From contig JBMNJT010000002.1 in NCBI GenBank assembly GCA_050951805.1, positions 896,001 through 960,000 of the forward strand: a stretch of DNA of 64,000 nt, written 5' to 3'. Shown one piece after another: positions 1 to 64,000 of the stretch. Each line of letters opens with the position of its first letter. Positions within the stretch are counted from its first letter, which is position 1. Both the position numbers and the translations under genes were made by a program. The DNA is from Bacillota bacterium. GTDB lineage: Bacteria > Bacillota > DTU025. The notes below the pieces were generated by a model. That model was given only the letters and a program-made list of their open reading frames with translations, had not been told where the DNA came from and did not search any database.

Positions 1-11
1 CTTGACAATGT

Positions 12-33
12 GGCGCTCCGGAGCGCCTTTTTC
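12..33 (+). terminator. Hairpin plus T-tract upstream of the sugar permease (terminator or intercistronic stem)
   Basis: GGCGCTCCGGAGCGCC palindrome followed by TTTTTT. Confidence 0.55.
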
Positions 34-65
34 TCAGAGCAAGATGTCAGTTGGGAGGTGGCGCT

Positions 66-938
66 ATGGGTCAGACGCGTGGTAGAACGCTTTTTTTCAT
101 TCCGGCCCTGGCATTGTTGGCTCTTTTTGTCGTTTATCCAGTAGCAAACACGATATGGTTGAGTTTTTTCACGCCGGAAGGCGAATTCGCATTCTTCAAG
201 AATTATGCGGATGTCCTCTCTCAGCCGGAGATATTCGACCCGCGAGGGTTCGAACGGGGCTTCCCTTATGGGGCGTTGATTCACAACGTCATATGGATAG
301 TGTTACACCTGCCCCTTACCGTGATATTGGGGTTGGTATTCGCAGTCATTCTCAGAGATATCAAGGGTGGAGCCATAGTCAAGTCAATAGTCTTTCTTGG
401 AATGGTCACCCCCATGGTTGTGGGAGGCATAATCTTGAGATTCCTTTTTGATGGGAATGTCGGAATCATCCCATCAGTACTGGCCCTTTTCGGTTTTGCG
501 CCGCGAACTCTCACAGCCTATCCGGATACCGCTCTCTTTTCCCTTATAGCCGGGTCGCTTTGGCTGTGGACTCCGTTCAGCATGGTGCTTTATTCGGCAG
601 GCCTGGAGACTATACCTGACTTTGTGTATGAAGCCGCAGTGATAGACGGTGCTTCGCCTTGGAGGATATTTTTCAATATCACTGTGCCTTTGCTCAAACC
701 AGTCACCGGTGTCGTGGTTACCATGACATTCCTGTGGGTTCTCAAGATCTTTGATATCGTTTTCGTTGCTACCATGGGAGGACCGGGAGGGGCGTCGAAC
801 GTGCTGGCGTTGCAGATGTACATGTATGCCTTCCGTGAGTTCAATCCGAATGCCGCGGCCGTTGTGGCGACGTTCCTCATGATTGTAGCTCTTGTGGTGT
901 CCATACCTACTTTCAAGGCTGCAGGGGGTGAAGAATGA
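66..938 (+). CDS. Carbohydrate ABC transporter permease (MalF-like)
   Basis: Multiple TM helices; EAA motif YEAAVIDGASPWRIFFNITVPLLKP; GGAGG RBS before ATG 66. Confidence 0.92.
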   Translation: MGQTRGRTLFFIPALALLALFVVYPVANTIWLSFFTPEGEFAFFKNYADVLSQPEIFDPRGFERGFPYGALIHNVIWIVLHLPLTVILGLVFAVILRDIKGGAIVKSIVFLGMVTPMVVGGIILRFLFDGNVGIIPSVLALFGFAPRTLTAYPDTALFSLIAGSLWLWTPFSMVLYSAGLETIPDFVYEAAVIDGASPWRIFFNITVPLLKPVTGVVVTMTFLWVLKIFDIVFVATMGGPGGASNVLALQMYMYAFREFNPNAAAVVATFLMIVALVVSIPTFKAAGGEE

Positions 939-1780
939 TGAGAACCGTAGGATGCAGCAGTGGGCACAAAGTGATTACGTATGTGGCTGCTGGGCTCATA
1001 GCGCTCATATGGCTTATCCCTTTTTTGGGAGTCTTCATGGCCTCAATAAGGCCTTTGTCGGAGATAAACAGGGGATGGTGGAGGTTTGATTCGTTCACTC
1101 CAACCTTCAAAAACTATGTAGGCGCTTGGAATCATCCTGCAGCTCCGATTTCTGAGGGCATGCTTAACTCACTCAAGGTGGCGATTCCTGCCACTATCAT
1201 ACCTGTATTTGTAGCGTCGATCGCGGCATATGGATTTGCGCGTTTCAAATTCCGGGGGAGAGATCAGCTCTTCATTCTAGTCGTAGCGCTGATGACTTTG
1301 CCGCAGCAGATGATAGCGGTGCCGATGTTCCAGATGATGAACAAGCTTGGCGCGGTTGATTCGTATTCAGGCCTAATTCTGGTCCACTCGGCTTGGGGAA
1401 TTCCATGGGCCCTCTACTTCATGAGAAATTACTTTACCACGCTGCCCATTGAAGTGGAGGAAGCTGCGAAGGTGGATGGGGCATCAGATTGGAGGATCTT
1501 CTTCCAGATCATCATGCCCATGGCGCTTCCCGCCATCGCCTCGGCGGCGGTATTGCAGTTCATGTGGGTATGGAGCGATTTCTTTCTTGCGTTGATCCTC
1601 ATCTATTCGCCTGCGAAACTCCTTGCTACACAACGTGTGCCACTGCTTCGCGGGATCTACCATGTGGACTGGGGCATTCTAGCTGCAGGCAGCATAATCG
1701 TGATGGCTGTTCCTATTATTGTCTTCGCCGTCATGCAGAGATATTACATCAGAGGCATGGTCGGCTGGGTGTCAAAATGA
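935..1780 (+). CDS. Carbohydrate ABC transporter permease (MalG-like)
   Basis: EEAAKVDGASDWRIFFQIIMP; AAYGFARFKFRGR; ATGA overlap with upstream gene. Confidence 0.92.
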   Translation: MMRTVGCSSGHKVITYVAAGLIALIWLIPFLGVFMASIRPLSEINRGWWRFDSFTPTFKNYVGAWNHPAAPISEGMLNSLKVAIPATIIPVFVASIAAYGFARFKFRGRDQLFILVVALMTLPQQMIAVPMFQMMNKLGAVDSYSGLILVHSAWGIPWALYFMRNYFTTLPIEVEEAAKVDGASDWRIFFQIIMPMALPAIASAAVLQFMWVWSDFFLALILIYSPAKLLATQRVPLLRGIYHVDWGILAAGSIIVMAVPIIVFAVMQRYYIRGMVGWVSK

Positions 1781-1815
1781 CAGATTGTGATTACTAGGCT
1801 ATGGGAGGGCAATGT

Positions 1816-3072
1816 ATGTTCCGCAAAGTCGATTTCTTGGAAAAATCCCTTGACGACCATGCGCCATATGCAGGAGAAGACAGGATTGCCGAGATCAGAC
1901 GTCTTGCTGAAGACCTCGGCAGCCTGCGGGTGCTTCATGTAAATTCTACTTCTTACGGGGGAGGTGTGGCCGAACTTCTTTACACCATAGTCCCGCTGAT
2001 GCGCGATGCCGGACTTGACGCTGAGTGGCATGTGATCGATGGCGCGCCTGACCAGTTCTTTGATATCACAAAGAAGATACACAACTCCTTGCAAGGGGCA
2101 AACACTCCGCTGAGCGATGGCGAGTGGCGACTGTACGAGGACATAAACAGGGAGTTGGCCGAGGCATTCCCCAGAGGCCCTTGGGACATAGTAGTGGTCC
2201 ATGATCCCCAACCCTTGGCTGTGTTGACCTTCCTGGATTTGATTTCCGAATCAGATCGCCCCGTTGTTGGCAGGTGGTTTTGGCGATGCCACATCGACCT
2301 GTCAACGCCATTGGAAGAGACGTGGCAGAAGCTCTGGCCATACGTGAATGCATATGATGGAGCGATCGTTACGAGCCGGCAATACGCGCGGGACGAGATG
2401 ACGCTTCCGGTTGCTGAGATAACTCCGTCCACGGATCCCACTAGCCCAAAGAATTTCCCTATTCCAGAGGGCGAAGCAAGGAAAATGATGGGCTCATTTG
2501 GCGTAGATCCTGCTAGACCCATCATTGTGCAGGTATCAAGGTTTGATCCTTGGAAGGATCCGTTTGGCGTGGTGGAAGCGTATCGAATGCTCAAGGGAAA
2601 ATGGCCTGAGCTCCAACTTGCAATGGTCGGTTCTATCGCTGCCGACGACCCCGAAGGCATCGGAATACTTGCACACTTGAAAGAGGAGGCGGTTGGGGAC
2701 AGGAACATACATGTGCTGTCGAATGAGGACGGTGTCGGCGCGCGGGAGGTGGCTGCATTCCAGCAATGCGCAGATGTGGTCATACAAAAGTCTATCCGCG
2801 AGGGGTTTGGCCTTACGATAACTGAGGCTATGTGGAAGCGACGACCTGTTGTCGCAGGCAATGCCACTGGATGCAAGATTCAGATAACCGACGGCATGGA
2901 TGGTTTTATAGTTGGGACTACTCAGCAGTGCGCTGAAAGGATTGATGAGATACTGTCCGATCCGGACCTTGGGGCCAGGCTTGGTGACGCGGCTCGGGAA
3001 ACAGTGAGGCGAAGGTTTCTTTCAACGCAGCACGTTGCGAACTACCTGAACCTTTTCGCTGGTTGCCAATAA
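1816..3072 (+). CDS. treT: GT4 glycosyltransferase, trehalose synthase TreT-like
   Basis: HVNSTSYGGGVAELL, VHDPQP, WRCHIDLS, QVSRFDPWKDP, EGFGLTITEAMWK motifs; follows sugar ABC genes. Confidence 0.85.
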   Translation: MFRKVDFLEKSLDDHAPYAGEDRIAEIRRLAEDLGSLRVLHVNSTSYGGGVAELLYTIVPLMRDAGLDAEWHVIDGAPDQFFDITKKIHNSLQGANTPLSDGEWRLYEDINRELAEAFPRGPWDIVVVHDPQPLAVLTFLDLISESDRPVVGRWFWRCHIDLSTPLEETWQKLWPYVNAYDGAIVTSRQYARDEMTLPVAEITPSTDPTSPKNFPIPEGEARKMMGSFGVDPARPIIVQVSRFDPWKDPFGVVEAYRMLKGKWPELQLAMVGSIAADDPEGIGILAHLKEEAVGDRNIHVLSNEDGVGAREVAAFQQCADVVIQKSIREGFGLTITEAMWKRRPVVAGNATGCKIQITDGMDGFIVGTTQQCAERIDEILSDPDLGARLGDAARETVRRRFLSTQHVANYLNLFAGCQ

Positions 3073-3697
3073 CCGGCCACATGTTTTGGTCAGAAGCCGT
3101 TGTTTAATTGCGTATGCTGCTCCAGGGTGATGATGTTGCGATGCTTTTCAATCTTGCCTGTGCATACCTTTGGTGCAATGTTCATTCAGCTCGAAACGTG
3201 CTGATCAGACATCTTACAGGCGCCACTGGCCAGATGCTGCAAGGGAGGTTGGTTAGGTCCGTTATATCCCCAACTGTTGTTTTATAGTCTCTTAGTAGGA
3301 CTCGACAAGTTTCTACACGATGCCGATGTCTGTGCTGCCTGCGGTTGAAACTTGGATCACTCGATCTGGACAAGATGCTGCTTGTGATCGCTCAAGTATG
3401 CGACATGAAGCGTTTGAGCGCTCCCTGAAGCTACGCCGGATAGCAAATCGAAATTCAACAGTCATGCAAACGCCGCCGGAAGGCGGCTCGAGGGGTTTCA
3501 AGCTGTTTGGGTTTGGATGGGGGGGTACGTAGTTCGTGCGGAATGGTCCAATGCTAATTCTGAAGCATGCTGTTGTGGAAATTCAAGAAGGTCATGTGAT
3601 GATGATAATGACAGCGGTTGCTTCAGCATAAGAGTTTCAGACTGAGCGTGGAGAATTCAAAAACAGAAATTGCAGCCGCATTTTGTGCCGCCCCGCG

Positions 3698-3754
3698 AAA
3701 AGAACGCCTGACAGCTCGGACGCTGCAGATCCTCCGACTGATCAGGCGCTCTTT
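3698..3754. terminator. Long imperfect stem-loop at the 3' end of pckA
   Basis: AAAGAACGCCTGA...TCAGGCGCTCTTT arms. Confidence 0.5.
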
Positions 3755-3778
3755 GTATGGCTGCACGAACCTCTCAGG

Positions 3779-5368
3779 TTACGCTTTTGGACCCGCAGAC
3801 GCTATTTCCGGCGATACATCATGGAATTTCCCAAAGTTCTTGTTAAACCGCGCCGCCAATCCTAATGCTGCTCGGTCATAGGCTTCCGCATCCTGCCATA
3901 GGCTCTTGGGGTCGAGTATGTCTGATGGCACTCCAGGACATTCCTTGGGCATCATCAGTTTGAAGATTGGATGAGCTCTATAGGATACGTGGTCCAAGGC
4001 TCCGCTGAGTGCGGCCGAAACCATTGCCCTAGTATGTTTGAGGCTTACGCGCCTGCCTACGCCGTATTGGCCGCCTATCCAACCGGTGTTTACCATGTAC
4101 ACGCTCGAGTTGTTCTGGGTGAGCTTATCGCCGAGCATTGAGGCATACACCATGGGTGGAAGGGGCATGAACGGAGCCCCGAAACATGAAGAGAACGTGG
4201 CTTCCGGTTCTACAATGCCGCGCTCGGTGCCTGCAAGCTTGCTTGTGTAACCCGACAGGAAGTAATACATGGCCTGGTTGGCGTCGAGCTTTGAGATTAG
4301 GGGCATGACGCCGAAAGCATCTGCCGTGAGGAAGATTATCGTTGAAGGATGATCTCCCATGCTTGGCTCGGCTGCGCTGGGCATGTGGTATATGGGATAT
4401 GCTGCGCGGGTGTTTTCAGTTATCGTGTCGTCGTCGTAGTCGGGAATGCGAGTCTTGGGGTCAACAACGACGTTTTCCAGGACAGTCCCAAACCGTATTG
4501 CGTCCCATATCTGCGGCTCATGCTCCCGCGAAAGGTTGATGCACTTGGCGTAGCAGCCGCCTTCTATGTTGAAGACTCCGTGTTTGCTCCAACCATGCTC
4601 GTCGTCGCCTATCAACTGCCTGTCAGGATCCGCTGACAGGGTAGTTTTTCCTGTACCTGAAAGGCCGAAGAAGAGGGCGCTACGTCCGTCGGGCCCAATG
4701 TTGGCAGAGCAGTGCATTGGAAGTACGTCCGCCTTTGGCATTACGTAGTTCATGACAGAAAAGACGGATTTCTTCATTTCGCCAGCATAACTCGTGCCTC
4801 CAATGATCACTACCCGCTTGGAGAAATTGATGATCACGAAAGCTTCTGAGTTTGTCCCGTCCATTTCAGGGTCGGCCTTGAATCCCGGAGCCGCTATTAC
4901 CGTGAACTCGGGCTTGTGTGATTTGAGTTGATCATCTGTCGGGCGTACAAAAAGTTGATGCGCAAAGAGATTTTGCCATGCGAACTCGTTGACCACGCGT
5001 ATTGGCAGTTCGTAAAGGGGATCGGTCCCTGCATAGCCGTCAAATATGAAGAGGTCGCGTCCTTGCAAGTAGGCGGCGAGACGTGCGTATAGCCTGATGA
5101 AGTTCTCTTCTGACATCGGCTTGTTGATCGGTCCCCAGTCGACGGTGGAGTGGGTTTCCGTATCGTCAACGATGAACTTGTCGTCAGGTGAACGCCCTGT
5201 ATACTTGCCTGTAACAACGCGCAGTGCTCCAGTGGACGTCAGTATACCTTCACCGCGAGCGAGCGCTTCTTCGGCAAGCTGTGGCGCGGAGAGATTATGA
5301 TGAACTAGTCCTGTATTGACCAGACCGATCGATCGAAGTTCTGAGATGATGTCCGTCACTATGCTCAC
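3779..5368 (-). CDS. pckA: Phosphoenolpyruvate carboxykinase (ATP)
   Basis: [55 protein letters not shown]. Confidence 0.97.
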
Positions 5369-5604
5369 TTCCTGTTGCTAAAGTTGTTCATAGATTACCA
5401 CACCGAGTCGTCTGTCAGAAGTACTCGAATACGCGTCGGCCTTCTGCGGTTGGTCCCATTGAGGGACGGTGCTCGCCGTAGAGGGTTTGGAGTGGGCCGC
5501 CTATGAAGAGGCCGCCCTCGACGTGGGGCGGCACAACATAGGATATCGATCTTTTGCAGCGCGCCTCTTCACTGACGGTCATGCCATGCGTATGTTGCTC
5601 AAAA

Positions 5605-6177
5605 CTACCAGACTTTGCGGCGGTCGAGGAAATCCTGGACGATGTTGAGAGTCTCTCCGAATCTTTGAAAATGGACTACCTCGCGTTCACGCAGGAACCG
5701 CAAGACATCTGTTACTTGTGGATCGTCTGACAGATTAATCAAGTGTTCATAGGTTGCCCTGGCTTTTTCTTCAGCTGCCATATTATCATGCAGATCAGCT
5801 ATGGGGTCGCCCTTGGATTGGATGTAAGCGGCTACCCATGGGACTCCGTCTCCATTGACGAAGTAGACTGAACGGTCATGGTCTGCATAATAACCATCCA
5901 TCCCGGCTGCTTTGATCTCGCTGAGTGGAGCGCCCTTCAAAAGATTATACACTAGCGCTGCGACTATTTCCATATGCGCCAACTCTTCAGTGCCAATATC
6001 TGTAAGAACGCCCTTGGCCTGAGAAGTGGGCATTGTGTATCGTTGTGTTAGATAGCGCAGGGAAGCGGCTAGCTCTCCATCAGGGCCGCCATACTGGGTG
6101 ACCACAACCTTGGCTAGCTTGGGGTTCGGCCCGCTCACCTTGACGGGGTATTCCAGTTTCTTCTCATATGCCCACAT
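5605..6177 (-). CDS. cotJC: Spore coat Mn-catalase family protein CotJC
   Basis: QYGGPDGELAASLRYLTQRY, DIGTEELAHMEI, REREVVHFQRFGE. Confidence 0.95.
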   Translation of the reverse strand: MWAYEKKLEYPVKVSGPNPKLAKVVVTQYGGPDGELAASLRYLTQRYTMPTSQAKGVLTDIGTEELAHMEIVAALVYNLLKGAPLSEIKAAGMDGYYADHDRSVYFVNGDGVPWVAAYIQSKGDPIADLHDNMAAEEKARATYEHLINLSDDPQVTDVLRFLREREVVHFQRFGETLNIVQDFLDRRKVW

Positions 6178-6211
6178 TCCTATATCCTCCCCGTTTCATA
6201 TCTAGTCTTGC

Positions 6212-6469
6212 CTATGCTTCCCACGGCCACGGTTCGTCGATCCATGCCCATCGGCCGCAAGATAGCGAATGTCCGTAGTTCATAAGCGGACCGAAAGCCT
6301 GCTCGTAAGCCGTGCGCGTTTGGGCAAGAGCTGCGGATATCTGATTGAAGTCCGCTAGTGCTCTGGCATCTCCAGGATGGGTGTTGAGGTAAAGATTGAG
6401 ATCTAGTGCGGCGAATTCCAGAGCTTGAATGCGCAGAAGGAGTTCTTCGCGGTTGATCGGGGTTCGCAT
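6212..6469 (-). CDS. cotJB: Spore coat protein CotJB
   Basis: LDLNLYLNTHP, YEQAFGPL, WAWIDEPWPWE. Confidence 0.93.
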   Translation of the reverse strand: MRTPINREELLLRIQALEFAALDLNLYLNTHPGDARALADFNQISAALAQTRTAYEQAFGPLMNYGHSLSCGRWAWIDEPWPWEA

Positions 6470-6657
6470 TATCCTAACGCCTCCTCATGGCTGCGCGATG
6501 TCTCGGCAGGAGGCGTATAGGGCGACACTAGTTCGGGGAAGATGGTGCCATTCTTGAGGCCTTCTAACGGGTCGAAGCGTTGTGTGTATCTTTGAGGGCG
6601 CACATAGGCGCGAGCAAGTTTCATCGCTTGGGCCCATTCTAGACTATCTTGGCTCAT
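6469..6657 (-). CDS. cotJA: Spore coat protein CotJA
   Basis: LARAYVRPQRY...EGLKNGTIFPELVSPY; synteny with cotJB and cotJC. Confidence 0.9.
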   Translation of the reverse strand: MSQDSLEWAQAMKLARAYVRPQRYTQRFDPLEGLKNGTIFPELVSPYTPPAETSRSHEEALG

Positions 6658-6673
6658 TTTACTTTCCTCCCTG

Positions 6674-6706
6674 ATTGCGTATGCGAATGCTCAGTCCATA
6701 TTATTC
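6674..6706 (-). promoter_or_regulatory. Sigma-E-like promoter of cotJ
   Basis: Minus strand GAATAATATggactgagcattcgCATACGCAAT; cotJ is sigma-E dependent in Bacillus subtilis. Confidence 0.5.
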
Positions 6707-6775
6707 AGGAGCTTTTCCGAGGGTATGATGCGACGCGCACATTTGATCCAGTTCGTGCTGGTGGAATCAATGCGT

Positions 6776-6802
6776 GAAGGAATCGCCGCATACAAGGTGA
6801 AT
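6776..6802 (+). promoter_or_regulatory. Sigma-H-like promoter
   Basis: gaAGGA-N17-GAAT about 35 bp before ATG 6836. Confidence 0.5.
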
Positions 6803-6835
6803 CATCTCGTTAGATGCTACGGGAGGGTGGTAGAG

Positions 6836-7720
6836 ATGATTAGGACTAACAGAGACAGGCTTGTAATGGTTTCGGTTCAGGGCGCTGTGGCGCCCCATGT
6901 GAGGAAACAGGCCTTCCGCATTGATGCCGATGGGGTTCCATTTGTTCTTCCTGGAGTTGGAGGAATCACGTACAATGTCAGGGTGGGTGATCCTGCATTC
7001 GGTTGGGCAGGTGACCATGTTGAACCAGGTGTCTCAACAGCTGCGGATTATGACAAGCGGGGAGATGAAAAGAACCGGGCTTATAATATCCTTGCATGCA
7101 TAGGGAATAAGGCTCGCGTGATAAGCGGGGACGCTAAGGGGGCGGAAGGGGTTGTAACCGGTCATCACGGAGGCATCGAACACGTGTTGGTGGACTTTGA
7201 TGATGATGCCATGGAGAAACTGGCTATAGATGACAAGATCCTGATCCGAGCTTACGGGCAGGGCCTTGAGTTGCTCGATTATCCGGAAATCAGAGTATTC
7301 AATGTAGATCCTGATCTGCTAGATCTGATTGGCCTTGAGCAAGATGGCACCCGCATCCGTGTGGGAGTTGCGGCTGTAGTGCCGGCGGTGCTGATGGGTT
7401 CGGGGATAGGATCTGCGGACGTGGCGTCCGGCGACTACGACATTACTACCACCGACAAGGCCGAGATCTCGCGGCTTGGTATTGATAAGCTGCGCTTTGG
7501 CGATATCGTAGCTCTGCAGGATTGTGATAACCTCTACGGACGGAGCTACCGGCAAGGCGCCGTAAGTATTGGTGTGGTGGTACACTCCGATTGTCGCGTG
7601 GCAGGGCACGGCCCTGGTGTGGCCACCATTATGACGTCGGCTAAGCCCACAATTGAACCGGTGATAGATGATTCGGCCAATATCGGCCGTTATCTGAATA
7701 TTGGAAGATACAGAAAATAA
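6836..7720 (+). CDS. DUF4438 family protein
   Basis: MIRTNRDRLV, PGVGGITYNVRVGD, GDHVEPGVS, ACIGN, HGGIEHV, GHGPGV; GGAGG RBS. Confidence 0.8.
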   Translation: MIRTNRDRLVMVSVQGAVAPHVRKQAFRIDADGVPFVLPGVGGITYNVRVGDPAFGWAGDHVEPGVSTAADYDKRGDEKNRAYNILACIGNKARVISGDAKGAEGVVTGHHGGIEHVLVDFDDDAMEKLAIDDKILIRAYGQGLELLDYPEIRVFNVDPDLLDLIGLEQDGTRIRVGVAAVVPAVLMGSGIGSADVASGDYDITTTDKAEISRLGIDKLRFGDIVALQDCDNLYGRSYRQGAVSIGVVVHSDCRVAGHGPGVATIMTSAKPTIEPVIDDSANIGRYLNIGRYRK

Positions 7721-7815
7721 CGTTGCTCGGGAGAGACGGCCCGGCATGTCAACTCGGAAATCGGGAGTGAGCGCGCCGAGCCGCTACTATTTATTGGCTG
7801 GGGGGGAAGGTAAAG

Positions 7816-8856
7816 GTGGGAGTTTCAGCTGTAGGAAAGCTTCCCAAGGTAGAACTACACAGACATCTTGAGGGTGCTGTGCGGCCGGCCACTGCTCTAG
7901 ATCTTTTCCGCAAGAACTGCGGGATGTTTCTGGACGCGTCAGTCGACGATATCCTGCCCAAGATGCAGATAACTGAGGCCGACAGCTCTCTTCAGGATTT
8001 TTTGGCCAAATTCGACTTCTTCATGCCGTGCCTTCGTTCCGCAGAGGACATAACCCGAATAACTGTCGAGGCCATACAGGACTGCGCTGCTGAAGGAATA
8101 ATCTACGCAGAACTGCGATTCTCGCCCGTCTTCATCAAGGGGCTGACCGGACTTTCATATGTGGATGCGGTAGAGGCTGTTCTGGAGGGAGCGCGCATTG
8201 CGGCGGATTGTGGCCCGATTGTGAACTTCATTGTGATAATTCCTCAGCCTGCCGGGGAGAAAGCTGGCTGGGATAGTGTCAGGATTGCCCGTGACTACAT
8301 GGCTGATGGAATTACCGGCGTGGATATTGCAGATGACACAAGAGTGCTTGGCCTTGAGGAGTATGTGCGGCCTATGACATGGGCGCGAGCTAACGGACTG
8401 GGCGTCACGGTCCATGCAGGAGAATCAGAAGGGCCCGAGTCAGTGCGAACGGCTGTGGAGAGATTAGGGGCAACAAGGATAGGGCATGGCGTCAGAGCCA
8501 TAGAGGATGATGCTGTTGTCTCACTTTTAGCTGAAAAAGGGGTTCTTCTGGAGATCTGCCCCACCAGCAATGTGCACACCGGGATTTATGCTTCCGTCAA
8601 AGAGCATCCGCTGCCTGAACTCATCAAAAAGGGTGTTGCAGTGTGTATAAACACTGATGACCCCAAAATTTCCGGGATCACTTTGGTGGATGAGTATGAA
8701 CTGGCCAACGAGGTTTTGGGGTTGAGCGAATCCGAAATAGAGGACATGAACTTTAAAGCAATCGCGGCGGCTTTTGCAGATGATCGACAACGCGCAAGAG
8801 TGCGTTCCATTCTGGAGGGTGTCGCAAATTGTCATCGCAACAACAATCAGAACTAG
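7816..8856 (+). CDS. add: Adenosine deaminase
   Basis: LPKVELHRHLEG, YAELRFSP, HAGE, RIGHGV, EICPTSN, NTDDP. Confidence 0.92.
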   Translation: MGVSAVGKLPKVELHRHLEGAVRPATALDLFRKNCGMFLDASVDDILPKMQITEADSSLQDFLAKFDFFMPCLRSAEDITRITVEAIQDCAAEGIIYAELRFSPVFIKGLTGLSYVDAVEAVLEGARIAADCGPIVNFIVIIPQPAGEKAGWDSVRIARDYMADGITGVDIADDTRVLGLEEYVRPMTWARANGLGVTVHAGESEGPESVRTAVERLGATRIGHGVRAIEDDAVVSLLAEKGVLLEICPTSNVHTGIYASVKEHPLPELIKKGVAVCINTDDPKISGITLVDEYELANEVLGLSESEIEDMNFKAIAAAFADDRQRARVRSILEGVANCHRNNNQN

Positions 8857-10136
8857 AGTTTGACCCGAAACCTGAAGACCGAAGCGTGGTTCGGCACAAC
8901 ATCAGGGTCAACAACATGCACGGAATATGGGAAAGCCTCGCGCTCAATCTATACAGCCCATTCCTCGGGTTGCTTGCGATAAGGCTGGGCGCGAGCAATT
9001 TTCAGGTTGCCCTGATAACGGCGCTTCCGGCGGCCGTGTCTTCCGTAGCGAGCCTTGCCGGGGCCGCATTTCTCCGGCTCTTTGAAAGAAAGAAATCTGC
9101 GGCATGCTGGCTGATAATGGCCAATAGGGCATTCTTGCTCGCTATCGCCGCGCTTCCGCTTATCCCGCAGGAAAAACAGGCCTGGGTTTTTGTGGGTTTG
9201 GTGGCATTGATGAACGTGCCGGGCGCCATCAGCCACATAGCGTGGCAGAGTCTGGTGGCCGATACTATTCCCAAAGAATACAGGGGAGATGCGTTTGCGG
9301 AGAGAAGCCGTTTGGTGACGGCTGTCGGCATTATACCCGCGCTTCTCGGCGGGTATCTATGCGATTCGATGTCTTTCCCTATCGGATATCAACTGGTTTT
9401 CGTGGCGGCGTTCTTGGTTTCCCTGGTGGAAGTCAGTGTCTTGAGCAAGTTCCGCGAGCCTAGAAGAGTAGGCAATCCGCCTGCGGCCGGCGGCGGATCG
9501 CTGGATCCAGAGGCTGGCCGGCCGACGCTTGCACAGGTTCTTGCCAATAGGGGGTATGTCAGCTTTACGCTGAAGGCGATGATTTTCTACTTGGGCTGGA
9601 TGATGTCGCAGCCGCTTTTTACCATTTACTATGTTAGGGTGCTTGAGTGCGGAAGCCTATGGGTTGCCGTATTTTCGGTAGTTGCCAGCATTGCGCGGTA
9701 CTTGTCATTTCCTAAGTGGAGCAGGCGTGCAGCGAAAAAGGGCAATGCATGGGCGCTTGCCGCAGCCACGGCGGGAATGGCCTTGACGCCTGTGATGGTT
9801 GCGATGTCTCCTTGGGCGTGGCTTGTGGCGGTCTTCAATGTGTCGATGGGCTACTTTACATCCGGGACCACGCTCCTCATGCTCAATACTTTGTTGGAGA
9901 TGGTTCCGGAGAAGAACAGGACTTCGTTTATTGCCTATCACAACAGTGCAGTGAATCTTTCATCATTCATCGGACCCATCGTTGGCAAGACCCTTGTCGA
10001 CTCGTTCGATATCTACTGGGCACTTGGCATCAGCGCGATGATAAGGGCAGCGGGAAGCATTGGCTTTTTCCTGCTGGCCCGGACACTTATGTCTGATAGG
10101 CGCCATGCAGGCGCGCGAGGAGGAGAGTCATTTTGA
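8829..10136 (+). CDS. MFS transporter
   Basis: About 12 hydrophobic segments in two halves; DTIPKEYRG and VPEKNRTSF loops. Confidence 0.88.
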   Translation: MSSQQQSELEFDPKPEDRSVVRHNIRVNNMHGIWESLALNLYSPFLGLLAIRLGASNFQVALITALPAAVSSVASLAGAAFLRLFERKKSAACWLIMANRAFLLAIAALPLIPQEKQAWVFVGLVALMNVPGAISHIAWQSLVADTIPKEYRGDAFAERSRLVTAVGIIPALLGGYLCDSMSFPIGYQLVFVAAFLVSLVEVSVLSKFREPRRVGNPPAAGGGSLDPEAGRPTLAQVLANRGYVSFTLKAMIFYLGWMMSQPLFTIYYVRVLECGSLWVAVFSVVASIARYLSFPKWSRRAAKKGNAWALAAATAGMALTPVMVAMSPWAWLVAVFNVSMGYFTSGTTLLMLNTLLEMVPEKNRTSFIAYHNSAVNLSSFIGPIVGKTLVDSFDIYWALGISAMIRAAGSIGFFLLARTLMSDRRHAGARGGESF

Positions 10137-10642
10137 GACCAAAGTCTAATGTGAGATACTATTGGATTTTCGCTGTGGTTTTGCTTGCTGGGTGTGCGCT
10201 TGCAAGTTGTTGGGGACGGAATGGGATGTCAGAGGCGAGTGCTGCAAGGTACGCATATCTCCCAGACTCGCTCAATGCCGATGCCGACGTATCGGTAGCC
10301 GAGTTTGCTGCAGTCAGATTCACTGCTTACTACAATTGCCCTGGAAATCTCACGTCAAGGCTAATGAGGCAGAGTGCTCGCTGTTTTTTAGGAACGAACT
10401 CGATTGACCTGTTTATTGATACTGTTACACAGGCCTACTGGAATACTCATGTAGCTGGTTCCAGGTTCTCTGTTGGCGATGATCAGGTAATCAAGGCATA
10501 CGCAGAAGCCGGTGATGTTGCAATGGACTGGCTGAGGCGGTTTTTCCCCGGCGTGGATGACAGGAATATGAGGATAATCTTCAGCATTAAGGGATATCAG
10601 ATAGGGGTGTACAGCTGCGGCGAATTCGTGATATCGAGATAA
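10133..10642 (+). CDS. Hypothetical exported protein, possible lipoprotein
   Basis: GAGGAG RBS; TTGA overlap with MFS gene; signal peptide with LAGC/LASC. Confidence 0.65.
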   Translation: MRPKSNVRYYWIFAVVLLAGCALASCWGRNGMSEASAARYAYLPDSLNADADVSVAEFAAVRFTAYYNCPGNLTSRLMRQSARCFLGTNSIDLFIDTVTQAYWNTHVAGSRFSVGDDQVIKAYAEAGDVAMDWLRRFFPGVDDRNMRIIFSIKGYQIGVYSCGEFVISR

Positions 10643-10949
10643 TGCAATTGGAGTAGTCTGCATATCCGTTCCGTCACCATGCCCCATCAAGCATATACCA
10701 GTGCAACGCGCTGTGGAATATGCCTGATTGAGCTGCTTGATCACCGTGGCGGATACTACGGTTTCCGGACGGCAGGAGCTGTTGATACTCCTTGTTCGCA
10801 GGCGCAAGCTAATTTGGGGAAGACGCGTTCGACTCGTGGGGATGGGGATTTTTCGGCGGGTTCTTTTGGTTCCTAGGGGTTCGGAGTTCCATTTGGCCTT
10901 CTAGACTTCAGGTTCGGTTGGCCACGGTTTGGCTTCGGTTTTCTGGATC

Positions 10950-11138
10950 CTGAGCAACTTCGAAAAAGTATCTGAGCATTCTAAATGGCCAAGGTCTGAA
11001 TTTCAGACGTAGTCAGGTTGTCGAGGAAAGCGCTCACAGCATCGATCAGCGCATCCATCAAACCATAAAGCCTCTTGGCTGTGACTGCAGGCAATGCAAG
11101 CTCTAGAAACGCGCAGAAACTTATCGAGACCTACTTAG
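10950..11138 (-). mobile_element. Internally deleted IS630-like element (MITE-like, 189 bp)
   Basis: Imperfect terminal inverted repeats starting CTGAG/CTAAG; encloses AVTAKRLYGLMDALIDAVSAFLDNLTTSEIQTLAI*, which resembles an IS630 transposase C-terminus. Confidence 0.65.
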
Positions 11139-11434
11139 GTGGCGCAGGTTCTGCCCGTGGATAGGTGGTTGGACAATATTGTAATGGCGGAGCTATGCCC
11201 CGCCATTATTGATGTGAAGATCGGAGTCTCTTGCTTTTGCCTCGCAGTCATCTTCGGTCATCCATGTCCTTCTGACGCCGAATTGCGGCATCATCCAGGA
11301 TGCAACGCCCGCTTTACCGCTGCGAAGCGCCATGCCGCCCGTCAGCAAAGCCGGCCTGCGGCTGTGGGACCGGGAAAATCACCCTAAAAGGCGATGGCAA
11401 AACGTGAAGAATTCACCTATCCTTTGATATACTA

Positions 11435-12649
11435 ATGGCATTAAGGGGGAATTCGGAAGTGAAACAAGGCCTATTCGCTTCGGGCCTCTTCCTGTTGGCT
11501 GCTGCCATCGTGGTTGCGTACACGCCTGCGGCCTGGGCTGAAGAGGCGTTAGCTTTGGATGCGGAGACCAGTACCAGCGAGGGCGGTTCTTCATGTCGAA
11601 CCATAGGGGTTGGGGAGTTTTTCACCGCGGCCATGTCGTGTGATCCGGGTTTTCTTTCGGCGTGGATTGATACGAATGAGACAAGGGCTAGTCAAGCGGC
11701 TGGCCAATCGTGGACACATTCAACGACGCTGTGGGGATCGGATTCAGCAATAAGGGGCTCGATTTTGGCGACAGGAAGGTCAGGCGGAAGGGTAGAGTTC
11801 TCCTATGATTGCGAAAGCAGCATTGACAGTCATGTCCAGGGAGCGAGAATCGGCGTTGAAGTTCCCCTGTCTGCACTGGCTGATGGGGTGCTTTGTAGAC
11901 GCTCTGACCCTATCCCTACACATCTGCATGTTGTAGAGGCGAGGCTGGCTAGGGCGGAGGGTGAGGCCGTGGCTGGCGCTCTGGGTTGTTTGAGGCGGGC
12001 TCAAATTGCATCTTTCATGGGGGACATGAATGAAGCTCAGAGAGCTCATGTAGAGCTTTCTTTGAGGCTTGGTTGCCGCGATGGGGAGGAGATTATTCAG
12101 GCGTTGTGCCAAGAAGAGTTCGACCATGTGGCGGCGATGATAGGCTCTATCATCAACTCTGATGCCGGGGCGCTTTGCGAGGAGTGGATCCGGCGCGATC
12201 CAAAGGTGCTCGAAGCGAAGATTGATCTTGCTGCCAAACACGAGTCGGGCTTAGCAGAGATGCTGCAGGCTACATCTTTTGTAGCAGAGGCAAAGTGGCA
12301 TGCATTGGAGCCGAACAGACGATGTGCCATTGGGTTTTCCCTAAACGGCCGTGGCCTTGCACGGACCGTCGGAGCTTCTGCGGAGATGCTCGAAGCCAGG
12401 GTCGAGGCTGAACAGGCCCGGAGCACCATAGACTTCCTTCAGCTGTTCGAGGCTGTTGCCGAGGCCGAGGCTGCCTGTGGATTCCTCCATGGAGTGGAGG
12501 GGATGGAGGCCGATTATCTCGAGGCCGTGCTCAGACTTGAACAGAACGGAGTGCGTCTCATGGCCGGATTGGGAATGCTGCCGTACTCTTTTCTTGCAAA
12601 TCCTCACGTGTCGCCGGTACAGAGGATTTTGGCCGGTTGCGTCAAATAA
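11435..12649 (+). CDS. Secreted protein, divergent TolC/outer-membrane efflux-like
   Basis: Signal peptide ending AWA; two repeats of helix, beta hairpin (GARIGVEVPL; CAIGFSLN) and Ala/Glu-rich helix; C-terminal ADYLEAVLRL...LG. Confidence 0.5.
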   Translation: MALRGNSEVKQGLFASGLFLLAAAIVVAYTPAAWAEEALALDAETSTSEGGSSCRTIGVGEFFTAAMSCDPGFLSAWIDTNETRASQAAGQSWTHSTTLWGSDSAIRGSILATGRSGGRVEFSYDCESSIDSHVQGARIGVEVPLSALADGVLCRRSDPIPTHLHVVEARLARAEGEAVAGALGCLRRAQIASFMGDMNEAQRAHVELSLRLGCRDGEEIIQALCQEEFDHVAAMIGSIINSDAGALCEEWIRRDPKVLEAKIDLAAKHESGLAEMLQATSFVAEAKWHALEPNRRCAIGFSLNGRGLARTVGASAEMLEARVEAEQARSTIDFLQLFEAVAEAEAACGFLHGVEGMEADYLEAVLRLEQNGVRLMAGLGMLPYSFLANPHVSPVQRILAGCVK

Positions 12650-12836
12650 CGTCTACATATGCTGGCAGATGCGTGTAAGCCGACCGAGCATGGAATCGGT
12701 TGGGCAAATTTGCGCGGCAACAGGGGGCGAGTCGTGGCCACGCGGGCTTTGCACCTCAGGTGGCGTGTGCCGATGCGGAATTGGGCACACTTGTACCCAA
12801 TAGACGAAAGATCCGGTGTGTTCATGGAGGTGTGCT

Positions 12837-13259
12837 GTGGAGCGTACGTGCGTTCTAATAAAACCAGATGGAATAGCAAGGGGTTTGGTGGGCGAAATAG
12901 TGTCTAGGTTTGAGCGCAGAGGTTGTCGGATTGTAATGGCGACAACCGTGAACATGACGGAAGAGTTGTTGGCGGAGCACTATGCCCATCTGATAGGAAA
13001 ACCGTTTTTTGCCGACCTGAAAGACTATATGATGTCGGGCCCTGTGATTGCGTTAGTGCTGGAAGCGCCGAATGCGGTGGAAGCGGTCAGACAGATAATA
13101 GGAGCAACTGACCCGATTAAGGCGGGTGCAGGTACTGTGCGTGGTGATTTTGCGACATCATTACACCGTAACCTTGTCCATGCTTCGGATAGTCTCGACG
13201 CTGCGGCCGCTGAGATCGCGCGTTTCTTCCCCCGTGTTGCGCTGCAGAATACGAAATGA
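12837..13259 (+). CDS. ndk: Nucleoside diphosphate kinase
   Basis: ERTCVLIKPDG, GEIVSRFE, GATDP, GTVRGDF, NLVHASDS; GGAGG then GTG start. Confidence 0.96.
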   Translation: MERTCVLIKPDGIARGLVGEIVSRFERRGCRIVMATTVNMTEELLAEHYAHLIGKPFFADLKDYMMSGPVIALVLEAPNAVEAVRQIIGATDPIKAGAGTVRGDFATSLHRNLVHASDSLDAAAAEIARFFPRVALQNTK

Positions 13260-13268
13260 GGTTTTCAG

Positions 13269-14321
13269 ATGGTTGATCGCATTGCAAAAACGCAGTATGC
13301 ATCGGAGCTCCGGCCGGGTACGGTTGTGAACTCGGTCTTTCTCTGCGCCGATGTGAAGGTGAGGCCAACGAAGTCGGGCTCACAGTTTGCCGACGTGCGC
13401 CTTGTGGACCGGACTGGCGAAATTAGTCTGAAGCTTTGGAATTACTCTGAGAATGTTGCGGGAGCGCTGGCTCCAGGCGTCTTTGTGAAGATCAGAAATG
13501 TGCCTGTAACCGAATACAATGGCTCCCTGCAATTATCATGTGAAACAGCTCAGTTTGGAGGGGCGATCACTCTCTGCAGTTCATCAGAGTGCAATCTGGC
13601 CGACTATGTTCCTTCTACGGTGCGTGATGTCGATTCGATGATTGGGGAGATCGACAATGCTATATGCAACATCAAACCTGGTCCCATCAAATGCCTGCTT
13701 CAGTCCTTCTTTGGCATGCCTGAGTTCAGGGGGGAGTTCATGGAATGGCCTGCAGCAGTCAGGCACCATCATGCATATTCGGGAGGGCTGCTCGAACACA
13801 CGACCGGGGTTTTAAGGTTGTGCTTGTGCGCAGCGGATCAGTATGAGTTTGTCGATCGCGATATTCTAATTGCAGGTGCCCTTCTCCATGACGTGGGCAA
13901 GTTGCGAAGTTACGACTATGACAGGACCCATGGAGCCGCCACCATGTCTCTGCCTGGCGTGATGACTGACCACATTGTCATAGGCGTTGAGATTGTGAAC
14001 AGGCGAATAGCTGATCTTCTCAATGGGTGTGAGAATAAGGGGTCATGTGCCGGGCCATGCTGGACTGAGCAGGAAACTCTACACATTACGCATCTCATTG
14101 CGAGTCATCATGGGAGTCTGGAGTGGGGATCGCCGGTGCAACCGGCTACCATAGAAGCGTGTATTCTTCATCATGCCGACAATATGGACGCCCAGGTAAA
14201 CAAGTATGAAAGGACTATAAGAGAGATGCTTGGAACGGGCGACGGGCAGTGCAGATATTCTGAGCATGTTGGCAAGATGGTATGGGCGCCTCCCGGTTCT
14301 TTTGAAGATGATAGAAGCTGA
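13269..14321 (+). CDS. yhaM: OB-fold plus HD-domain 3'-5' exoribonuclease YhaM family
   Basis: DRTGEI..KLW OB fold; HHHAYSGGLLEHT, LLHDVGK, SHHG.LEWGSPV.P, HHADNMDA. Confidence 0.9.
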   Translation: MVDRIAKTQYASELRPGTVVNSVFLCADVKVRPTKSGSQFADVRLVDRTGEISLKLWNYSENVAGALAPGVFVKIRNVPVTEYNGSLQLSCETAQFGGAITLCSSSECNLADYVPSTVRDVDSMIGEIDNAICNIKPGPIKCLLQSFFGMPEFRGEFMEWPAAVRHHHAYSGGLLEHTTGVLRLCLCAADQYEFVDRDILIAGALLHDVGKLRSYDYDRTHGAATMSLPGVMTDHIVIGVEIVNRRIADLLNGCENKGSCAGPCWTEQETLHITHLIASHHGSLEWGSPVQPATIEACILHHADNMDAQVNKYERTIREMLGTGDGQCRYSEHVGKMVWAPPGSFEDDRS

Positions 14322-14334
14322 GATCTGATGCGTC

Positions 14335-14365
14335 CAGGGCTCTCATTTCGATGGGGGCCCTGTTT
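14335..14365 (+). terminator. Intrinsic terminator after yhaM
   Basis: CAGGGCTCTCAT-ttcg-ATGGGGGCCCTG then TTT. Confidence 0.6.
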
Positions 14366-14567
14366 GTGCGTACGGGCGTTCCAATCTCTGGATGCTGATG
14401 GCTTCGCGCTTGCTTGTCGACTAATCTAGTAGCGGGTTGCTATTATGGGGGAAAACGTCTGTAAAAAAACGCGTTTGCTTCGAAACTCCAGGCGGGTTGG
14501 GGCGTCTTACTTAGTGTAAACAAATGTCCTTAAATTGAAGGAAGACGTTGCTTTGAGGTGATTTGCA

Positions 14568-15095
14568 ATGTGCAACATGCGCAGGCGTACTATGGGGCCT
14601 GCAATTGCTCTTGTGAGCATGTTGATGTTACTTGCTGGCCATGGGTCAACTGTTCTGGCGCAGCCTTCCATCCTTGTAGGGTCTCGGGCCCCGGAAATCA
14701 AGGCGGTTGGGGTCAGAAATGAAAGCGTTCAGGTGCCAGCGCGCGGCGGAATTACAGTTCTCGTCTTCTGGAACAGCAAATACCGATTGTCGCTTGATGC
14801 CCTCGCGGCCATGCAGGGGATATGGGAGGCGTACGGCGCCCGGGGTGTCGTGTGTGTGGGCCTTAATGACTTGGGTGAGGAAGATCGTGCTGTGGAGCAA
14901 CTTGCAGAACGCATGAACATAGGCTTCGTGCTTGTGAGTGGGCGTGCGGCATCGTCGGCGGCAGTCGCTTACAGGCTCCGCGGCGTTCCTGCAGTATTTG
15001 TAGTGGACAGATCGGGCGTCATCGTATATGTAAGGGAGGGATGGGACAAGAAGGCGGAGTCGGAAATCAGGGAAATAATATCAAAAGCCCTCTAA
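14568..15095 (+). CDS. Exported TlpA/ResA-like thioredoxin-fold protein lacking CxxC
   Basis: VGSRAPEI, VLVFW, YRLRGVPAVFVVDRSGVIVY; NSKYRLS at the usual ATWCxxC position. Confidence 0.8.
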   Translation: MCNMRRRTMGPAIALVSMLMLLAGHGSTVLAQPSILVGSRAPEIKAVGVRNESVQVPARGGITVLVFWNSKYRLSLDALAAMQGIWEAYGARGVVCVGLNDLGEEDRAVEQLAERMNIGFVLVSGRAASSAAVAYRLRGVPAVFVVDRSGVIVYVREGWDKKAESEIREIISKAL

Positions 15096-15133
15096 TTATA
15101 ACGAAGAATATGGATTATTTAAGATAATATTCG

Positions 15134-15160
15134 GCAGGAATTTCCATCTGAAGGCCGAAT
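15134..15160 (+). promoter_or_regulatory. Sigma-H-like promoter of the first peptide ABC operon
   Basis: gcAGGAATTT...GAAT, 17-nt spacer between AGGA and GAAT. Confidence 0.55.
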
Positions 15161-15206
15161 AAACAAGAGCAGGAGACTATTACCGCGACAAGGAGGCAGT
15201 TGGGCA

Positions 15207-17081
15207 ATGAAAGTCGTGCGGTGCATAATTATGGTCCTGCTCTTTACGGCGGTCGTATTCGGCATGGGCTTAATCGGGCAGGCGGCTGCCGGCGGAGTCT
15301 ACGAGATGGCCATCTTCGAGGACCCGACCACGGTGAATGTTTGGGCCGCTCTGGGCCCCGACGCCACGGTATGGAACGCATTTGTCGGGTACCAGCAGAG
15401 CTACATAGGTCTATACGGAAATGCAGCTCCTGACTTCGTCTTCTGCCCTGTAGCAGCTTCGGGAATGCCATCTCCTTTTAAAGAGGAGAAGATTGGCGAC
15501 AAGACCTACTACACCTCCATTGTGAACATTCGCAAGGAGCTGAAGTGGAGCGATGGGAGACCACTAACCGCTGATGACGTCGTCTTCAGCTATATGGCGC
15601 CTCTCGCTCTGGATCCGAACAGGCTGGGAGGAAATTGGCCTGGGAATATTGACCCCGAAATCCTTGCGAAGGTGGAGAAGGTCGGCGAGTACAGTGTCAA
15701 GTTCTATCTGACAGAGCTTCCTGGCTTGGCTCAGTGGCAATACGGAATGTTGCAGGCTCTTATTCTGTCCAAGGCCTACTGGGATCCTGTAGTGAGCCGC
15801 GCGCTCAAAGCGGCTGACCCTGTGAAGGAACTCTTGGCTCATGATCCTAAGGGTGAGCCTGTTGCCGGGCCATGGGTGAGGGACAAATGGGAGAAGGGAG
15901 CTTTCGTTACCCATGTTCCCAATCCTTACTACGCCATGAAGGGCGACACCAATACTTTCTACAAAAATGGCGCGTTCGTGACGGAGAACAAGAAGACAGG
16001 ATTCAGCTATGTGCTGGGGGATCCCAAGGGCGACGTGAAGCTTTCTGTGACCGAGGGCCCATACGCCAACAGGTTGATGTTCCGGATCCTGCAGAACCAG
16101 AATGCTGCTGTGCTATCCCTCATGGCCGGCGAAGTGGACTTTGTCCTTAACTCCCTCGGACTTCAGCGGGGATTCCAGGATCAACTGAAGAAGGCGGCCA
16201 ACGTCGAGGTCGTGGAGAATAATGTTAACGGGTTTAGATACATGGCGTTCAATTTGAGCAAGTATCCTTTCGGCATCAAGGAGTTTCGGCAGGCCGTGTC
16301 AGTCCTGATCGACAGGGAGTACATTTGCGAGAGAGTGCTGCAGGGCGTTGCATTCCCCCAGTATTCAGTTGTGCCTCCTGGCAATGCGTACTGGTTTAAC
16401 GCCAATGTTCCGATGTGGGGGAAGGGCATGACTCGTAGCCAGAGAATAACTGAGGCTGTTAGGTTGCTCAAGAGCGCTGGGTTTTCGTGGGAAGTGGAAC
16501 CTCAGGTTGATCTTGCCAAAGATAAGGTGCTCAGACGCGGCAAGGGCCTGATTATGCCGAATGGCAAGAAGATGCAGCCATTTGAGTTCAACGTGATGAC
16601 TGCAGGATATGACCCGCTTCGCTACACCTTCGGGTTGAACATTGCCACCTGGATGCAGGAGATTGGCATTCCGGTGGAGGTAGTTCCCACTGAGTTCAAT
16701 GTTGTTATATCCAAAACTGATGAACGTGACTTTGACTGCTTCATGCTCGGTTGGAGCCTATCGCTCTATCCGGATCATATGTATTGGTTCTTCCACAGCA
16801 GCCAGTGTCCGGCCGGAGGCTTCAACTATGAAATGTACAATAATCCGAAGTTTGACAAGATGGTAGAGGACTTCCTGAAGGAGTCTGACATGGAGACCGC
16901 TCGCAAGATGGCGTTCAAGCTCCAGGAAATCCTGGCCGACGAGCTTCCGTATATTGTCCTATTCGACACTCCTCTGATCGAAGCATATCGAAGCGATCGC
17001 CTTGCATACCCCTACACCAAGACCCTAAGTGGCATCCAGTACAACGGAGGCATGACCAGCACGGTCAGGCTGAAGAACTAG
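15207..17081 (+). CDS. ABC peptide/nickel-family substrate-binding protein (family 5, canonical domain order)
   Basis: KWSDGRPLTADDVVFS in the N-terminal half; FNLSKYPF...FRQAVSVLIDRE in the C-terminal half; signal peptide. Confidence 0.92.
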   Translation: MKVVRCIIMVLLFTAVVFGMGLIGQAAAGGVYEMAIFEDPTTVNVWAALGPDATVWNAFVGYQQSYIGLYGNAAPDFVFCPVAASGMPSPFKEEKIGDKTYYTSIVNIRKELKWSDGRPLTADDVVFSYMAPLALDPNRLGGNWPGNIDPEILAKVEKVGEYSVKFYLTELPGLAQWQYGMLQALILSKAYWDPVVSRALKAADPVKELLAHDPKGEPVAGPWVRDKWEKGAFVTHVPNPYYAMKGDTNTFYKNGAFVTENKKTGFSYVLGDPKGDVKLSVTEGPYANRLMFRILQNQNAAVLSLMAGEVDFVLNSLGLQRGFQDQLKKAANVEVVENNVNGFRYMAFNLSKYPFGIKEFRQAVSVLIDREYICERVLQGVAFPQYSVVPPGNAYWFNANVPMWGKGMTRSQRITEAVRLLKSAGFSWEVEPQVDLAKDKVLRRGKGLIMPNGKKMQPFEFNVMTAGYDPLRYTFGLNIATWMQEIGIPVEVVPTEFNVVISKTDERDFDCFMLGWSLSLYPDHMYWFFHSSQCPAGGFNYEMYNNPKFDKMVEDFLKESDMETARKMAFKLQEILADELPYIVLFDTPLIEAYRSDRLAYPYTKTLSGIQYNGGMTSTVRLKN

Positions 17082-17111
17082 TCCAGGGAATAGCATAGGG
17101 CTTTTGGCTAT

Positions 17112-17162
17112 GCGCGGGGCGGGCCGAGGCCTTCCTCAGGCCTCTCGGCCCGCGCCTCGTTT
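17112..17162 (+). terminator. GC-rich intercistronic hairpin after the binding-protein gene
   Basis: GCGGGGCGGGCCGAG...CTCGGCCCGCGCCTCGT. Confidence 0.5.
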
Positions 17163-17186
17163 CCCAAAGAACACCGGAAAGCATAG

Positions 17187-18374
17187 GTGATCAAGATGCG
17201 CAGATATGTTCTTAGCCGTGTAGGCCAGCTGGTAATCACTTTGCTCATCTACATTACACTAGTCTACTTCTTGCTCCAGGCGATGCCGGGAGACATCTCC
17301 ATGATATATCTTCAGAACCCGAGAATACCCCAGGCGGCGCGGGACGAACTCAAGAAACAGCTGGGTTTGGATCGGTCGCCGGTCATGCAATACTTCTCGT
17401 ACATGAAGAATTTCTTCACAGGCAATTTGGGGGTTTCGTTTTCACAGTATCCGAGGCCTGTCTGGGATATACTCATCGAACGGTTGCCTAGGACGCTGGT
17501 GTTATTCCTTACTGCGAACTCATTGTCGTTCTATGTAGGGTTCGTGCTGGGCAGGGTCATTGCCTGGAAGCGTGGAGCCAGTATCGACCATGTGGCCACC
17601 GTTGTGGGAATAACGTTTTGGACCGCTTTCTATCCGCTGCTTGCTTTGGTCCTGATCTGGTTGTTTGCCTATACATTGAAATGGTTGCCGCTTAACCAGT
17701 TCATTGAACCTAGTTTATGGGTGCATGCTCCGTGGCCTTCAAACACAGTCTTTGGATTTATGGTTCTCGGAGTAGTCTTGATCTCTGTGTCCATATTCAT
17801 CATATTCTGGCGTCTTACTCGAGGGCAGCGCAAGACGAGACGGAACATCGGCTTGGCTTGGGGACTGTCTGCCGCAGTAGTCGCTATTGCGCTCGGGGTT
17901 GCCGCTAAGGCGGGCATGCTTATATATATCTGGGATATTGTGCGGCACATGATACTTCCCGTTGTCACTCTTACTTTGATCAACTTTGCTGGCACCATGT
18001 TGCTAATGCGTGACTCAATGCTTGAGACGGTGGAAGAGGATTACGTGATGGCCGCCCGGGCCAAGGGGCTCCCCGATGCCGTGGTGCGTGACAGGTATGC
18101 CGCGAGGAATGCTCTCCTTCCGACAGTTACGAGCTTGGTGCTTTCGCTTGCATCCTCGATGAGTGGGGGCTTGGTGACTGAGACAATGTTCTCATGGCCC
18201 GGGCTCGGTCAGGTTCTTTTCCGTTCGGCTCTGGCCAATGATTACCCGCTTGCCACAGGGGCATTGGTGTTTACAGGCATATTCCTTTTGATAGCCCACT
18301 TCGTTGCAGACATGCTTTATGCTGCTCTGGATCCGAGAATTTCCTATACTGGGGAACCGGCGGCTGAAGGGTAG
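17187..18374 (+). CDS. Peptide ABC permease (OppB/DppB-like)
   Basis: GNLGVSF, ERLPRTL, EDYVMAARAKGL, ETMFSWPGLG, LDPRI. Confidence 0.93.
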   Translation: MIKMRRYVLSRVGQLVITLLIYITLVYFLLQAMPGDISMIYLQNPRIPQAARDELKKQLGLDRSPVMQYFSYMKNFFTGNLGVSFSQYPRPVWDILIERLPRTLVLFLTANSLSFYVGFVLGRVIAWKRGASIDHVATVVGITFWTAFYPLLALVLIWLFAYTLKWLPLNQFIEPSLWVHAPWPSNTVFGFMVLGVVLISVSIFIIFWRLTRGQRKTRRNIGLAWGLSAAVVAIALGVAAKAGMLIYIWDIVRHMILPVVTLTLINFAGTMLLMRDSMLETVEEDYVMAARAKGLPDAVVRDRYAARNALLPTVTSLVLSLASSMSGGLVTETMFSWPGLGQVLFRSALANDYPLATGALVFTGIFLLIAHFVADMLYAALDPRISYTGEPAAEG

Positions 18375-18381
18375 GTGAGTA

Positions 18382-19377
18382 ATGATGACTGATCCTGCAA
18401 AGAATCCGAACATCCATCCTAGCTCGGGTATGGGGCCAACGGCGCATTCTCGGGTGATAAGGGAGCCGCTATGGAAGATCAGGTGGAGGCTGAATATGCG
18501 CTCGCTTGCGCAGAATTGGGCGGTTTTCAAGGAAAGCCGGATTGGCCTTGCGGGCCTGGCCATCATAGTTTGCTTCGGAGTTTTCGGCCTGATGTGGCCG
18601 ATAATGATCGGGAACTTATGGGATGTGCACATATACCATCCGGTAGTGGGTTTCGATCCTGCGATGATGCATCCCGCCCCGCCTTGCCGCGGGCATGTTC
18701 TTGGAACCGACCCCATTGGCCGGGACGTATTGGCGCAGCTCATGTTCAGCACGGGTCGGGAATTCTTGCTGGGAGTACTGTCCGCAGTAATTAGCGTAGT
18801 TGTAGGGACTTTTGTCGGAGCTATTGCTGCCTACTACGGGGGGCTAACGGATTCCTTTTTCATGAGGCTTGCGGATATCATCATGCTTTTTCCGTTTGTC
18901 CCTCTCTTGGTAGTGGTGGGATCCCTCGTCAGGCTTGATATGTTCTCATTCGCCATTATTTTGGGATTCTTGGAGGCGTTTGGCGGCATTACTATCATCC
19001 TCAAGGCTCAGGCATTGCAAGTTAATGTGAGGCCTTATATAGACGCGGCAAAGGTTGCCGGCGGAGACGACTTGCACATAATTCGATCACATATCATACC
19101 CAATGTCCTGCCGCTTTCCTTCCTATATATGATGTTCAACGTTACAGCTGCGATTCTGAGCGAGGCTACTCTGTCTTTCTTCGGCGTGCTGAATATAGAC
19201 ATGAGCTGGGGGATGATGATACACACGGCAGAAACGGCCGGGTACCTGTTTGACTACGGCCGATACTGGTGGCTGTGGCTCCCTTCTGGGCTGGCGATCA
19301 CGCTGTTCTGCGCCGCCTTCTACATGGTGGGCCGGGGCCTTGATGAGGTCGTTAATCCCCGACTCAGAAAGAGGTGA
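18382..19377 (+). CDS. Peptide ABC permease (OppC/DppC-like)
   Basis: HVLGTDPIGRD, YIDAAKVAG, HIIPNV, NPRLR. Confidence 0.93.
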   Translation: MMTDPAKNPNIHPSSGMGPTAHSRVIREPLWKIRWRLNMRSLAQNWAVFKESRIGLAGLAIIVCFGVFGLMWPIMIGNLWDVHIYHPVVGFDPAMMHPAPPCRGHVLGTDPIGRDVLAQLMFSTGREFLLGVLSAVISVVVGTFVGAIAAYYGGLTDSFFMRLADIIMLFPFVPLLVVVGSLVRLDMFSFAIILGFLEAFGGITIILKAQALQVNVRPYIDAAKVAGGDDLHIIRSHIIPNVLPLSFLYMMFNVTAAILSEATLSFFGVLNIDMSWGMMIHTAETAGYLFDYGRYWWLWLPSGLAITLFCAAFYMVGRGLDEVVNPRLRKR

Positions 19378-19384
19378 GCTGAGA

Positions 19385-20389
19385 ATGGATGCTCTTTTGA
19401 AGATCGAGAACTTCACAATGCATTATCGGACAAGGGCGGGACATGTGAAGGCAGTGGATGATGTGACGTTCTCGCTTGCGCACGGGCAGTCGCTGGGCCT
19501 TGTTGGCGAGTCGGGATGTGGGAAAACCTCGGTTGCCATGTCGATAATGCGGTTGCTCCCGTACAATTCGGAGATCAAAAGCGGTACGATTGTCCTTCAC
19601 GGGCAAGACATATATTCGATGCGCGAAGAAGAGTTCCGCAAGCTCAGATGGAAAGAGGTTGCAATGATATTCCAGGCAGCCATGAATGCCCTCAATCCTG
19701 TCTATACGGTTGGAAGTCAGATAACAGAGGTCATACTCGAACATGAACCGGAAGTTTCGGAAAGAGAGGCTCGGCAGCGGGTAACCGAGTTGTTCAGCAT
19801 TGTTGGAATTCCGGAAGAGAGAATGGATCATTACCCGCACGAGTATAGCGGCGGCATGAAGCAGCGCGCTGTGATTGCCATGGCTTTAGCCTGCAACCCA
19901 AGCTTGATTATAGCTGATGAACCCACTACTGCGCTTGATGTCATTGTTCAGGACAAGATTTTGCGCGAGATGGAGGAGATCAGGCGCAAGACCGGCATGA
20001 GCATGATGTACATCTCTCACGATGTGTCGGTAATAGCTGAAGTAAGCGACATCGTCGGCGTGATGTATGCCGGAAAACTTGTGGAGATTGGACCTGCAGA
20101 CGATGTGTTCAAGCGTCCGAGGCATCCGTACACTTACGGGCTGATGAATGCGTATCCCAGCATACTTGGGGAAAAACGCGATCTGGCAACGATTCCAGGC
20201 GAGCCTCCCAACTTGATGTTCCCGCCCCTAGGATGCAGGTTTCATCCCAGGTGTGATTGGGCGACTGATGAATGCGGCCAGGTAGAACCGCGAGCGCGGT
20301 ACGTGGGACTGGACCATTCGGTTGCATGCCATAATCCACTTCGAGCTCCATCGTCGGGAGGTGAGCCCATTGGCGTTGCCAAAGCCTAA
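19385..20389 (+). CDS. Peptide ABC ATPase (OppD-like)
   Basis: GESGCGKT, YSGGMKQR, IADEPTTALD, GCRFHPRC. Confidence 0.95.
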   Translation: MDALLKIENFTMHYRTRAGHVKAVDDVTFSLAHGQSLGLVGESGCGKTSVAMSIMRLLPYNSEIKSGTIVLHGQDIYSMREEEFRKLRWKEVAMIFQAAMNALNPVYTVGSQITEVILEHEPEVSEREARQRVTELFSIVGIPEERMDHYPHEYSGGMKQRAVIAMALACNPSLIIADEPTTALDVIVQDKILREMEEIRRKTGMSMMYISHDVSVIAEVSDIVGVMYAGKLVEIGPADDVFKRPRHPYTYGLMNAYPSILGEKRDLATIPGEPPNLMFPPLGCRFHPRCDWATDECGQVEPRARYVGLDHSVACHNPLRAPSSGGEPIGVAKA

Positions 20390-21374
20390 CAAGGAATCTG
20401 ATTCAATTGTAGTGGTCAAAGGACTCACAAAACACTTCTCTGTGGGCCGAGGATTGTTCAGAAGAGAGCAGGCTCGTCTCCATGCAGTGGATGACGTGAG
20501 TTTCGATGTCGCTCGTGGGGAAGTCTTCGGCTTGGTGGGCGAATCCGGGTGTGGCAAGACGACTACCGGAAGGATGCTGGTCAAGCTTACTGTCCCTACA
20601 TCCGGCGATATATTCGTGGATAACGAGGACATTTCGGCCATCAGTGGCCAGGGAATGCGCGAATTCAGACAGAGGGTCCAGATGATATTCCAGGACCCCT
20701 ATGAATCGCTCGACCCAAGGATGACGGTATTCGACATAATATCCGAACCGCTCAATGTGAACCACATCGGAAACTTGGAGGAAAGGGAGGAGAGGGTTGC
20801 CTACATGTTGTCTCGTGTGGGCATTACGCCCCCTGAAATGTTTTTCTTCAGGTTCCCGCATGAACTCTCGGGTGGTCAGCGTCAGCGAGTCGCGATCGCT
20901 CGTGCTCTCGTGGTCAATCCCGAATTCATCGTAGCTGATGAGCCCACATCCATGCTGGATGTATCGATCCGTACGGGAGTCATGAAGCTCCTCGCTGAAC
21001 TGCAAGAGGATTTCGGTATGAGTTATCTATACATCACTCATGATCTCGCTGTTGCCAGATATTTGTGCGATAGGATTGCAGTGATGTATTTGGGAAAGAT
21101 TGTGGAGATGGCCGGAGCTGAGGATATCATCAAGAACCCGCTTCACCCATATTCGAAGGCGCTGATTTCAGCTGTGCCCCTGCCTGATCCGACGATACGG
21201 CGCGATGTCCCGAACATCAAAGGCGGAGTGAGTAAGCCCATAAACCCTCCTCCGAGGTGTAGGTTCTATCCGCGTTGTCCTGTAGCGAAGAACATCTGCC
21301 GGGACAGTGACCATCCTGAGCTCTGTGAGGCGTCTCCTGGACATTTTGTGGCCTGCCATTTGGTGGCGAGGTGA
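20370..21374 (+). CDS. Peptide ABC ATPase (OppF-like)
   Basis: GESGCGKT, LSGGQRQR, ADEPTSMLD, CRFYPRC; TTG start after GGAGG. Confidence 0.95.
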   Translation: MALPKPNKESDSIVVVKGLTKHFSVGRGLFRREQARLHAVDDVSFDVARGEVFGLVGESGCGKTTTGRMLVKLTVPTSGDIFVDNEDISAISGQGMREFRQRVQMIFQDPYESLDPRMTVFDIISEPLNVNHIGNLEEREERVAYMLSRVGITPPEMFFFRFPHELSGGQRQRVAIARALVVNPEFIVADEPTSMLDVSIRTGVMKLLAELQEDFGMSYLYITHDLAVARYLCDRIAVMYLGKIVEMAGAEDIIKNPLHPYSKALISAVPLPDPTIRRDVPNIKGGVSKPINPPPRCRFYPRCPVAKNICRDSDHPELCEASPGHFVACHLVAR

Positions 21375-21381
21375 CTGCGGT

Positions 21382-21906
21382 ATGGGTTTGCCGCATTGTC
21401 TAAGGCGGGCTGAGGCCATATCCGGGACGATGGCAGTAGTGGCCATGGTTGCTTCGGCAGCACTTATTTGGGCGATCTACCCTCTCTACAGTGATTATGT
21501 GAGATGGACAGAAGCAGCAGCGGCGGAGGTTATTGCAGCCTCAGTTACGCTTTGTGGGGACACAGGAACCATATACATAGATGCGGGGTTTAAATCACCG
21601 AGCGCACTGTTTGCGGCCGAGATCGAGGCCTTGGAGTTCAATGTGGACTGCCAAGGCAGGCACTGCGGATTCTACAGGATTCGGGTGCCTGATGATTCAG
21701 GTATTCTTCTGCGCGACGTCGACAACGAGGTATTACTGCAATTGGCTGCGCCTGTTGCGCCGGAGAATTGCGGACAATTGAGTCGGAACGGAGCTGCGGT
21801 TTTAAGCGGAAATCTCATTGTTCGCATCTTCTTGCCGCACGCCGAATACGTGGCCCGGTTCTCCCTTGAGGGCGAATTGGGGAACGTGGGGAGCGATGTT
21901 CAATGA
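21382..21906 (+). CDS. Hypothetical membrane-anchored protein
   Basis: GAGGTG RBS; one N-terminal TM helix; operon position. Confidence 0.6.
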   Translation: MGLPHCLRRAEAISGTMAVVAMVASAALIWAIYPLYSDYVRWTEAAAAEVIAASVTLCGDTGTIYIDAGFKSPSALFAAEIEALEFNVDCQGRHCGFYRIRVPDDSGILLRDVDNEVLLQLAAPVAPENCGQLSRNGAAVLSGNLIVRIFLPHAEYVARFSLEGELGNVGSDVQ

Positions 21907-22322
21907 AGATGTCGGGAGGGCTCAATCCGTTTCTTATCGGAGCTATAGGGCTCGCGATATGCATCTCCTCCACCGTGGGTTTGATATCCATAATACTCCG
22001 CGAGTATCTGCCGGTGCCGCTCTGGGTTGCTCTGGTGCCGGCTGCGGTTGCGTTTGCGTCCCTGGGGGTTGCATCGCCCGAGGTGCCATGCATGGTTGTG
22101 CTGACAGGCACGGAACTGGCGATAGCGCCTTTGGCTGCTTCACTGGTAGTGGGCTTTCCTGCGTCACGATACCAGTCAGCCTTAGTGGTTGAGTCTGCTT
22201 TCCGCTTGGCAATCGCAGCAGATCTTTCCATCATGATTCCCTTAGCCTTTTTGTCGATGACAGCAGGTTCGGCGATTCGCGGGTTATGGATAGGCGTTGG
22301 TCCTCCCCCGTGGAGTGGCTGA
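21903..22322 (+). CDS. Hypothetical membrane protein
   Basis: ATGA overlap; about 4 hydrophobic segments. Confidence 0.6.
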   Translation: MKMSGGLNPFLIGAIGLAICISSTVGLISIILREYLPVPLWVALVPAAVAFASLGVASPEVPCMVVLTGTELAIAPLAASLVVGFPASRYQSALVVESAFRLAIAADLSIMIPLAFLSMTAGSAIRGLWIGVGPPPWSG

Positions 22323-22435
22323 TGTCATTGGGCACATGGCAGTCCTTGAAAAGCGGGATGGATTTTGCATGAGCCGGAAAAGGAAGGCAAGCCAATTGTG
22401 GTGGGGGATCGCTGGGAGCGTAAAGTAAAATAGAA

Positions 22436-22463
22436 GAAGGAATTTGTATACTTGGTGTCGAAT
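22436..22463 (+). promoter_or_regulatory. Sigma-H-like promoter
   Basis: gaAGGAATTT...GTCGAAT, 18-nt spacer. Confidence 0.55.
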
Positions 22464-22646
22464 GCAACTTGTGGATATCATCTTAACTGCCGAAAGAATT
22501 GACGACAGTGCGTTTTGGCAATCGTTGTTGGGTTCAAGAGAGGAGGGATTGGCGGGCAATTCGATTCCCTTTACGATCCCGTCGTAGTGTAGAGAGAATT
22601 GGAGACCGAGTAAGACGACCAATCATTTTTAGGAGGTACATGCTCA

Positions 22647-24359
22647 ATGCCGAAAAAGGTACGCTTGCCGATTGTATTGATGTTGGCATTTGCGCTTGCC
22701 GTTGGCCTAGCCGGCGCGCCTGGCGCCGCCAAGGTGGCTTACGAGCCATGGGGCCCCCACGTTGACGAGATTATCATGCCCATTATCAAGGAATCCGAGG
22801 CCCGGAGGATCGCGTTTGAGCGCGGCGAAAGTGTTGTGTGGGCTGGCCTTACCAAGCCTGAGGATATCGATAGGGCGAAGGTCATCACCAATGCTGACAT
22901 GACTATGACTCTTGGTTTTCACATGTTCTACCTTTGCTTCAACATGAGGGAATACCCACTGGCCGACCAAGCTCTCCGTCAGGCTATTGCACACTGCACT
23001 GATCGTGACAACATAATCCGCACGCTCTTCAAGGGCTATATGCTTCCTATGACGAGTTTCATTCCACAGGTGTCGCCTTTCTATAAGGCTGACGTGCCTG
23101 TCTATCCATTCAGTCATGCAAAGGCTGCGGAGGTTCTCGACAAGGCCGGCTACAAGCTCGATCCGGCCACTAAGAAGAGAATCGATCCCAAGACGGGGAA
23201 ACCCATGCGTGAATTGAAGATCTTCACGCCTACGTACGAGGTTGCTCCGACCTCTGCGGAACTTGGCAAAATGATTGCCGATTCATGCCAGAAGGTTGGC
23301 CTTCCCGTCGTGCCCGAGCCGATGGACTTCCCAGTCATGCTCGATAAACTTGACATAATGGAATTCGACATGTACTGCCTGGCCTGGAACCTTAGCAGGA
23401 ACCCAACAAGCCTATACAGCTTCTTCCATTCGTCGCAGGACGTCGAGGCCGGCTACAACAGGCCTGGTATTCGCGATCCCGAGCTAGATAAGCTTCTTGA
23501 GGATCTAAACTATGCCCCAGATCTCAAGACGGCTAAGACTGCATCAGACAAGGCTCAGCTTATTCTCGCCAGGGAGATGCCGTACGTGCCGCTGTATTCG
23601 AGGCCTTTCATTGACGCTTTTAGGAAGGACCTCGTTACCGGATACGTTCCGATGAAGGGCTATGGCGCCGCGAGCTACAACAATATGTGGACAACACTGA
23701 ATATCCGCCGTGTTGACCGGTCCGGCAGGCCGATCGAGGGCGGCACTATCAGGTGGACGTTGGATGAGGAGCCGAAGAACCTCAACCCCTGCGTCGCCAG
23801 CAGCGCCTACGAATGGGAGGTTCTTTCCAGGATCTATGACGGTCTCCAGGCGATGGATCCGGATACCCTGGATGACATGCCGTGGATGGCTCGCAAGTGG
23901 GATGTTGGAGTCTGGGAGCCTGAGCCTGGTAAGAAGGGCACAGTTGTAACTTGGTACATCAATAAGGGCATAAAGTGGTCCGACGGCCAACCGTTCACCG
24001 CTGAGGATGTCAAGTTCACTATGGATTACCTCAAGGCAAACCAGGTGCCGAGGTACAAGCCCACTACTGATGATGTTGTGAAGGTCGAGCTGATCGACAG
24101 ATACACTGTTAAGATCTACTACCAAAACGTAAGTTACTGGCACCTATATCGTGTCGCCGAATTCCTGCCGAAGCACATATGGCAGGATGTAAAGGACTGG
24201 AAGACATTCGAACCTTGGAAGGAACCTCACCCAAAGATCAAGGGTTACTCTAAGCTGGTTGGACATGGTCCATACATCCTCAAGGAGTATAGGCCTGGCG
24301 AATACGTGAGGCTCGTAAAGAACCCGAACTACTGGCGTCTCAACCCTCCGAGCAAGTAG
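22647..24359 (+). CDS. Family-5 ABC substrate-binding protein, circularly permuted (copy 1)
   Basis: FNMR..LRQAIAH block precedes GGTIRW..EEPKNLNP, WSDGQPFTAEDVKFT and GPY..KNPNYW. Confidence 0.92.
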   Translation: MPKKVRLPIVLMLAFALAVGLAGAPGAAKVAYEPWGPHVDEIIMPIIKESEARRIAFERGESVVWAGLTKPEDIDRAKVITNADMTMTLGFHMFYLCFNMREYPLADQALRQAIAHCTDRDNIIRTLFKGYMLPMTSFIPQVSPFYKADVPVYPFSHAKAAEVLDKAGYKLDPATKKRIDPKTGKPMRELKIFTPTYEVAPTSAELGKMIADSCQKVGLPVVPEPMDFPVMLDKLDIMEFDMYCLAWNLSRNPTSLYSFFHSSQDVEAGYNRPGIRDPELDKLLEDLNYAPDLKTAKTASDKAQLILAREMPYVPLYSRPFIDAFRKDLVTGYVPMKGYGAASYNNMWTTLNIRRVDRSGRPIEGGTIRWTLDEEPKNLNPCVASSAYEWEVLSRIYDGLQAMDPDTLDDMPWMARKWDVGVWEPEPGKKGTVVTWYINKGIKWSDGQPFTAEDVKFTMDYLKANQVPRYKPTTDDVVKVELIDRYTVKIYYQNVSYWHLYRVAEFLPKHIWQDVKDWKTFEPWKEPHPKIKGYSKLVGHGPYILKEYRPGEYVRLVKNPNYWRLNPPSK

Positions 24360-24579
24360 GACGCCGACGTTCTTGACGGATGCCGCCTGAGGCGTTTGCC
24401 TTGGGGGGCATCCGCTCCTGTACGGTACGGGACTAGCGCAAGTAAGAGGTTGCTGAAGTTAATATCAATAATGGTATGAAGGACTTTAGCAGTAAGCCTC
24501 GAATAAACAACAGTTAAGGCGGGGAACCAAATTTGTTTCAAGTGCGTTCAAGTTTTGGCCGTATCGCGCATGGAAGGTA

Positions 24580-24607
24580 GAAGGAATTCTGATATCTGGT
24601 GACGAAT
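24580..24607 (+). promoter_or_regulatory. Sigma-H-like promoter (a second candidate lies at 24480-24504)
   Basis: gaAGGAATTC...GACGAAT, similar to 22436-22463. Confidence 0.55.
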
Positions 24608-24779
24608 CAACCTTTTGGGCATGGCGATGGGCTAAAAAGAGTTATCGCCGCAAAGTTGTCTTCTCCCACCTGCAGGGATTGTTGGGCCATCGATTCGAAT
24701 CACACGACGCATATGTCGCAAAGTGACGAGAACTGATACCCATGCAATCAAATTAACATTTCAAGGAGGTACGTACTTA

Positions 24780-26486
24780 ATGCCGAAAAAAGTTCGCTTG
24801 CCGATTGCCGTAGTCTTGGCGCTCGTGCTTGCTCTCGGCATCGCCGGCGCGCCCGGCGCCGCGAAGATGGCGTTCGAGACCACTGGTCCGCACGTCGACG
24901 AGATCATTATGCCGATCATAAAGGAGCAGCAAGCCAGAAGAATCGCATATGAGCGTGGTGAAAGCGTCGTCTGGTCTGGCCTCACTCAGCCTGAGGATAT
25001 CGACAGGGCTAAGGCCATGCCTAACTCCGACATGACGATGACTCTTGGTTTCCACATGTTCTACCTTTGCTTTAACATGAGGAAGGAGCCGTTGGCTTCT
25101 CAACCGATCCGCCAGGCGATTGCACACTGTGTCGATCGCGATAACATCATTCGCACGCTCTTCAAGGGCTATATGCTTCCGATGACGAGTTTTGTGCCAC
25201 AGGTGTCGCCTTTCTATAAGGCCGATGTTCCTGTCTATCCATTCAGCTATGCTAAGGCTGCTGAGGTTTTGGATAAGGCCGGATACAAGCTGGATCCTGT
25301 GACCAAGGTGAGGATCGATCCGAAGACGGGCAAACCGCTTGCCCAGATGAAGATCTTCACGCCTACCTACGAGGTAGCCGCGACCTCCGCGGAACTCGGC
25401 AAGATGATCGCTGATTCCTGCCAGAAGGTTGGTCTGCCTGTGGTGCCAGAGCCAATGGACTTCCCAGTCATGCTCGACAAGATCGATATTCGCGATTTTG
25501 ACATGTATGTCCTGGCATGGTCGCTCAGCAGGAACCCAGACTTCCTGTATGACTTCTTCCATTCGTCACAGGACGTCGAAGCTGGCTACAATAACCCGGG
25601 AATGCGTAATCCTGAGTACGACAAACAGTCTGAGCTTCTCAGGTACGCGTCTAACTTGAAAGAGGCCAAAGCGGCGTCAGACGCCTGCCAGATGATCCTT
25701 GCCAGAGAGATGCCGTACGTGCCGCTCTACTCGAGGCCGTACATCGATGCGTTCCGCAAGGACCTGGTAACAGGATACGTGCCCATGAAGGGCTTCGGCG
25801 CAGCTAGCTACAACAACCTGTGGACCACCTTGAACATACGTAGGGTGGACCGTTCAGGCAGGCCCATTGAAGGCGGAACCATCAGGTGGGCGCTTTCAGA
25901 GGAGCCGAAGAACCTCAACCCGTGTGTCGCGTCAAGCGCCTACGAGCAGGAAGTGCTCTCAAGGTTGAATGACAGCCTGATGGCAATGCATCCTGACACT
26001 CTCGATGATATGCCATGGATGGCCCGCAAGTGGGACGTTGGCGTATGGGAGCCGCAGCCCGGCAAGAAGGGCACCACGGTGACCTGGTATATCGAGAAGG
26101 GGATCAAGTGGTCTGACGGAATGCCGTTCACCGCTGAGGATGTAGAATTCACCATCAACTACCTCAAAGCGAATAAGGTTCCGAGGTATCTCCCTGCGAC
26201 GCAGGACATCGTCAAGGTTGAGCTGCTCGACAAATACACGGTCAAGGTCTACTTCGCCAACGTCAGCTACTGGCACATCTACAGTGCAGACCTGTCCTTC
26301 CTGCCTAAGCACATCTGGAAGGATGTAAAGGACTGGAAGGGCTTCGAGCCTTGGAAGGAGCCGCACCCGAAGATTAAGGGTTACTCCAAACTTGTTGGAA
26401 CGGGACCCTTCATTCTTAAGGAATACGTGCCCGGCGAATATGTAAGGCTCGTTAAGAACCCGAACTACTGGCGTCTGAAGAAGTAG
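24780..26486 (+). CDS. Family-5 ABC substrate-binding protein, circularly permuted (copy 2, tandem paralog)
   Basis: Same permuted motif order; highly similar to 22647-24359; AAGGAGG RBS. Confidence 0.92.
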   Translation: MPKKVRLPIAVVLALVLALGIAGAPGAAKMAFETTGPHVDEIIMPIIKEQQARRIAYERGESVVWSGLTQPEDIDRAKAMPNSDMTMTLGFHMFYLCFNMRKEPLASQPIRQAIAHCVDRDNIIRTLFKGYMLPMTSFVPQVSPFYKADVPVYPFSYAKAAEVLDKAGYKLDPVTKVRIDPKTGKPLAQMKIFTPTYEVAATSAELGKMIADSCQKVGLPVVPEPMDFPVMLDKIDIRDFDMYVLAWSLSRNPDFLYDFFHSSQDVEAGYNNPGMRNPEYDKQSELLRYASNLKEAKAASDACQMILAREMPYVPLYSRPYIDAFRKDLVTGYVPMKGFGAASYNNLWTTLNIRRVDRSGRPIEGGTIRWALSEEPKNLNPCVASSAYEQEVLSRLNDSLMAMHPDTLDDMPWMARKWDVGVWEPQPGKKGTTVTWYIEKGIKWSDGMPFTAEDVEFTINYLKANKVPRYLPATQDIVKVELLDKYTVKVYFANVSYWHIYSADLSFLPKHIWKDVKDWKGFEPWKEPHPKIKGYSKLVGTGPFILKEYVPGEYVRLVKNPNYWRLKK

Positions 26487-26508
26487 GGCCTAAATGATCT
26501 GGCTTTTT

Positions 26509-26539
26509 GCCGCCCCGGGCCATTGGGGCCTGGGGCGGC
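26509..26539 (+). terminator. Intercistronic hairpin
   Basis: GCCGCCCCGGGCC-attgg-GGCCTGGGGCGGC. Confidence 0.55.
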
Positions 26540-26575
26540 ATAGCCGGTGATAAGGCAGAATGAGGTGAGACGGAT

Positions 26576-27559
26576 TTGGGTTTTCGTTCGTATGTCATCA
26601 AGCGATTGGTCTATGCCTTAATAGTCCTATACGTCATACTCACCCTCAACTTCGTCCTCTTCCGTGTGATGCCGGGTGACCCGACTAAGATGATCATTGA
26701 TCCCAATTTCACACCGGAAGCGAAGGCTGAATTGAGGAGTCAGTACGGCCTAGATGATCCCCCATTAAAGCAGTACGTTACCTATATGGGGAATCTGCTC
26801 AAATTTGATATGGGCCTTTCTTTTTCGACGAGACGGCCAGTCTGGTCGGAACTCAAGGAAAGGCTTCCCAATACGATCAAGCTGTTCCTTTGCACATTCA
26901 TCCTCACATCACTGACGGGGATGCGCTTGGGAGTGAAGGCCGCTGCAAATCCAGGCTCGTTTACGGATCGAGTCGTGATAACGGCAGGTCTCTTTACTCA
27001 TGCAGTGCCTACATTTTTCATCCAGTTGCTCATGCTTCTCCTATTCGGTTACTATTGGCCCATATTGCCCATACACGGCACTATGAGCGCGCCTCCTCCG
27101 GCTGGAGGATGGAATATCTTCCTTGACAGGCTATGGCACCTGGTACTCCCGGTAACGAGCAACATGATTGTGGGGTTTGGTTCATGGGCTCTGTATGCTA
27201 GGAACACAATGACCGAAGCGCTTGGGCAGGACTACATCATAACTGCGCGGGCCAAGGGGATTTCGGAGAAAGATGTCCTTTATCACCATGCGTTGCGCAG
27301 CGTTCTCCCGCCGATAGTCACCTTGCTTTTCATGTCCTTGCCCGGGATGGTGTCAGGGGCTGTTATCACGGAAAGCATATTCTCATGGCATGGGGTTGGA
27401 AGGTACCTTCTCGATGCTACGCTTCAGATGGACTATCCGGCGGCGCAAGGTGCTTTCTATCTTATAGCCTTGGCCGTTGTGATAAGCAATTTACTGGCGG
27501 ATATTGCCTACGGTCTTGTTGATCCGAGGATCCGCGTTGGGGCAGGTGGTGCAAAGTGA
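26576..27559 (+). CDS. Peptide ABC permease (OppB-like)
   Basis: MPGDP, ERLPNT, QDYIITARAKG, VDPRIR. Confidence 0.93.
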   Translation: MGFRSYVIKRLVYALIVLYVILTLNFVLFRVMPGDPTKMIIDPNFTPEAKAELRSQYGLDDPPLKQYVTYMGNLLKFDMGLSFSTRRPVWSELKERLPNTIKLFLCTFILTSLTGMRLGVKAAANPGSFTDRVVITAGLFTHAVPTFFIQLLMLLLFGYYWPILPIHGTMSAPPPAGGWNIFLDRLWHLVLPVTSNMIVGFGSWALYARNTMTEALGQDYIITARAKGISEKDVLYHHALRSVLPPIVTLLFMSLPGMVSGAVITESIFSWHGVGRYLLDATLQMDYPAAQGAFYLIALAVVISNLLADIAYGLVDPRIRVGAGGAK

Positions 27560-29223
27560 GTCAGCAGACTGAGCCGAGGTCGAAAAGTGAAGAAAGAGCT
27601 GCTGCTGTTAAGGCCGCCACCGTTGCTGTTCCAAAGCCGCTTACCTTTTGGGAACAGTACAGACGCAAGCCCCAGGGTATGGTGGGTCTGGGCATAGTTA
27701 TCGTATACGTTCTGATCGCGCTTTTCGCACCGTATATCGCGCCTTACGATCCGATGGAAGATTTGTATCTTGCTGATAGGCTGGCTGCACCCGCTTGGAT
27801 GGCCAAGACGAGCGCAAAATTCAAGGACGCTCCGCCGACCATACGCATGAACCTCGGCCCGGATGATTGGGTCCGCGAAGAGGTGGATGACATATCCATT
27901 TCCCCATACGAGTTTCCATACTTTGACGAGGTTGGAATGGAGATAGTCCTGCCGCAGACTCATGTGGTGGAGGTAGAAGAGACCGTCGAGGAAGATACGT
28001 GGGAAGAAGAGGAGGGCTTTTGGGCCTCGGCTGCTACCGATTGGGATCCTTGGGGACTTTTGGAAAGCAACGAGGAGACTGAGCCTTCGCCAGAGCCCGA
28101 GGATGAATATGGTTTCGACTTCGAACCCGAGATTGACTCAGGGATCGATGCATCCGCTAAAAAGCTGCTCTTGACGTATGAAGTTGATTATGACTATACT
28201 CCTCCGCAGACATTTTCGTTCAGTTTCGATTACTCAGTTGATGCGCCTAGCAGTGCCGAAACTGTGATCATGCTGGAACTGATGACCCCGGACGGAGAGG
28301 TCTTCGATGTTTGGGATGCAAGGGTCTACGGAAGTGTGGAGTCAGGAACGGCCCTCGTTGATGCGAGAGACTATGATTTAAAGATGCGACTGGGGCAGGG
28401 CTTCTTCGACGAGCCAACTGATATCCTCTTCTCTGAGAGGGGCACTTACACCTTGAGGCTCAGCTCGTGGACGGACTCGAAGGAGGGTCCTGTCACACTC
28501 ATGGTTACCCCGGTGAAATTTGAGATTCTCGGCTTGGTTCATGGAATTCTCGGGGTTGACCATATGGGTTCAGACCTCTGGTCGCAGCTGATCTATGGAA
28601 CGCGAATTGCGCTTGCAATTGGTCTGTCATCCGCGTTTATCGCGATTGTGATAGGAACTAGTGTGGGCCTTTGCGCGGGGTATTTTGGGGGCGCGGTGGA
28701 TGAAGTCCTCATGCGAATCGCGGACGTGCTCATGTCCATCCCCGACTTGCCGGTTCTGATTATTCTCGGCGCTCTATTTGGCAAGAGTGTCCTTAACATA
28801 GTCATCTTGCTTGCTATCTTCTCATGGATGGGAATTGCAAGGCTGGTGAGATCGCAGACACTGTCGCTGAAGGAACGGATGTTTGTAGAGGCGGCTAAGG
28901 CATCAGGGGCATCCGGTGGTTACATCATGCGCGAGCACATACTGCCGAACGTGATGCCGCTGATCTTTGCCAATCTGGTCCTCAGGATACCTGGAGCAAT
29001 TCTCACGGAGGCTTCATTGAGCTTCCTTGGCCTGGGAGACCCGCGCGTTCCTACATGGGGAAGAATGCTGCAGAATGCCAAGCAGTTTGGTGCCTTTACG
29101 CGTCTGGCTTGGTGGTGGCTGCTCCCGCCCGGTATAGCGCTTACGCTTCTAAGCTTGGCGTTTGTGTTTATCGGGAACTCGGTTAACGAGATCTACAATC
29201 CACGGTATAGGGAGAGATCGTAA
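27556..29223 (+). CDS. Peptide ABC permease (OppC-like) with large acidic extracytoplasmic insertion
   Basis: FAPYIAPYDP, then about 250 extra residues, then LGVDHMGSD, FVEAAKASGAS, HILPNV. Confidence 0.9.
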   Translation: MSQQTEPRSKSEERAAAVKAATVAVPKPLTFWEQYRRKPQGMVGLGIVIVYVLIALFAPYIAPYDPMEDLYLADRLAAPAWMAKTSAKFKDAPPTIRMNLGPDDWVREEVDDISISPYEFPYFDEVGMEIVLPQTHVVEVEETVEEDTWEEEEGFWASAATDWDPWGLLESNEETEPSPEPEDEYGFDFEPEIDSGIDASAKKLLLTYEVDYDYTPPQTFSFSFDYSVDAPSSAETVIMLELMTPDGEVFDVWDARVYGSVESGTALVDARDYDLKMRLGQGFFDEPTDILFSERGTYTLRLSSWTDSKEGPVTLMVTPVKFEILGLVHGILGVDHMGSDLWSQLIYGTRIALAIGLSSAFIAIVIGTSVGLCAGYFGGAVDEVLMRIADVLMSIPDLPVLIILGALFGKSVLNIVILLAIFSWMGIARLVRSQTLSLKERMFVEAAKASGASGGYIMREHILPNVMPLIFANLVLRIPGAILTEASLSFLGLGDPRVPTWGRMLQNAKQFGAFTRLAWWWLLPPGIALTLLSLAFVFIGNSVNEIYNPRYRERS

Positions 29224-29225
29224 CA

Positions 29226-30218
29226 ATGGCCCTGGTTGAAGTGAGAGACCTGAAAATGTACTACCGGACCCTCAGGGGCCATGTTAAGGCGGTCGATTCC
29301 GTAAGCTTTGACATTGAGCGTGGAAAGGCAGTGGGAATCGCTGGGGAATCCGGGTGTGGTAAATCGAGCATGGCGATCTCAATCCTCCGCCTGTTGCCAA
29401 GGAACGGTGAGTATCATGGCGGCAGTGTGGTTATGAACGGGCAGGATATACTGAAGATGCCTGAGGAGCAGTTTCGCAAAGATGTTCGATGGAAGCAGAT
29501 ATCAATGATATTTCAGGGCGCAATGAATGCCCTGAACCCAGTCCACAGGGTCGGCGATCAGATCGTCGAGGCTATCCTCGAACATGAGGATGTATCTCAT
29601 GAAGAGGCTGTGAGCCGGACAAAAGACCTGTTCGACCTTGTTGGCATTAACCCGAACAGATTTGGGGAGTATCCACACGAGTTCAGTGGGGGCATGAAGC
29701 AGCGGGCGGTCATCGCCATGGCCCTTGCATGTCACCCTGACCTCATTATCGCGGATGAGCCCACAACGGCGCTGGACGTGATGGTTCAGGCGCAGATCCT
29801 GAAGGCTATCGGAGAACTGAGAGAGGAACTCAACCTCTCTATGATGTTGATCACTCACGACCTGTCGGTGATTGCGCAGACCTGCGACTCTGTCGTTATC
29901 ATGTATGCCGGCAAAGTTGCGGAGTACGGCAGCGTCATGGATGTTTACGTGAATCCAACTCACCCATATGCTATGGGGCTCGTGAAATCATTCCCCAACA
30001 TCCATGCGGAGAGGTCGCCGGTGAGATCGCTTCCTGGCTTCCCTCCCAACCTGATTGCTCCGCCGACTGGATGCAGGTTCCATCCGCGGTGCCCGCTTGC
30101 GGACGAGGAGTGCATGACCGTGGAACCGCCCCTTCGTGAGGTTTCGCGTAAGAAGCACTATGTTGCCTGCCACAAAGCGGAAATCGTTGAGCAGGGGGTG
30201 GACATATGGGCGCAGTAA
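29226..30218 (+). CDS. Peptide ABC ATPase (OppD-like)
   Basis: GESGCGKS, FSGGMKQR, IADEPTTALD, GCRFHPRC. Confidence 0.95.
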   Translation: MALVEVRDLKMYYRTLRGHVKAVDSVSFDIERGKAVGIAGESGCGKSSMAISILRLLPRNGEYHGGSVVMNGQDILKMPEEQFRKDVRWKQISMIFQGAMNALNPVHRVGDQIVEAILEHEDVSHEEAVSRTKDLFDLVGINPNRFGEYPHEFSGGMKQRAVIAMALACHPDLIIADEPTTALDVMVQAQILKAIGELREELNLSMMLITHDLSVIAQTCDSVVIMYAGKVAEYGSVMDVYVNPTHPYAMGLVKSFPNIHAERSPVRSLPGFPPNLIAPPTGCRFHPRCPLADEECMTVEPPLREVSRKKHYVACHKAEIVEQGVDIWAQ

Positions 30219-31240
30219 ATACGGCTCAGAAGTCGAATGTGGTTGAGCATGGCGAGGTCATACTTCAGGTAAGAGATCTCGTCAAACACTTCCCTGTCCG
30301 CATGGGGTTCTGGCAGTCGATGAAGACAAAGGAACAGCCGGTATTGCGCGCGGTGGACGGGGTAAGCCTTGATGTGTACAAAGGCGAAGTTTTGGGCTTG
30401 GTGGGCGAATCGGGTTGTGGAAAAACCACCCTGGCCAGAACGATTCTGAGGCTTACTGATGCAACATCCGGTGAGGCGATTCTGGAAGGCCAGAACATCT
30501 TCGATCTTAACGAGGCGGAGATGAAGAAGCTGCGTCGGAAGATGCAGATCATATTCCAGGACCCTTATGAATCGATGAACCCGCGTATGGACGTTCAGAC
30601 GGTTATAGCCGAACCCCTGATTCTGCAGGGGCTTGCCTCATCGGCTCACGATGCACGCGACGTTGTGGCATCTGTCCTTGCTGATGTGGAGATGGTTCCG
30701 CCCGAGGAATACATGGGAAGATATCCACATGAGCTTTCCGGCGGACAGCGCCAGAGGGTTGCTGTGGCACGAGCGTTGAGCGTGGATCCTGATTTTATAG
30801 TCGCAGACGAGCCGGTCTCGATGCTGGACGTATCGATCAGGGGTGAAGTGCTCAACTTGATGCTAAGGCTTTCGCGGACTAGAGGGGTCACGTTTATCTA
30901 CATTACCCATGACCTTGCCACTGCACGGCATATATGTGATAGGATAGCCGTGATGTACCTCGGCAAGATCGTGGAAATGGGGACGGCTGATGAAGTCATC
31001 CAGACTCCTTTGCATCCTTACACAACGGCTCTGATCGGAGCGGTGTTCGTGCCCGATCCGAGGCATCGCGGGTTTGCAGAGGTTCTGAAGGGCGAGATAC
31101 CGAGCCCCGTGAACCCGCCACAAGGATGTCGGTTGCATCCTAGATGTCCGTATACGATGGACATATGTAAACAGGTTGAGCCTCCGTTGGTGCTCCATGA
31201 AGGCACTCATCAGGTAGCGTGCCATAGGGCAGAGCGTTAG
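30206..31240 (+). CDS. Peptide ABC ATPase (OppF-like)
   Basis: GESGCGKT, LSGGQRQR, ADEPVSMLD, GCRLHPRC. Confidence 0.95.
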   Translation: MGAVNTAQKSNVVEHGEVILQVRDLVKHFPVRMGFWQSMKTKEQPVLRAVDGVSLDVYKGEVLGLVGESGCGKTTLARTILRLTDATSGEAILEGQNIFDLNEAEMKKLRRKMQIIFQDPYESMNPRMDVQTVIAEPLILQGLASSAHDARDVVASVLADVEMVPPEEYMGRYPHELSGGQRQRVAVARALSVDPDFIVADEPVSMLDVSIRGEVLNLMLRLSRTRGVTFIYITHDLATARHICDRIAVMYLGKIVEMGTADEVIQTPLHPYTTALIGAVFVPDPRHRGFAEVLKGEIPSPVNPPQGCRLHPRCPYTMDICKQVEPPLVLHEGTHQVACHRAER

Positions 31241-31291
31241 TTACGGATATAAGGCGCCTCGCTTGGGACTGTTCGAACCAGGTCTGTCTAA

Positions 31292-31320
31292 GCACCTTCT
31301 TGGTGCAATAGGCATATATT
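31292..31320 (+). promoter_or_regulatory. Sigma-K/E-like promoter
   Basis: gcAC-N17-CATAtatT about 35 bp before ATG 31356. Confidence 0.45.
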
Positions 31321-31355
31321 TGGTTCGAGGGACGGTCGCAAGCGAGGTGTTTTTT

Positions 31356-32453
31356 ATGCCTGAAGGAGAGTATCGTAGCCCCAGACACTGTTGCGCGGGG
31401 GACCAGGAGGTAGGTGCAATTGCGGCCTGCTACGGGGTTTCGGTCTCTGCGTTGCTGGAGCTCAACCCTTGGCTGAGCCCTGGAGAGATGCTTGCAGAAG
31501 GCGACGTGCTAGTGCTTCCTGCTGTCCATGGACTTGATGGATCTATTGCAGCCATTTCGGACCGGTATGGCGGCCCTGGGCTGTTGATCTTCAACGCCGA
31601 AGACTGGTCATCAAAGATGCTTGCTTCGGTCGGGTGCTCTTGGGCCTCGGTTGCCGCGCTTTCGCCTGATGGCCGCCTTGTGGCGATCCAAGGCGCGGAC
31701 GGTAAGATCCATATTGTTGACGTGCACGCCGACTTGGATCGGGCTATTACTCAGCCCCTAGCGGGACTGGTCACCCCGAGGTGGTCGCCGAGCGGCGAGA
31801 GCATAATGTATGAGATTGATGCGCACGTGTACGTCGTTGATGCCGATTCGGGAGCAATGAAGCAATCATTCGAAGGGCAGTTCGCTTCTTGGCTTGGGGA
31901 CGGCTACAGAATTGCCTATGTACACTCCGGTAATGTAATCATGCGAGAAATGGCGGATGGAAGCGGTGTGTTGTTAACCGATGCGCCGGAGCGGGTTTGC
32001 GGGCTTGCGGCTGCTTCTTACGGGGAAAGTGTGGCCTACATTGCGTGCGAAGACGAAGCTGTTGTTATGTGCATAGTGGACGTCCTGACCGGAGAAACAG
32101 TGAGAAGCAAAGTTGACCGGGAAGTATGGCCTTGGTCGATTGCCTGGGCTCCAGATGGGAAGATGATCGCCTATTGCGTCGGCCAGCGGAATTTAGACAA
32201 CGGTCAGGCCGTAAAGGTGATCATTCTCGATCCGCGAGACGGCAGCTGCAGGCACGAAGCGGAGGTTGTGAGCGATCCAAGATACTCTGGTTTGGCATGG
32301 AGCCCTGATTCCAGGGCGGTGGCGGTGTCAGCTCGAATAGAGGGCACGGGGCGGTACGGCGTGTACGTGGTTCACTCCGGAGGTGGACTTTTCCAGATGA
32401 CAGGGACTGGGAATGTAGTCTTCCCTGACTGGGGAAGGACAGCAGGACAATAG
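31356..32453 (+). CDS. LysM plus TolB/PD40-like beta-propeller protein
   Basis: IAACYGVSVSALLELNP LysM-like; repeats LSPDG, WSPSG, WAPDG, WSPDS; C-terminal PDWG. Confidence 0.8.
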   Translation: MPEGEYRSPRHCCAGDQEVGAIAACYGVSVSALLELNPWLSPGEMLAEGDVLVLPAVHGLDGSIAAISDRYGGPGLLIFNAEDWSSKMLASVGCSWASVAALSPDGRLVAIQGADGKIHIVDVHADLDRAITQPLAGLVTPRWSPSGESIMYEIDAHVYVVDADSGAMKQSFEGQFASWLGDGYRIAYVHSGNVIMREMADGSGVLLTDAPERVCGLAAASYGESVAYIACEDEAVVMCIVDVLTGETVRSKVDREVWPWSIAWAPDGKMIAYCVGQRNLDNGQAVKVIILDPRDGSCRHEAEVVSDPRYSGLAWSPDSRAVAVSARIEGTGRYGVYVVHSGGGLFQMTGTGNVVFPDWGRTAGQ

Positions 32454-32541
32454 CATCTGTGGTGAGGCTGGAAGTTGGAGAAACACAGACGTGCCGTGAG
32501 AGTGCCGAGGGAACGGGTGTAGTGGCTACTGGATAGTTAAA

Positions 32542-32569
32542 AGGCGACCGCATTACGTAGCGGTCGCCT
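32542..32569. terminator. Hairpin between convergent genes
   Basis: AGGCGACCGC-attacgta-GCGGTCGCCT with AAAA on the left. Confidence 0.65.
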
Positions 32570-32614
32570 CGATCAGTGTGGCTACCGATCGATGCCTGAA
32601 TTAGCTCAGTCGTT

Positions 32615-32848
32615 TTAAGAGGCGGAGGTTCCTGGTTCTCCATCCTTGCGGGCTTCTCTTTTGTACTCCTCCGACCGATGATCGGTCGCGTAAAAGCCGG
32701 ATCCGTGGAAAGCTATGCCCATTCTAGAGGGGACAAGCCTACGGACCGGGGAGCCGCATTTGGGACACCGCGCAAGGGGTCCTTCACCGACTGCATGCAG
32801 AAATTCGAATTTGCCACACTTCTCACAGTTGTACTCGTAGATTGGCAC
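32615..32848 (-). CDS. FmdB-family zinc-ribbon protein
   Basis: MPIYEYNCEKCG...CPKCG...FHGSGFYATD. Confidence 0.9.
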   Translation of the reverse strand: MPIYEYNCEKCGKFEFLHAVGEGPLARCPKCGSPVRRLVPSRMGIAFHGSGFYATDHRSEEYKREARKDGEPGTSAS

Positions 32849-32958
32849 GGTCTGTCCCTCCCTCGGACGATTGTACATTGTTCTGTTGGATAATTCAATA
32901 GCTGCTCGAGCCGCTTACATAAGAGGGGATGGGGACTCTTTCATCATCGGTGGCAAGC

Positions 32959-32990
32959 CAATTCCCCGGAGATTGCGCTCCGGGGAATTG
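32959..32990 (-). terminator. Hairpin downstream of the LysM hydrolase gene
   Basis: CAATTCCCCGGA-gattgcgc-TCCGGGGAATTG, perfect 12-bp stem. Confidence 0.6.
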
Positions 32991-33030
32991 ATGCGCCATT
33001 ACGTTTGTATGGCACAGATGATTGCGCCCC

Positions 33031-33867
33031 TTACTTGAAGAATACGTGGTCGCCTATTACCCGTGTTACGGTGCGAGAACGCACCCAGTAATTAGAAGTC
33101 TTGGATGGGTTATAAAAGCCCAGAGCCCCATAAGATGGGTCCCATCCGTTAAGGGCTTCTGTTGTTGCGCCTATAGCTGTGGACGAGGGTGTATTATTGA
33201 TCCGTCCGTCCAGCACAGGACTGTACTGGTAATATCGACCATCCACCACCTGGTAGATGACCTCTGGAATAGTGTTGGGATATAGGCCGCTGCTTATTCT
33301 ATTTAGAACAGTGGCTGCAACGGCAACCTGCCCCTCATAGGGTTCGCCCCCTGCTTCTGCGGTAACCAACTGTGCAAGGAGAGTCAGGTCGGATTGGCTC
33401 CAGGCTCCCCTTGAAGGGATAGTCCCGCCGCGATTTGGATCAGGCGATATTGTTGTTCCAGAAGGAATTACCAGTAGTTGCCCGGGGTAGATCCATTCAC
33501 TATAGAGCCCATTGGTAGCCTTTAGGGCGTCTACCGTTGTTCCATATCGCCGCGCTATCAGGAACAGAGAATCTCCGCTTTTCACTGTGTAACTAGTGCC
33601 CGATTGTGCTGGCGGAGTGGTTGAGACACCATTTGGTATTGTCAGTGTTTGCCCAGGGTATATCATGTCGCCTACCAATCCATTTGCTCCACGAATGGCA
33701 CTGACGGTTACGCCGTATCGTTGGGCAATGAAAAACAGTGAATCGCCCGCGACCACTCTGTATACGGTGGCAGCGGATGCCCCGGCAGCGTTTGCGACCA
33801 GGATTAGAGCTGCAAGAAGTGCAACTGTGAAGATGTGTTTGCTGTTGTTGTTTGTTCTGGCGTTCAA
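33031..33867 (-). CDS. 2xLysM plus SleB/Hydrolase_2 cell-wall hydrolase
   Basis: YRVVAGDSLFFIAQRYG twice; AEAGGEPYEGQVAVAATVLNR; GWDPSYGALGFYNP; IGDHVF. Confidence 0.92.
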   Translation of the reverse strand: MNARTNNNSKHIFTVALLAALILVANAAGASAATVYRVVAGDSLFFIAQRYGVTVSAIRGANGLVGDMIYPGQTLTIPNGVSTTPPAQSGTSYTVKSGDSLFLIARRYGTTVDALKATNGLYSEWIYPGQLLVIPSGTTISPDPNRGGTIPSRGAWSQSDLTLLAQLVTAEAGGEPYEGQVAVAATVLNRISSGLYPNTIPEVIYQVVDGRYYQYSPVLDGRINNTPSSTAIGATTEALNGWDPSYGALGFYNPSKTSNYWVRSRTVTRVIGDHVFFK

Positions 33868-34064
33868 TAGTTGTAACTCCTTTCTCTGATAAACCTGGTT
33901 TGGAAGGGGGCGATCTTCCAGACTAACGATGTATTCGTCAAAGAAAGGGGAATTTCCCGTTGGGAAGTGATGGGAAAAGCGACTTGGTGCGACATTGACA
34001 ATGTTGCATTTCAGTGAAATAGTTGGCGTACAGCCACTTTCATGGACAAAGGATGGTGCTGGAA

Positions 34065-34883
34065 ATGGCGTACAAGGCGCCTGCGGAAATAGCGAAGACT
34101 GTTGTCGACTCTTCAGTGACCAAAGCGAACGCAGATTTTGTAACCCTGGTGGCGCTGGGATTTCTTGCTGGAAGTTTCATAGCGATAGCTGGGGCGACAT
34201 CCCATACTGTCTCTTTGGCTCTCGGGCCCTGGGCCGGACCGGGAATAATTCGCTTCATATCAGGCCTCATATTCACAGTTGGGATAACAATGGTCATAAT
34301 AGGTGGAGCTGAACTTTTCACCGGGAACTCGCTGATGGTTGCAGGGCTTTTGGAAGGGCGCATTACCATTGTTCAACTCCTCCGAAACTGGGTCCTAGTC
34401 TACCTGAGCAATTTCGTTGGCGCCCTCTTTGTTGCATGGCTCTATTACAAGACAGAACTTTGGGCTGCTCCGGGACTGGAAATCGCCGAAGGCTTTGTTA
34501 ACACAGCCATAGCAAAGGCCAACATTGAATTTGGAACGGGGTTTGCAAGGGGAATCCTATGCAATTGGCTGGTATGTATGGGTGTTTGGATGTCCTATGC
34601 TGCTGACGATGTGACCGGCAGAGTCATACCAACGGCGATGGCAGTTGCCGCTTTCGTGATGTGTGGCGCTGAGCATTCGGTGGCGAACATGTTCTACATG
34701 CCGGTAGGTTTCATGATTCGCGCGCGTATCAGTGGATTGCCTGCCCTCTCCATGTTGCCAAATCTGGTTTCTGTGACATTGGGGAACGTAGTGGGAGGAG
34801 GCTTATTGGTTGCGACTGTGTACTGGGTTGCATACCTTCGTAAGAGCTCATCGCCTAAACGTGTAAGCCCTGGCCGGAACTGA
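34065..34883 (+). CDS. Formate/nitrite transporter (FNT) family channel
   Basis: GAELFTGN, GILCNWLVC, EHSVANMF. Confidence 0.93.
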   Translation: MAYKAPAEIAKTVVDSSVTKANADFVTLVALGFLAGSFIAIAGATSHTVSLALGPWAGPGIIRFISGLIFTVGITMVIIGGAELFTGNSLMVAGLLEGRITIVQLLRNWVLVYLSNFVGALFVAWLYYKTELWAAPGLEIAEGFVNTAIAKANIEFGTGFARGILCNWLVCMGVWMSYAADDVTGRVIPTAMAVAAFVMCGAEHSVANMFYMPVGFMIRARISGLPALSMLPNLVSVTLGNVVGGGLLVATVYWVAYLRKSSSPKRVSPGRN

Positions 34884-34890
34884 GGCAATG

Positions 34891-34927
34891 AGACGGCGTC
34901 CGGCCAGAGCGACCGGGCGCCGTCTTT
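34891..34927 (+). terminator. Intrinsic terminator of the FNT gene; target stem of the intron
   Basis: AGACGGCGTCCGG...CCGGGCGCCGTCT-TT directly before the intron 5' end. Confidence 0.75.
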
Positions 34928-35792
34928 GTTCGCCCGGCATGTTTGTTGAGCCGATGGACTGAAAGAAGTCCTGTCACCTAACCAGCGGGAAGACAACCCC
35001 AAGGCAAGGGCGTCGCTGGTAACGGCGGGGTCTGAAGGAAGCTTTAAGGGGGAACACGGAACGTAGCGAAAGCGAACCGAAGTTGGCCTGTCAGGTGGGT
35101 AACCTTGCGAAGTATGGGAAAGCCCGAAAGCTGGATAACCTGGGGGGTTTTGACGGACGGGTTCGTGTTCAGGCAGACAAACTTAACCGGGGAAGCCCTG
35201 CATCATCCAGATAGCTGGTAAGCCCAAACAAGCGGAGACGCAAGGATGGGAATATGTGGTGTGGGGTGGCAGATGAGTCCGTAGTAGTTATGAACCCTCA
35301 GCCCATGAAAGCTGGCAACAGACCGGAGGATAAAACTGAGGGGACAGCGGCCGGGAGCTGCTGGGCTGCATAGGCCAAAAGCCTGTGCAGTTGCGAAGGG
35401 ACGAAGGCAAACCAAAGCGTGCAACCTAGTTACAGGCAAGCATGGGAGAGAGATAACAGAGGCTGAAATGCCGATGGGAACGGGGGAGCCGGGGGCGACG
35501 AGTCTGCTGGTCCCTGCGCCCGCTCAGCAGAGTATCAAAGTTTCGCGGGGTAGATTGCCTTAGAGCTAGAGACGCCTCGCAGGCCTTGGGAAGAAACTGC
35601 AACCATGCAAGCTTGATGGCCAAGGAAGCACGGCGAGATGAATTGACCTCACGAAGTATGAGGTCGGCGTCTTGCATCTCTTCTATGAAGCGAAGTGACT
35701 AAGGTTTGCCAGGAGCCGTGTACGGGGCCCGTACGCACGGTTCTGTGAGAGGGATGACGCCAGGCTGATTACCTGGCGCCACCCTACTCGAT
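34928..35792 (+). mobile_element. ORF-less group II intron, class IIC-like (865 nt)
   Basis: 5' GTTCGCCCGGCATG; DI GCAAGGGCGTCGCTGGTAACGGCGGGGTCTGAAGGAAGC; DV GAGCCGTGTACGGGGCCCGTACGCACGGTTC (35713-35743); DVI with bulged A35786; 3' AT; no RT ORF. Confidence 0.9.
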
Positions 35793-35820
35793 ACGTGCCG
35801 GCGCTTGCGTGGGCAAGCTT

Positions 35821-36156
35821 TTATGATTTCGGCACGTTAAGGTTTGTCTGAGTCGTGTAGGTTGATGTGGGTTCTGTTGGGAAGGTGCCAGAAACTTGGG
35901 GCCTCAGAGCCTGTGCGAAACTGGCCTGAGTGCCGGCGACGGTTTGACTAATGAGGCTCTGCTCCGCCGCTGCGATCATGTGCTTAACCATCTGGCCGCC
36001 GATCCTTCCGGCCTCGCGGGCGGGAATGTCTCCGAGATACCCGCCATAAGCGTTATAATCGACCCCCACCTGACTGGCTATCTCATATTTCATCTGGTCA
36101 AGAGCCTGACGAGCCTGTGGGTTGAGAATCCTATTGCTTCTGCTCTGTCTCGCCAT
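35821..36156 (-). CDS. Alpha/beta-type small acid-soluble spore protein with C-terminal extension
   Basis: ARQALDQMKYEIASQVGV...GRIGGQMVKHMIAAAEQSL; RBS AAGGGAG. Confidence 0.92.
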   Translation of the reverse strand: MARQSRSNRILNPQARQALDQMKYEIASQVGVDYNAYGGYLGDIPAREAGRIGGQMVKHMIAAAEQSLISQTVAGTQASFAQALRPQVSGTFPTEPTSTYTTQTNLNVPKS

Positions 36157-36207
36157 AAAATACTTCTCCCTTCTCACGCGTATTCTTGCTGCATGCGACT
36201 GCGTTTC

Positions 36208-36236
36208 TAGTGTGACCGTCGTTGTCGAACGTATAC
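36208..36236 (-). promoter_or_regulatory. Sigma-G/F-like promoter of the SASP gene
   Basis: Minus strand GTATA-N17-CACACTA; ssp genes are sigma-G dependent in Bacillus. Confidence 0.55.
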
Positions 36237-36426
36237 TAGAACTTTACGTCACATGAGGAACTCACATTTTGCTCGAGCGAAGTTGGCGAGCGGAGAGAAT
36301 AAGATCCAGAATGCGGGCAACCATTCTACAGCAAGAACGGCTTGTATCAATGTGATGCCTACGCTACTAGAAACCTATTTTGTTCCAACTAAGCTCTAGG
36401 GTGGGCATCCTGCTGTCTTTGAAAAA

Positions 36427-37080
36427 TTATGGAACTGAATTGCATAAAACATGTGGCTGCCATTTCTCTGAAAGAACCCCCAGAACGGCGCGGCATGGAG
36501 ATCCGTCGGCTCCCTTAAGACGCAGGGGTAGTGCAAGGAGGACGTATGGACCGGGTGCCACTTTTTGCAGATCTATTCCTTCAAGGATTGCCACGCCCGC
36601 GTCCAGCAGAGTTTTGTGAACACGACCGTCTCCATCGGTTTGCTCGATTGACATCTCTTCCGTTCCTACCAGTTTTACTCCGGATTCGACGAGGAATCTG
36701 GCTCCCTCGTGGTTCAAGTATGCTGCTTGTTGCCAGGAATCGTGCGACGTCTTCAGGAGCAGTCGCGGAGGATACTCTTCAGGCAGATGAATCTCTAGAG
36801 CAGCTTGATCGATCGGTCCGTGCATGTTTGTGAGGTCGATTACAAGACACGGCCCGATAGTAGCAGAAAGGGGAACTTCATCGATCCCCATAGCTCCTTC
36901 GATGAAGTGGGCAGGGGCGTCTATGTGAGTTCCTGAGTGTGTCCCCAGACGCAGTTCCATGACTTGGGCGCCATTGCTGGATACAGATGAGACATATCCG
37001 AATTGGACCTCTGGGTCGCCCGGCCAGACTTCTATGCCAGTGAAAAGCTCCCTAGATATATCGATGAATTGCTTGAACAT
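36427..37080 (-). CDS. Cyclase family metallohydrolase (kynurenine formamidase-like)
   Basis: IDIS, WPGDP, GTHSGTHIDAPAHF, ILEG, GADGSPCRAV. Confidence 0.9.
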   Translation of the reverse strand: MFKQFIDISRELFTGIEVWPGDPEVQFGYVSSVSSNGAQVMELRLGTHSGTHIDAPAHFIEGAMGIDEVPLSATIGPCLVIDLTNMHGPIDQAALEIHLPEEYPPRLLLKTSHDSWQQAAYLNHEGARFLVESGVKLVGTEEMSIEQTDGDGRVHKTLLDAGVAILEGIDLQKVAPGPYVLLALPLRLKGADGSPCRAVLGVLSEKWQPHVLCNSVP

Positions 37081-37333
37081 CCAATCGCCCCCAAGCGATG
37101 ATCGCATTTTGGATATGTGTGTTAATCGGTACTTCTGCATATTGATGTCTCTCCCTCTGATATTAAGCAAGAAGATTTGCTCTTGCGCGCCCCTGGATAT
37201 CGAAAAGGTTGGAAAAAGCGCGTGCCACAGCTGACCTGTTGTACAGTGTGTCCCATAGCCGAAAGACTCGTCAGATTGTGTGGAGTATCAATGCGCTTTC
37301 TCCCAGAATATTCTGCGTGTGGGGGCGACAATT

Positions 37334-37552
37334 ATGGAAGCTGTATCTAGCCTTTTTGCTTCAGGGAATTTTCCGGTCCGCTTTTTGCGATGCACGGACG
37401 CTGGTGAAGGCCGTCCTCGTCTTGTTTTCGAGCTCACGAAATTGACCAACATAGAGGAAACGGTGTGTCTGGCGCGGAATATGGCGAGTATGGCAGTAAG
37501 CTCCCAAGTTTTCCCACAAGGTTTTTCTTTGGAGATCGTATTTCCGACATAA
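37334..37552 (+). CDS. Small hypothetical protein (72 aa)
   Basis: GGGGG RBS-like site before ATG; fills the intergenic gap; no recognised motif. Confidence 0.45.
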   Translation: MEAVSSLFASGNFPVRFLRCTDAGEGRPRLVFELTKLTNIEETVCLARNMASMAVSSQVFPQGFSLEIVFPT

Positions 37553-37739
37553 ACCGACGACGCATCAGTTGATATTGGAGAAGCTAAGGGCTATGATAAC
37601 TTAATGAAGGAATCCAAGGGTGATTTGGGTAATTGCTGATATTGGAGCACTATACAGTATCTTGTCACCCAATACATAGTAGGTTATAGTAAAAGCAATG
37701 GACTTGCCTCTATCTGAGGAATTACTGGAGGGAACTTGC

Positions 37740-38111
37740 TTGCAGGTTCTATTTGTTGTCTTGAATGATACGACGCTCCTGGATGACCTTTTTTCGGCTT
37801 TCGTCAGGGCAGGTATAACAGGGGCTACTTGCATAGAAAGCGTGGGAATGGGTCGTACTTTGTCTGAAATCGACAACTCATCAATACCTATCTTTGCTGC
37901 CCTTAGGCACCACCTGAACGAAAGCAGGCCATATAACCGCACTATCTTTGCTCTGTTGCCTGATGATAAGGTGGACGAGGCAATTTCAGCTGTGGAAAGT
38001 GTTGTCGGAGATCTTAGCATGCCTGGCGCTGGAGTCCTTTTCACAGTGCCTGTTGGAAAGGTTGTTGGATTTCCTAAGCGTCATTCGAGCCTTGACGAAC
38101 TCGGGAAATAA
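37740..38111 (+). CDS. P-II-like regulatory protein associated with a cation:proton antiporter
   Basis: GITGATCIESVGMG, PYNRTIF, GDLSMPGAGVLFTVPV. Confidence 0.82.
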   Translation: MQVLFVVLNDTTLLDDLFSAFVRAGITGATCIESVGMGRTLSEIDNSSIPIFAALRHHLNESRPYNRTIFALLPDDKVDEAISAVESVVGDLSMPGAGVLFTVPVGKVVGFPKRHSSLDELGK

Positions 38112-38138
38112 GGTCCCTAGCTGGCGGAGAGGTTTGAT

Positions 38139-39323
38139 ATGAATAGCGTTCTTGCGATTAGTCTTCTCATGTTGAGCGGCGTTGTGGCCGGGCGGGTGGT
38201 TGTCGGCTGGGGCCTATCTTCGGTGGTGGGCTACCTTATCGCCGGTATTGCCATAGGGCAGATATGGCCTAGCATTGTGGAGGTGATCACCCCTGTTGGA
38301 GTATCATTCGCTGCTGAGGTTGGGTTGGCCCTTATTGCTTTTGTTGTCGGTGGCGAGCTTGAGGCAGACAGGGTTCGTTCGCTTCCTCGCGGTGTAGTTG
38401 GAATAGCTTTCATGCAGGCCATTGGCTGCATATTGGCTGTGGTGACGGCATGTATGTGGCTCGATCAGCCATTAGGCTTTGGCTTGGTTCTAGGCGCCAT
38501 CGCAGCAGCAACTGCACCTTCAACCACCATAATGATCACCAGGAAATACAGGAGCGACGGTCCTCTCACAAATGCTCTGCTTTCGGTCGTTGCCATTGAC
38601 GATGCTGTATGCATCCTTCTCTACGCAATCGCGGTTGCGGTTGCTAGGGCGCTTCCTGACGGGATTATGTCGCAATCTCCATCTGGGGTTTTCGGCGTGT
38701 TTCTGTGGGAACTGCTTGGAGCGGTGCTCGTAGGCGTAGTTGTTGGCATTGCGATGGGATTCTTCATTAAATACGTAAGAGGCGCGGACGAGCTCGTGGT
38801 CGTTGTGGTCGGTGCAGTGTTGCTGGCGGCGGGACTGGCAAGCAGGATGCATGTATCGCCACTGATCAGTTCGCTTGTTCTTGGGGCAACAGTATCTAAC
38901 CTGGTGGTTGGGAGCAGGCGGTTGTTTGCGTCGGCAGACAGGTTCTCACCCCCCATATATGTGACGCTGTTTTGCCTTGCGGGGGTGGGATGCAGTTTCA
39001 ACGCGCTCTCTTCTTCACTCGGGCTTTTCACCGCATATGTAATTGCCCGCGTGGCAGGGAAGGTGATCGGAGCTGGGATCGCTTCAGGGTTGGCCGGGGT
39101 TGGGAGACAGATAGGAAGTAATATCGGGCTGTCATTGCTTCCCCAGGCTGGGCTCGCTGCGGGCTTGACTGTTGCCGCAGGAGTTGCCCTCCCTGATCAC
39201 TATCAAATGCTTGCCTCCATAATAGTTCCGGGAATGTTGTTTTTTGAGGCCGTAGGTCCTCCTCTTGTTGCAAGGTCTTTGAGGATTGCCGGTGAAATCC
39301 ATACTGGCGAGTCTTCCGCATAA
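38139..39323 (+). CDS. Cation:proton antiporter (CPA2, NapA/Kef-like)
   Basis: GYLIAGIAIG, AATAP, VVAIDD, ARVAGK, LLPQAG. Confidence 0.9.
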   Translation: MNSVLAISLLMLSGVVAGRVVVGWGLSSVVGYLIAGIAIGQIWPSIVEVITPVGVSFAAEVGLALIAFVVGGELEADRVRSLPRGVVGIAFMQAIGCILAVVTACMWLDQPLGFGLVLGAIAAATAPSTTIMITRKYRSDGPLTNALLSVVAIDDAVCILLYAIAVAVARALPDGIMSQSPSGVFGVFLWELLGAVLVGVVVGIAMGFFIKYVRGADELVVVVVGAVLLAAGLASRMHVSPLISSLVLGATVSNLVVGSRRLFASADRFSPPIYVTLFCLAGVGCSFNALSSSLGLFTAYVIARVAGKVIGAGIASGLAGVGRQIGSNIGLSLLPQAGLAAGLTVAAGVALPDHYQMLASIIVPGMLFFEAVGPPLVARSLRIAGEIHTGESSA

Positions 39324-39364
39324 GGTGTTTAGTGCTTCTAAGGGTTAGTGAGTGGTGGTGTCAT

Positions 39365-41446
39365 ATGCCAGGACAGAATGCTCTGAATAGAGCCGCTGAA
39401 TCTGCTGACCGCGCGCAACCCTCGCTTGACGAAAAAGGGGTTGCGCGATTCACAAATGTAGGGGCGCTATTGCTCAGAATTGTAGTGATAGTAACATGCA
39501 TCATGTTCTTGCTAAGAACTCTGTCGATCCAACCAGCAATTATCATAACCATTGTGCCTGCAATAGCGACGGTCGCTGGTTTCAATTCTATAGGCGGCAA
39601 ACACGGGTATTATGTGGCAAGTATTCTTGCCACACTATTCGATCTTATTCTGATTTCCGCTACTGTCTTTGCAACAGGCGGCATTGACAGCGAGGCTTTC
39701 CTTCTGTATTTTCTCGAGATTGTGGTTTTGTCTCTCAATATCGGTTCTGCGCGATGCGTAGCAGCGGGGATGGGCTGTGCGGGCCTTTACTCGGTGGCCA
39801 CATGGGCTTCATGGGCCAACACGCCCGAGACCAGCTGGATTCTTCTGTACAGGTGTGGCCTTTTCATGCTTGTCGGCTGTGGCGTAGGGCGGCTTTCCAA
39901 GGCCTATCAGGCCTCATTGGAGATGGTGGCTGTGGAGCATGAGAGGGCACGCAAGCGGGACCTCTGGGATCGCACTTTGGCTAATCTTGCCCGGGCAATC
40001 AATTCAGGGCTGGACCTGCATGCCGTGTTGGAAGTGGTGGTCGATGGTGGCCTCGATGTTCTCGAAGCTGAGGCTGGGATGATCGCTGTTGTTGACAAGC
40101 AGGGTCGAACCGTGGCAGAAGCTTGTCGCGCTCTGCCTCCAGATTTTTGCGGCTCTGTGCTCGAACCAGGGCGGGGTGCAATTGGACTCGCCATTGAGTC
40201 TCGGAAGACTGTTGGCATATTGGATTATCAGAAGTTCGATAGAGCTCTGCCTGAAGTACGCGACATGGGGCTTGCCTCTGTTGTGGCTGCTCCGATATTG
40301 ATGGGCTCAGATGTGATTGGCGGTCTAGCGTTTGGCCATACCGTGCTGGGTATGACCTGCACCGAAGAGGAATGCGAGTTTCTGGAGATTCTGGCCAGGC
40401 AGTTGGGCGTTGTTCTGGGAAACGCGCGTTTCTTGGAGGAAGCCAGGCGGAGGGCGGATTACCTGTCCACAATCAATGAGATATCAAAGAGCTTCGCTTC
40501 GGTATTAGAGCCCGAGGTTCTCTTCGAGAAGATCTATCGTGAAGTGCGCCGCATTGTTCCTATGGAAGCGTTCTTCGTAGCCATATATGTTCCTCAGAGG
40601 CGAGAAGTAGAGATAGTTTTCTTGGTGGACGACGGAAAGCGGTGTCCGCCTACGCGTTTCAAGTTGGATGAAGGACCTACTTCGAGAGTCATAATGTCTG
40701 GGCAGCCATTCGTCATTCAGCTGGAGGATGAGGATGACATCGAGGACGCCAAATGGATGGGACACAAACCTGACCCGACGCGATCCGGGATTATTGTGCC
40801 TATGAGGGTAGGGCCACACGTTATAGGCGCTTTATCTGCGCAAAGCTACACGCCGGATGCGTACGGTGAAGAGGAGATAGAGCTCCTCACCACGATTGCG
40901 GCGAGCGCCGCAATAGCTTTAGAAAACGCACGGCTTTACCAAACGGCGCGCGAGCTTTCGCTCACCGATGACCTTACCGATCTTGGGAACTACAGGTTTT
41001 TCTGCAATGCATTGGAAAGAGAGATCGAGAGAGCTAAACGTAATGGGGGTCCGTTGTCCCTGGTAATGATGGACTCTGACAGCCTGAAGTACATAAACGA
41101 TAGGTATGGACACGCCATTGGCGACATGCACTTGATACACCTGGCTGAAACGATGAAGGCAATATCGCGCAAGTCTGATATTCTGGCGAGATATGCGGGC
41201 GATGAGTTCATGATAATACTCCCCAATACCAAGAAGGAAGATGCTAGTGTAATGGCCGAACGCCTTCGGACGCGGATCGAGAATTCGCCGCTGTCTGTTG
41301 ACGGGTCGCCGGTGGTTGCAACTGTGAGCGTTGGGGTCGCTTCTTACCCGGAGGCGGGATCCACTGTGGACGAGCTTGTCAGCGCTGCGGATGCCGCCAT
41401 GTACACGGCGAAACGGCAGGGGAAGAACAGGGTAGTCTGTGTCTGA
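39365..41446 (+). CDS. Membrane-bound GAF-GAF diguanylate cyclase (copy 1)
   Basis: TM N-terminus; two GAF domains; LTDDLT.L.N, INDRYGHAIGD, RKSD...RYAGDEF, AKRQGKNRV. Confidence 0.92.
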   Translation: MPGQNALNRAAESADRAQPSLDEKGVARFTNVGALLLRIVVIVTCIMFLLRTLSIQPAIIITIVPAIATVAGFNSIGGKHGYYVASILATLFDLILISATVFATGGIDSEAFLLYFLEIVVLSLNIGSARCVAAGMGCAGLYSVATWASWANTPETSWILLYRCGLFMLVGCGVGRLSKAYQASLEMVAVEHERARKRDLWDRTLANLARAINSGLDLHAVLEVVVDGGLDVLEAEAGMIAVVDKQGRTVAEACRALPPDFCGSVLEPGRGAIGLAIESRKTVGILDYQKFDRALPEVRDMGLASVVAAPILMGSDVIGGLAFGHTVLGMTCTEEECEFLEILARQLGVVLGNARFLEEARRRADYLSTINEISKSFASVLEPEVLFEKIYREVRRIVPMEAFFVAIYVPQRREVEIVFLVDDGKRCPPTRFKLDEGPTSRVIMSGQPFVIQLEDEDDIEDAKWMGHKPDPTRSGIIVPMRVGPHVIGALSAQSYTPDAYGEEEIELLTTIAASAAIALENARLYQTARELSLTDDLTDLGNYRFFCNALEREIERAKRNGGPLSLVMMDSDSLKYINDRYGHAIGDMHLIHLAETMKAISRKSDILARYAGDEFMIILPNTKKEDASVMAERLRTRIENSPLSVDGSPVVATVSVGVASYPEAGSTVDELVSAADAAMYTAKRQGKNRVVCV

Positions 41447-41705
41447 CCTTGAGACTATCCATGTGGTTGAAAGCTAAATCAGCTTTGATGTTATCGGCTT
41501 GCCAGGGCTGTGGAAGAGATATGAAGGCGTATCGGGCCTTCACTGCTCCAATGCCAAACATTAACTTCCATTTCAATGTCGCAACGATGTTGCTGAGGTC
41601 GTGCGCCCTTCCATTGCAGCCAGCTCGTTGAGGGTCACCAGTCGAATAAATCCCGACGAGCCCTCCACAGAAGGTGTTTACCTCTTCCAAGAGGAGTGGT
41701 GCCAT

Positions 41706-43787
41706 TTGCCGGGACAGATTGATCCGAATAGAGTCGCTGAATCTGCTGACTGGGCTGAACCTACAGCCCCAGAGAAGGGGATTGTGCGATTTGCTTATGT
41801 AGAGGTGCTGTTCCTCAGGATTGTAGTAATAGCATTATGCATCATGCTCTTGCTAGCAACCTCTTCGATCAAACCGGCAACTGTCGTAGCCATTGCGTTT
41901 GCAATAGCGACGACGGTTGGGTTCAGTGCTATCGGCAACAAGCATGGATACTCGGTGGCAAGTGCTCTTGCCACAGTATTCGATCTTATTCTGATTTCGG
42001 CTACTGTCTTCGCAACAGGCGGTACGTTCAGCGAAGCGTTCCTGCTGTATCTCCTCGAAATTGTAGTTTCCTCTTTCAATACCGGCCTAGCGCAATCTAC
42101 AGTTGTAGGAATCGCATGCGCTGGACTATACTTTCTATCCGCTGAAGCTTCGCAGGCGAACGTTGCCGATATCAGCTGGATTCTTCTGTACAGGTGTGGC
42201 CTTTTCATGCTTGTTGGTTGCGGCGTAGGGCAGCTTTCCAAGGCCTATCAGGGTTCATTGGAGATGGCGACTGTGGAGCATGAGAGGGCACGCAAGCGGG
42301 ACCGTTGGGATCGCACTTTAGCTGATCTCGCCCGGGCAGTCAATTCAGGGCTGGAATTGCAGGCCATGTTGGAAGCGATAATCGATGATGGCCTCGATGT
42401 TCTCGAAGCTGAGGCCGGGATGATCGCTGTCGTTGACGAGCACGGTCGAACTGTGGCAGAAGCTTGTCGCGCTCTGCCCCCAGGCTTTTGCGGCTCTGTA
42501 CTCGAACCAGGGCGGGGTGGAATCGGACTCGCGATTGAGTCTCGAAGGACTGTTGGCATATCCGACTATCAGAAATTCGATAAAGCTCTGCCTGAAGTGC
42601 GCGACATGGGGATTGCCTCTGTTGTGGCTGCTCCGATATTGATGGGCTCAGATGTGATTGGCGGTCTAGCGTTTGGCCATACCGTGCTGGGTATGACCTG
42701 CACCGAAGAGGAATGCGAGTTTCTGGAGATTCTGGCCAGGCAGTTGGGCGTTGTTCTGGGAAACGCGCGCTTATTGGAGGAGGCAAGGCGGAGGGCGGAT
42801 TACCTGTCCACAATCAATGAGATATCAAGGAGCTTCGCTTCGGTATTAGAGCCGGAGGCTCTCTTCGAGAAGATCTATTGCGAAGTCAGGCGTGTTATAC
42901 CCATGGAGTTCTTCTTTGTGGCTACTTATCATCCTCAAGAACGCGAGGTGAAGGTAGCGTTTATGATGGACGAAGGCAAGCGATGTCCGCCTACGCGTTT
43001 CAAATTGGACGATGGGCCCACTTCCAAAGTTATAATGACTGGGCAGCCATTCATCATTCAGCTGGAGGATGAGGATGACATCGAGGACGCCAAATGGATG
43101 GGACACAAACCTGACCCGACGCGATCCGGGATTATTGTGCCTATGAGGGTAGGGCCACACGTTATAGGCGTAATATCTACACAAAGCTACACGCCGGATG
43201 CGTACGGTGAAGAGGAGATAGACCTCCTCACCACGATTGCGGCGAGCGCCGCAATAGCTTTAGAAAACGCACGGCTTTACCAAACGGCGCGCGAGCTTTC
43301 GCTCACCGATGACCTTACCGATCTTGGGAACTACAGGTTTTTCTGCAATGCATTGGAAAGAGAGATCGAGAGAGCTAAACGTAATGGGGGTCCGTTGTCC
43401 CTGGTAATGATGGACTCTGACAGCCTGAAGTACATAAACGATAGGTATGGACACGCCATTGGCGACATGCACTTGATACACCTGGCTGAAACGATGAAGG
43501 CAATATCGCGCAAGTCTGATATTCTGGCGAGATATGCGGGCGATGAGTTCATGATAATACTCCCCAATACTAAGAAGGAAGATGCTAGTGTAATGGCCGA
43601 ACGCCTTCGGACGCGGATCGAGAATTCGCCGCTGTCTGTTGACGGGTCGCTGGTGGTTGCAACTGTGAGCGTTGGGGTCGCTTCTTACCCGGAGGCGGGA
43701 TCCACTGTGGACGAACTTGTCAGAGCTGTGGATGCCGCCATGTACAAGGCGAAACGGCAGGGGAAGAACAGGGTGGTTTGTGTCTGA
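41706..43787 (+). CDS. Membrane-bound GAF-GAF diguanylate cyclase (copy 2)
   Basis: Same length and architecture as copy 1, offset 2341 bp. Confidence 0.92.
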   Translation: MPGQIDPNRVAESADWAEPTAPEKGIVRFAYVEVLFLRIVVIALCIMLLLATSSIKPATVVAIAFAIATTVGFSAIGNKHGYSVASALATVFDLILISATVFATGGTFSEAFLLYLLEIVVSSFNTGLAQSTVVGIACAGLYFLSAEASQANVADISWILLYRCGLFMLVGCGVGQLSKAYQGSLEMATVEHERARKRDRWDRTLADLARAVNSGLELQAMLEAIIDDGLDVLEAEAGMIAVVDEHGRTVAEACRALPPGFCGSVLEPGRGGIGLAIESRRTVGISDYQKFDKALPEVRDMGIASVVAAPILMGSDVIGGLAFGHTVLGMTCTEEECEFLEILARQLGVVLGNARLLEEARRRADYLSTINEISRSFASVLEPEALFEKIYCEVRRVIPMEFFFVATYHPQEREVKVAFMMDEGKRCPPTRFKLDDGPTSKVIMTGQPFIIQLEDEDDIEDAKWMGHKPDPTRSGIIVPMRVGPHVIGVISTQSYTPDAYGEEEIDLLTTIAASAAIALENARLYQTARELSLTDDLTDLGNYRFFCNALEREIERAKRNGGPLSLVMMDSDSLKYINDRYGHAIGDMHLIHLAETMKAISRKSDILARYAGDEFMIILPNTKKEDASVMAERLRTRIENSPLSVDGSLVVATVSVGVASYPEAGSTVDELVRAVDAAMYKAKRQGKNRVVCV

Positions 43788-43819
43788 CCCTGTCGTGATC
43801 TTATCGTTATGATTGGCTA

Positions 43820-44728
43820 CTAGGTCAGCCTTTTTATGTTGTCTTTGGGATTGCCCGGCAGCATCTGGGCAACAGGAAGTTCGAGGAGAGTATATGCTCC
43901 TGGTTCGCTTTTGAGTGCGGCTCTGAGGCCTCCCAACATGGCTTGTGCAGTGACGGCTGGGTTTGATATCTTCATCTGCCATTCAAGGAGCTGATTGGAT
44001 GCTTCCCCTGCGGTCCCCTTTCTGCTGATTTCTACTGCGTGTGCGCTGTCTGCTAGGGGCGCCACAGACGCAACGGAGAAGACCTCTGTGTCATCATCTG
44101 AGAAATATGGATCTCGGGTGATGTCTCTGACAATCTCCTGGAAAGGCCTGGAACCGTCTTCTTCGACGTAGACCGTTCGCCTGTGTTTGCCGTATCCTGC
44201 AGGCAATGTGATTGAGATCGCGTCACGCACCCCGGCCACAGAACGTGCGACGACTGAGTGGCCCATGCTCATGCCCGGGCCGAAGTTCGTATATGTTATT
44301 CCCCGAGGCGCCATCAATTCCATAAGGGCCCTTATAAGAGAATCGATGCCGGGGTCCCAGCCGGAGGCTATCACCGCAACCGCTCTGCCTGCAATCGCCG
44401 AGGAGTGCAGGGCTTCTTTGTGCTGGCAGATGGCATCTCCGTGTATGTCAAAGGCGTCGACCACGCTTATCCCTGACCGGAGAAGCCCATGCTCCATTCT
44501 CTCCAGCTCCCGTGTGGGCACGCACATCAGCGCAGCTTGAACTCCTCCAAGATGCGAAATGTCGGTGACGGCTGGGGCAGCCCAGTTCCTGCCGCGAATC
44601 AGCTCATCGGAGACGACCTTTCGCCTTACGATTCCAGTCAACTCGAAGTCCGGTGAAGCCGCAATAGCGTCGGCTGCCGCTCTTCCCACTTTCCCATAAC
44701 CTACGATGGCGACCGGTGTGCGTTCCAT
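43820..44728 (-). CDS. ddh: meso-Diaminopimelate dehydrogenase
   Basis: VAIVGYGKVG, VDAFDIHG, SGWDPG.DS, TYTNFGPGMSMGHS, NPAVTAQ. Confidence 0.92.
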   Translation of the reverse strand: MERTPVAIVGYGKVGRAAADAIAASPDFELTGIVRRKVVSDELIRGRNWAAPAVTDISHLGGVQAALMCVPTRELERMEHGLLRSGISVVDAFDIHGDAICQHKEALHSSAIAGRAVAVIASGWDPGIDSLIRALMELMAPRGITYTNFGPGMSMGHSVVARSVAGVRDAISITLPAGYGKHRRTVYVEEDGSRPFQEIVRDITRDPYFSDDDTEVFSVASVAPLADSAHAVEISRKGTAGEASNQLLEWQMKISNPAVTAQAMLGGLRAALKSEPGAYTLLELPVAQMLPGNPKDNIKRLT

Positions 44729-44805
44729 TTAGGCAGGAAGCCTCCTTTAAAATTGCTTGGCTTAACAGGATTATATAGCTGACAGCGTGCGCCGTCCAGA
44801 TTACA

Positions 44806-44843
44806 TGATATAATGAACCTGTGCATGATGCAGTTGCGCATTA
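44806..44843 (+). promoter_or_regulatory. Extended -10 box and putative autoregulatory operator of the activator gene
   Basis: TGaTATAAT at 44806-44814; TGATGCagttgcGCATTA at 44826-44843. Confidence 0.55.
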
Positions 44844-44867
44844 ACAGACGGATTCGGGGGACTGTAA

Positions 44868-47489
44868 TTGCAGGTCATCGTAGAACGGGCTGAGAGATGT
44901 AGAAGATGTCATGTTTGTGTTACGGCGTGCCCTGTTGGGGCTATAGTCATCAGCAGTGGCGAGGTTCGGTTGAGGCGCGACCTGTGCATCGCCTGTGGGC
45001 AATGTGTGAAGGCCTGTCCCAACGGCGCACTGGCCATTAGGGATCAGGGCGAGGATGTAATGGCCCTCATAGGGAATGGACGCACTGTCGCGATATTGGA
45101 TCCTAGTTTTCCGGGGGCTTTTCCTCAATCCGATCCGCTCTGCCTAATTGGCGCCCTCAGAGAGCTGGGTTTCAGCTCTATATGGGAGGCATCGTTCGGC
45201 GCTGAGTCCCTGCTTCCGTACTACGCCGACTATGTGAAGGCACATTCGGAGGAATCGGGCCGGTCGGTTGCGTTTGCATCTATGTGCCCTGCTGTAGTTG
45301 CCTTTATTGAACATTGCCGTCCTGAGCTTGCTGGTAATCTAGTCCCTCTTGTTTCTCCAACTGTAGCCGCGTCTCGTGTGGCTAGGGCTTTGGGGGAAAA
45401 GAGGGTCGTTTTTATTGGTCCATGTCCTGCAGAAAAACTTGAAGCCGGTTTTGGGGGCGTGCCCGGAGGGCCGAATATTGCGATTACTTATGCAGAATTA
45501 TCGCGTTTGCTTGATAATGTAGGAGTATCTGTGGATCAATGCCCTGCCTCGCTTCCTGATGTAAGGGCAAGCGGCGCTGGTCGCATGCTTGGATTGCCGG
45601 CGGGGTTGCTTCGGGCCCTCAGAATTAGGGATGATGTTGCGCCGCCCGGCATCTTGCTTGCAGAAGGCAAAGAAGAGTGCCTGAAACTGGTGGAAGCTTC
45701 GCTGTCGGGTGCATTAGGCGGTTCATTTGTCGTAGCATCGATCTGCCGTAGCTGCGTGGATGGGACTGGTTTTCCAGAAGGTGCTTCTTTGTGGGATAGA
45801 AGGAGAGCCGTGGTTGACTACATTAAGGAAGCAAGTTCTGTGGGCAGCATGGAAGTGGATGGCGCTTTGCGCGCTGTGTCTGCGTCAGCCGATTTCAAGA
45901 GGCGTTACTTGCCTAGAAAGATTCCTCTCGCGCCAAAAGAGACTGATGTGCGCACGGCGTTGCTCGGCATGGGAATGAGGAGCCCGGAGGACGAACTAGA
46001 CTGCGGGCTATGCGGATTCCAGTCCTGCCGCGAAAGGGCAATTGCGGTGGCGCGAGGGACGACTGAGGCCAGTGAGTGTTTTCCGCGCAGGAATGCAAGG
46101 TTATCTGAGGAATGTGCCCGTCTGAGTCAGCTTGCGTCCGACCTTGATTCAATCGTAAATACTTCCTGCGAGATCTCCTATGTCTGCGATCCGGATGGCT
46201 GGATAGTAAGGGCAAGCAGAGCGGCTAACGACATTATCGGTGTAGAGAATGCGAATCTGCACAAGGTTAACATGAAGAATCTTCCTCGCAGACTATGCCC
46301 TGATGTTGCGATCCAGGCTTTGCACGAGGTCAAGCGAGTGATGGCCATTAGGGATTTGCCAGGCGGGCATAGGTTGCTTGCGGCGGCCTCCCCCATACTT
46401 GATGGCGACGGGGCCTGTAGAGGCGTTGCGGCGACGATAACGGATCTGAGCGGGGCAGCCTTGGAGATCAATACAACTCCCACGGCCAGCAGCTTCGCGA
46501 CTGACGCTGATTCCGAGGACATGGTAGCCTACAGTCCTGCTATGGAAGAGCTCCTCACCTTAGTTCATAAAGTAGCCAACGTATCGTCAACTGTGCTTAT
46601 TACCGGAGAGTCTGGCGTGGGCAAAGAGGTTGTGGCGAGGTATATTCATAGGACGGGAAACAGGGCATCGGGGCCTTTTGTCAAGATAAACTGCGCTGCA
46701 ATACCACATACGCTTCTTGAGTCAGAGTTGTTCGGGTATGAGGAAGGGGCCTTTACTGGAGCACGGAAGAGCGGCAAGCCTGGTCTAATCCAACTGGCTT
46801 CTGGAGGCACTCTTTTTCTAGATGAGATTTCAGAGATGCCCCTGGGAATCCAAGCCAAGCTTCTTCAAGTTCTGCAGGAAAAATGTCTTGTCCGAGTGGG
46901 CGGTACTGAGCAAATCAGGGTGGATGCGCGGATCATGGCAGCCACAAATAGGGATCTGAGGGCTGCGGTGAAAGAGGGACGGTTCCGTGGAGATCTCTAC
47001 TTCAGACTCAATGTCATACCTATCCGGGTTCCGCCACTTAGGGAGAGATCTGGCGATATCGCGCCTCTAACCTATCACTTTATTGAAAAGTGGGATAGCA
47101 GATACGGGCGGAATCATCAGATTTCACGGGAGGCCTGCTCGCTTTTGGAATGCTATAGATGGCCTGGCAACGTTAGGGAACTCGAGAATCTTATAGAGTT
47201 TCTTGTAGTTACTGTTGATGACCCCGTTATCCTGCCTGAACATCTTCCACAGCACGTTGTGGCAGGGGAGGGCGAGAGAGATGTCCAGGTGAGCGTGTCA
47301 GGGATCATGCCTCTCCGTCAGGCTGTGGAGGAAGTTGAACGCCAGCTGATTGCTCTCGCCGCTGAAGCATGCTCTACCACCTATTCCATGGCCAAAGCTT
47401 TGGGGGTTAACCAGTCGACTGTAGTGAGAAAAATGCAGAAGTACATGGAGACTCCCGAGGAGGAGGCAGAGGAGACCGGGAACGTGTAA
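44868..47489 (+). CDS. Sigma-54-dependent activator with 2[4Fe-4S], [FeFe]-hydrogenase-like, FeS, PAS, AAA+ and HTH domains
   Basis: CRRCHVCVTACP, CIACGQCVKACP, SMCP, GPC, LDCGLCGFQSC, GESGVGKE, GAFTGA, FLDEI, WPGNVRELEN, C-terminal HTH. Confidence 0.92.
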   Translation: MQVIVERAERCRRCHVCVTACPVGAIVISSGEVRLRRDLCIACGQCVKACPNGALAIRDQGEDVMALIGNGRTVAILDPSFPGAFPQSDPLCLIGALRELGFSSIWEASFGAESLLPYYADYVKAHSEESGRSVAFASMCPAVVAFIEHCRPELAGNLVPLVSPTVAASRVARALGEKRVVFIGPCPAEKLEAGFGGVPGGPNIAITYAELSRLLDNVGVSVDQCPASLPDVRASGAGRMLGLPAGLLRALRIRDDVAPPGILLAEGKEECLKLVEASLSGALGGSFVVASICRSCVDGTGFPEGASLWDRRRAVVDYIKEASSVGSMEVDGALRAVSASADFKRRYLPRKIPLAPKETDVRTALLGMGMRSPEDELDCGLCGFQSCRERAIAVARGTTEASECFPRRNARLSEECARLSQLASDLDSIVNTSCEISYVCDPDGWIVRASRAANDIIGVENANLHKVNMKNLPRRLCPDVAIQALHEVKRVMAIRDLPGGHRLLAAASPILDGDGACRGVAATITDLSGAALEINTTPTASSFATDADSEDMVAYSPAMEELLTLVHKVANVSSTVLITGESGVGKEVVARYIHRTGNRASGPFVKINCAAIPHTLLESELFGYEEGAFTGARKSGKPGLIQLASGGTLFLDEISEMPLGIQAKLLQVLQEKCLVRVGGTEQIRVDARIMAATNRDLRAAVKEGRFRGDLYFRLNVIPIRVPPLRERSGDIAPLTYHFIEKWDSRYGRNHQISREACSLLECYRWPGNVRELENLIEFLVVTVDDPVILPEHLPQHVVAGEGERDVQVSVSGIMPLRQAVEEVERQLIALAAEACSTTYSMAKALGVNQSTVVRKMQKYMETPEEEAEETGNV

Positions 47490-47647
47490 TGCGTTTGGGC
47501 ATTAATCGATGCGACACAGCATTAAGCTTTGCAAAGGCAAGCAGAGTAAGATAATATAGGCCGTGAGCAGGGATGTCGTGCGGACAAACGAAGGAGACAT
47601 GTGGGCACAAATGTGAAAAGGATCACGACTGATGCACAAGCGCATTA
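47487..47647 (+). promoter_or_regulatory. Three putative upstream activator sites (ATGC-N6-GCATTA) and a Rex/Crp-like box
   Basis: Sites at 47487-47504, 47507-47524, 47630-47647; ATGTGAAAAGGATCACGA at 47611-47628. Confidence 0.65.
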
Positions 47648-47699
47648 GCGAGATTATACTCTGAAAACAAAAGCGCAGGTAGGTTGCTTAAGATCCGCG

Positions 47700-47715
47700 T
47701 GGCATGGAATATGCA
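47700..47715 (+). promoter_or_regulatory. Sigma-54 (-24/-12) promoter of the hydrogenase operon
   Basis: TGGCATGGAATATGCA, correct GG-N10-GC spacing; adjacent to the activator gene. Confidence 0.8.
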
Positions 47716-47763
47716 TTGATATAATATCGGCCATCATGGCCGGCAGAGGAGGTTGAAAGGTCG

Positions 47764-48258
47764 ATGGGTTGCTGTGAATCCAAGTGCGTCGGCGATATCA
47801 CGCCTGAGCAGTGGGCTCAGGTAGATGGGACAATCGCCAAGTACAAGGGCCAGCGCGGAATCTTGATCCCGTGTCTGCACGAGATTCAAGAAGTGGTGGG
47901 CTACCTTCCCCTGGAGGTTCAGGAGAGGGTGGCTGCGGGACTCAATGTTCCGTTGGCTGACGTCTATAGCGTCGTTACCTTCTACGCGCTGTTTTCCACC
48001 AAGCCCAAGGGCAAACATCAGGTAGGAGTCTGCCTGGGAACAGCGTGCTACGTGCGTGGAGGCGACAAGATTCTCGAAAAGGTAGAACAGGCGCTGGGGA
48101 TCAAGGCTGGAGACACAACTGATGACAGGATGTTCTCGATTCAGGTGATGAGGTGTATTGGCGCCTGCGGTCTTGGCCCAGTCATGACGGTTGATGATGA
48201 CATCTATGCGCGCATCAAGCCCGACCGCGTGGCTGAGGTTTTGGCGAAGTATTCCTGA
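47764..48258 (+). CDS. hydC: [FeFe]-hydrogenase gamma subunit (NuoE-like, 2Fe-2S)
   Basis: [27 protein letters not shown]. Confidence 0.93.
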
Positions 48259-48296
48259 TAAGGATGGCAGAGCAAGGGAACGAGGGAGGAATACGA

Positions 48297-51200
48297 ATGG
48301 ATTTGGTTAGAGCGCACGTCCTTGTTTGCGGCGGCGCAGCCTGTGTGTCCTCCGGGTGTGCAGAGGTTCGCGAGGCTCTGGAGGCTGAAATAGCCGCGAA
48401 AGGCATTGGGCGCGAGATTAAAGTTGTCGTCACAGGATGCATGGGACCATGCGATCTTGGTCCGATAATCGTTGTTTATCCTGAAGGCGTTCTTTACTGC
48501 AATTGTACGCCTGATGATGCCAGGGAGATAGTTGATGAGCATCTTGTGAAAGGCAGGATTGTAAGTCGACTCCTTTATGAGGAACCGATGACATCGGAAA
48601 AGGTGGAAACTCAGGAAGGCATGACTTTCTTCAGCCGGCAGGAACGAATAGCTCTCCGAAACACCGGAGTAATCGATCCGCTGGAGATAGATGAGTATAT
48701 TGCCAGAGACGGTTATGCCGCCTTGGGCAAGGCTCTTACAGAGATGACGCCTGACGATGTAGTCGATGTGATAAAGCGTTCGGGCCTCAGGGGCCGGGGT
48801 GGCGCTGGGTTCCCCACAGGGACTAAGTGGCTGCTGACAGCCAAGGCGCCGGGTTCTCCAAAATACGTGGTGTGTAATGCGGACGAGGGAGACCCAGGTG
48901 CTTTCATGGACAGGTCAGTGCTGGAAGGCGATCCCCATGCAGTGCTGGAGGCCATGACGATTGCAGGCTATGCGGTTGGTGCAAACCAGGGCTATATATA
49001 CGTAAGGGCAGAGTATCCTTTGGCCGTTGAGCACCTGCAACATGCGATAGGACAAGCGCGCGAATACGGCTTGCTGGGCAAGGATATTCTCGGATCGGGA
49101 TTCGATTTCGATATCGACCTCCGGGTTGGGGCAGGCGCTTTTGTGTGCGGTGAGGAAACCGCTCTTCTGGCGTCTATAGAGAGTCGGCGAGGCGAGCCGA
49201 GGCCGAGGCCTCCATATCCTGCTCAGTCAGGTCTGTGGGGGCAGCCGACGTTGATAAACAACGTTGAAACATATGCCAACATTGCGCCGATTATTCTCAA
49301 AGGCCCAGAATGGTTTTCATCTATCGGGACCGAAAAGAGCAAGGGCACAAAGGTATTTGCTCTTGCAGGCAAGATAAACAACACGGGACTTGTGGAAGTC
49401 CCGATGGGGACGCCACTGGGCGACATTATCTTCGACATAGGCGGAGGCATCCCCAATGGCAAGAAGTTCAAGGCCGCACAGACCGGAGGTCCCTCCGGAG
49501 GATGCATCCCTGCTCAGTATCTAAACACACCCATCGATTACGAATCCCTGAAAGAACTGGGCACGATGATGGGCTCAGGAGGGCTCATTGTCATGGATGA
49601 GGACACCTGTATGGTTGACCTCGCTAAGTTCTTCATGCAATTCATACAGGATGAGTCATGCGGGAAATGTGCGCCTTGTCGGATAGGCACCAAGCGGATG
49701 CTTGAGATCCTCGATCGCATAACTAAGGGACAGGGTAGGGAAGGCGACGTCGAGCTCCTGATGGAACTGGGAGAGCAGATCATGGCTACTGCCATGTGTG
49801 GCCTGGGACAGAGCGCTCCCAACCCGGTTTTGTCCACAATTCGCTACTTCCGCGATGAGTATGACGCTCACATCAAAGACCACAAGTGCCCGGCGTCATC
49901 GTGCGCGGCACTCTTCTACTCCCCGTGCCAGAACTCATGCCCTGCTGATGTAGATGTGCCTCGCTACATTGCTCTGATAAAGGAACGGAAGTTCGCTGAA
50001 GCGGCTGCGCTGATCCGTTCCAAGAACCCGTTCCCCGCTATCTGTGGGCGGGTCTGCGACCACCCGTGCGAATCCAAGTGCAGACGTGCTACATTCGACG
50101 AGCCTGTAGCGATCAAGTCTCTCAAGAGATTTGCTGCGGATTGGGAGAAGAAACATGGCGTGTCACCTGTGGCGGAGCACAAGCCGCCGACAGGGAAACG
50201 CGTTGCAATAGTGGGTGCCGGTCCCGCGGGCCTTAGCGCCGCCTACTATCTCGCACTAGCCGGGCACAAGGTTACTGTGTTCGAGGCTTTGCCTGTCGCC
50301 GGCGGCATGCTGGCTGTAGGGATCCCCGAGTACAGGCTCCCCAAGGATATCTTGGAATGGGAAATCGAGGTAATCAAGAAGGCAGGCGTGGAGATACGAA
50401 CAAATACCCGGATCGGAGAAGACATAAAACTTGACGAGTTGTCATCGAAATACGATGCCTTGTTCATAGCGGTTGGTGCTCATAATGAAGTGAAGATGGA
50501 CGTTCCCGGGGAGGATTTCGAAGGAGTCATGCCTGCAGTGGCTTTCCTCCGAGATGTGGCGCTCGGCAAGCCTGTTCAGGTGGGAAAGAAGGTGGCGGTC
50601 GTTGGCGGCGGAAACGCTGCGATCGATGCGGCTCGCACGGCGCGGCGAATGGGCGCCGAAGAGGTTCACATCCTTTACCGCAGACTCCGGGCGGATATGC
50701 CTGCTGATGCAGGCGAGATTGAGGCTGCCGAGGAAGAGGGCATCCACATCCACTACCTAACCGCCCCTACCAGGATCATTGGCCGGGACGGGAAGGTGGC
50801 TCAGATCGAGTGCGTCAGGATGAAGCTTGGCGAGTTCGACAAGTCGGGTAGAAGGCGCCCAATTCCTGTGGATGCATCGCGCACGATAGTCGACATCGAT
50901 ACCGTCATACCCGCTATTGGGCAGGCAGTCGACACATCGTTCATAATGCCGCTGTCTGATACGGGAGAAAGTCTCTTTACGACGAAATCGGGCTTGCTCA
51001 TCACGGACCCTGATTCGTTGGAGACCAATGTTCCCGGGATCTTTGCGGGCGGGGATTGCGTGACGGGACCATGGAGTGTCGTGGCTGCGATTGGCGCAGG
51101 ACGCGAGGCAGCATACAGCATAGACAGGTTTCTCGGGGGCGATGCCTGGATTGGAGCTCATGCCGAAATCGAGCGCTGCTTAGTCGGCGAACCGATCGAG

Positions 51201-51344
51201 GAGGAGTGCAAGCGTTGTCCGATGCCGGAATTGCCCGTCTCTGAGCGCGCAAGGAACTTCAAGGAAGTCGAACTTGGATTCACAGAGGACATGGCGGTGG
51301 CGGAAGCTGCTCGCTGCTTCCAGTGTGACGTCCGCGAGCCGTAA
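48297..51344 (+). CDS. hydB: [FeFe]-hydrogenase beta subunit (NuoF-like) fused to a GltD/NfnB-like FAD/NAD(P)H oxidoreductase
   Basis: [41 protein letters not shown]; then [39 protein letters not shown]. Confidence 0.92.
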
Positions 51345-51370
51345 GACCACGAGAATGGAGTGTGATAGGA

Positions 51371-53107
51371 ATGGGTGATGTTACTCTCACCATTGACGGA
51401 CGGCAAGTCACTGTCCCGGAAGGCACGAGCGTTCTCGAGGCCGCAGCACAGGCGGGCGTCAATATCCCCAGCCTCTGCTACCTCAAGGACATAAATGAGA
51501 TAGGTTCGTGCAGAGTGTGTGTAGTCGAAATAGAAGGGGCCAGAGCTCTGGCAGCGTCGTGTGTAACCCCTGCCGCCGACGGTATGGTAGTACATACCAA
51601 CACCAAACGCGTGCGGGAGGCGCGTCGCGCAGTGCTGGAGCTTATCATATCTAACCATCCTTTCGAGTGCCTCACGTGCGTCAGAAGCGGGTCCTGCGAG
51701 CTGCAGAGCCTTGCCGAGGCAACGGGCATTAGGGAGATAAGGTTTGAAGGCGCAAAATCGGAGCATCCCGTGGATGATACCACCCCATCGATAGTTCGGG
51801 ATCCAAGTAAGTGCATCCTGTGCCGAAGGTGCGTGTCGGTCTGCGAGAAAGTGCAGGGGGTGTCCGCTCTCGGACTTGCAGGGCGAGGATTCGACTCCGT
51901 GGTGAGCCCCGCCGGCCAGCTGCCGTTGAATGAGGCGGCATGTGCCCTCTGTGGGCAGTGTGTTCTTGTGTGTCCAACTGGAGCGCTGTCAGAAGTGGAC
52001 TCCACAGGCGCGGTCTGGGAAGCGCTGGGAGATCCGAAGAAGCATGTGGTGGTGCAGACTGCGCCAGCTATTAGAGTCGCGTTGGGTGAGGAGTTCGGAG
52101 CGGCTCCGGGCTCGATAGTTACTGGGCAAATGGTTGCGGCACTGCGCGCCCTCGGCTTCGACAAGGTGTTTGACACCAACTTCACGGCCGACCTCACGAT
52201 ACTTGAGGAAGGCAACGAGCTGTTGCACAGGCTTTCGGAAGGCGGCAAGCTGCCGATGATCACATCGTGCAGTCCGGGATGGATAAAGTTCATAGAGCAT
52301 TTCTACCCCGACATGCTTGACCACCTGTCTACATGCAAGTCGCCACAGCAGATGTTCGGAGCGCTAGCGAAAACCTACTATGCTGAAAAGGCTGGCATAG
52401 ACCCGAAAGACATGTTCGTGGTGTCGATAATGCCTTGCACGGCAAAGAAGTTTGAGTGCACAAGGCCTGAAATGAGGTCGTCGGGATACCAGGATGTCGA
52501 CGCAGTACTTACCACAAGGGAACTGGCGCGCATGCTGCGCGAGATAGGCGTAGACCCGATGGAGTTGGAACCTGAAGAATACGACGCTCCGCTGGGAATC
52601 GGAACAGGAGCTGCCGTGATCTTCGGAGCCACCGGAGGGGTCATGGAGGCTGCTCTGAGAACCGTATACGAAGTGGTGACAGAGAAGGAACTCGAGTCTG
52701 TCGATTTCACCGATGTCAGAGGCTTTGAGGGCATAAAGGAAGCCGAAGTCGATCTCGATGGCACAGTGGTACGCGTCGCGGTCGCTCATGGCCTTGGCAA
52801 TGCTCGAAAGCTTCTGGACAGGGTTAAATCGGGCGAGGCGTCGTACGAGTTCATCGAGATCATGGCATGCCCAGGAGGGTGCATCGGCGGCGGCGGACAG
52901 CCTATTGGAACAAATACCGAGAGGCGTCTCGAGAGGATCGATGGAATATATGAGGCAGACCGTGAGTTGCCGCTCAGGAAGTCTCATGAGAATCCGGCAG
53001 TGAAGGCCTTGTACGAGGAGTTCCTTGGAGAGCCGTTGGGAGAGAAGTCCCACGAGCTGCTGCATACCCACTATACGCCGCGTGGCAGATGGCACTGGGC
53101 TGAGTAG
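51371..53107 (+). CDS. hydA: [FeFe]-hydrogenase catalytic subunit, group A
   Basis: H-cluster motifs TSCSPGW, MPCTAKKFE, EIMACPGGCIGGGGQP; N-terminal 2Fe-2S, His-ligated and 2[4Fe-4S] motifs. Confidence 0.97.
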   Translation: MGDVTLTIDGRQVTVPEGTSVLEAAAQAGVNIPSLCYLKDINEIGSCRVCVVEIEGARALAASCVTPAADGMVVHTNTKRVREARRAVLELIISNHPFECLTCVRSGSCELQSLAEATGIREIRFEGAKSEHPVDDTTPSIVRDPSKCILCRRCVSVCEKVQGVSALGLAGRGFDSVVSPAGQLPLNEAACALCGQCVLVCPTGALSEVDSTGAVWEALGDPKKHVVVQTAPAIRVALGEEFGAAPGSIVTGQMVAALRALGFDKVFDTNFTADLTILEEGNELLHRLSEGGKLPMITSCSPGWIKFIEHFYPDMLDHLSTCKSPQQMFGALAKTYYAEKAGIDPKDMFVVSIMPCTAKKFECTRPEMRSSGYQDVDAVLTTRELARMLREIGVDPMELEPEEYDAPLGIGTGAAVIFGATGGVMEAALRTVYEVVTEKELESVDFTDVRGFEGIKEAEVDLDGTVVRVAVAHGLGNARKLLDRVKSGEASYEFIEIMACPGGCIGGGGQPIGTNTERRLERIDGIYEADRELPLRKSHENPAVKALYEEFLGEPLGEKSHELLHTHYTPRGRWHWAE

Positions 53108-53191
53108 ACAGGACACGGTAGGTGCAATGAGGGTCTTGACCCGCGTTGCGCTTGAGAAATCCGATGAAAAATAGGCGACAAACGTACGCAT

Positions 53192-53228
53192 GGGGGCACG
53201 CCAGTTGACGTGCCCCCTCTTAGTTTTG
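53192..53228 (+). terminator. Terminator after hydA
   Basis: GGGGGCACG-ccagttga-CGTGCCCCC then T-rich. Confidence 0.65.
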
Positions 53229-53326
53229 CTTGACAGGTGAACAAAGACTTCCCCGCAGCTCGCCTTATGCAGATTCAGACCCATAATAGTGGGTTGTCTG
53301 GGGTCGGGGATTGGGCTTTCATCTGA

Positions 53327-54255
53327 GTGTTTCCAAGCTTCTTTTCCAGGTGTACATCGAAATGTGAAGCCGAAGTTGTGTTTGGAAAAGTCGGCACATT
53401 TACGAATCTGGGCTTTGCCCACACTGAAGAAAAAACAAGGTTGGATGGATATTTACAATTAATGAGGGAACAAGAAACCTGCGGGAAGACCAATGAAGCC
53501 AAGAAATTAGGGATTTCGCTTTCTTGCGTCCTTTCTCCAAACAAGGTATACAAGGCATACTACCGCACAGACATGGGGCAAATCTCAAAGCGCTTCATTG
53601 GCGCAAGTGCAAGCTACTCACTCCCAAACTCCCAAAAAATACTTGCAGATCTGTCCCTTGAACGTGCTGCAACAGGTAAGGCGCCTATCTATCGCATCGA
53701 CATTGGCTATTCGGCTTGTTTTGACATTCCAGTCTCAATTAAGAGAGACAAAGAGGTAGTCAAAGGAGTCGTCCGGAGATCTGAGGATCATGGTTATCTT
53801 GGGATTCCGAATGTGCTGGTCAGAATGGATGGAATGTTTGTATTGAGTGGCGTAGCGCCGGGCGTACACTATATAGATATAGGTTGGTTATCGACTTGGC
53901 ACAGAGCGGATCTATTGCAGGAACAGTGACTCGCCTCGGCCCTGAAGAAGAGATTGTGCTTCTCCCTGGCGGGCATGAGAAGGTTATTGGAGAACGAGTC
54001 GGGATCTATGGCGTGATAATCGAGCTTCGCGGCGAGCTCGAAACGCTGAGGAGCAAGACTGGGCCGCAAGGAGAATTCCGATTTACGGCATTGAGGCCTG
54101 GGACATGGGTTATTTCAATCCCTCAGTTTGGGGACGATGTCGAACGTATCGTTGTAACGCTTGAACCGGGAGAAGAGGCCATAGTCAATATCGTTATCCC
54201 TCCTAAACTGCGAGAAGCAACACTTCTGGAGAATATTGAGATTCCAGTGCAGTGA
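53327..54255 (+). pseudogene. Fragmented C-terminal part of a large envelope protein with carboxypeptidase-regulatory-like domains
   Basis: Two overlapping frames; GIPNVLV, SGVAPGVHYI, GSIAGTV, TGPQGEFRFTALRPGTW; no convincing start. Confidence 0.6.
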
Positions 54256-54529
54256 TACAACTCGATCTTTGAGGCTGTGCATGCTTCTGTGGTTGCCATG
54301 TGGGCAGGCATAGCAGATTATGAGCCCCTTTTTGCGTGTCTTGCCGTTGCTAATGCTCTGATGCACGCAATTGATGGGAATGTACAAGCTTGCCGTCTGG
54401 GGATCCTCCAGGAATATGCGGTTGCCGGCTTGAACTTGCGAATGAATATGGGTCATACTAAGAATCAGTGGGAATTGCTTTTTCTCCGGAGAATGCCTTG
54501 CGGTGCAAGAACACAGGGGGGTTCGATCA

Positions 54530-55822
54530 TTGGACGAATGGTTTTCCACGGATGTGTTGCCGAATGGGATAAACGTCTACGTAATGCAAACCTCTAAGTT
54601 TAAGAGCAACACAATTACCGCGGTGATTTACTCTGACCTGACTGAGGATACAGTCACTCTTAACGCTATTCTGCCAGAAGTGCTGAGCAGGGGCACGAGG
54701 CGCTGGCCAAGAACTGCCGAGTTCAGGCAGAGTCTTGACAGCCTGTATGGGACAGGCTTGTCTGCCGGTGTTAGTAAGAGGGGTGAGAAGCAGCTCCTTA
54801 TCTTTTCTGTTGATGTGGCGAATGACGCGTATTTGTCGGCAGATGAAGACCTGTTGCGCCAGGGAATCGGGATATTGCGAGACGTGGTTTTCGATCCGGT
54901 TCTGGAAGCTGAGGCATTTCGCGAGGATTATGTGGAACAGGAAAAGATCAATCTTAGGCGGCGAATCGAGAGCATAATAGATAACAAGATGGGTTATGCC
55001 TTCAAAAGATGCAACGAAGAGATGTTCAGAGGCGAACCGTATGCCCTGTACAGGCTGGGTCGGGTTGAGGATATTCCTGGCATTGATCCTGAAGGCCTTC
55101 GCTCTTGGCACAAAAAAGCGGTTGCGCAGCTCCCATTGGACATTTTTCTAGTGGGAGATGTGGCCCGCGAACGCGTGTTGGAACTGGTGGGAGAGGTTTT
55201 CGATATGGAGCGCAAACCTATGCCGCTTGAGGTGCCTGCCAGGGTTGGGCATCGAGTGCCTGTACAGCCGAGACAGGTTGTAGAGAGCATGGATGTGAAT
55301 CAAGGAAGCCTGGTCATTGGCTATTGGACTGGCGTCAACATGTCCGACCCCGACTATCCAGCGATTTTGATGGCCAATGGCATCTACGGAGGGTATGCGC
55401 ACTCGAAACTCTTTCAGAATGTCCGCGAAGGTGAAAGCTTGGCCTACTCCGTCTATTCTGGGATTGATCAGAATAAGGGCGTCATGAATGTTTGGGCGGG
55501 GATAGCGCCTGAAGCCATGGATAAGGCGGTCGAGATAATCGAGGAGCAGTTAGATGATGTGAGGTCTGGCAGGATCTCCGATGACGAAATGGACAAGACT
55601 CGCAGGGCAATTACGAGAGACATACGCATGATGGGGGACAGTCCGGGCGCTCAGATTGATTACGCCATCGTCTCCAGGATAAACGGCGTTGGGGAGAAAC
55701 CTGACGAGCTATTGCGGCGCATAGAAGCAGTCTCTATGGATGACATAGTCCGTGTTGCGAGCAAAATAGAGCTTGACACAATCTACTTCCTGCGCAATGA
55801 GGAGGACGAGGCTGGTGCGTAG
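54530..55822 (+). CDS. ymfF: M16 peptidase-like protein, inactive subunit (YmfF-like)
   Basis: KFKSNTI, SKLFQNVREGESLAY, IELDTIYFL; lacks HxxEH; paired with YmfH. Confidence 0.85.
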   Translation: MDEWFSTDVLPNGINVYVMQTSKFKSNTITAVIYSDLTEDTVTLNAILPEVLSRGTRRWPRTAEFRQSLDSLYGTGLSAGVSKRGEKQLLIFSVDVANDAYLSADEDLLRQGIGILRDVVFDPVLEAEAFREDYVEQEKINLRRRIESIIDNKMGYAFKRCNEEMFRGEPYALYRLGRVEDIPGIDPEGLRSWHKKAVAQLPLDIFLVGDVARERVLELVGEVFDMERKPMPLEVPARVGHRVPVQPRQVVESMDVNQGSLVIGYWTGVNMSDPDYPAILMANGIYGGYAHSKLFQNVREGESLAYSVYSGIDQNKGVMNVWAGIAPEAMDKAVEIIEEQLDDVRSGRISDDEMDKTRRAITRDIRMMGDSPGAQIDYAIVSRINGVGEKPDELLRRIEAVSMDDIVRVASKIELDTIYFLRNEEDEAGA

Positions 55823-55823
55823 T

Positions 55824-57110
55824 ATGGAAATTGCAAGGTCGGAACTGCTCCGGGAGGAAGTATCCACTACCCGTCTCGACTGCGGCCTGGAAGTGTGCGT
55901 CCAGCGGAAGGCGGGGTACGCAAAGAAGTACGCCCTTATTGGCACGAGATATGGATCGCTCGACACCAAGTTCCGCAGGATCGATACGGGAGAAACTGTG
56001 GATGTCCCTGACGGATTAGCCCATTTTCTCGAGCACAAGCTTTTTGCGGAGGAGTCAGGATCGATTGATGACGTCTTTGCGGAGCTGGGTGCCTACTCAA
56101 ACGCTTTCACAGACTATACAATGACTGCCTACTTATTTTCCTGTGTCGACAATTTCGGGCCTTGTCTCGATACCCTCCTGGATTTTGTGATGAGGCCTCA
56201 TTTCACTGAGGAGAATGTGGAGAATGAGAAAGGCATAATTGAGCAGGAGATCAAGAGGGATGAAGACTCCCCCGCCTGGCAGGCGATGTACGGAATGCTG
56301 AAAGGCATGTATCAGCGTTTCCCTGTCCGCTTGGAGGTTGCGGGGACAGTCGATTCAATACGCTCTATCGACGTGGACATTCTGACAAGGTGTTACAATA
56401 CGTTCTATCATCCGTCCAACATGACATTGCTTGTTGTCGGCGACGTTGATCCGAACGAGGTGGCTGACCGCGCCTCGGCGCATCTGGATGATAAGCTTCA
56501 CGGGCCAGTGCCAGCAGTAGAACGTCTGTATCCGCATGAACCGCGAGAAGTTGGGATGAAACGTGTGGAGCGCAGAATGCCGGTGTCGGAGCCATTGGTC
56601 TGTTTTGGATTCAAGGATAACGATGTGGGGTATGAAGGCGCTCAACTTCTGCGCAAAACTGTGTGCATGGAAATGTTGCTTTACACTTTGATAGGGCGCA
56701 GCTCCGCACTGTACAACGAACTTTACGAAGCAGGGTTGCTCGACCACACGTTCGACTGGAATTTCGATTGCGAAAAGGACTACAGTTTTGTGATATTCGA
56801 GGGGAAGAGCAATTCTCCGGATGCTCTGGTGGACCGCGTTTGTAAGGGGATAAATGACTCCATTGCGGCAGGCATCGACAGAGAGCTGTTTGAGCGCGCT
56901 CGCCGGAGTTTCATAGGCTCTGCGCTCAGAGCATTCAACTCTTTGGAGTTCATAGCCTACAACTTTCTTGCTTACCACTTCAGAAAGATGAGATTGCTTG
57001 ACAGAGTTGGGGTTGCTGAGAGCATTTCCCTGGACGAAGTGATGGATCTCGGCAAGCAGCTGTTCGATCCCGAGATGCTTGTAGTATCCGTGGTGAATCC
57101 CATGCAATAG
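55824..57110 (+). CDS. ymfH: M16 zinc peptidase (YmfH-like)
   Basis: YGSLD, VPDGLAHFLEHKLF, NAFT, EKGIIEQEI, FYHPSNM. Confidence 0.9.
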   Translation: MEIARSELLREEVSTTRLDCGLEVCVQRKAGYAKKYALIGTRYGSLDTKFRRIDTGETVDVPDGLAHFLEHKLFAEESGSIDDVFAELGAYSNAFTDYTMTAYLFSCVDNFGPCLDTLLDFVMRPHFTEENVENEKGIIEQEIKRDEDSPAWQAMYGMLKGMYQRFPVRLEVAGTVDSIRSIDVDILTRCYNTFYHPSNMTLLVVGDVDPNEVADRASAHLDDKLHGPVPAVERLYPHEPREVGMKRVERRMPVSEPLVCFGFKDNDVGYEGAQLLRKTVCMEMLLYTLIGRSSALYNELYEAGLLDHTFDWNFDCEKDYSFVIFEGKSNSPDALVDRVCKGINDSIAAGIDRELFERARRSFIGSALRAFNSLEFIAYNFLAYHFRKMRLLDRVGVAESISLDEVMDLGKQLFDPEMLVVSVVNPMQ

Positions 57111-57136
57111 AGTTTCTGGCAATGAGGGGGACAAAC

Positions 57137-57805
57137 ATGACGAAACTGCTTTTGATCAGACACGGAGAGACTATGTTCAATCGCGCAAGGCGATTGCAGG
57201 GATGCAAGGATGTTCCCCTCTCAGATCTCGGGACCCGGCAGGCGGACGCCTGTGCTAACTACATAGCTTCCTTAAATCGCGGCACGATTACAGCTCTATA
57301 CTCGAGTCCTCTTGCCAGGGCGTACATGACTGCTAGCGCCATTGGCAAGGCGGTCGGCTTAGATGTGGTGACCGACGATCGACTCAAAGAAATCGATGTT
57401 GGCGCCCTCGAAGGAATGACCTGGGACGAGGTGCAGCTGGCTTACCCGGATTTCATGGTCGAACATAGAACTGATCCCATTGGGACCAGGTATCCTGGAG
57501 GGGAAAGCGTCGCGGATGTCTCGGCGCGAGCACGCGATCTTGCCGACGGATTTGTCTGCGATCATGGCGATGAGACAATCGTCGTCGTTGGACATGCTAT
57601 TGTTCTGAAAGCTCTGATTTGCCGCGTGCTCAATCTGGATGTTGCGAATCACTTGCGGCTCACAGTGGGCAATGCGTCTTTGAGCATTGCAAGTGTTTCT
57701 CGGGTGGATGACGACGTAAAGGGTAAGGTTTTACTGCTCAACGATAGGCACTTCCTCGAAGCATTAGGACTTGACGCGCCGCGGAAAGAGGGGCATGAGG
57801 AATGA
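57137..57805 (+). CDS. Histidine phosphatase (phosphoglycerate mutase/CobC family)
   Basis: LIRHGET, YSSPLARA, EIDVG.LEG, YPGGES, VVGH, LLNDRHFL. Confidence 0.92.
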   Translation: MTKLLLIRHGETMFNRARRLQGCKDVPLSDLGTRQADACANYIASLNRGTITALYSSPLARAYMTASAIGKAVGLDVVTDDRLKEIDVGALEGMTWDEVQLAYPDFMVEHRTDPIGTRYPGGESVADVSARARDLADGFVCDHGDETIVVVGHAIVLKALICRVLNLDVANHLRLTVGNASLSIASVSRVDDDVKGKVLLLNDRHFLEALGLDAPRKEGHEE

Positions 57806-58384
57806 AGGCTGTGTTATGAAAACTGTGTGTCCCTTGGTCGATACCTGTGGACTTATGGCAATGGTGTCGGAGGGTCGTGTAGTCAGAATAAAAGGAGATC
57901 CCGGCCACTCAATTATGCGTGAGTTCATAGACAAGAACTCCGCCGTGACAAAATATCCACATGCTTCCGCTTATCCGGGAGGCGTGATGATTGGGCCAAG
58001 GTTGTGCTCATTTACGGAATCGTCGTGCGGCTCAGCGTGGGGACGGATGGAACGTTGGCGCTCGTCATGGCTGCCGTCATCACCAAGGACGGTTTTGTTA
58101 ATCATCCATAGCAGTGTTCGTGGGTTTGATTGATTTGCGGTGCGGATCCGTTGCGACGGAGATATGCTGCGCTTCGCTATGCATTAGGGCGAGGTGCTTT
58201 TTCGGCTAGGCTCGACAGTCGATCCAGACCCGATGTGGTCTTGGCTTACAACGGCGAGCCTGTCAGGTGTGGGGGAGGGGTCAGCTTTCTCATAGGAGAA
58301 CACGTGGGCGATATCGGGCTTCAGGCCGCATTTTACGATTGCGCCTTCAGTGTTGAGGAAGCACAAGAATCAGCAGAGAAGTGA
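57802..58384 (+). pseudogene. Collapsed molybdopterin oxidoreductase remnant
   Basis: N-terminal KTVCPL-DTCG...GRVVRIKGDPGH and C-terminal RPDVV..GGGV..GDIG.QAAFYDC within about 580 bp, in different frames. Confidence 0.7.
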
Positions 58385-58424
58385 AAGTGCAAAACTGAGA
58401 ATCCACGGGCAGGTGATGTTTTCA

Positions 58425-59585
58425 ATGTGTGGCGTTTCAGAAGCAAGTAGGCCTAGGGCCAGGGAGATAGGGATACACACGGGCATCTTTTCGCCCGGAG
58501 AGTTTAATGCCATTACAGATGTGGATGGGGTCATGGTTGGCCATTGCACTGTAGTGCACGGCGAGGGCGAGCTTGTTCCCGGGAAGGGTCCTGCCAGAAC
58601 AGGAGTGACGGCAATTCGTCCCCATGGGGGCAATGTTTTCCGTGAGAAGGCGCCTGCGGCAGCCTATGTTTTCAATGGCTATGGCAAGTCCGTAGGCATT
58701 CACCAAATTAACGAGACAGGTGTGCTGGAAACGCCTATATTGCTCACGAATACTCTGAACGTAGGTCTTGTCGCCGATGCATTGATTGAATGGTCTGTTG
58801 AGCGAAATGGTGATATCGGCATCTCAACGAGTACTGTCAACCCCGTGGTTGGGGAGGTGAATGACGGCTACTTGAACGATATTCAGGGAAGGCATGTCCG
58901 GAAGGAACATGTGTACGACGCCCTTGAATCTGCGAAGACTGGGCTGGTCGAAGAGGGAGCTGTGGGCGCAGGCACAGGAAGCAGTTGCATGGGGTGGAAA
59001 GGCGGAATTGGCACGGCGTCCAGAGTCGTCCCGAACAGCCTGGGCGGATACACCATCGGAGTGTTGGTCCAGTCCAACTTCGGCGGAGTCCTTACGGTAA
59101 ACGGAGCGCCTGTCGGGCGGGAGCTCGGACATTATACCTATCAGGAGCATTTCGACAATGGCTCTCGGGAACAACTTGATGATGGCTCTGTTATGGTGGT
59201 TGTAGCTTCTGATGCCCCATTGGACCAGCGGCAGCTGAGGCGACTGGCGGCAAGGGCCAGCCTCGGCCTTGCCCGAACAGGGTTCTATGGAAGCAATGGG
59301 TCAGGCGATTTCTTCATAGCCTTCTCAACAGCCTTCCGTGTTCCACATTCAGAGCCTGCAACGCTCAGTGCAGAGGTCGTCGCGGGCGATGCGATATCCG
59401 CACTCTTTTTTGCAGTGGTTGAGGCGACTGAAGAGGCTGTTCTCAACTCGATGTTCAAGGCCAGAACAGTGGTAGGGCGCGACGGACATGTTGTTGAAGC
59501 CATAGACATAGGTGATCTTCTCGGTGTCATGCGCAGATACAACTCGCTAGATTGGGATAAGTCACTGCCGCCATATATCTCTTAA
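58425..59585 (+). CDS. dmpA: P1/S58 family L-aminopeptidase/D-esterase (DmpA-like)
   Basis: NAITDV.GV.VGH, RTGVTAI, NPVVGE.NDG.LND, GWKGGIGTASR, QSNFGG, DGSV autoprocessing site, NGSGD. Confidence 0.92.
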   Translation: MCGVSEASRPRAREIGIHTGIFSPGEFNAITDVDGVMVGHCTVVHGEGELVPGKGPARTGVTAIRPHGGNVFREKAPAAAYVFNGYGKSVGIHQINETGVLETPILLTNTLNVGLVADALIEWSVERNGDIGISTSTVNPVVGEVNDGYLNDIQGRHVRKEHVYDALESAKTGLVEEGAVGAGTGSSCMGWKGGIGTASRVVPNSLGGYTIGVLVQSNFGGVLTVNGAPVGRELGHYTYQEHFDNGSREQLDDGSVMVVVASDAPLDQRQLRRLAARASLGLARTGFYGSNGSGDFFIAFSTAFRVPHSEPATLSAEVVAGDAISALFFAVVEATEEAVLNSMFKARTVVGRDGHVVEAIDIGDLLGVMRRYNSLDWDKSLPPYIS

Positions 59586-60256
59586 CGCATGCGTTAAGAC
59601 GGGAAACGTCATGGGAAGTTGAAAAAGAGGAGCTTACGGGCGAAAGCGGCCTCTTCTTCTTTGTGCTCGCTATGGTCCAAAGAATCGCATGCAACTGATG
59701 TTGTCCTTACAGGCTAGGCCTTGCGGAGAGCACCCAAGTACTATGACAAATCGGCTTATGTTCTTTAGCATTGTTACTATGGTGTTGGCAGCCAAGGCAG
59801 GTTCATACAAGATTGCATATGTCCGCATCAAAGTGATAGAATTGAAGAGGTGAAGTATACAGTTGTTCTCATTCCTCGGTTGCGTAGTGAATGGGGCCTT
59901 TTGCATGACCTTGCCATTGTCACATGTAGGCAGGCAAAAACGAGTTTGGGGGTAGGCTGGCCTATGGCCGTAACTGCCGCTGCTGACGCGAGGCGAAGAA
60001 AAATGAAATGGTTGATGCCCTGGACTGGTTTGAAAGTAAAAATGATTCCCATCTATCCCGTACAGAAGGCAATCGGTTTTCCTGGCCTAGGTAAACACGG
60101 GGATGTTGGGGCGTTAATCGCCAGTGCACAAGGGGTTACTGAGATGATCGAATGCCCGGACGCATGTGCAACCGAATTGAGGATGACTTGCAGGATTGTA
60201 CGCTATACGATACAGAGGCGTTCTGTCTGTGGCTGTGACCTTTCCTTGTCTGTTTG

Positions 60257-60287
60257 GCCCGCACTCGTTTGCGGGCTGTCTTTATTT
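60257..60287 (+). terminator. Terminator-like hairpin upstream of the kor operon
   Basis: GCCCGCA-ctcgtt-TGCGGGC then TGTCTTTATTT. Confidence 0.5.
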
Positions 60288-60517
60288 CTGTGAGGATTTG
60301 TTGTTGGATCGAACTGCGTGAACATCGTGAACATATGGAATGATGAACGCTGGCAGGCGATGTCCTGAACATGTTCTGCAGCTATATGCCGGATAGGGTA
60401 GAGCGCCCCTTGGCTGTTGGCAAAAGCTGTCGCAGAGGGCTGCTCGGCCGAGATCCCACATCCGAGTTGCAGACATTCGTTCTCGGCCAACTAACCAAAA
60501 GATGTGGAGGGGAGTCC

Positions 60518-60778
60518 ATGACTTCTGCGGAAAGCCCCGAGGTTCCAGTCCTCGTGAGGCAGGAATGGTGTAAGGGCTGTGGTATATGCATCGCCATGTG
60601 CCCAAAGAAAGTTCTTGAGGCAGCGGCAGACGGAAAAGTTGTTGTAGCAAGACCTGAAGATTGTATCAAGTGCGAAACCTGTGAGATTATGTGCCCTGAT
60701 TTTGCCATACGTGTGGTGGGCGGCAGATCCAAGGAAGTTGCACGGGGAAGGGAGGATGTTGCGGATGCCCGGGCATAA
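60518..60778 (+). CDS. korD: 2-oxoacid:ferredoxin oxidoreductase delta subunit (2[4Fe-4S])
   Basis: WCKGCGICIAMCP, CIKCETCEIMCPDFAI. Confidence 0.9.
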   Translation: MTSAESPEVPVLVRQEWCKGCGICIAMCPKKVLEAAADGKVVVARPEDCIKCETCEIMCPDFAIRVVGGRSKEVARGREDVADARA

Positions 60779-61907
60779 TGGCAGGGATCTTAGGCTATTG
60801 CAAGGCAATGAATGCTGCGCGGAAGCTGCGATTCTCGCAGGATGCAGGTTCTTTGCAGGCTATCCGATAACGCCGTCTACGGAGATTGCCGAGCTTCTCT
60901 CGGAAAAGCTCCCACAGGTCGGCGGGAAGTTCATACAGATGGAAGACGAAATAGCCAGCATGGCAGCGGTTATAGGGGCTTCACTCACTGGTGCCAAGTC
61001 AATGACGGCTACTTCTGGTCCCGGCTTTTCTCTGAAACAGGAGAATATCGGGTTTGCTTCATTCACCGAGGTTCCATGCGTAATAGTGAATGTTCAGCGC
61101 ACGGGACCGAGCACGGGCTTGCCTACTGCCCCGGCGCAAGCGGATCTGATGCAGGCGAGATGGGGAACGCACGGTGACCATCCCATAGTTGCCCTCTACC
61201 CATCCACTGTTCCTGAGGTATTTGACCTTACGATCAAGGCGTTCAACATAGCGGAGCGGCTCAGGGTACCGGTTATTCTTCTCATGGACGAAGTTGTGGG
61301 GCACATGAGGGAAAAAGTGGCGATTCCTCATCAGTCTGAGATCGAGATAGTTAGCAGGCCTCAGCCCGATGTTCCGCCTGAGGAATACTTGCCATATGCG
61401 GCAGGCCCTGACGGCGTGCCTCCTATGGCGCCATTTGGAACGGGATACAGGTGGCATGTTACGGGATTGTATCATGACGAGACCGGGTTTCCAACAACGG
61501 CAGCGCCGAAAGTTGACCGACTTATGAAGCGGCTTTACTCAAAGATAGAGTCTGCCGCGGATGAAATCACATTCACATCAGACGAGTTCCTGGACGATGC
61601 AGATACTGTTGTTGTTGCCTGTGGCATAACTGCTAGATCCGCTCGCCGAAGTGTAAGGCTTGCACGTGAAAAGGGGATTAGGGCAGGAATGGTTCAACTG
61701 AAGACGATTTGGCCGTTCCCATACGACCTCGTTGGCGATATCGCAGGCAGGGTTGACAGAATCATAGTGCCTGAGATGAACATGGGGCAATTAATCGGTG
61801 AAGTTGAGCGTGCAGCCAAGGGCAGGTGCGAGGTTGTGGGTTACTCCCGAGTTGACGGCGAACCCATAGCCCCAGCTGAAATAGTAGCCAAGATAGAGGA
61901 GGTGTGA
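60765..61907 (+). CDS. korA: 2-oxoacid:ferredoxin oxidoreductase alpha subunit
   Basis: GYPITPSTEI, QMEDEI, ATSGPGFSLKQE, GPSTGLPT, EMNMGQ. Confidence 0.95.
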   Translation: MPGHNGRDLRLLQGNECCAEAAILAGCRFFAGYPITPSTEIAELLSEKLPQVGGKFIQMEDEIASMAAVIGASLTGAKSMTATSGPGFSLKQENIGFASFTEVPCVIVNVQRTGPSTGLPTAPAQADLMQARWGTHGDHPIVALYPSTVPEVFDLTIKAFNIAERLRVPVILLMDEVVGHMREKVAIPHQSEIEIVSRPQPDVPPEEYLPYAAGPDGVPPMAPFGTGYRWHVTGLYHDETGFPTTAAPKVDRLMKRLYSKIESAADEITFTSDEFLDDADTVVVACGITARSARRSVRLAREKGIRAGMVQLKTIWPFPYDLVGDIAGRVDRIIVPEMNMGQLIGEVERAAKGRCEVVGYSRVDGEPIAPAEIVAKIEEV

Positions 61908-61910
61908 CTG

Positions 61911-62735
61911 GTGGCAGTGCCTATTGATGATTATCTACGGACTCAATTCATGCCGCATATCTGGTGCCCAGGATGCGGACACGGCATTATTCTCGGCGCT
62001 GTTCTGAGAGCCATCGGCAGGTTGGATCTTCCCAAGGACGAAGTGTGCATAGTGTCAGGGATAGGCTGTGCTTCTCGTGCTCCCGGGTATCTGGATTTCA
62101 ACACGGTTCACACAACACACGGGCGGGCTCTGGCATTTGCCACTGGAATAAAGATCGCCAGGCCGGATCTGCATGTGATAGTTCTCACAGGAGACGGCGA
62201 TGCTGCCGCCATCGGCGGCAACCACCTGATCCACGCGGCCAGGAGGAACGTCGGCCTAACCACTGTCATGTTCAACAACTCGATCTATGGCATGACCAAT
62301 GGTCAGTATTCGCCTATGACCCCTAGGGGAAGATACGCTAGCACTGCTCCATATGGCAACGTGGAACGAAATTTCGACATGTGCGAGCTCGTCAGGGCCG
62401 CTGGCGGCAATTATGTTGCTCGGGCCACGACAGCCCACGCCAGGCAGTTGTCGAACTACGTGGAGAACGCTATTCAGACTCCAGGATTTGCGTTCGTTGA
62501 GGCTGTCACCCAGTGTCCCACATACTTTGGGCGAAGGAACAAGATGGGGACCCCTGTTGACATGATAGAGTGGTTCCGGAAAAACTCCATTAATGCAGCA
62601 GCCGCTGCAAAGCTGGACCCAGCTGATCTAGACGGAAAGATAATAATAGGTGAGTTTTATCGAGGAGACGCCCCCGAGTACACCGAGGTGTACGATGAAG
62701 TAATCGAGCGGGCAAAGGAGGCGGCCGCCAGATGA
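61911..62735 (+). CDS. korB: 2-oxoacid:ferredoxin oxidoreductase beta subunit
   Basis: WCPGCG, SGIGC, HGRA, GDGD..AIGGNH, NN.IYGMT.GQ. Confidence 0.95.
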   Translation: MAVPIDDYLRTQFMPHIWCPGCGHGIILGAVLRAIGRLDLPKDEVCIVSGIGCASRAPGYLDFNTVHTTHGRALAFATGIKIARPDLHVIVLTGDGDAAAIGGNHLIHAARRNVGLTTVMFNNSIYGMTNGQYSPMTPRGRYASTAPYGNVERNFDMCELVRAAGGNYVARATTAHARQLSNYVENAIQTPGFAFVEAVTQCPTYFGRRNKMGTPVDMIEWFRKNSINAAAAAKLDPADLDGKIIIGEFYRGDAPEYTEVYDEVIERAKEAAAR

Positions 62736-63277
62736 GACGTGAGATTAGGCTCTCAGGCTATGGTGGACAGGGGCTGATTCTGGCCGGAATAATCTTGGCA
62801 GAGGCTGCAATGCACGACGGCCATGAGGTAGTTCAGAGTCAGAGCTATGGACCGGAGGCACGCGGCGGCGCTTCCAGAGCAGAGGTTATCATTAGCGACG
62901 AGCCGATAGACTATCCGAAAGTGACAAACCCCGATGTGCTTCTTCTCATGTCAGACCAGGCATGCAAACGCTTTGCGGGAAGCGCTTGCCAGGGAGGAAC
63001 AGTAATAGTCGACTCTGGACTTATCACTTCCATTCCGGAGACTTCCGGGGTCGTTTACAAGTTCCCCATTACCGACATTGCTGTGGAAGCTACAGGCAGA
63101 TCAATAAGCGCCAACGTGGCAGCTCTGGGCGTACTGAATACTGTGGCCAAGTTGGTTTCTCCGGAATCGTTGAAAAACGCGGTTTCGTCTAGAGTGCCTC
63201 GGGGCACTGCCGAGGTCAACCTGGCTGCATTGAGAGCAGGGATAGCTGCCGCTGAGGCTGCAGGTGCAGAAAGATAG
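62732..63277 (+). CDS. korC: 2-oxoacid:ferredoxin oxidoreductase gamma subunit
   Basis: SGYGGQGLILAG, SYGPEARGGAS. Confidence 0.93.
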   Translation: MRREIRLSGYGGQGLILAGIILAEAAMHDGHEVVQSQSYGPEARGGASRAEVIISDEPIDYPKVTNPDVLLLMSDQACKRFAGSACQGGTVIVDSGLITSIPETSGVVYKFPITDIAVEATGRSISANVAALGVLNTVAKLVSPESLKNAVSSRVPRGTAEVNLAALRAGIAAAEAAGAER

Positions 63278-63336
63278 GTGGAGAATACTAGATTTGGGCC
63301 GACATGATCCAACATAGTTAGGAGAGTGATGATCCA

Positions 63337-64000
63337 TTGGAGAAGGTTGCATTCGCAACTAGGATGCACGATCTCGGCGGTGATGTCGTTCGCAACATGT
63401 TTTTGCTCACCGAGAACCCGGACATCATCTCTTTTGCAGGGGGTATGCCCTCGCCAGACGCACTCCCTGCTGAGCAGCTTCGCAAGATAGCCGATGAGCT
63501 CATGCAAGATGCTGGCCAGCAGATATTGCAGTATTCGACGATCGAGGGCTATACACCGCTCAGAGAATGGCTTGCAAGCGCCGTTGCTGAACAGGGGATG
63601 AAGGCGACCACTGAACAAGTGTTAATCACTTCAGGAGCGCAACAAGGCATCGATTTGGCCGCGAAATGCTTCATTAACCCTGGCGACTGCGTGTTGGTGG
63701 AACGACCTACGTATCTAGCAGCACTCACAATATTCAAAACGTATGAAGTGGAATTTGGTTGTGTGGATTCGGATGACTATGGAATAATTCCGGAGTCTTT
63801 CGAAGAAGCGATAGTGCGCCACAATGCAAAAATGTTGTATGTGGTTCCTACGTTCCAAAACCCGACCGGAGTTACGTTACCAGCTGAACGAAGAAAAGCC
63901 ATTGCTGAAATCGCCGGCAAGCATGGCGTGATCGTGGTTGAAGACGACCCCTATGCTAAGTTGAGATACGATGGGGAGCCGGTTCCCTCAATAGCAAGCT
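63337..64000 (+). CDS. PLP-dependent aminotransferase class I/II (LysN/Aro8-like), truncated by the window end
   Basis: Own translation: IISFAGGMP, ITSGAQQGIDL, VERPTYLAAL, VPTFQNPTG, VEDDPY. Confidence 0.9.
   Translation, partial: MEKVAFATRMHDLGGDVVRNMFLLTENPDIISFAGGMPSPDALPAEQLRKIADELMQDAGQQILQYSTIEGYTPLREWLASAVAEQGMKATTEQVLITSGAQQGIDLAAKCFINPGDCVLVERPTYLAALTIFKTYEVEFGCVDSDDYGIIPESFEEAIVRHNAKMLYVVPTFQNPTGVTLPAERRKAIAEIAGKHGVIVVEDDPYAKLRYDGEPVPSIAS

Follow-up and report, generated by a model that had tools for sequence, protein, structure and literature searches.

The whole stretch of DNA that was analyzed, a 64,000-nucleotide segment from a Bacillota bacterium referred to here as the window, contained a regulator gene at 44868..47489 on the + strand. 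The open reading frame started with TTG, was free of stop codons and frameshifts, and encoded 873 amino acids. At the N terminus was a 2x[4Fe-4S] ferredoxin domain (44898..45017) with 8/8 Cys intact and two Pfam Fer4 matches, followed by an H-domain (Fe_hyd_lg_C; 45084..45764; Pfam match at residues 73-299, E 3e-27) with C140, C186, C293, and C296 as cubane ligands. Next came a C-terminal Fe-S domain (PF04060; 45996..46085; residues 377-406; 4/4 Cys intact), which is a hallmark of group C and D enzymes, and a diverged PAS domain with approximate limits of 46140..46457, whose weak match, seen when the segment was scanned alone, had an E of 6e-4 and did not reach the curated cut-off. The output half consisted of a σ54-interacting AAA+ domain with its lid (46524..47276) and an HTH_50 DNA-binding domain (47310..47444), all on the + strand. 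Pfam Sigma54_activat spanned residues 553-719, the AAA lid and HTH_50 were also matched, and Walker A (residue 580), GAFTGA (627), Walker B (649), the Arg-finger region (705), and sensor II (765) were intact.

A preliminary description of this DNA had listed the four cluster-site Cys, the ferredoxin motifs, GAFTGA, and the Walker motifs as intact, and our analysis agreed, with 16/16 cluster Cys retained. It had also proposed a structure prediction as a check. In an AlphaFold model of residues 1-430 (pLDDT 86.9), the sensor half matched the [FeFe]-hydrogenase fold, both that of CbA5H (Z 37.9, rmsd 2.8, 348 residues aligned) and that of CpI (4xdc; Z 36.6, rmsd 3.0, 350 aligned). The P1, P2, and P3 motifs differed from the group A forms (TSCCP/TSCSP, MPCxxKKxE, and ExMACxxGC), and the top NCBIfam hydrogenase model among the best 25 listed was B1, at 144 bits against a cut-off of 450. 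The features that did agree were those of group C: an H-domain fold with four cubane-binding Cys, an N-terminal 2x[4Fe-4S] domain, a C-terminal [4Fe-4S] domain, and a weak PAS domain. In addition, the sensor domain nested among kinase-fused and σ54-fused sensors (40-row group, SH-aLRT 97; TmHydS was outside the tree). Judged by sequence, the regulator joins a sensory [FeFe]-hydrogenase module of group C (HydS-type) to an intact σ54 AAA+/HTH activator. The idea that the gene was a pseudogene was dropped, given the uninterrupted reading frame and an AAA branch (0.17) that was among the shortest of the clade.

A predicted operator and its hydrogenase operon

Three putative operator boxes were located between the regulator gene and the genes downstream. 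Box 1 (47487..47504) was a perfect TAATGC-N6-GCATTA palindrome that overlapped the regulator stop codon; box 2 (47507..47524) had two mismatches and box 3 (47630..47647) had one. Two overlapping copies with two mismatches and one mismatch were found just upstream of the regulator start (44811..44843), and autoregulation is possible. The pattern RATGC-N6-GCATTA occurred at four distinct sites in the window (five strand matches) compared to 0.07 expected, and all five window boxes with up to two mismatches fell within the two intergenic regions flanking the regulator gene. A predicted σ54 -24/-12 promoter of the form GG-N10-GC (47700..47714, + strand) was located 50 bp ahead of the first hydrogenase gene; it was the single match in the window, where 0.98 were expected, so by itself it was not above chance.

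The putative target operon consisted of three + strand genes. They coded for a NuoE/HydC-like [2Fe-2S] subunit (47764..48258), a NuoF/HydB-like FMN subunit fused to a GltD-like FAD/NAD(P) oxidoreductase domain (48264..51344), and a catalytic [FeFe] hydrogenase, HydA, with Lys358 intact (51362..53107; NCBIfam group A6, 936 bits against a cut-off of 765). A hairpin resembling an intrinsic terminator was present at the operon end (53192..53217, + strand).

Among the matches listed, an orthologue preceded a NuoE/NuoF/HydA-A6 operon at four loci (L006, L007, L048, and L049), and all four had two to four boxes (two mismatches or fewer allowed) as well as a -24/-12 site. None of 500 shuffles reached the box count, either at the window or at each of these loci. 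Of the other σ54-fusion loci tested, 10/11 had no box and 1/11 had a single box. The regulator and the box-bearing orthologues also had a recognition helix resembling NQSTVVRK in common. The same helix was found in activators that have no H-domain (P0042 and P0054), and therefore a paralogue could read the boxes.

The AAA+ motifs and C-terminal HTH of an enhancer-binding protein were accompanied by palindromes and a -24/-12 element upstream of the operon. The preliminary description had suggested that the neighboring hydrogenase operon is activated directly, and the conserved boxes and the σ54 promoter, which are new in this analysis, argue for that suggestion. The regulator would act as a one-component σ54 activator of the hydC-hydB(GltD)-hydA operon by binding the three boxes and remodeling σ54-RNA polymerase at 47700-47714. 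Given the cis-elements, the synteny, and the AAA+ and HTH domains that were observed, such binding and activation are very likely.

Changes in the diiron pocket

The P1, P2, and P3 motifs of the regulator are ASMCPAV (C140), GPCPAEKLE (C186 and E189), and ASICRSC (C293 and C296), in agreement with the sequences in the preliminary description; the counterparts in the window HydA are TSCSPGW, MPCTAKKFE, and EIMACPGGC. The cubane ligands C140, C186, C293, and C296 corresponded to CpI C300, C355, C499, and C503, with the P3 Cys pair mapped to CpI numbering through the window HydA. One refinement concerned P1: it is the window HydA, not the regulator, that lacks the canonical cubane Cys at the C300 position and has Ser. 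Alignment to CpI identified the first Lys of MPCTxKKFE as K358, hence E189 of the regulator (codon GAA, 45432..45434, + strand) occupies the K358 position. The reported Lys-to-Glu change was real, as C186 and E192 were in register, and the lack of an indel between them ruled out a register shift.

Two additional pocket changes had been overlooked. D78 (45099..45101, + strand) replaced the conserved diiron-cavity Ala (CpI A230), and T165 (45360..45362, + strand) replaced the family Met of SPM, at the position of CpI Q325 (SPQ/SPM to SPT). According to PMC10147833, contacts to the distal CN ligand are made by K358, P324, and Q325, and A230 is part of the cavity lining. The residues that hydrogen bond to the diiron cofactor (K358, APS, and SPx) are conserved in sensory enzymes (PMC10055695); the regulator has E189, D78, and T165 in their place. 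The combination of K358 to E, A230 to D, and M to T, at a pocket in which Lys was present in 64/64 kinase fusions (matches listed), supported the idea of a damaged diiron site. The same D, T, and E were found in P0003, which stands for a cluster of 83 member sequences, and a sequencing error is therefore an unlikely source of the changes.

Other differences that had been taken as signs of degeneracy were not, because they are the norm in group C. The CxxC spacing was found in 64/64 kinase fusions and 30/41 σ54 fusions, and Gly at the M353 position was found in 64/64 kinase fusions (matches listed in each case). At the position of the proton-transfer Cys, C299, and at the M353 and M497 positions, where changes are normal in group C, the regulator has M139, G184, and S291. 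Uptake of the diiron cofactor persists in TmHydS, which has Ala, Gly, and Ser at these positions (A131, G177, and S267) (PMC10055695). The P3 acidic residue, which was present in 38/41 σ54 fusions (matches listed), was absent from the regulator.

Lys358 loss among relatives

A GTDB scan covered at least 601 stretches, of which 80 loci were kept; a C-terminal Fe-S motif was required, which makes this a biased sample for counts. Genomic context was taken from the L-numbered loci, and P-numbered relatives were compared as proteins only. Among the matches listed, Lys358 was kept in 64/64 kinase fusions, 21/23 stand-alone HydS-like rows, and 26/41 σ54 fusions; it was lost in 15/41 σ54 fusions compared to 0/64 kinase fusions. 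A230 was also lost in 17/17 Lys-less rows and retained in 106/107 Lys-intact rows (matches listed). When this coupling was counted by independent pairs, there were just four, and 4/4 were concordant (p 0.125). The residue replacing Lys varied (E, F, S, R, A, L, T, or G), and Asp or Glu replaced A230 in 8/17 Lys-less rows from several branches.

The Lys-less proteins did not form one subfamily, as this was rejected in a 33-row subset (AU p 8e-11 for 11 rows and 4e-5 for 10 σ54 rows). At least four K358 changes were found on the sensor tree and six on the AAA tree. The sensor tree grouped Lys-less rows with an SH-aLRT of only 86, and this grouping may reflect long-branch attraction. Included among these rows was a short-branched, conserved Desulfuromonadales-type clade (seven loci and P0066); no [FeFe] HydA was found in the flanks of its seven loci.

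Lys, Ala, and Met were all kept by the closest Lys-intact relative, P0004, and by 4/4 syntenic orthologues (matches listed), and among the aligned rows the Lys-to-Glu change was confined to the regulator and its 99% identical sibling P0003. Therefore, the change is specific to this lineage, and a conserved family signature was rejected. The preliminary description had held that canonical motifs in orthologues would mean that this copy is simply decaying; this was borne out in part, as the orthologues keep Lys. In homology searches, nothing fell between 99% and about 59% identity, and therefore no conserved Glu-bearing clade was demonstrated. No closer relatives were added by a search among shorter proteins (best 35% identity) or by a six-sequence profile search. 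A plasmid search returned distant hydrogenases alone, below 30% identity, and an ESM Atlas search returned generic σ54 regulators. Of the relatives with reduced sensors, P0054 has the recognition helix of the regulator and the ferredoxin and Fe-S domains without an H-domain, the other sister, P0036, additionally lacks both the Fe-S and the PAS domain, and in P0042 PAS is the sole sensor domain.

Signals that the regulator may read

Cluster ligands and other conserved positions showed different patterns of loss, which points to selection on the clusters. The regulator lost 0/16 conserved Cys compared to 12/46 other conserved positions (Fisher p 0.026), and in the 17 Lys-less rows, which are not independent, the pooled losses were 8/272 and 188/782, respectively. 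Private deviations in the sensor half numbered 50 in the regulator compared to 25 in its Lys-intact sister P0004 (p 0.005), and those in the AAA+ and HTH domains numbered 8 and 10; the contrast between the two regions was not significant (Fisher p 0.11). Erosion of the sensor half fits relaxed selection as well as it fits a new signal.

The explanation that we favor, with a probability of roughly 0.45 for the whole, is that the regulator activates the operon directly, lacks a diiron cofactor, and is gated by the redox state of its Fe-S clusters. The N-terminal module would have descended from a group C H2-sensing hydrogenase. The diiron pocket was probably lost in this lineage through K358E, A230D, and the SPM-to-SPT change, and therefore the protein is most likely limited to four [4Fe-4S] clusters, with no H2 binding of its own. 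Provided that these steps hold, it is rather likely that the redox state of the remaining clusters controls the AAA+ domain, with possible routes including equilibration with ferredoxin and oxidative damage to the clusters. What the regulator reports would be the reducing power of the cell, and H2 only indirectly. The precedent is OrpR of Desulfovibrio vulgaris, a one-component σ54 activator whose [4Fe-4S] cluster reads redox potential (PMC8359166). OrpR has one cluster on three PAS Cys and no hydrogenase fold, whereas the regulator is predicted to carry four clusters within a hydrogenase fold; its PAS domain has several Cys, none of which was conserved in nine orthologues (alignment without OrpR).

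A close rival, in itself rather unlikely, is that the activator is blind to any signal: the operon would still be activated, the sensor would be a relic under relaxed selection with Cys kept for folding, and the output would be constitutive or dependent only on anaerobiosis. The intact Lys, Ala, and Met of P0004 and of all syntenic orthologues listed are consistent with this, as are the diverse Lys replacements that lost constraint predicts, a sensor erosion rate twice that of P0004, the domain losses in P0036 and P0042, and the finding that OrpR is constitutive once its sensor is deleted (PMC8359166). However, 16/16 Cys and all four domains were kept even though the sensor was about 60% diverged from that of the sister, the reading frame was unbroken, and the Lys-less Desulfuromonadales-type clade was conserved.

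It is less probable still that the protein remains an H-cluster H2 sensor whose pocket tolerates K to E and A to D and holds a diiron cofactor with shifted properties. Substitution of K358 in group A enzymes reportedly abolishes activity and cofactor uptake, and here the charge is reversed beside an anionic CN ligand at a Lys that did not vary in the listed kinase fusions. A second carboxylate at A230 and loss of the P3 acidic residue also count against this idea. In its favor, all four H-cluster Cys, including the bridging one, are present in a fold that appears intact in the model, group C pockets withstand substitutions that disable group A enzymes (PMC10055695), and the regulator gene, unlike the seven Lys-less Desulfuromonadales-type loci, adjoins a hydrogenase operon with near-perfect boxes. 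The least probable of the alternatives is that the emptied pocket binds a different cofactor, for example a labile [2Fe-2S] cluster or a metal ion held by C296, D78, and E189, which would make the protein a sensor of iron or Fe-S supply. An extra O2-labile [2Fe-2S] cluster of Nar1 has been proposed for the equivalent cavity (PMC12621388). The recurrence of Asp or Glu at A230 in several branches also fits this view; E189, in contrast, occurs in this lineage alone. Asp commonly caps helices when it precedes Pro, and the recurrence of Asp would be explained on that basis without a ligand role.

Nar1-type proteins, to which the preliminary description had compared the sensor, probably retain the Lys. 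The analogy held for a hydrogenase fold with the [4Fe-4S]H Cys and probably for the absence of a diiron cofactor, a likeness that may extend to the O2-labile clusters of Nar1/CIAO3 (PMC12621388). In other respects it was loose, because Nar1 has no diiron cofactor for lack of maturases and is also capable of binding a [2Fe-2S] cluster (PMC12621388). Moreover, Nar1/CIAO3 is a eukaryotic Fe-S trafficking factor with a C-terminal targeting tryptophan and no regulator domains (PMC12621388) or group C C-terminal cluster, whereas our protein is a bacterial σ54 fusion that ends in an HTH.

The closest known relatives in architecture are the group C sensory enzymes (TmHydS, subclass M2f, and the kinase-fused forms), with which the regulator shares the order ferredoxin, H-domain, C-terminal [4Fe-4S], and PAS, a location beside a catalytic hydrogenase operon, and, in the case of TmHydS, Gly at M353, a non-Cys residue at C299, and Ser at M497. 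It differs from them in the replaced K358, A230, and SPM Met and in its fused AAA+/HTH output, which places sensing and transcription in one chain. Similar fusions of a Fer4-Fe_hyd_lg_C-FeS sensor to a σ54 domain with GAFTGA, CFE_2753 and TherJR_2992, were catalogued by Nie et al. in 2019 with HTH_8 and without PAS (PMC6615313), unlike the regulator. In the main text of that paper, neither locus tag appeared, "hydrogenase" occurred in one figure legend only, and no regulon, operator, or H-cluster analysis was seen. Excerpts of the Pelobacter, Sporomusa, and pan-bacterial σ54 literature contained no passage on a sensor-σ54 fusion family.

What group C sensory enzymes do physiologically is described as unclear, and no partners are known for them (PMC10055695; PMC13104023). 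The missing-partner problem does not arise for a sensor-activator in one chain whose operator, promoter, and target are predicted: H2 input and transcriptional output can be measured with one protein. The Lys-intact orthologues with predicted operators would make the H2-sensing role of group C enzymes directly testable, and natural pairs of Lys-intact and Lys-less proteins (P0004 or L006 compared to the regulator) provide a built-in control for the need for the diiron cofactor. Genome surveys should leave Lys-less fusions out of their tallies of hydrogenases and H2 sensors; the Lys-intact fusions could serve as parts for an H2 biosensor that works in anaerobes. Tentatively, anaerobes may have a family of one-component H2 sensors, group C [FeFe]-hydrogenases fused to a σ54 activator, that switch on [FeFe] or [NiFe] hydrogenase operons via a defined palindromic operator, and in which the joint loss of Lys358 and Ala230 may repeatedly have given rise to cofactor-less Fe-S redox sensors. 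The regulator described here would be a member that is still wired to a hydrogenase operon and has exchanged H2 sensing for redox sensing.

Architecture and predicted target of the regulator

The ORF at 44868-47489 (+) was intact and encoded a hydrogenase-like sensor fused to a sigma54 activator (873 aa). Pfam identified two ferredoxin clusters in the N-terminal part, Fe_hyd_lg_C at residues 73-299, a PF04060 Fe-S domain at residues 377-406, and a sigma54 AAA+ domain with lid followed by HTH_50 in the C-terminal part; the full set of AAA+ motifs was present. A diverged PAS domain between the Fe-S and AAA+ domains was detected when that segment was scanned in isolation (E 6e-4), and the segment aligned with the PAS domains of orthologues. 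Translation and sequence comparison bore out the ORF and the motif changes relative to HydA, the window's catalytic hydrogenase, that had been reported in the preliminary description. The structure prediction proposed there indicated that the hydrogenase fold was retained, as an AlphaFold prediction for residues 1-430 (mean pLDDT 86.9, pTM 0.83) matched the [FeFe]-hydrogenase CbA5H (Z 37.9, rmsd 2.8, 348 aligned).

This fusion architecture is already catalogued. Nie et al. (2019) list the Fer4-Fe_hyd_lg_C-FeS activators CFE_2753 and TherJR_2992, and the available text of that paper gives no regulon for either (PMC6615313). In the open literature, we found neither the operator nor the hydrogenase regulon described, nor any account of repeated loss of the pocket Lys. 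Such fusions may be mentioned in the main classification papers (Meyer 2007, Calusinska 2010, Greening 2016, Poudel 2016, Land 2020).

Palindromes of the form TAATGC-N6-GCATTA (boxes, a putative operator) were located at 47487, 47507, and 47630. A putative sigma54 promoter (GG-N10-GC) lay 3' of them at 47700-47714, followed by hydC, hydB fused to a GltD-like domain, group A6 hydA, and a terminator. The box pattern was derived by eye from the window sequence; a looser form had 5 strand matches in the window versus 0.07 expected, and the -24/-12 pattern alone was at chance level (0.98 expected). Conservation at other loci was an independent test of boxes and promoter. Among the GTDB matches listed, 4 of 18 sigma54-fusion loci had the fusion directly 5' of a NuoE/NuoF/HydA-A6 operon: L006 (Firmicutes), L007 (Halanaerobium), L048 (Halanaerobiales), and L049 (Thermovenabulum). 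All four contained a box at the regulator stop codon and more boxes downstream (2-4 per locus, equalled by 0 of 500 shuffles each), as well as a -24/-12 site, which was weaker in L049. At the other loci, 10 of 11 had no box and L004 had one, with L010, L013, and L015 left out because they offered no usable downstream spacer. The box-bearing regulators had a common recognition helix. These conserved elements agreed with the earlier proposal that the regulator would directly activate the adjoining hydrogenase operon. Two further boxes just 5' of the window regulator suggest possible autoregulation; they were absent in all four syntenic orthologues.

The flavin subunit (48264-51344, 1026 aa) was a fusion of NuoF-like and GltD-like FAD/NAD(P) domains, which was also found in L006, L007, L049, and L008 and not in L048; the fusion suggests a putative NADP-linked multi-flavin hydrogenase. 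A gene for the redox repressor Rex (L048:11918-12538) was located 3' of the hydrogenase operon predicted to be controlled by the orthologue. In the window, a formate/nitrite transporter gene (34023-34883) lay about 10 kb upstream of the regulator, and the window scan found no box near it. Tandem membrane GAF-GAF-GGDEF genes (39332-41446 and 41601-43787), in which the GGDEF motif was AGDEF, shared 84% identity over their whole length and were nearly the same in their C-terminal halves, a sign of possible gene conversion or a recent duplication. Two family 5 solute-binding proteins in tandem (22647-24359 and 24723-26486), whose Pfam scores were nearly equal, preceded an oligopeptide ABC operon, and a second such operon was present at 15207-21374.

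Changes in the cofactor pocket

Residue numbering was set by aligning HydA to the reference [FeFe]-hydrogenase CpI, with A230-P231-S232, C299-C300, S323-P324-Q325, M353-P354-C355, and K358 as anchors. In the regulator, D78, M139, C140, T165, G184, and E189 corresponded to A230, C299, C300, Q325, M353, and K358, respectively, and S291 was matched to M497 via the P3 motif of HydA. According to the available portions of two sources, C300 binds the cubane and C299 serves as the proton-transfer Cys (bioRxiv 2023.06.23.541094), and the distal cyanide is contacted by K358, P324, and Q325 in a cavity lined by A230 (PMC10147833). HydA itself (51362-53107) had TSCSP, with Ser in place of the cubane ligand C300, the same motif as in the solved A. 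woodii HydA1. In group A enzymes, substitution of K358 reportedly blocks cofactor uptake.

The proper yardstick for the regulator is the group C sensory hydrogenases rather than HydA. From homology searches and a GTDB scan, we aligned 128 group C-type sensor domains among the matches listed: 64 kinase fusions, 23 stand-alone proteins, and 41 sigma54 fusions (counting the query and one duplicate pair, and excluding P0003, a near-identical relative, and group A/B matches). The P3 CxxC was present in 64/64 kinase fusions, 30/41 sigma54 fusions, and 4/23 stand-alone proteins, and Gly at the M353 position in 64/64, 29/41, and 23/23, respectively. Met at the M497 position occurred in none of the 128 rows, and Cys at the C299 position in none of the kinase or sigma54 fusions. 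In the text available, Chongdar et al. report that sensory enzymes carry the identical three changes and that TmHydS (A131, G177, S267) nonetheless takes up the diiron cofactor (PMC10055695). Because the changes at C299, M353, M497, and the CxxC are widespread in group C and TmHydS still loads its cofactor, they were ruled out as degeneracy, which contradicts the earlier use of the CxxC and the lost Met as such signs.

Lys358 was retained in 64/64 kinase fusions, 21/23 stand-alone proteins, and 26/41 sigma54 fusions. The query further lacked Ala230 (Asp), the Met of SPM (Thr), and the acidic P3 residue, a position that was acidic in 38/41 sigma54 fusions. Among the 124 rows with all positions filled, Ala230 was lost in 17/17 rows without Lys358 (K-less) and kept in 106/107 rows with it (K-intact). 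K-intact rows had a conserved Lys next to the second ferredoxin cluster (K55, window 45030-45032 region). The query had Leu at this position and 10 other K-less rows had Ile or Arg; loss of this Lys may track that of the diiron site.

Distribution and history of Lys358 loss

The Lys-to-Glu change was found in the query and P0003 (99% identical; cluster of 83 sequences). When orthologues were aligned, the change proved not to be conserved: P0004, the closest full relative (52%), retained Lys, Ala, and Met, and all four syntenic orthologues kept Lys, APS, and SPM. The third member of the query clade (SH-aLRT 99 on the sensor tree and 97 on the AAA tree), P0036, had lost its Fe-S and PAS domains as well as both lysines. 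Searches among shorter proteins and with a profile found no intermediate relatives.

Loss of Lys was recurrent. A sensor tree of 67 rows, inferred with the trait columns removed, required at least 4 changes, and an AAA tree of 44 rows, which omitted five fusions with no matched Walker A, required 6. A single K-less clade was rejected (AU p 8e-11, 33 rows). Lys and Ala230 were lost together in 4/4 independent pairs, too few for significance (p 0.125). A lone Lys-to-Glu copy is less remarkable than the preliminary description held.

One K-less group was clearly maintained. It comprised, on short branches, P0066 and seven loci among the GTDB matches listed (L010, L011, L012, L013, L019, L023, and L029; six Desulfuromonadales/Geobacterales and one unclassified deltaproteobacterium), with K358 replaced by Gly or Ser, A230 replaced by Gly, and CxxxC as P3. 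These loci were not beside hydrogenases, and no [FeFe] HydA was found in their flanks. Members of this clade are the strongest candidates for a pseudo-hydrogenase sensor under selection. Downstream of the fusion in L011 and L012 lay a sigma54 promoter and then a P-type ATPase gene, and L010 and L011 had a PtsP-like gene close by. Bacteroidota K-less HydS-like genes (L044:3719-5599 (-) and L061:3677-5554 (-); Ala at K358, Glu at A230) were divergent from a hydrogenase operon whose last gene encoded a K-intact sensor kinase, so that an intact and a degenerate sensor shared a locus.

Among the GTDB matches listed, a hydrogenase adjoined 9 of 11 K-intact loci (not L003; L015 had no flank), and the query was the only K-less fusion still at a hydrogenase operon. 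In Peptococcaceae and Desulfosporosinus, K-intact fusions lay directly 5' of [NiFe(Se)] hydrogenase genes that had a clear -24/-12 promoter and lacked the window-type box set (L001:9001-16594, L002:9001-17529, and L004:1840-7694); there, an [FeFe]-type sensor apparently controls a [NiFe] enzyme.

Possible signals and classification

We compared 62 columns with conservation of 90% or more among K-intact rows, a set dominated by kinase fusions and including K189 by construction. In this set, the query had lost 0 of 16 Cys versus 12 of 46 other columns (Fisher p 0.026), and P0004 had lost no Cys and 3 others. Of the 68 H-site cysteines in the 17 K-less rows, 1 was lost. Relative to 8 outgroups, private deviations in the sensor half numbered 50 in the query and 25 in P0004 (p 0.005), and those in the AAA+HTH part 8 and 10; the contrast between halves was not significant (p 0.11). 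Judged from these column losses and deviation counts, the output half is strongly constrained, the clusters are kept, and the remaining sensor is relaxed. This pattern fits an Fe-S sensor in which an exact pocket is no longer required. P0054, a relative with the same recognition helix, had ferredoxin and Fe-S domains on AAA+ and no H-domain; therefore, a cluster-only arrangement exists.

At the sequence level, the activator was intact, the predicted operator and promoter were conserved, the cluster ligands were complete, and the pocket was altered at three cofactor-contacting positions. We propose that the ancestral protein detected H2 with an H-cluster, the signal passing from the C-terminal cluster to the PAS domain and then to the AAA+ domain. 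In the query lineage, the diiron site would have been lost, and the regulator would most likely monitor its four clusters instead, through their redox state or their integrity (probability about 0.45). This would be like OrpR, which differs, in the accessible part of its description, in sensing redox with one cluster where four are predicted here (PMC8359166). A simple redox relay is disfavored because the C-terminal cluster of TamHydS, in the text available, is not reduced under H2 (PMC13104023).

A relaxed sensor half also fits a sensor on its way out, and a signal-blind relic, next to the complete set of cluster cysteines, is a doubtful but serious reading. Continued H2 sensing appears improbable beside the altered contacts. 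Maturases are presumably present because HydA is intact; a Pfam scan of 49 window ORFs found none. That the pocket holds a different cofactor, by analogy with Nar1, which is described in the available text as having a [2Fe-2S] cluster (PMC12621388), seems the least likely.

The original interpretation was partly supported: the altered pocket and the predicted control of the operon stood, the CxxC and Met arguments did not, and the Lys change was not conserved. By descent and architecture, the sensor belonged to group C; because it departed from that group at the cofactor contacts, it is better classed as a hydrogenase-like sigma54 activator derived from group C than as a sensory hydrogenase. 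The fusion family, with its defined predicted operator and with natural versions that are predicted either to take up the cofactor or to lack it, would put the role of group C enzymes in H2 sensing within reach of a test.
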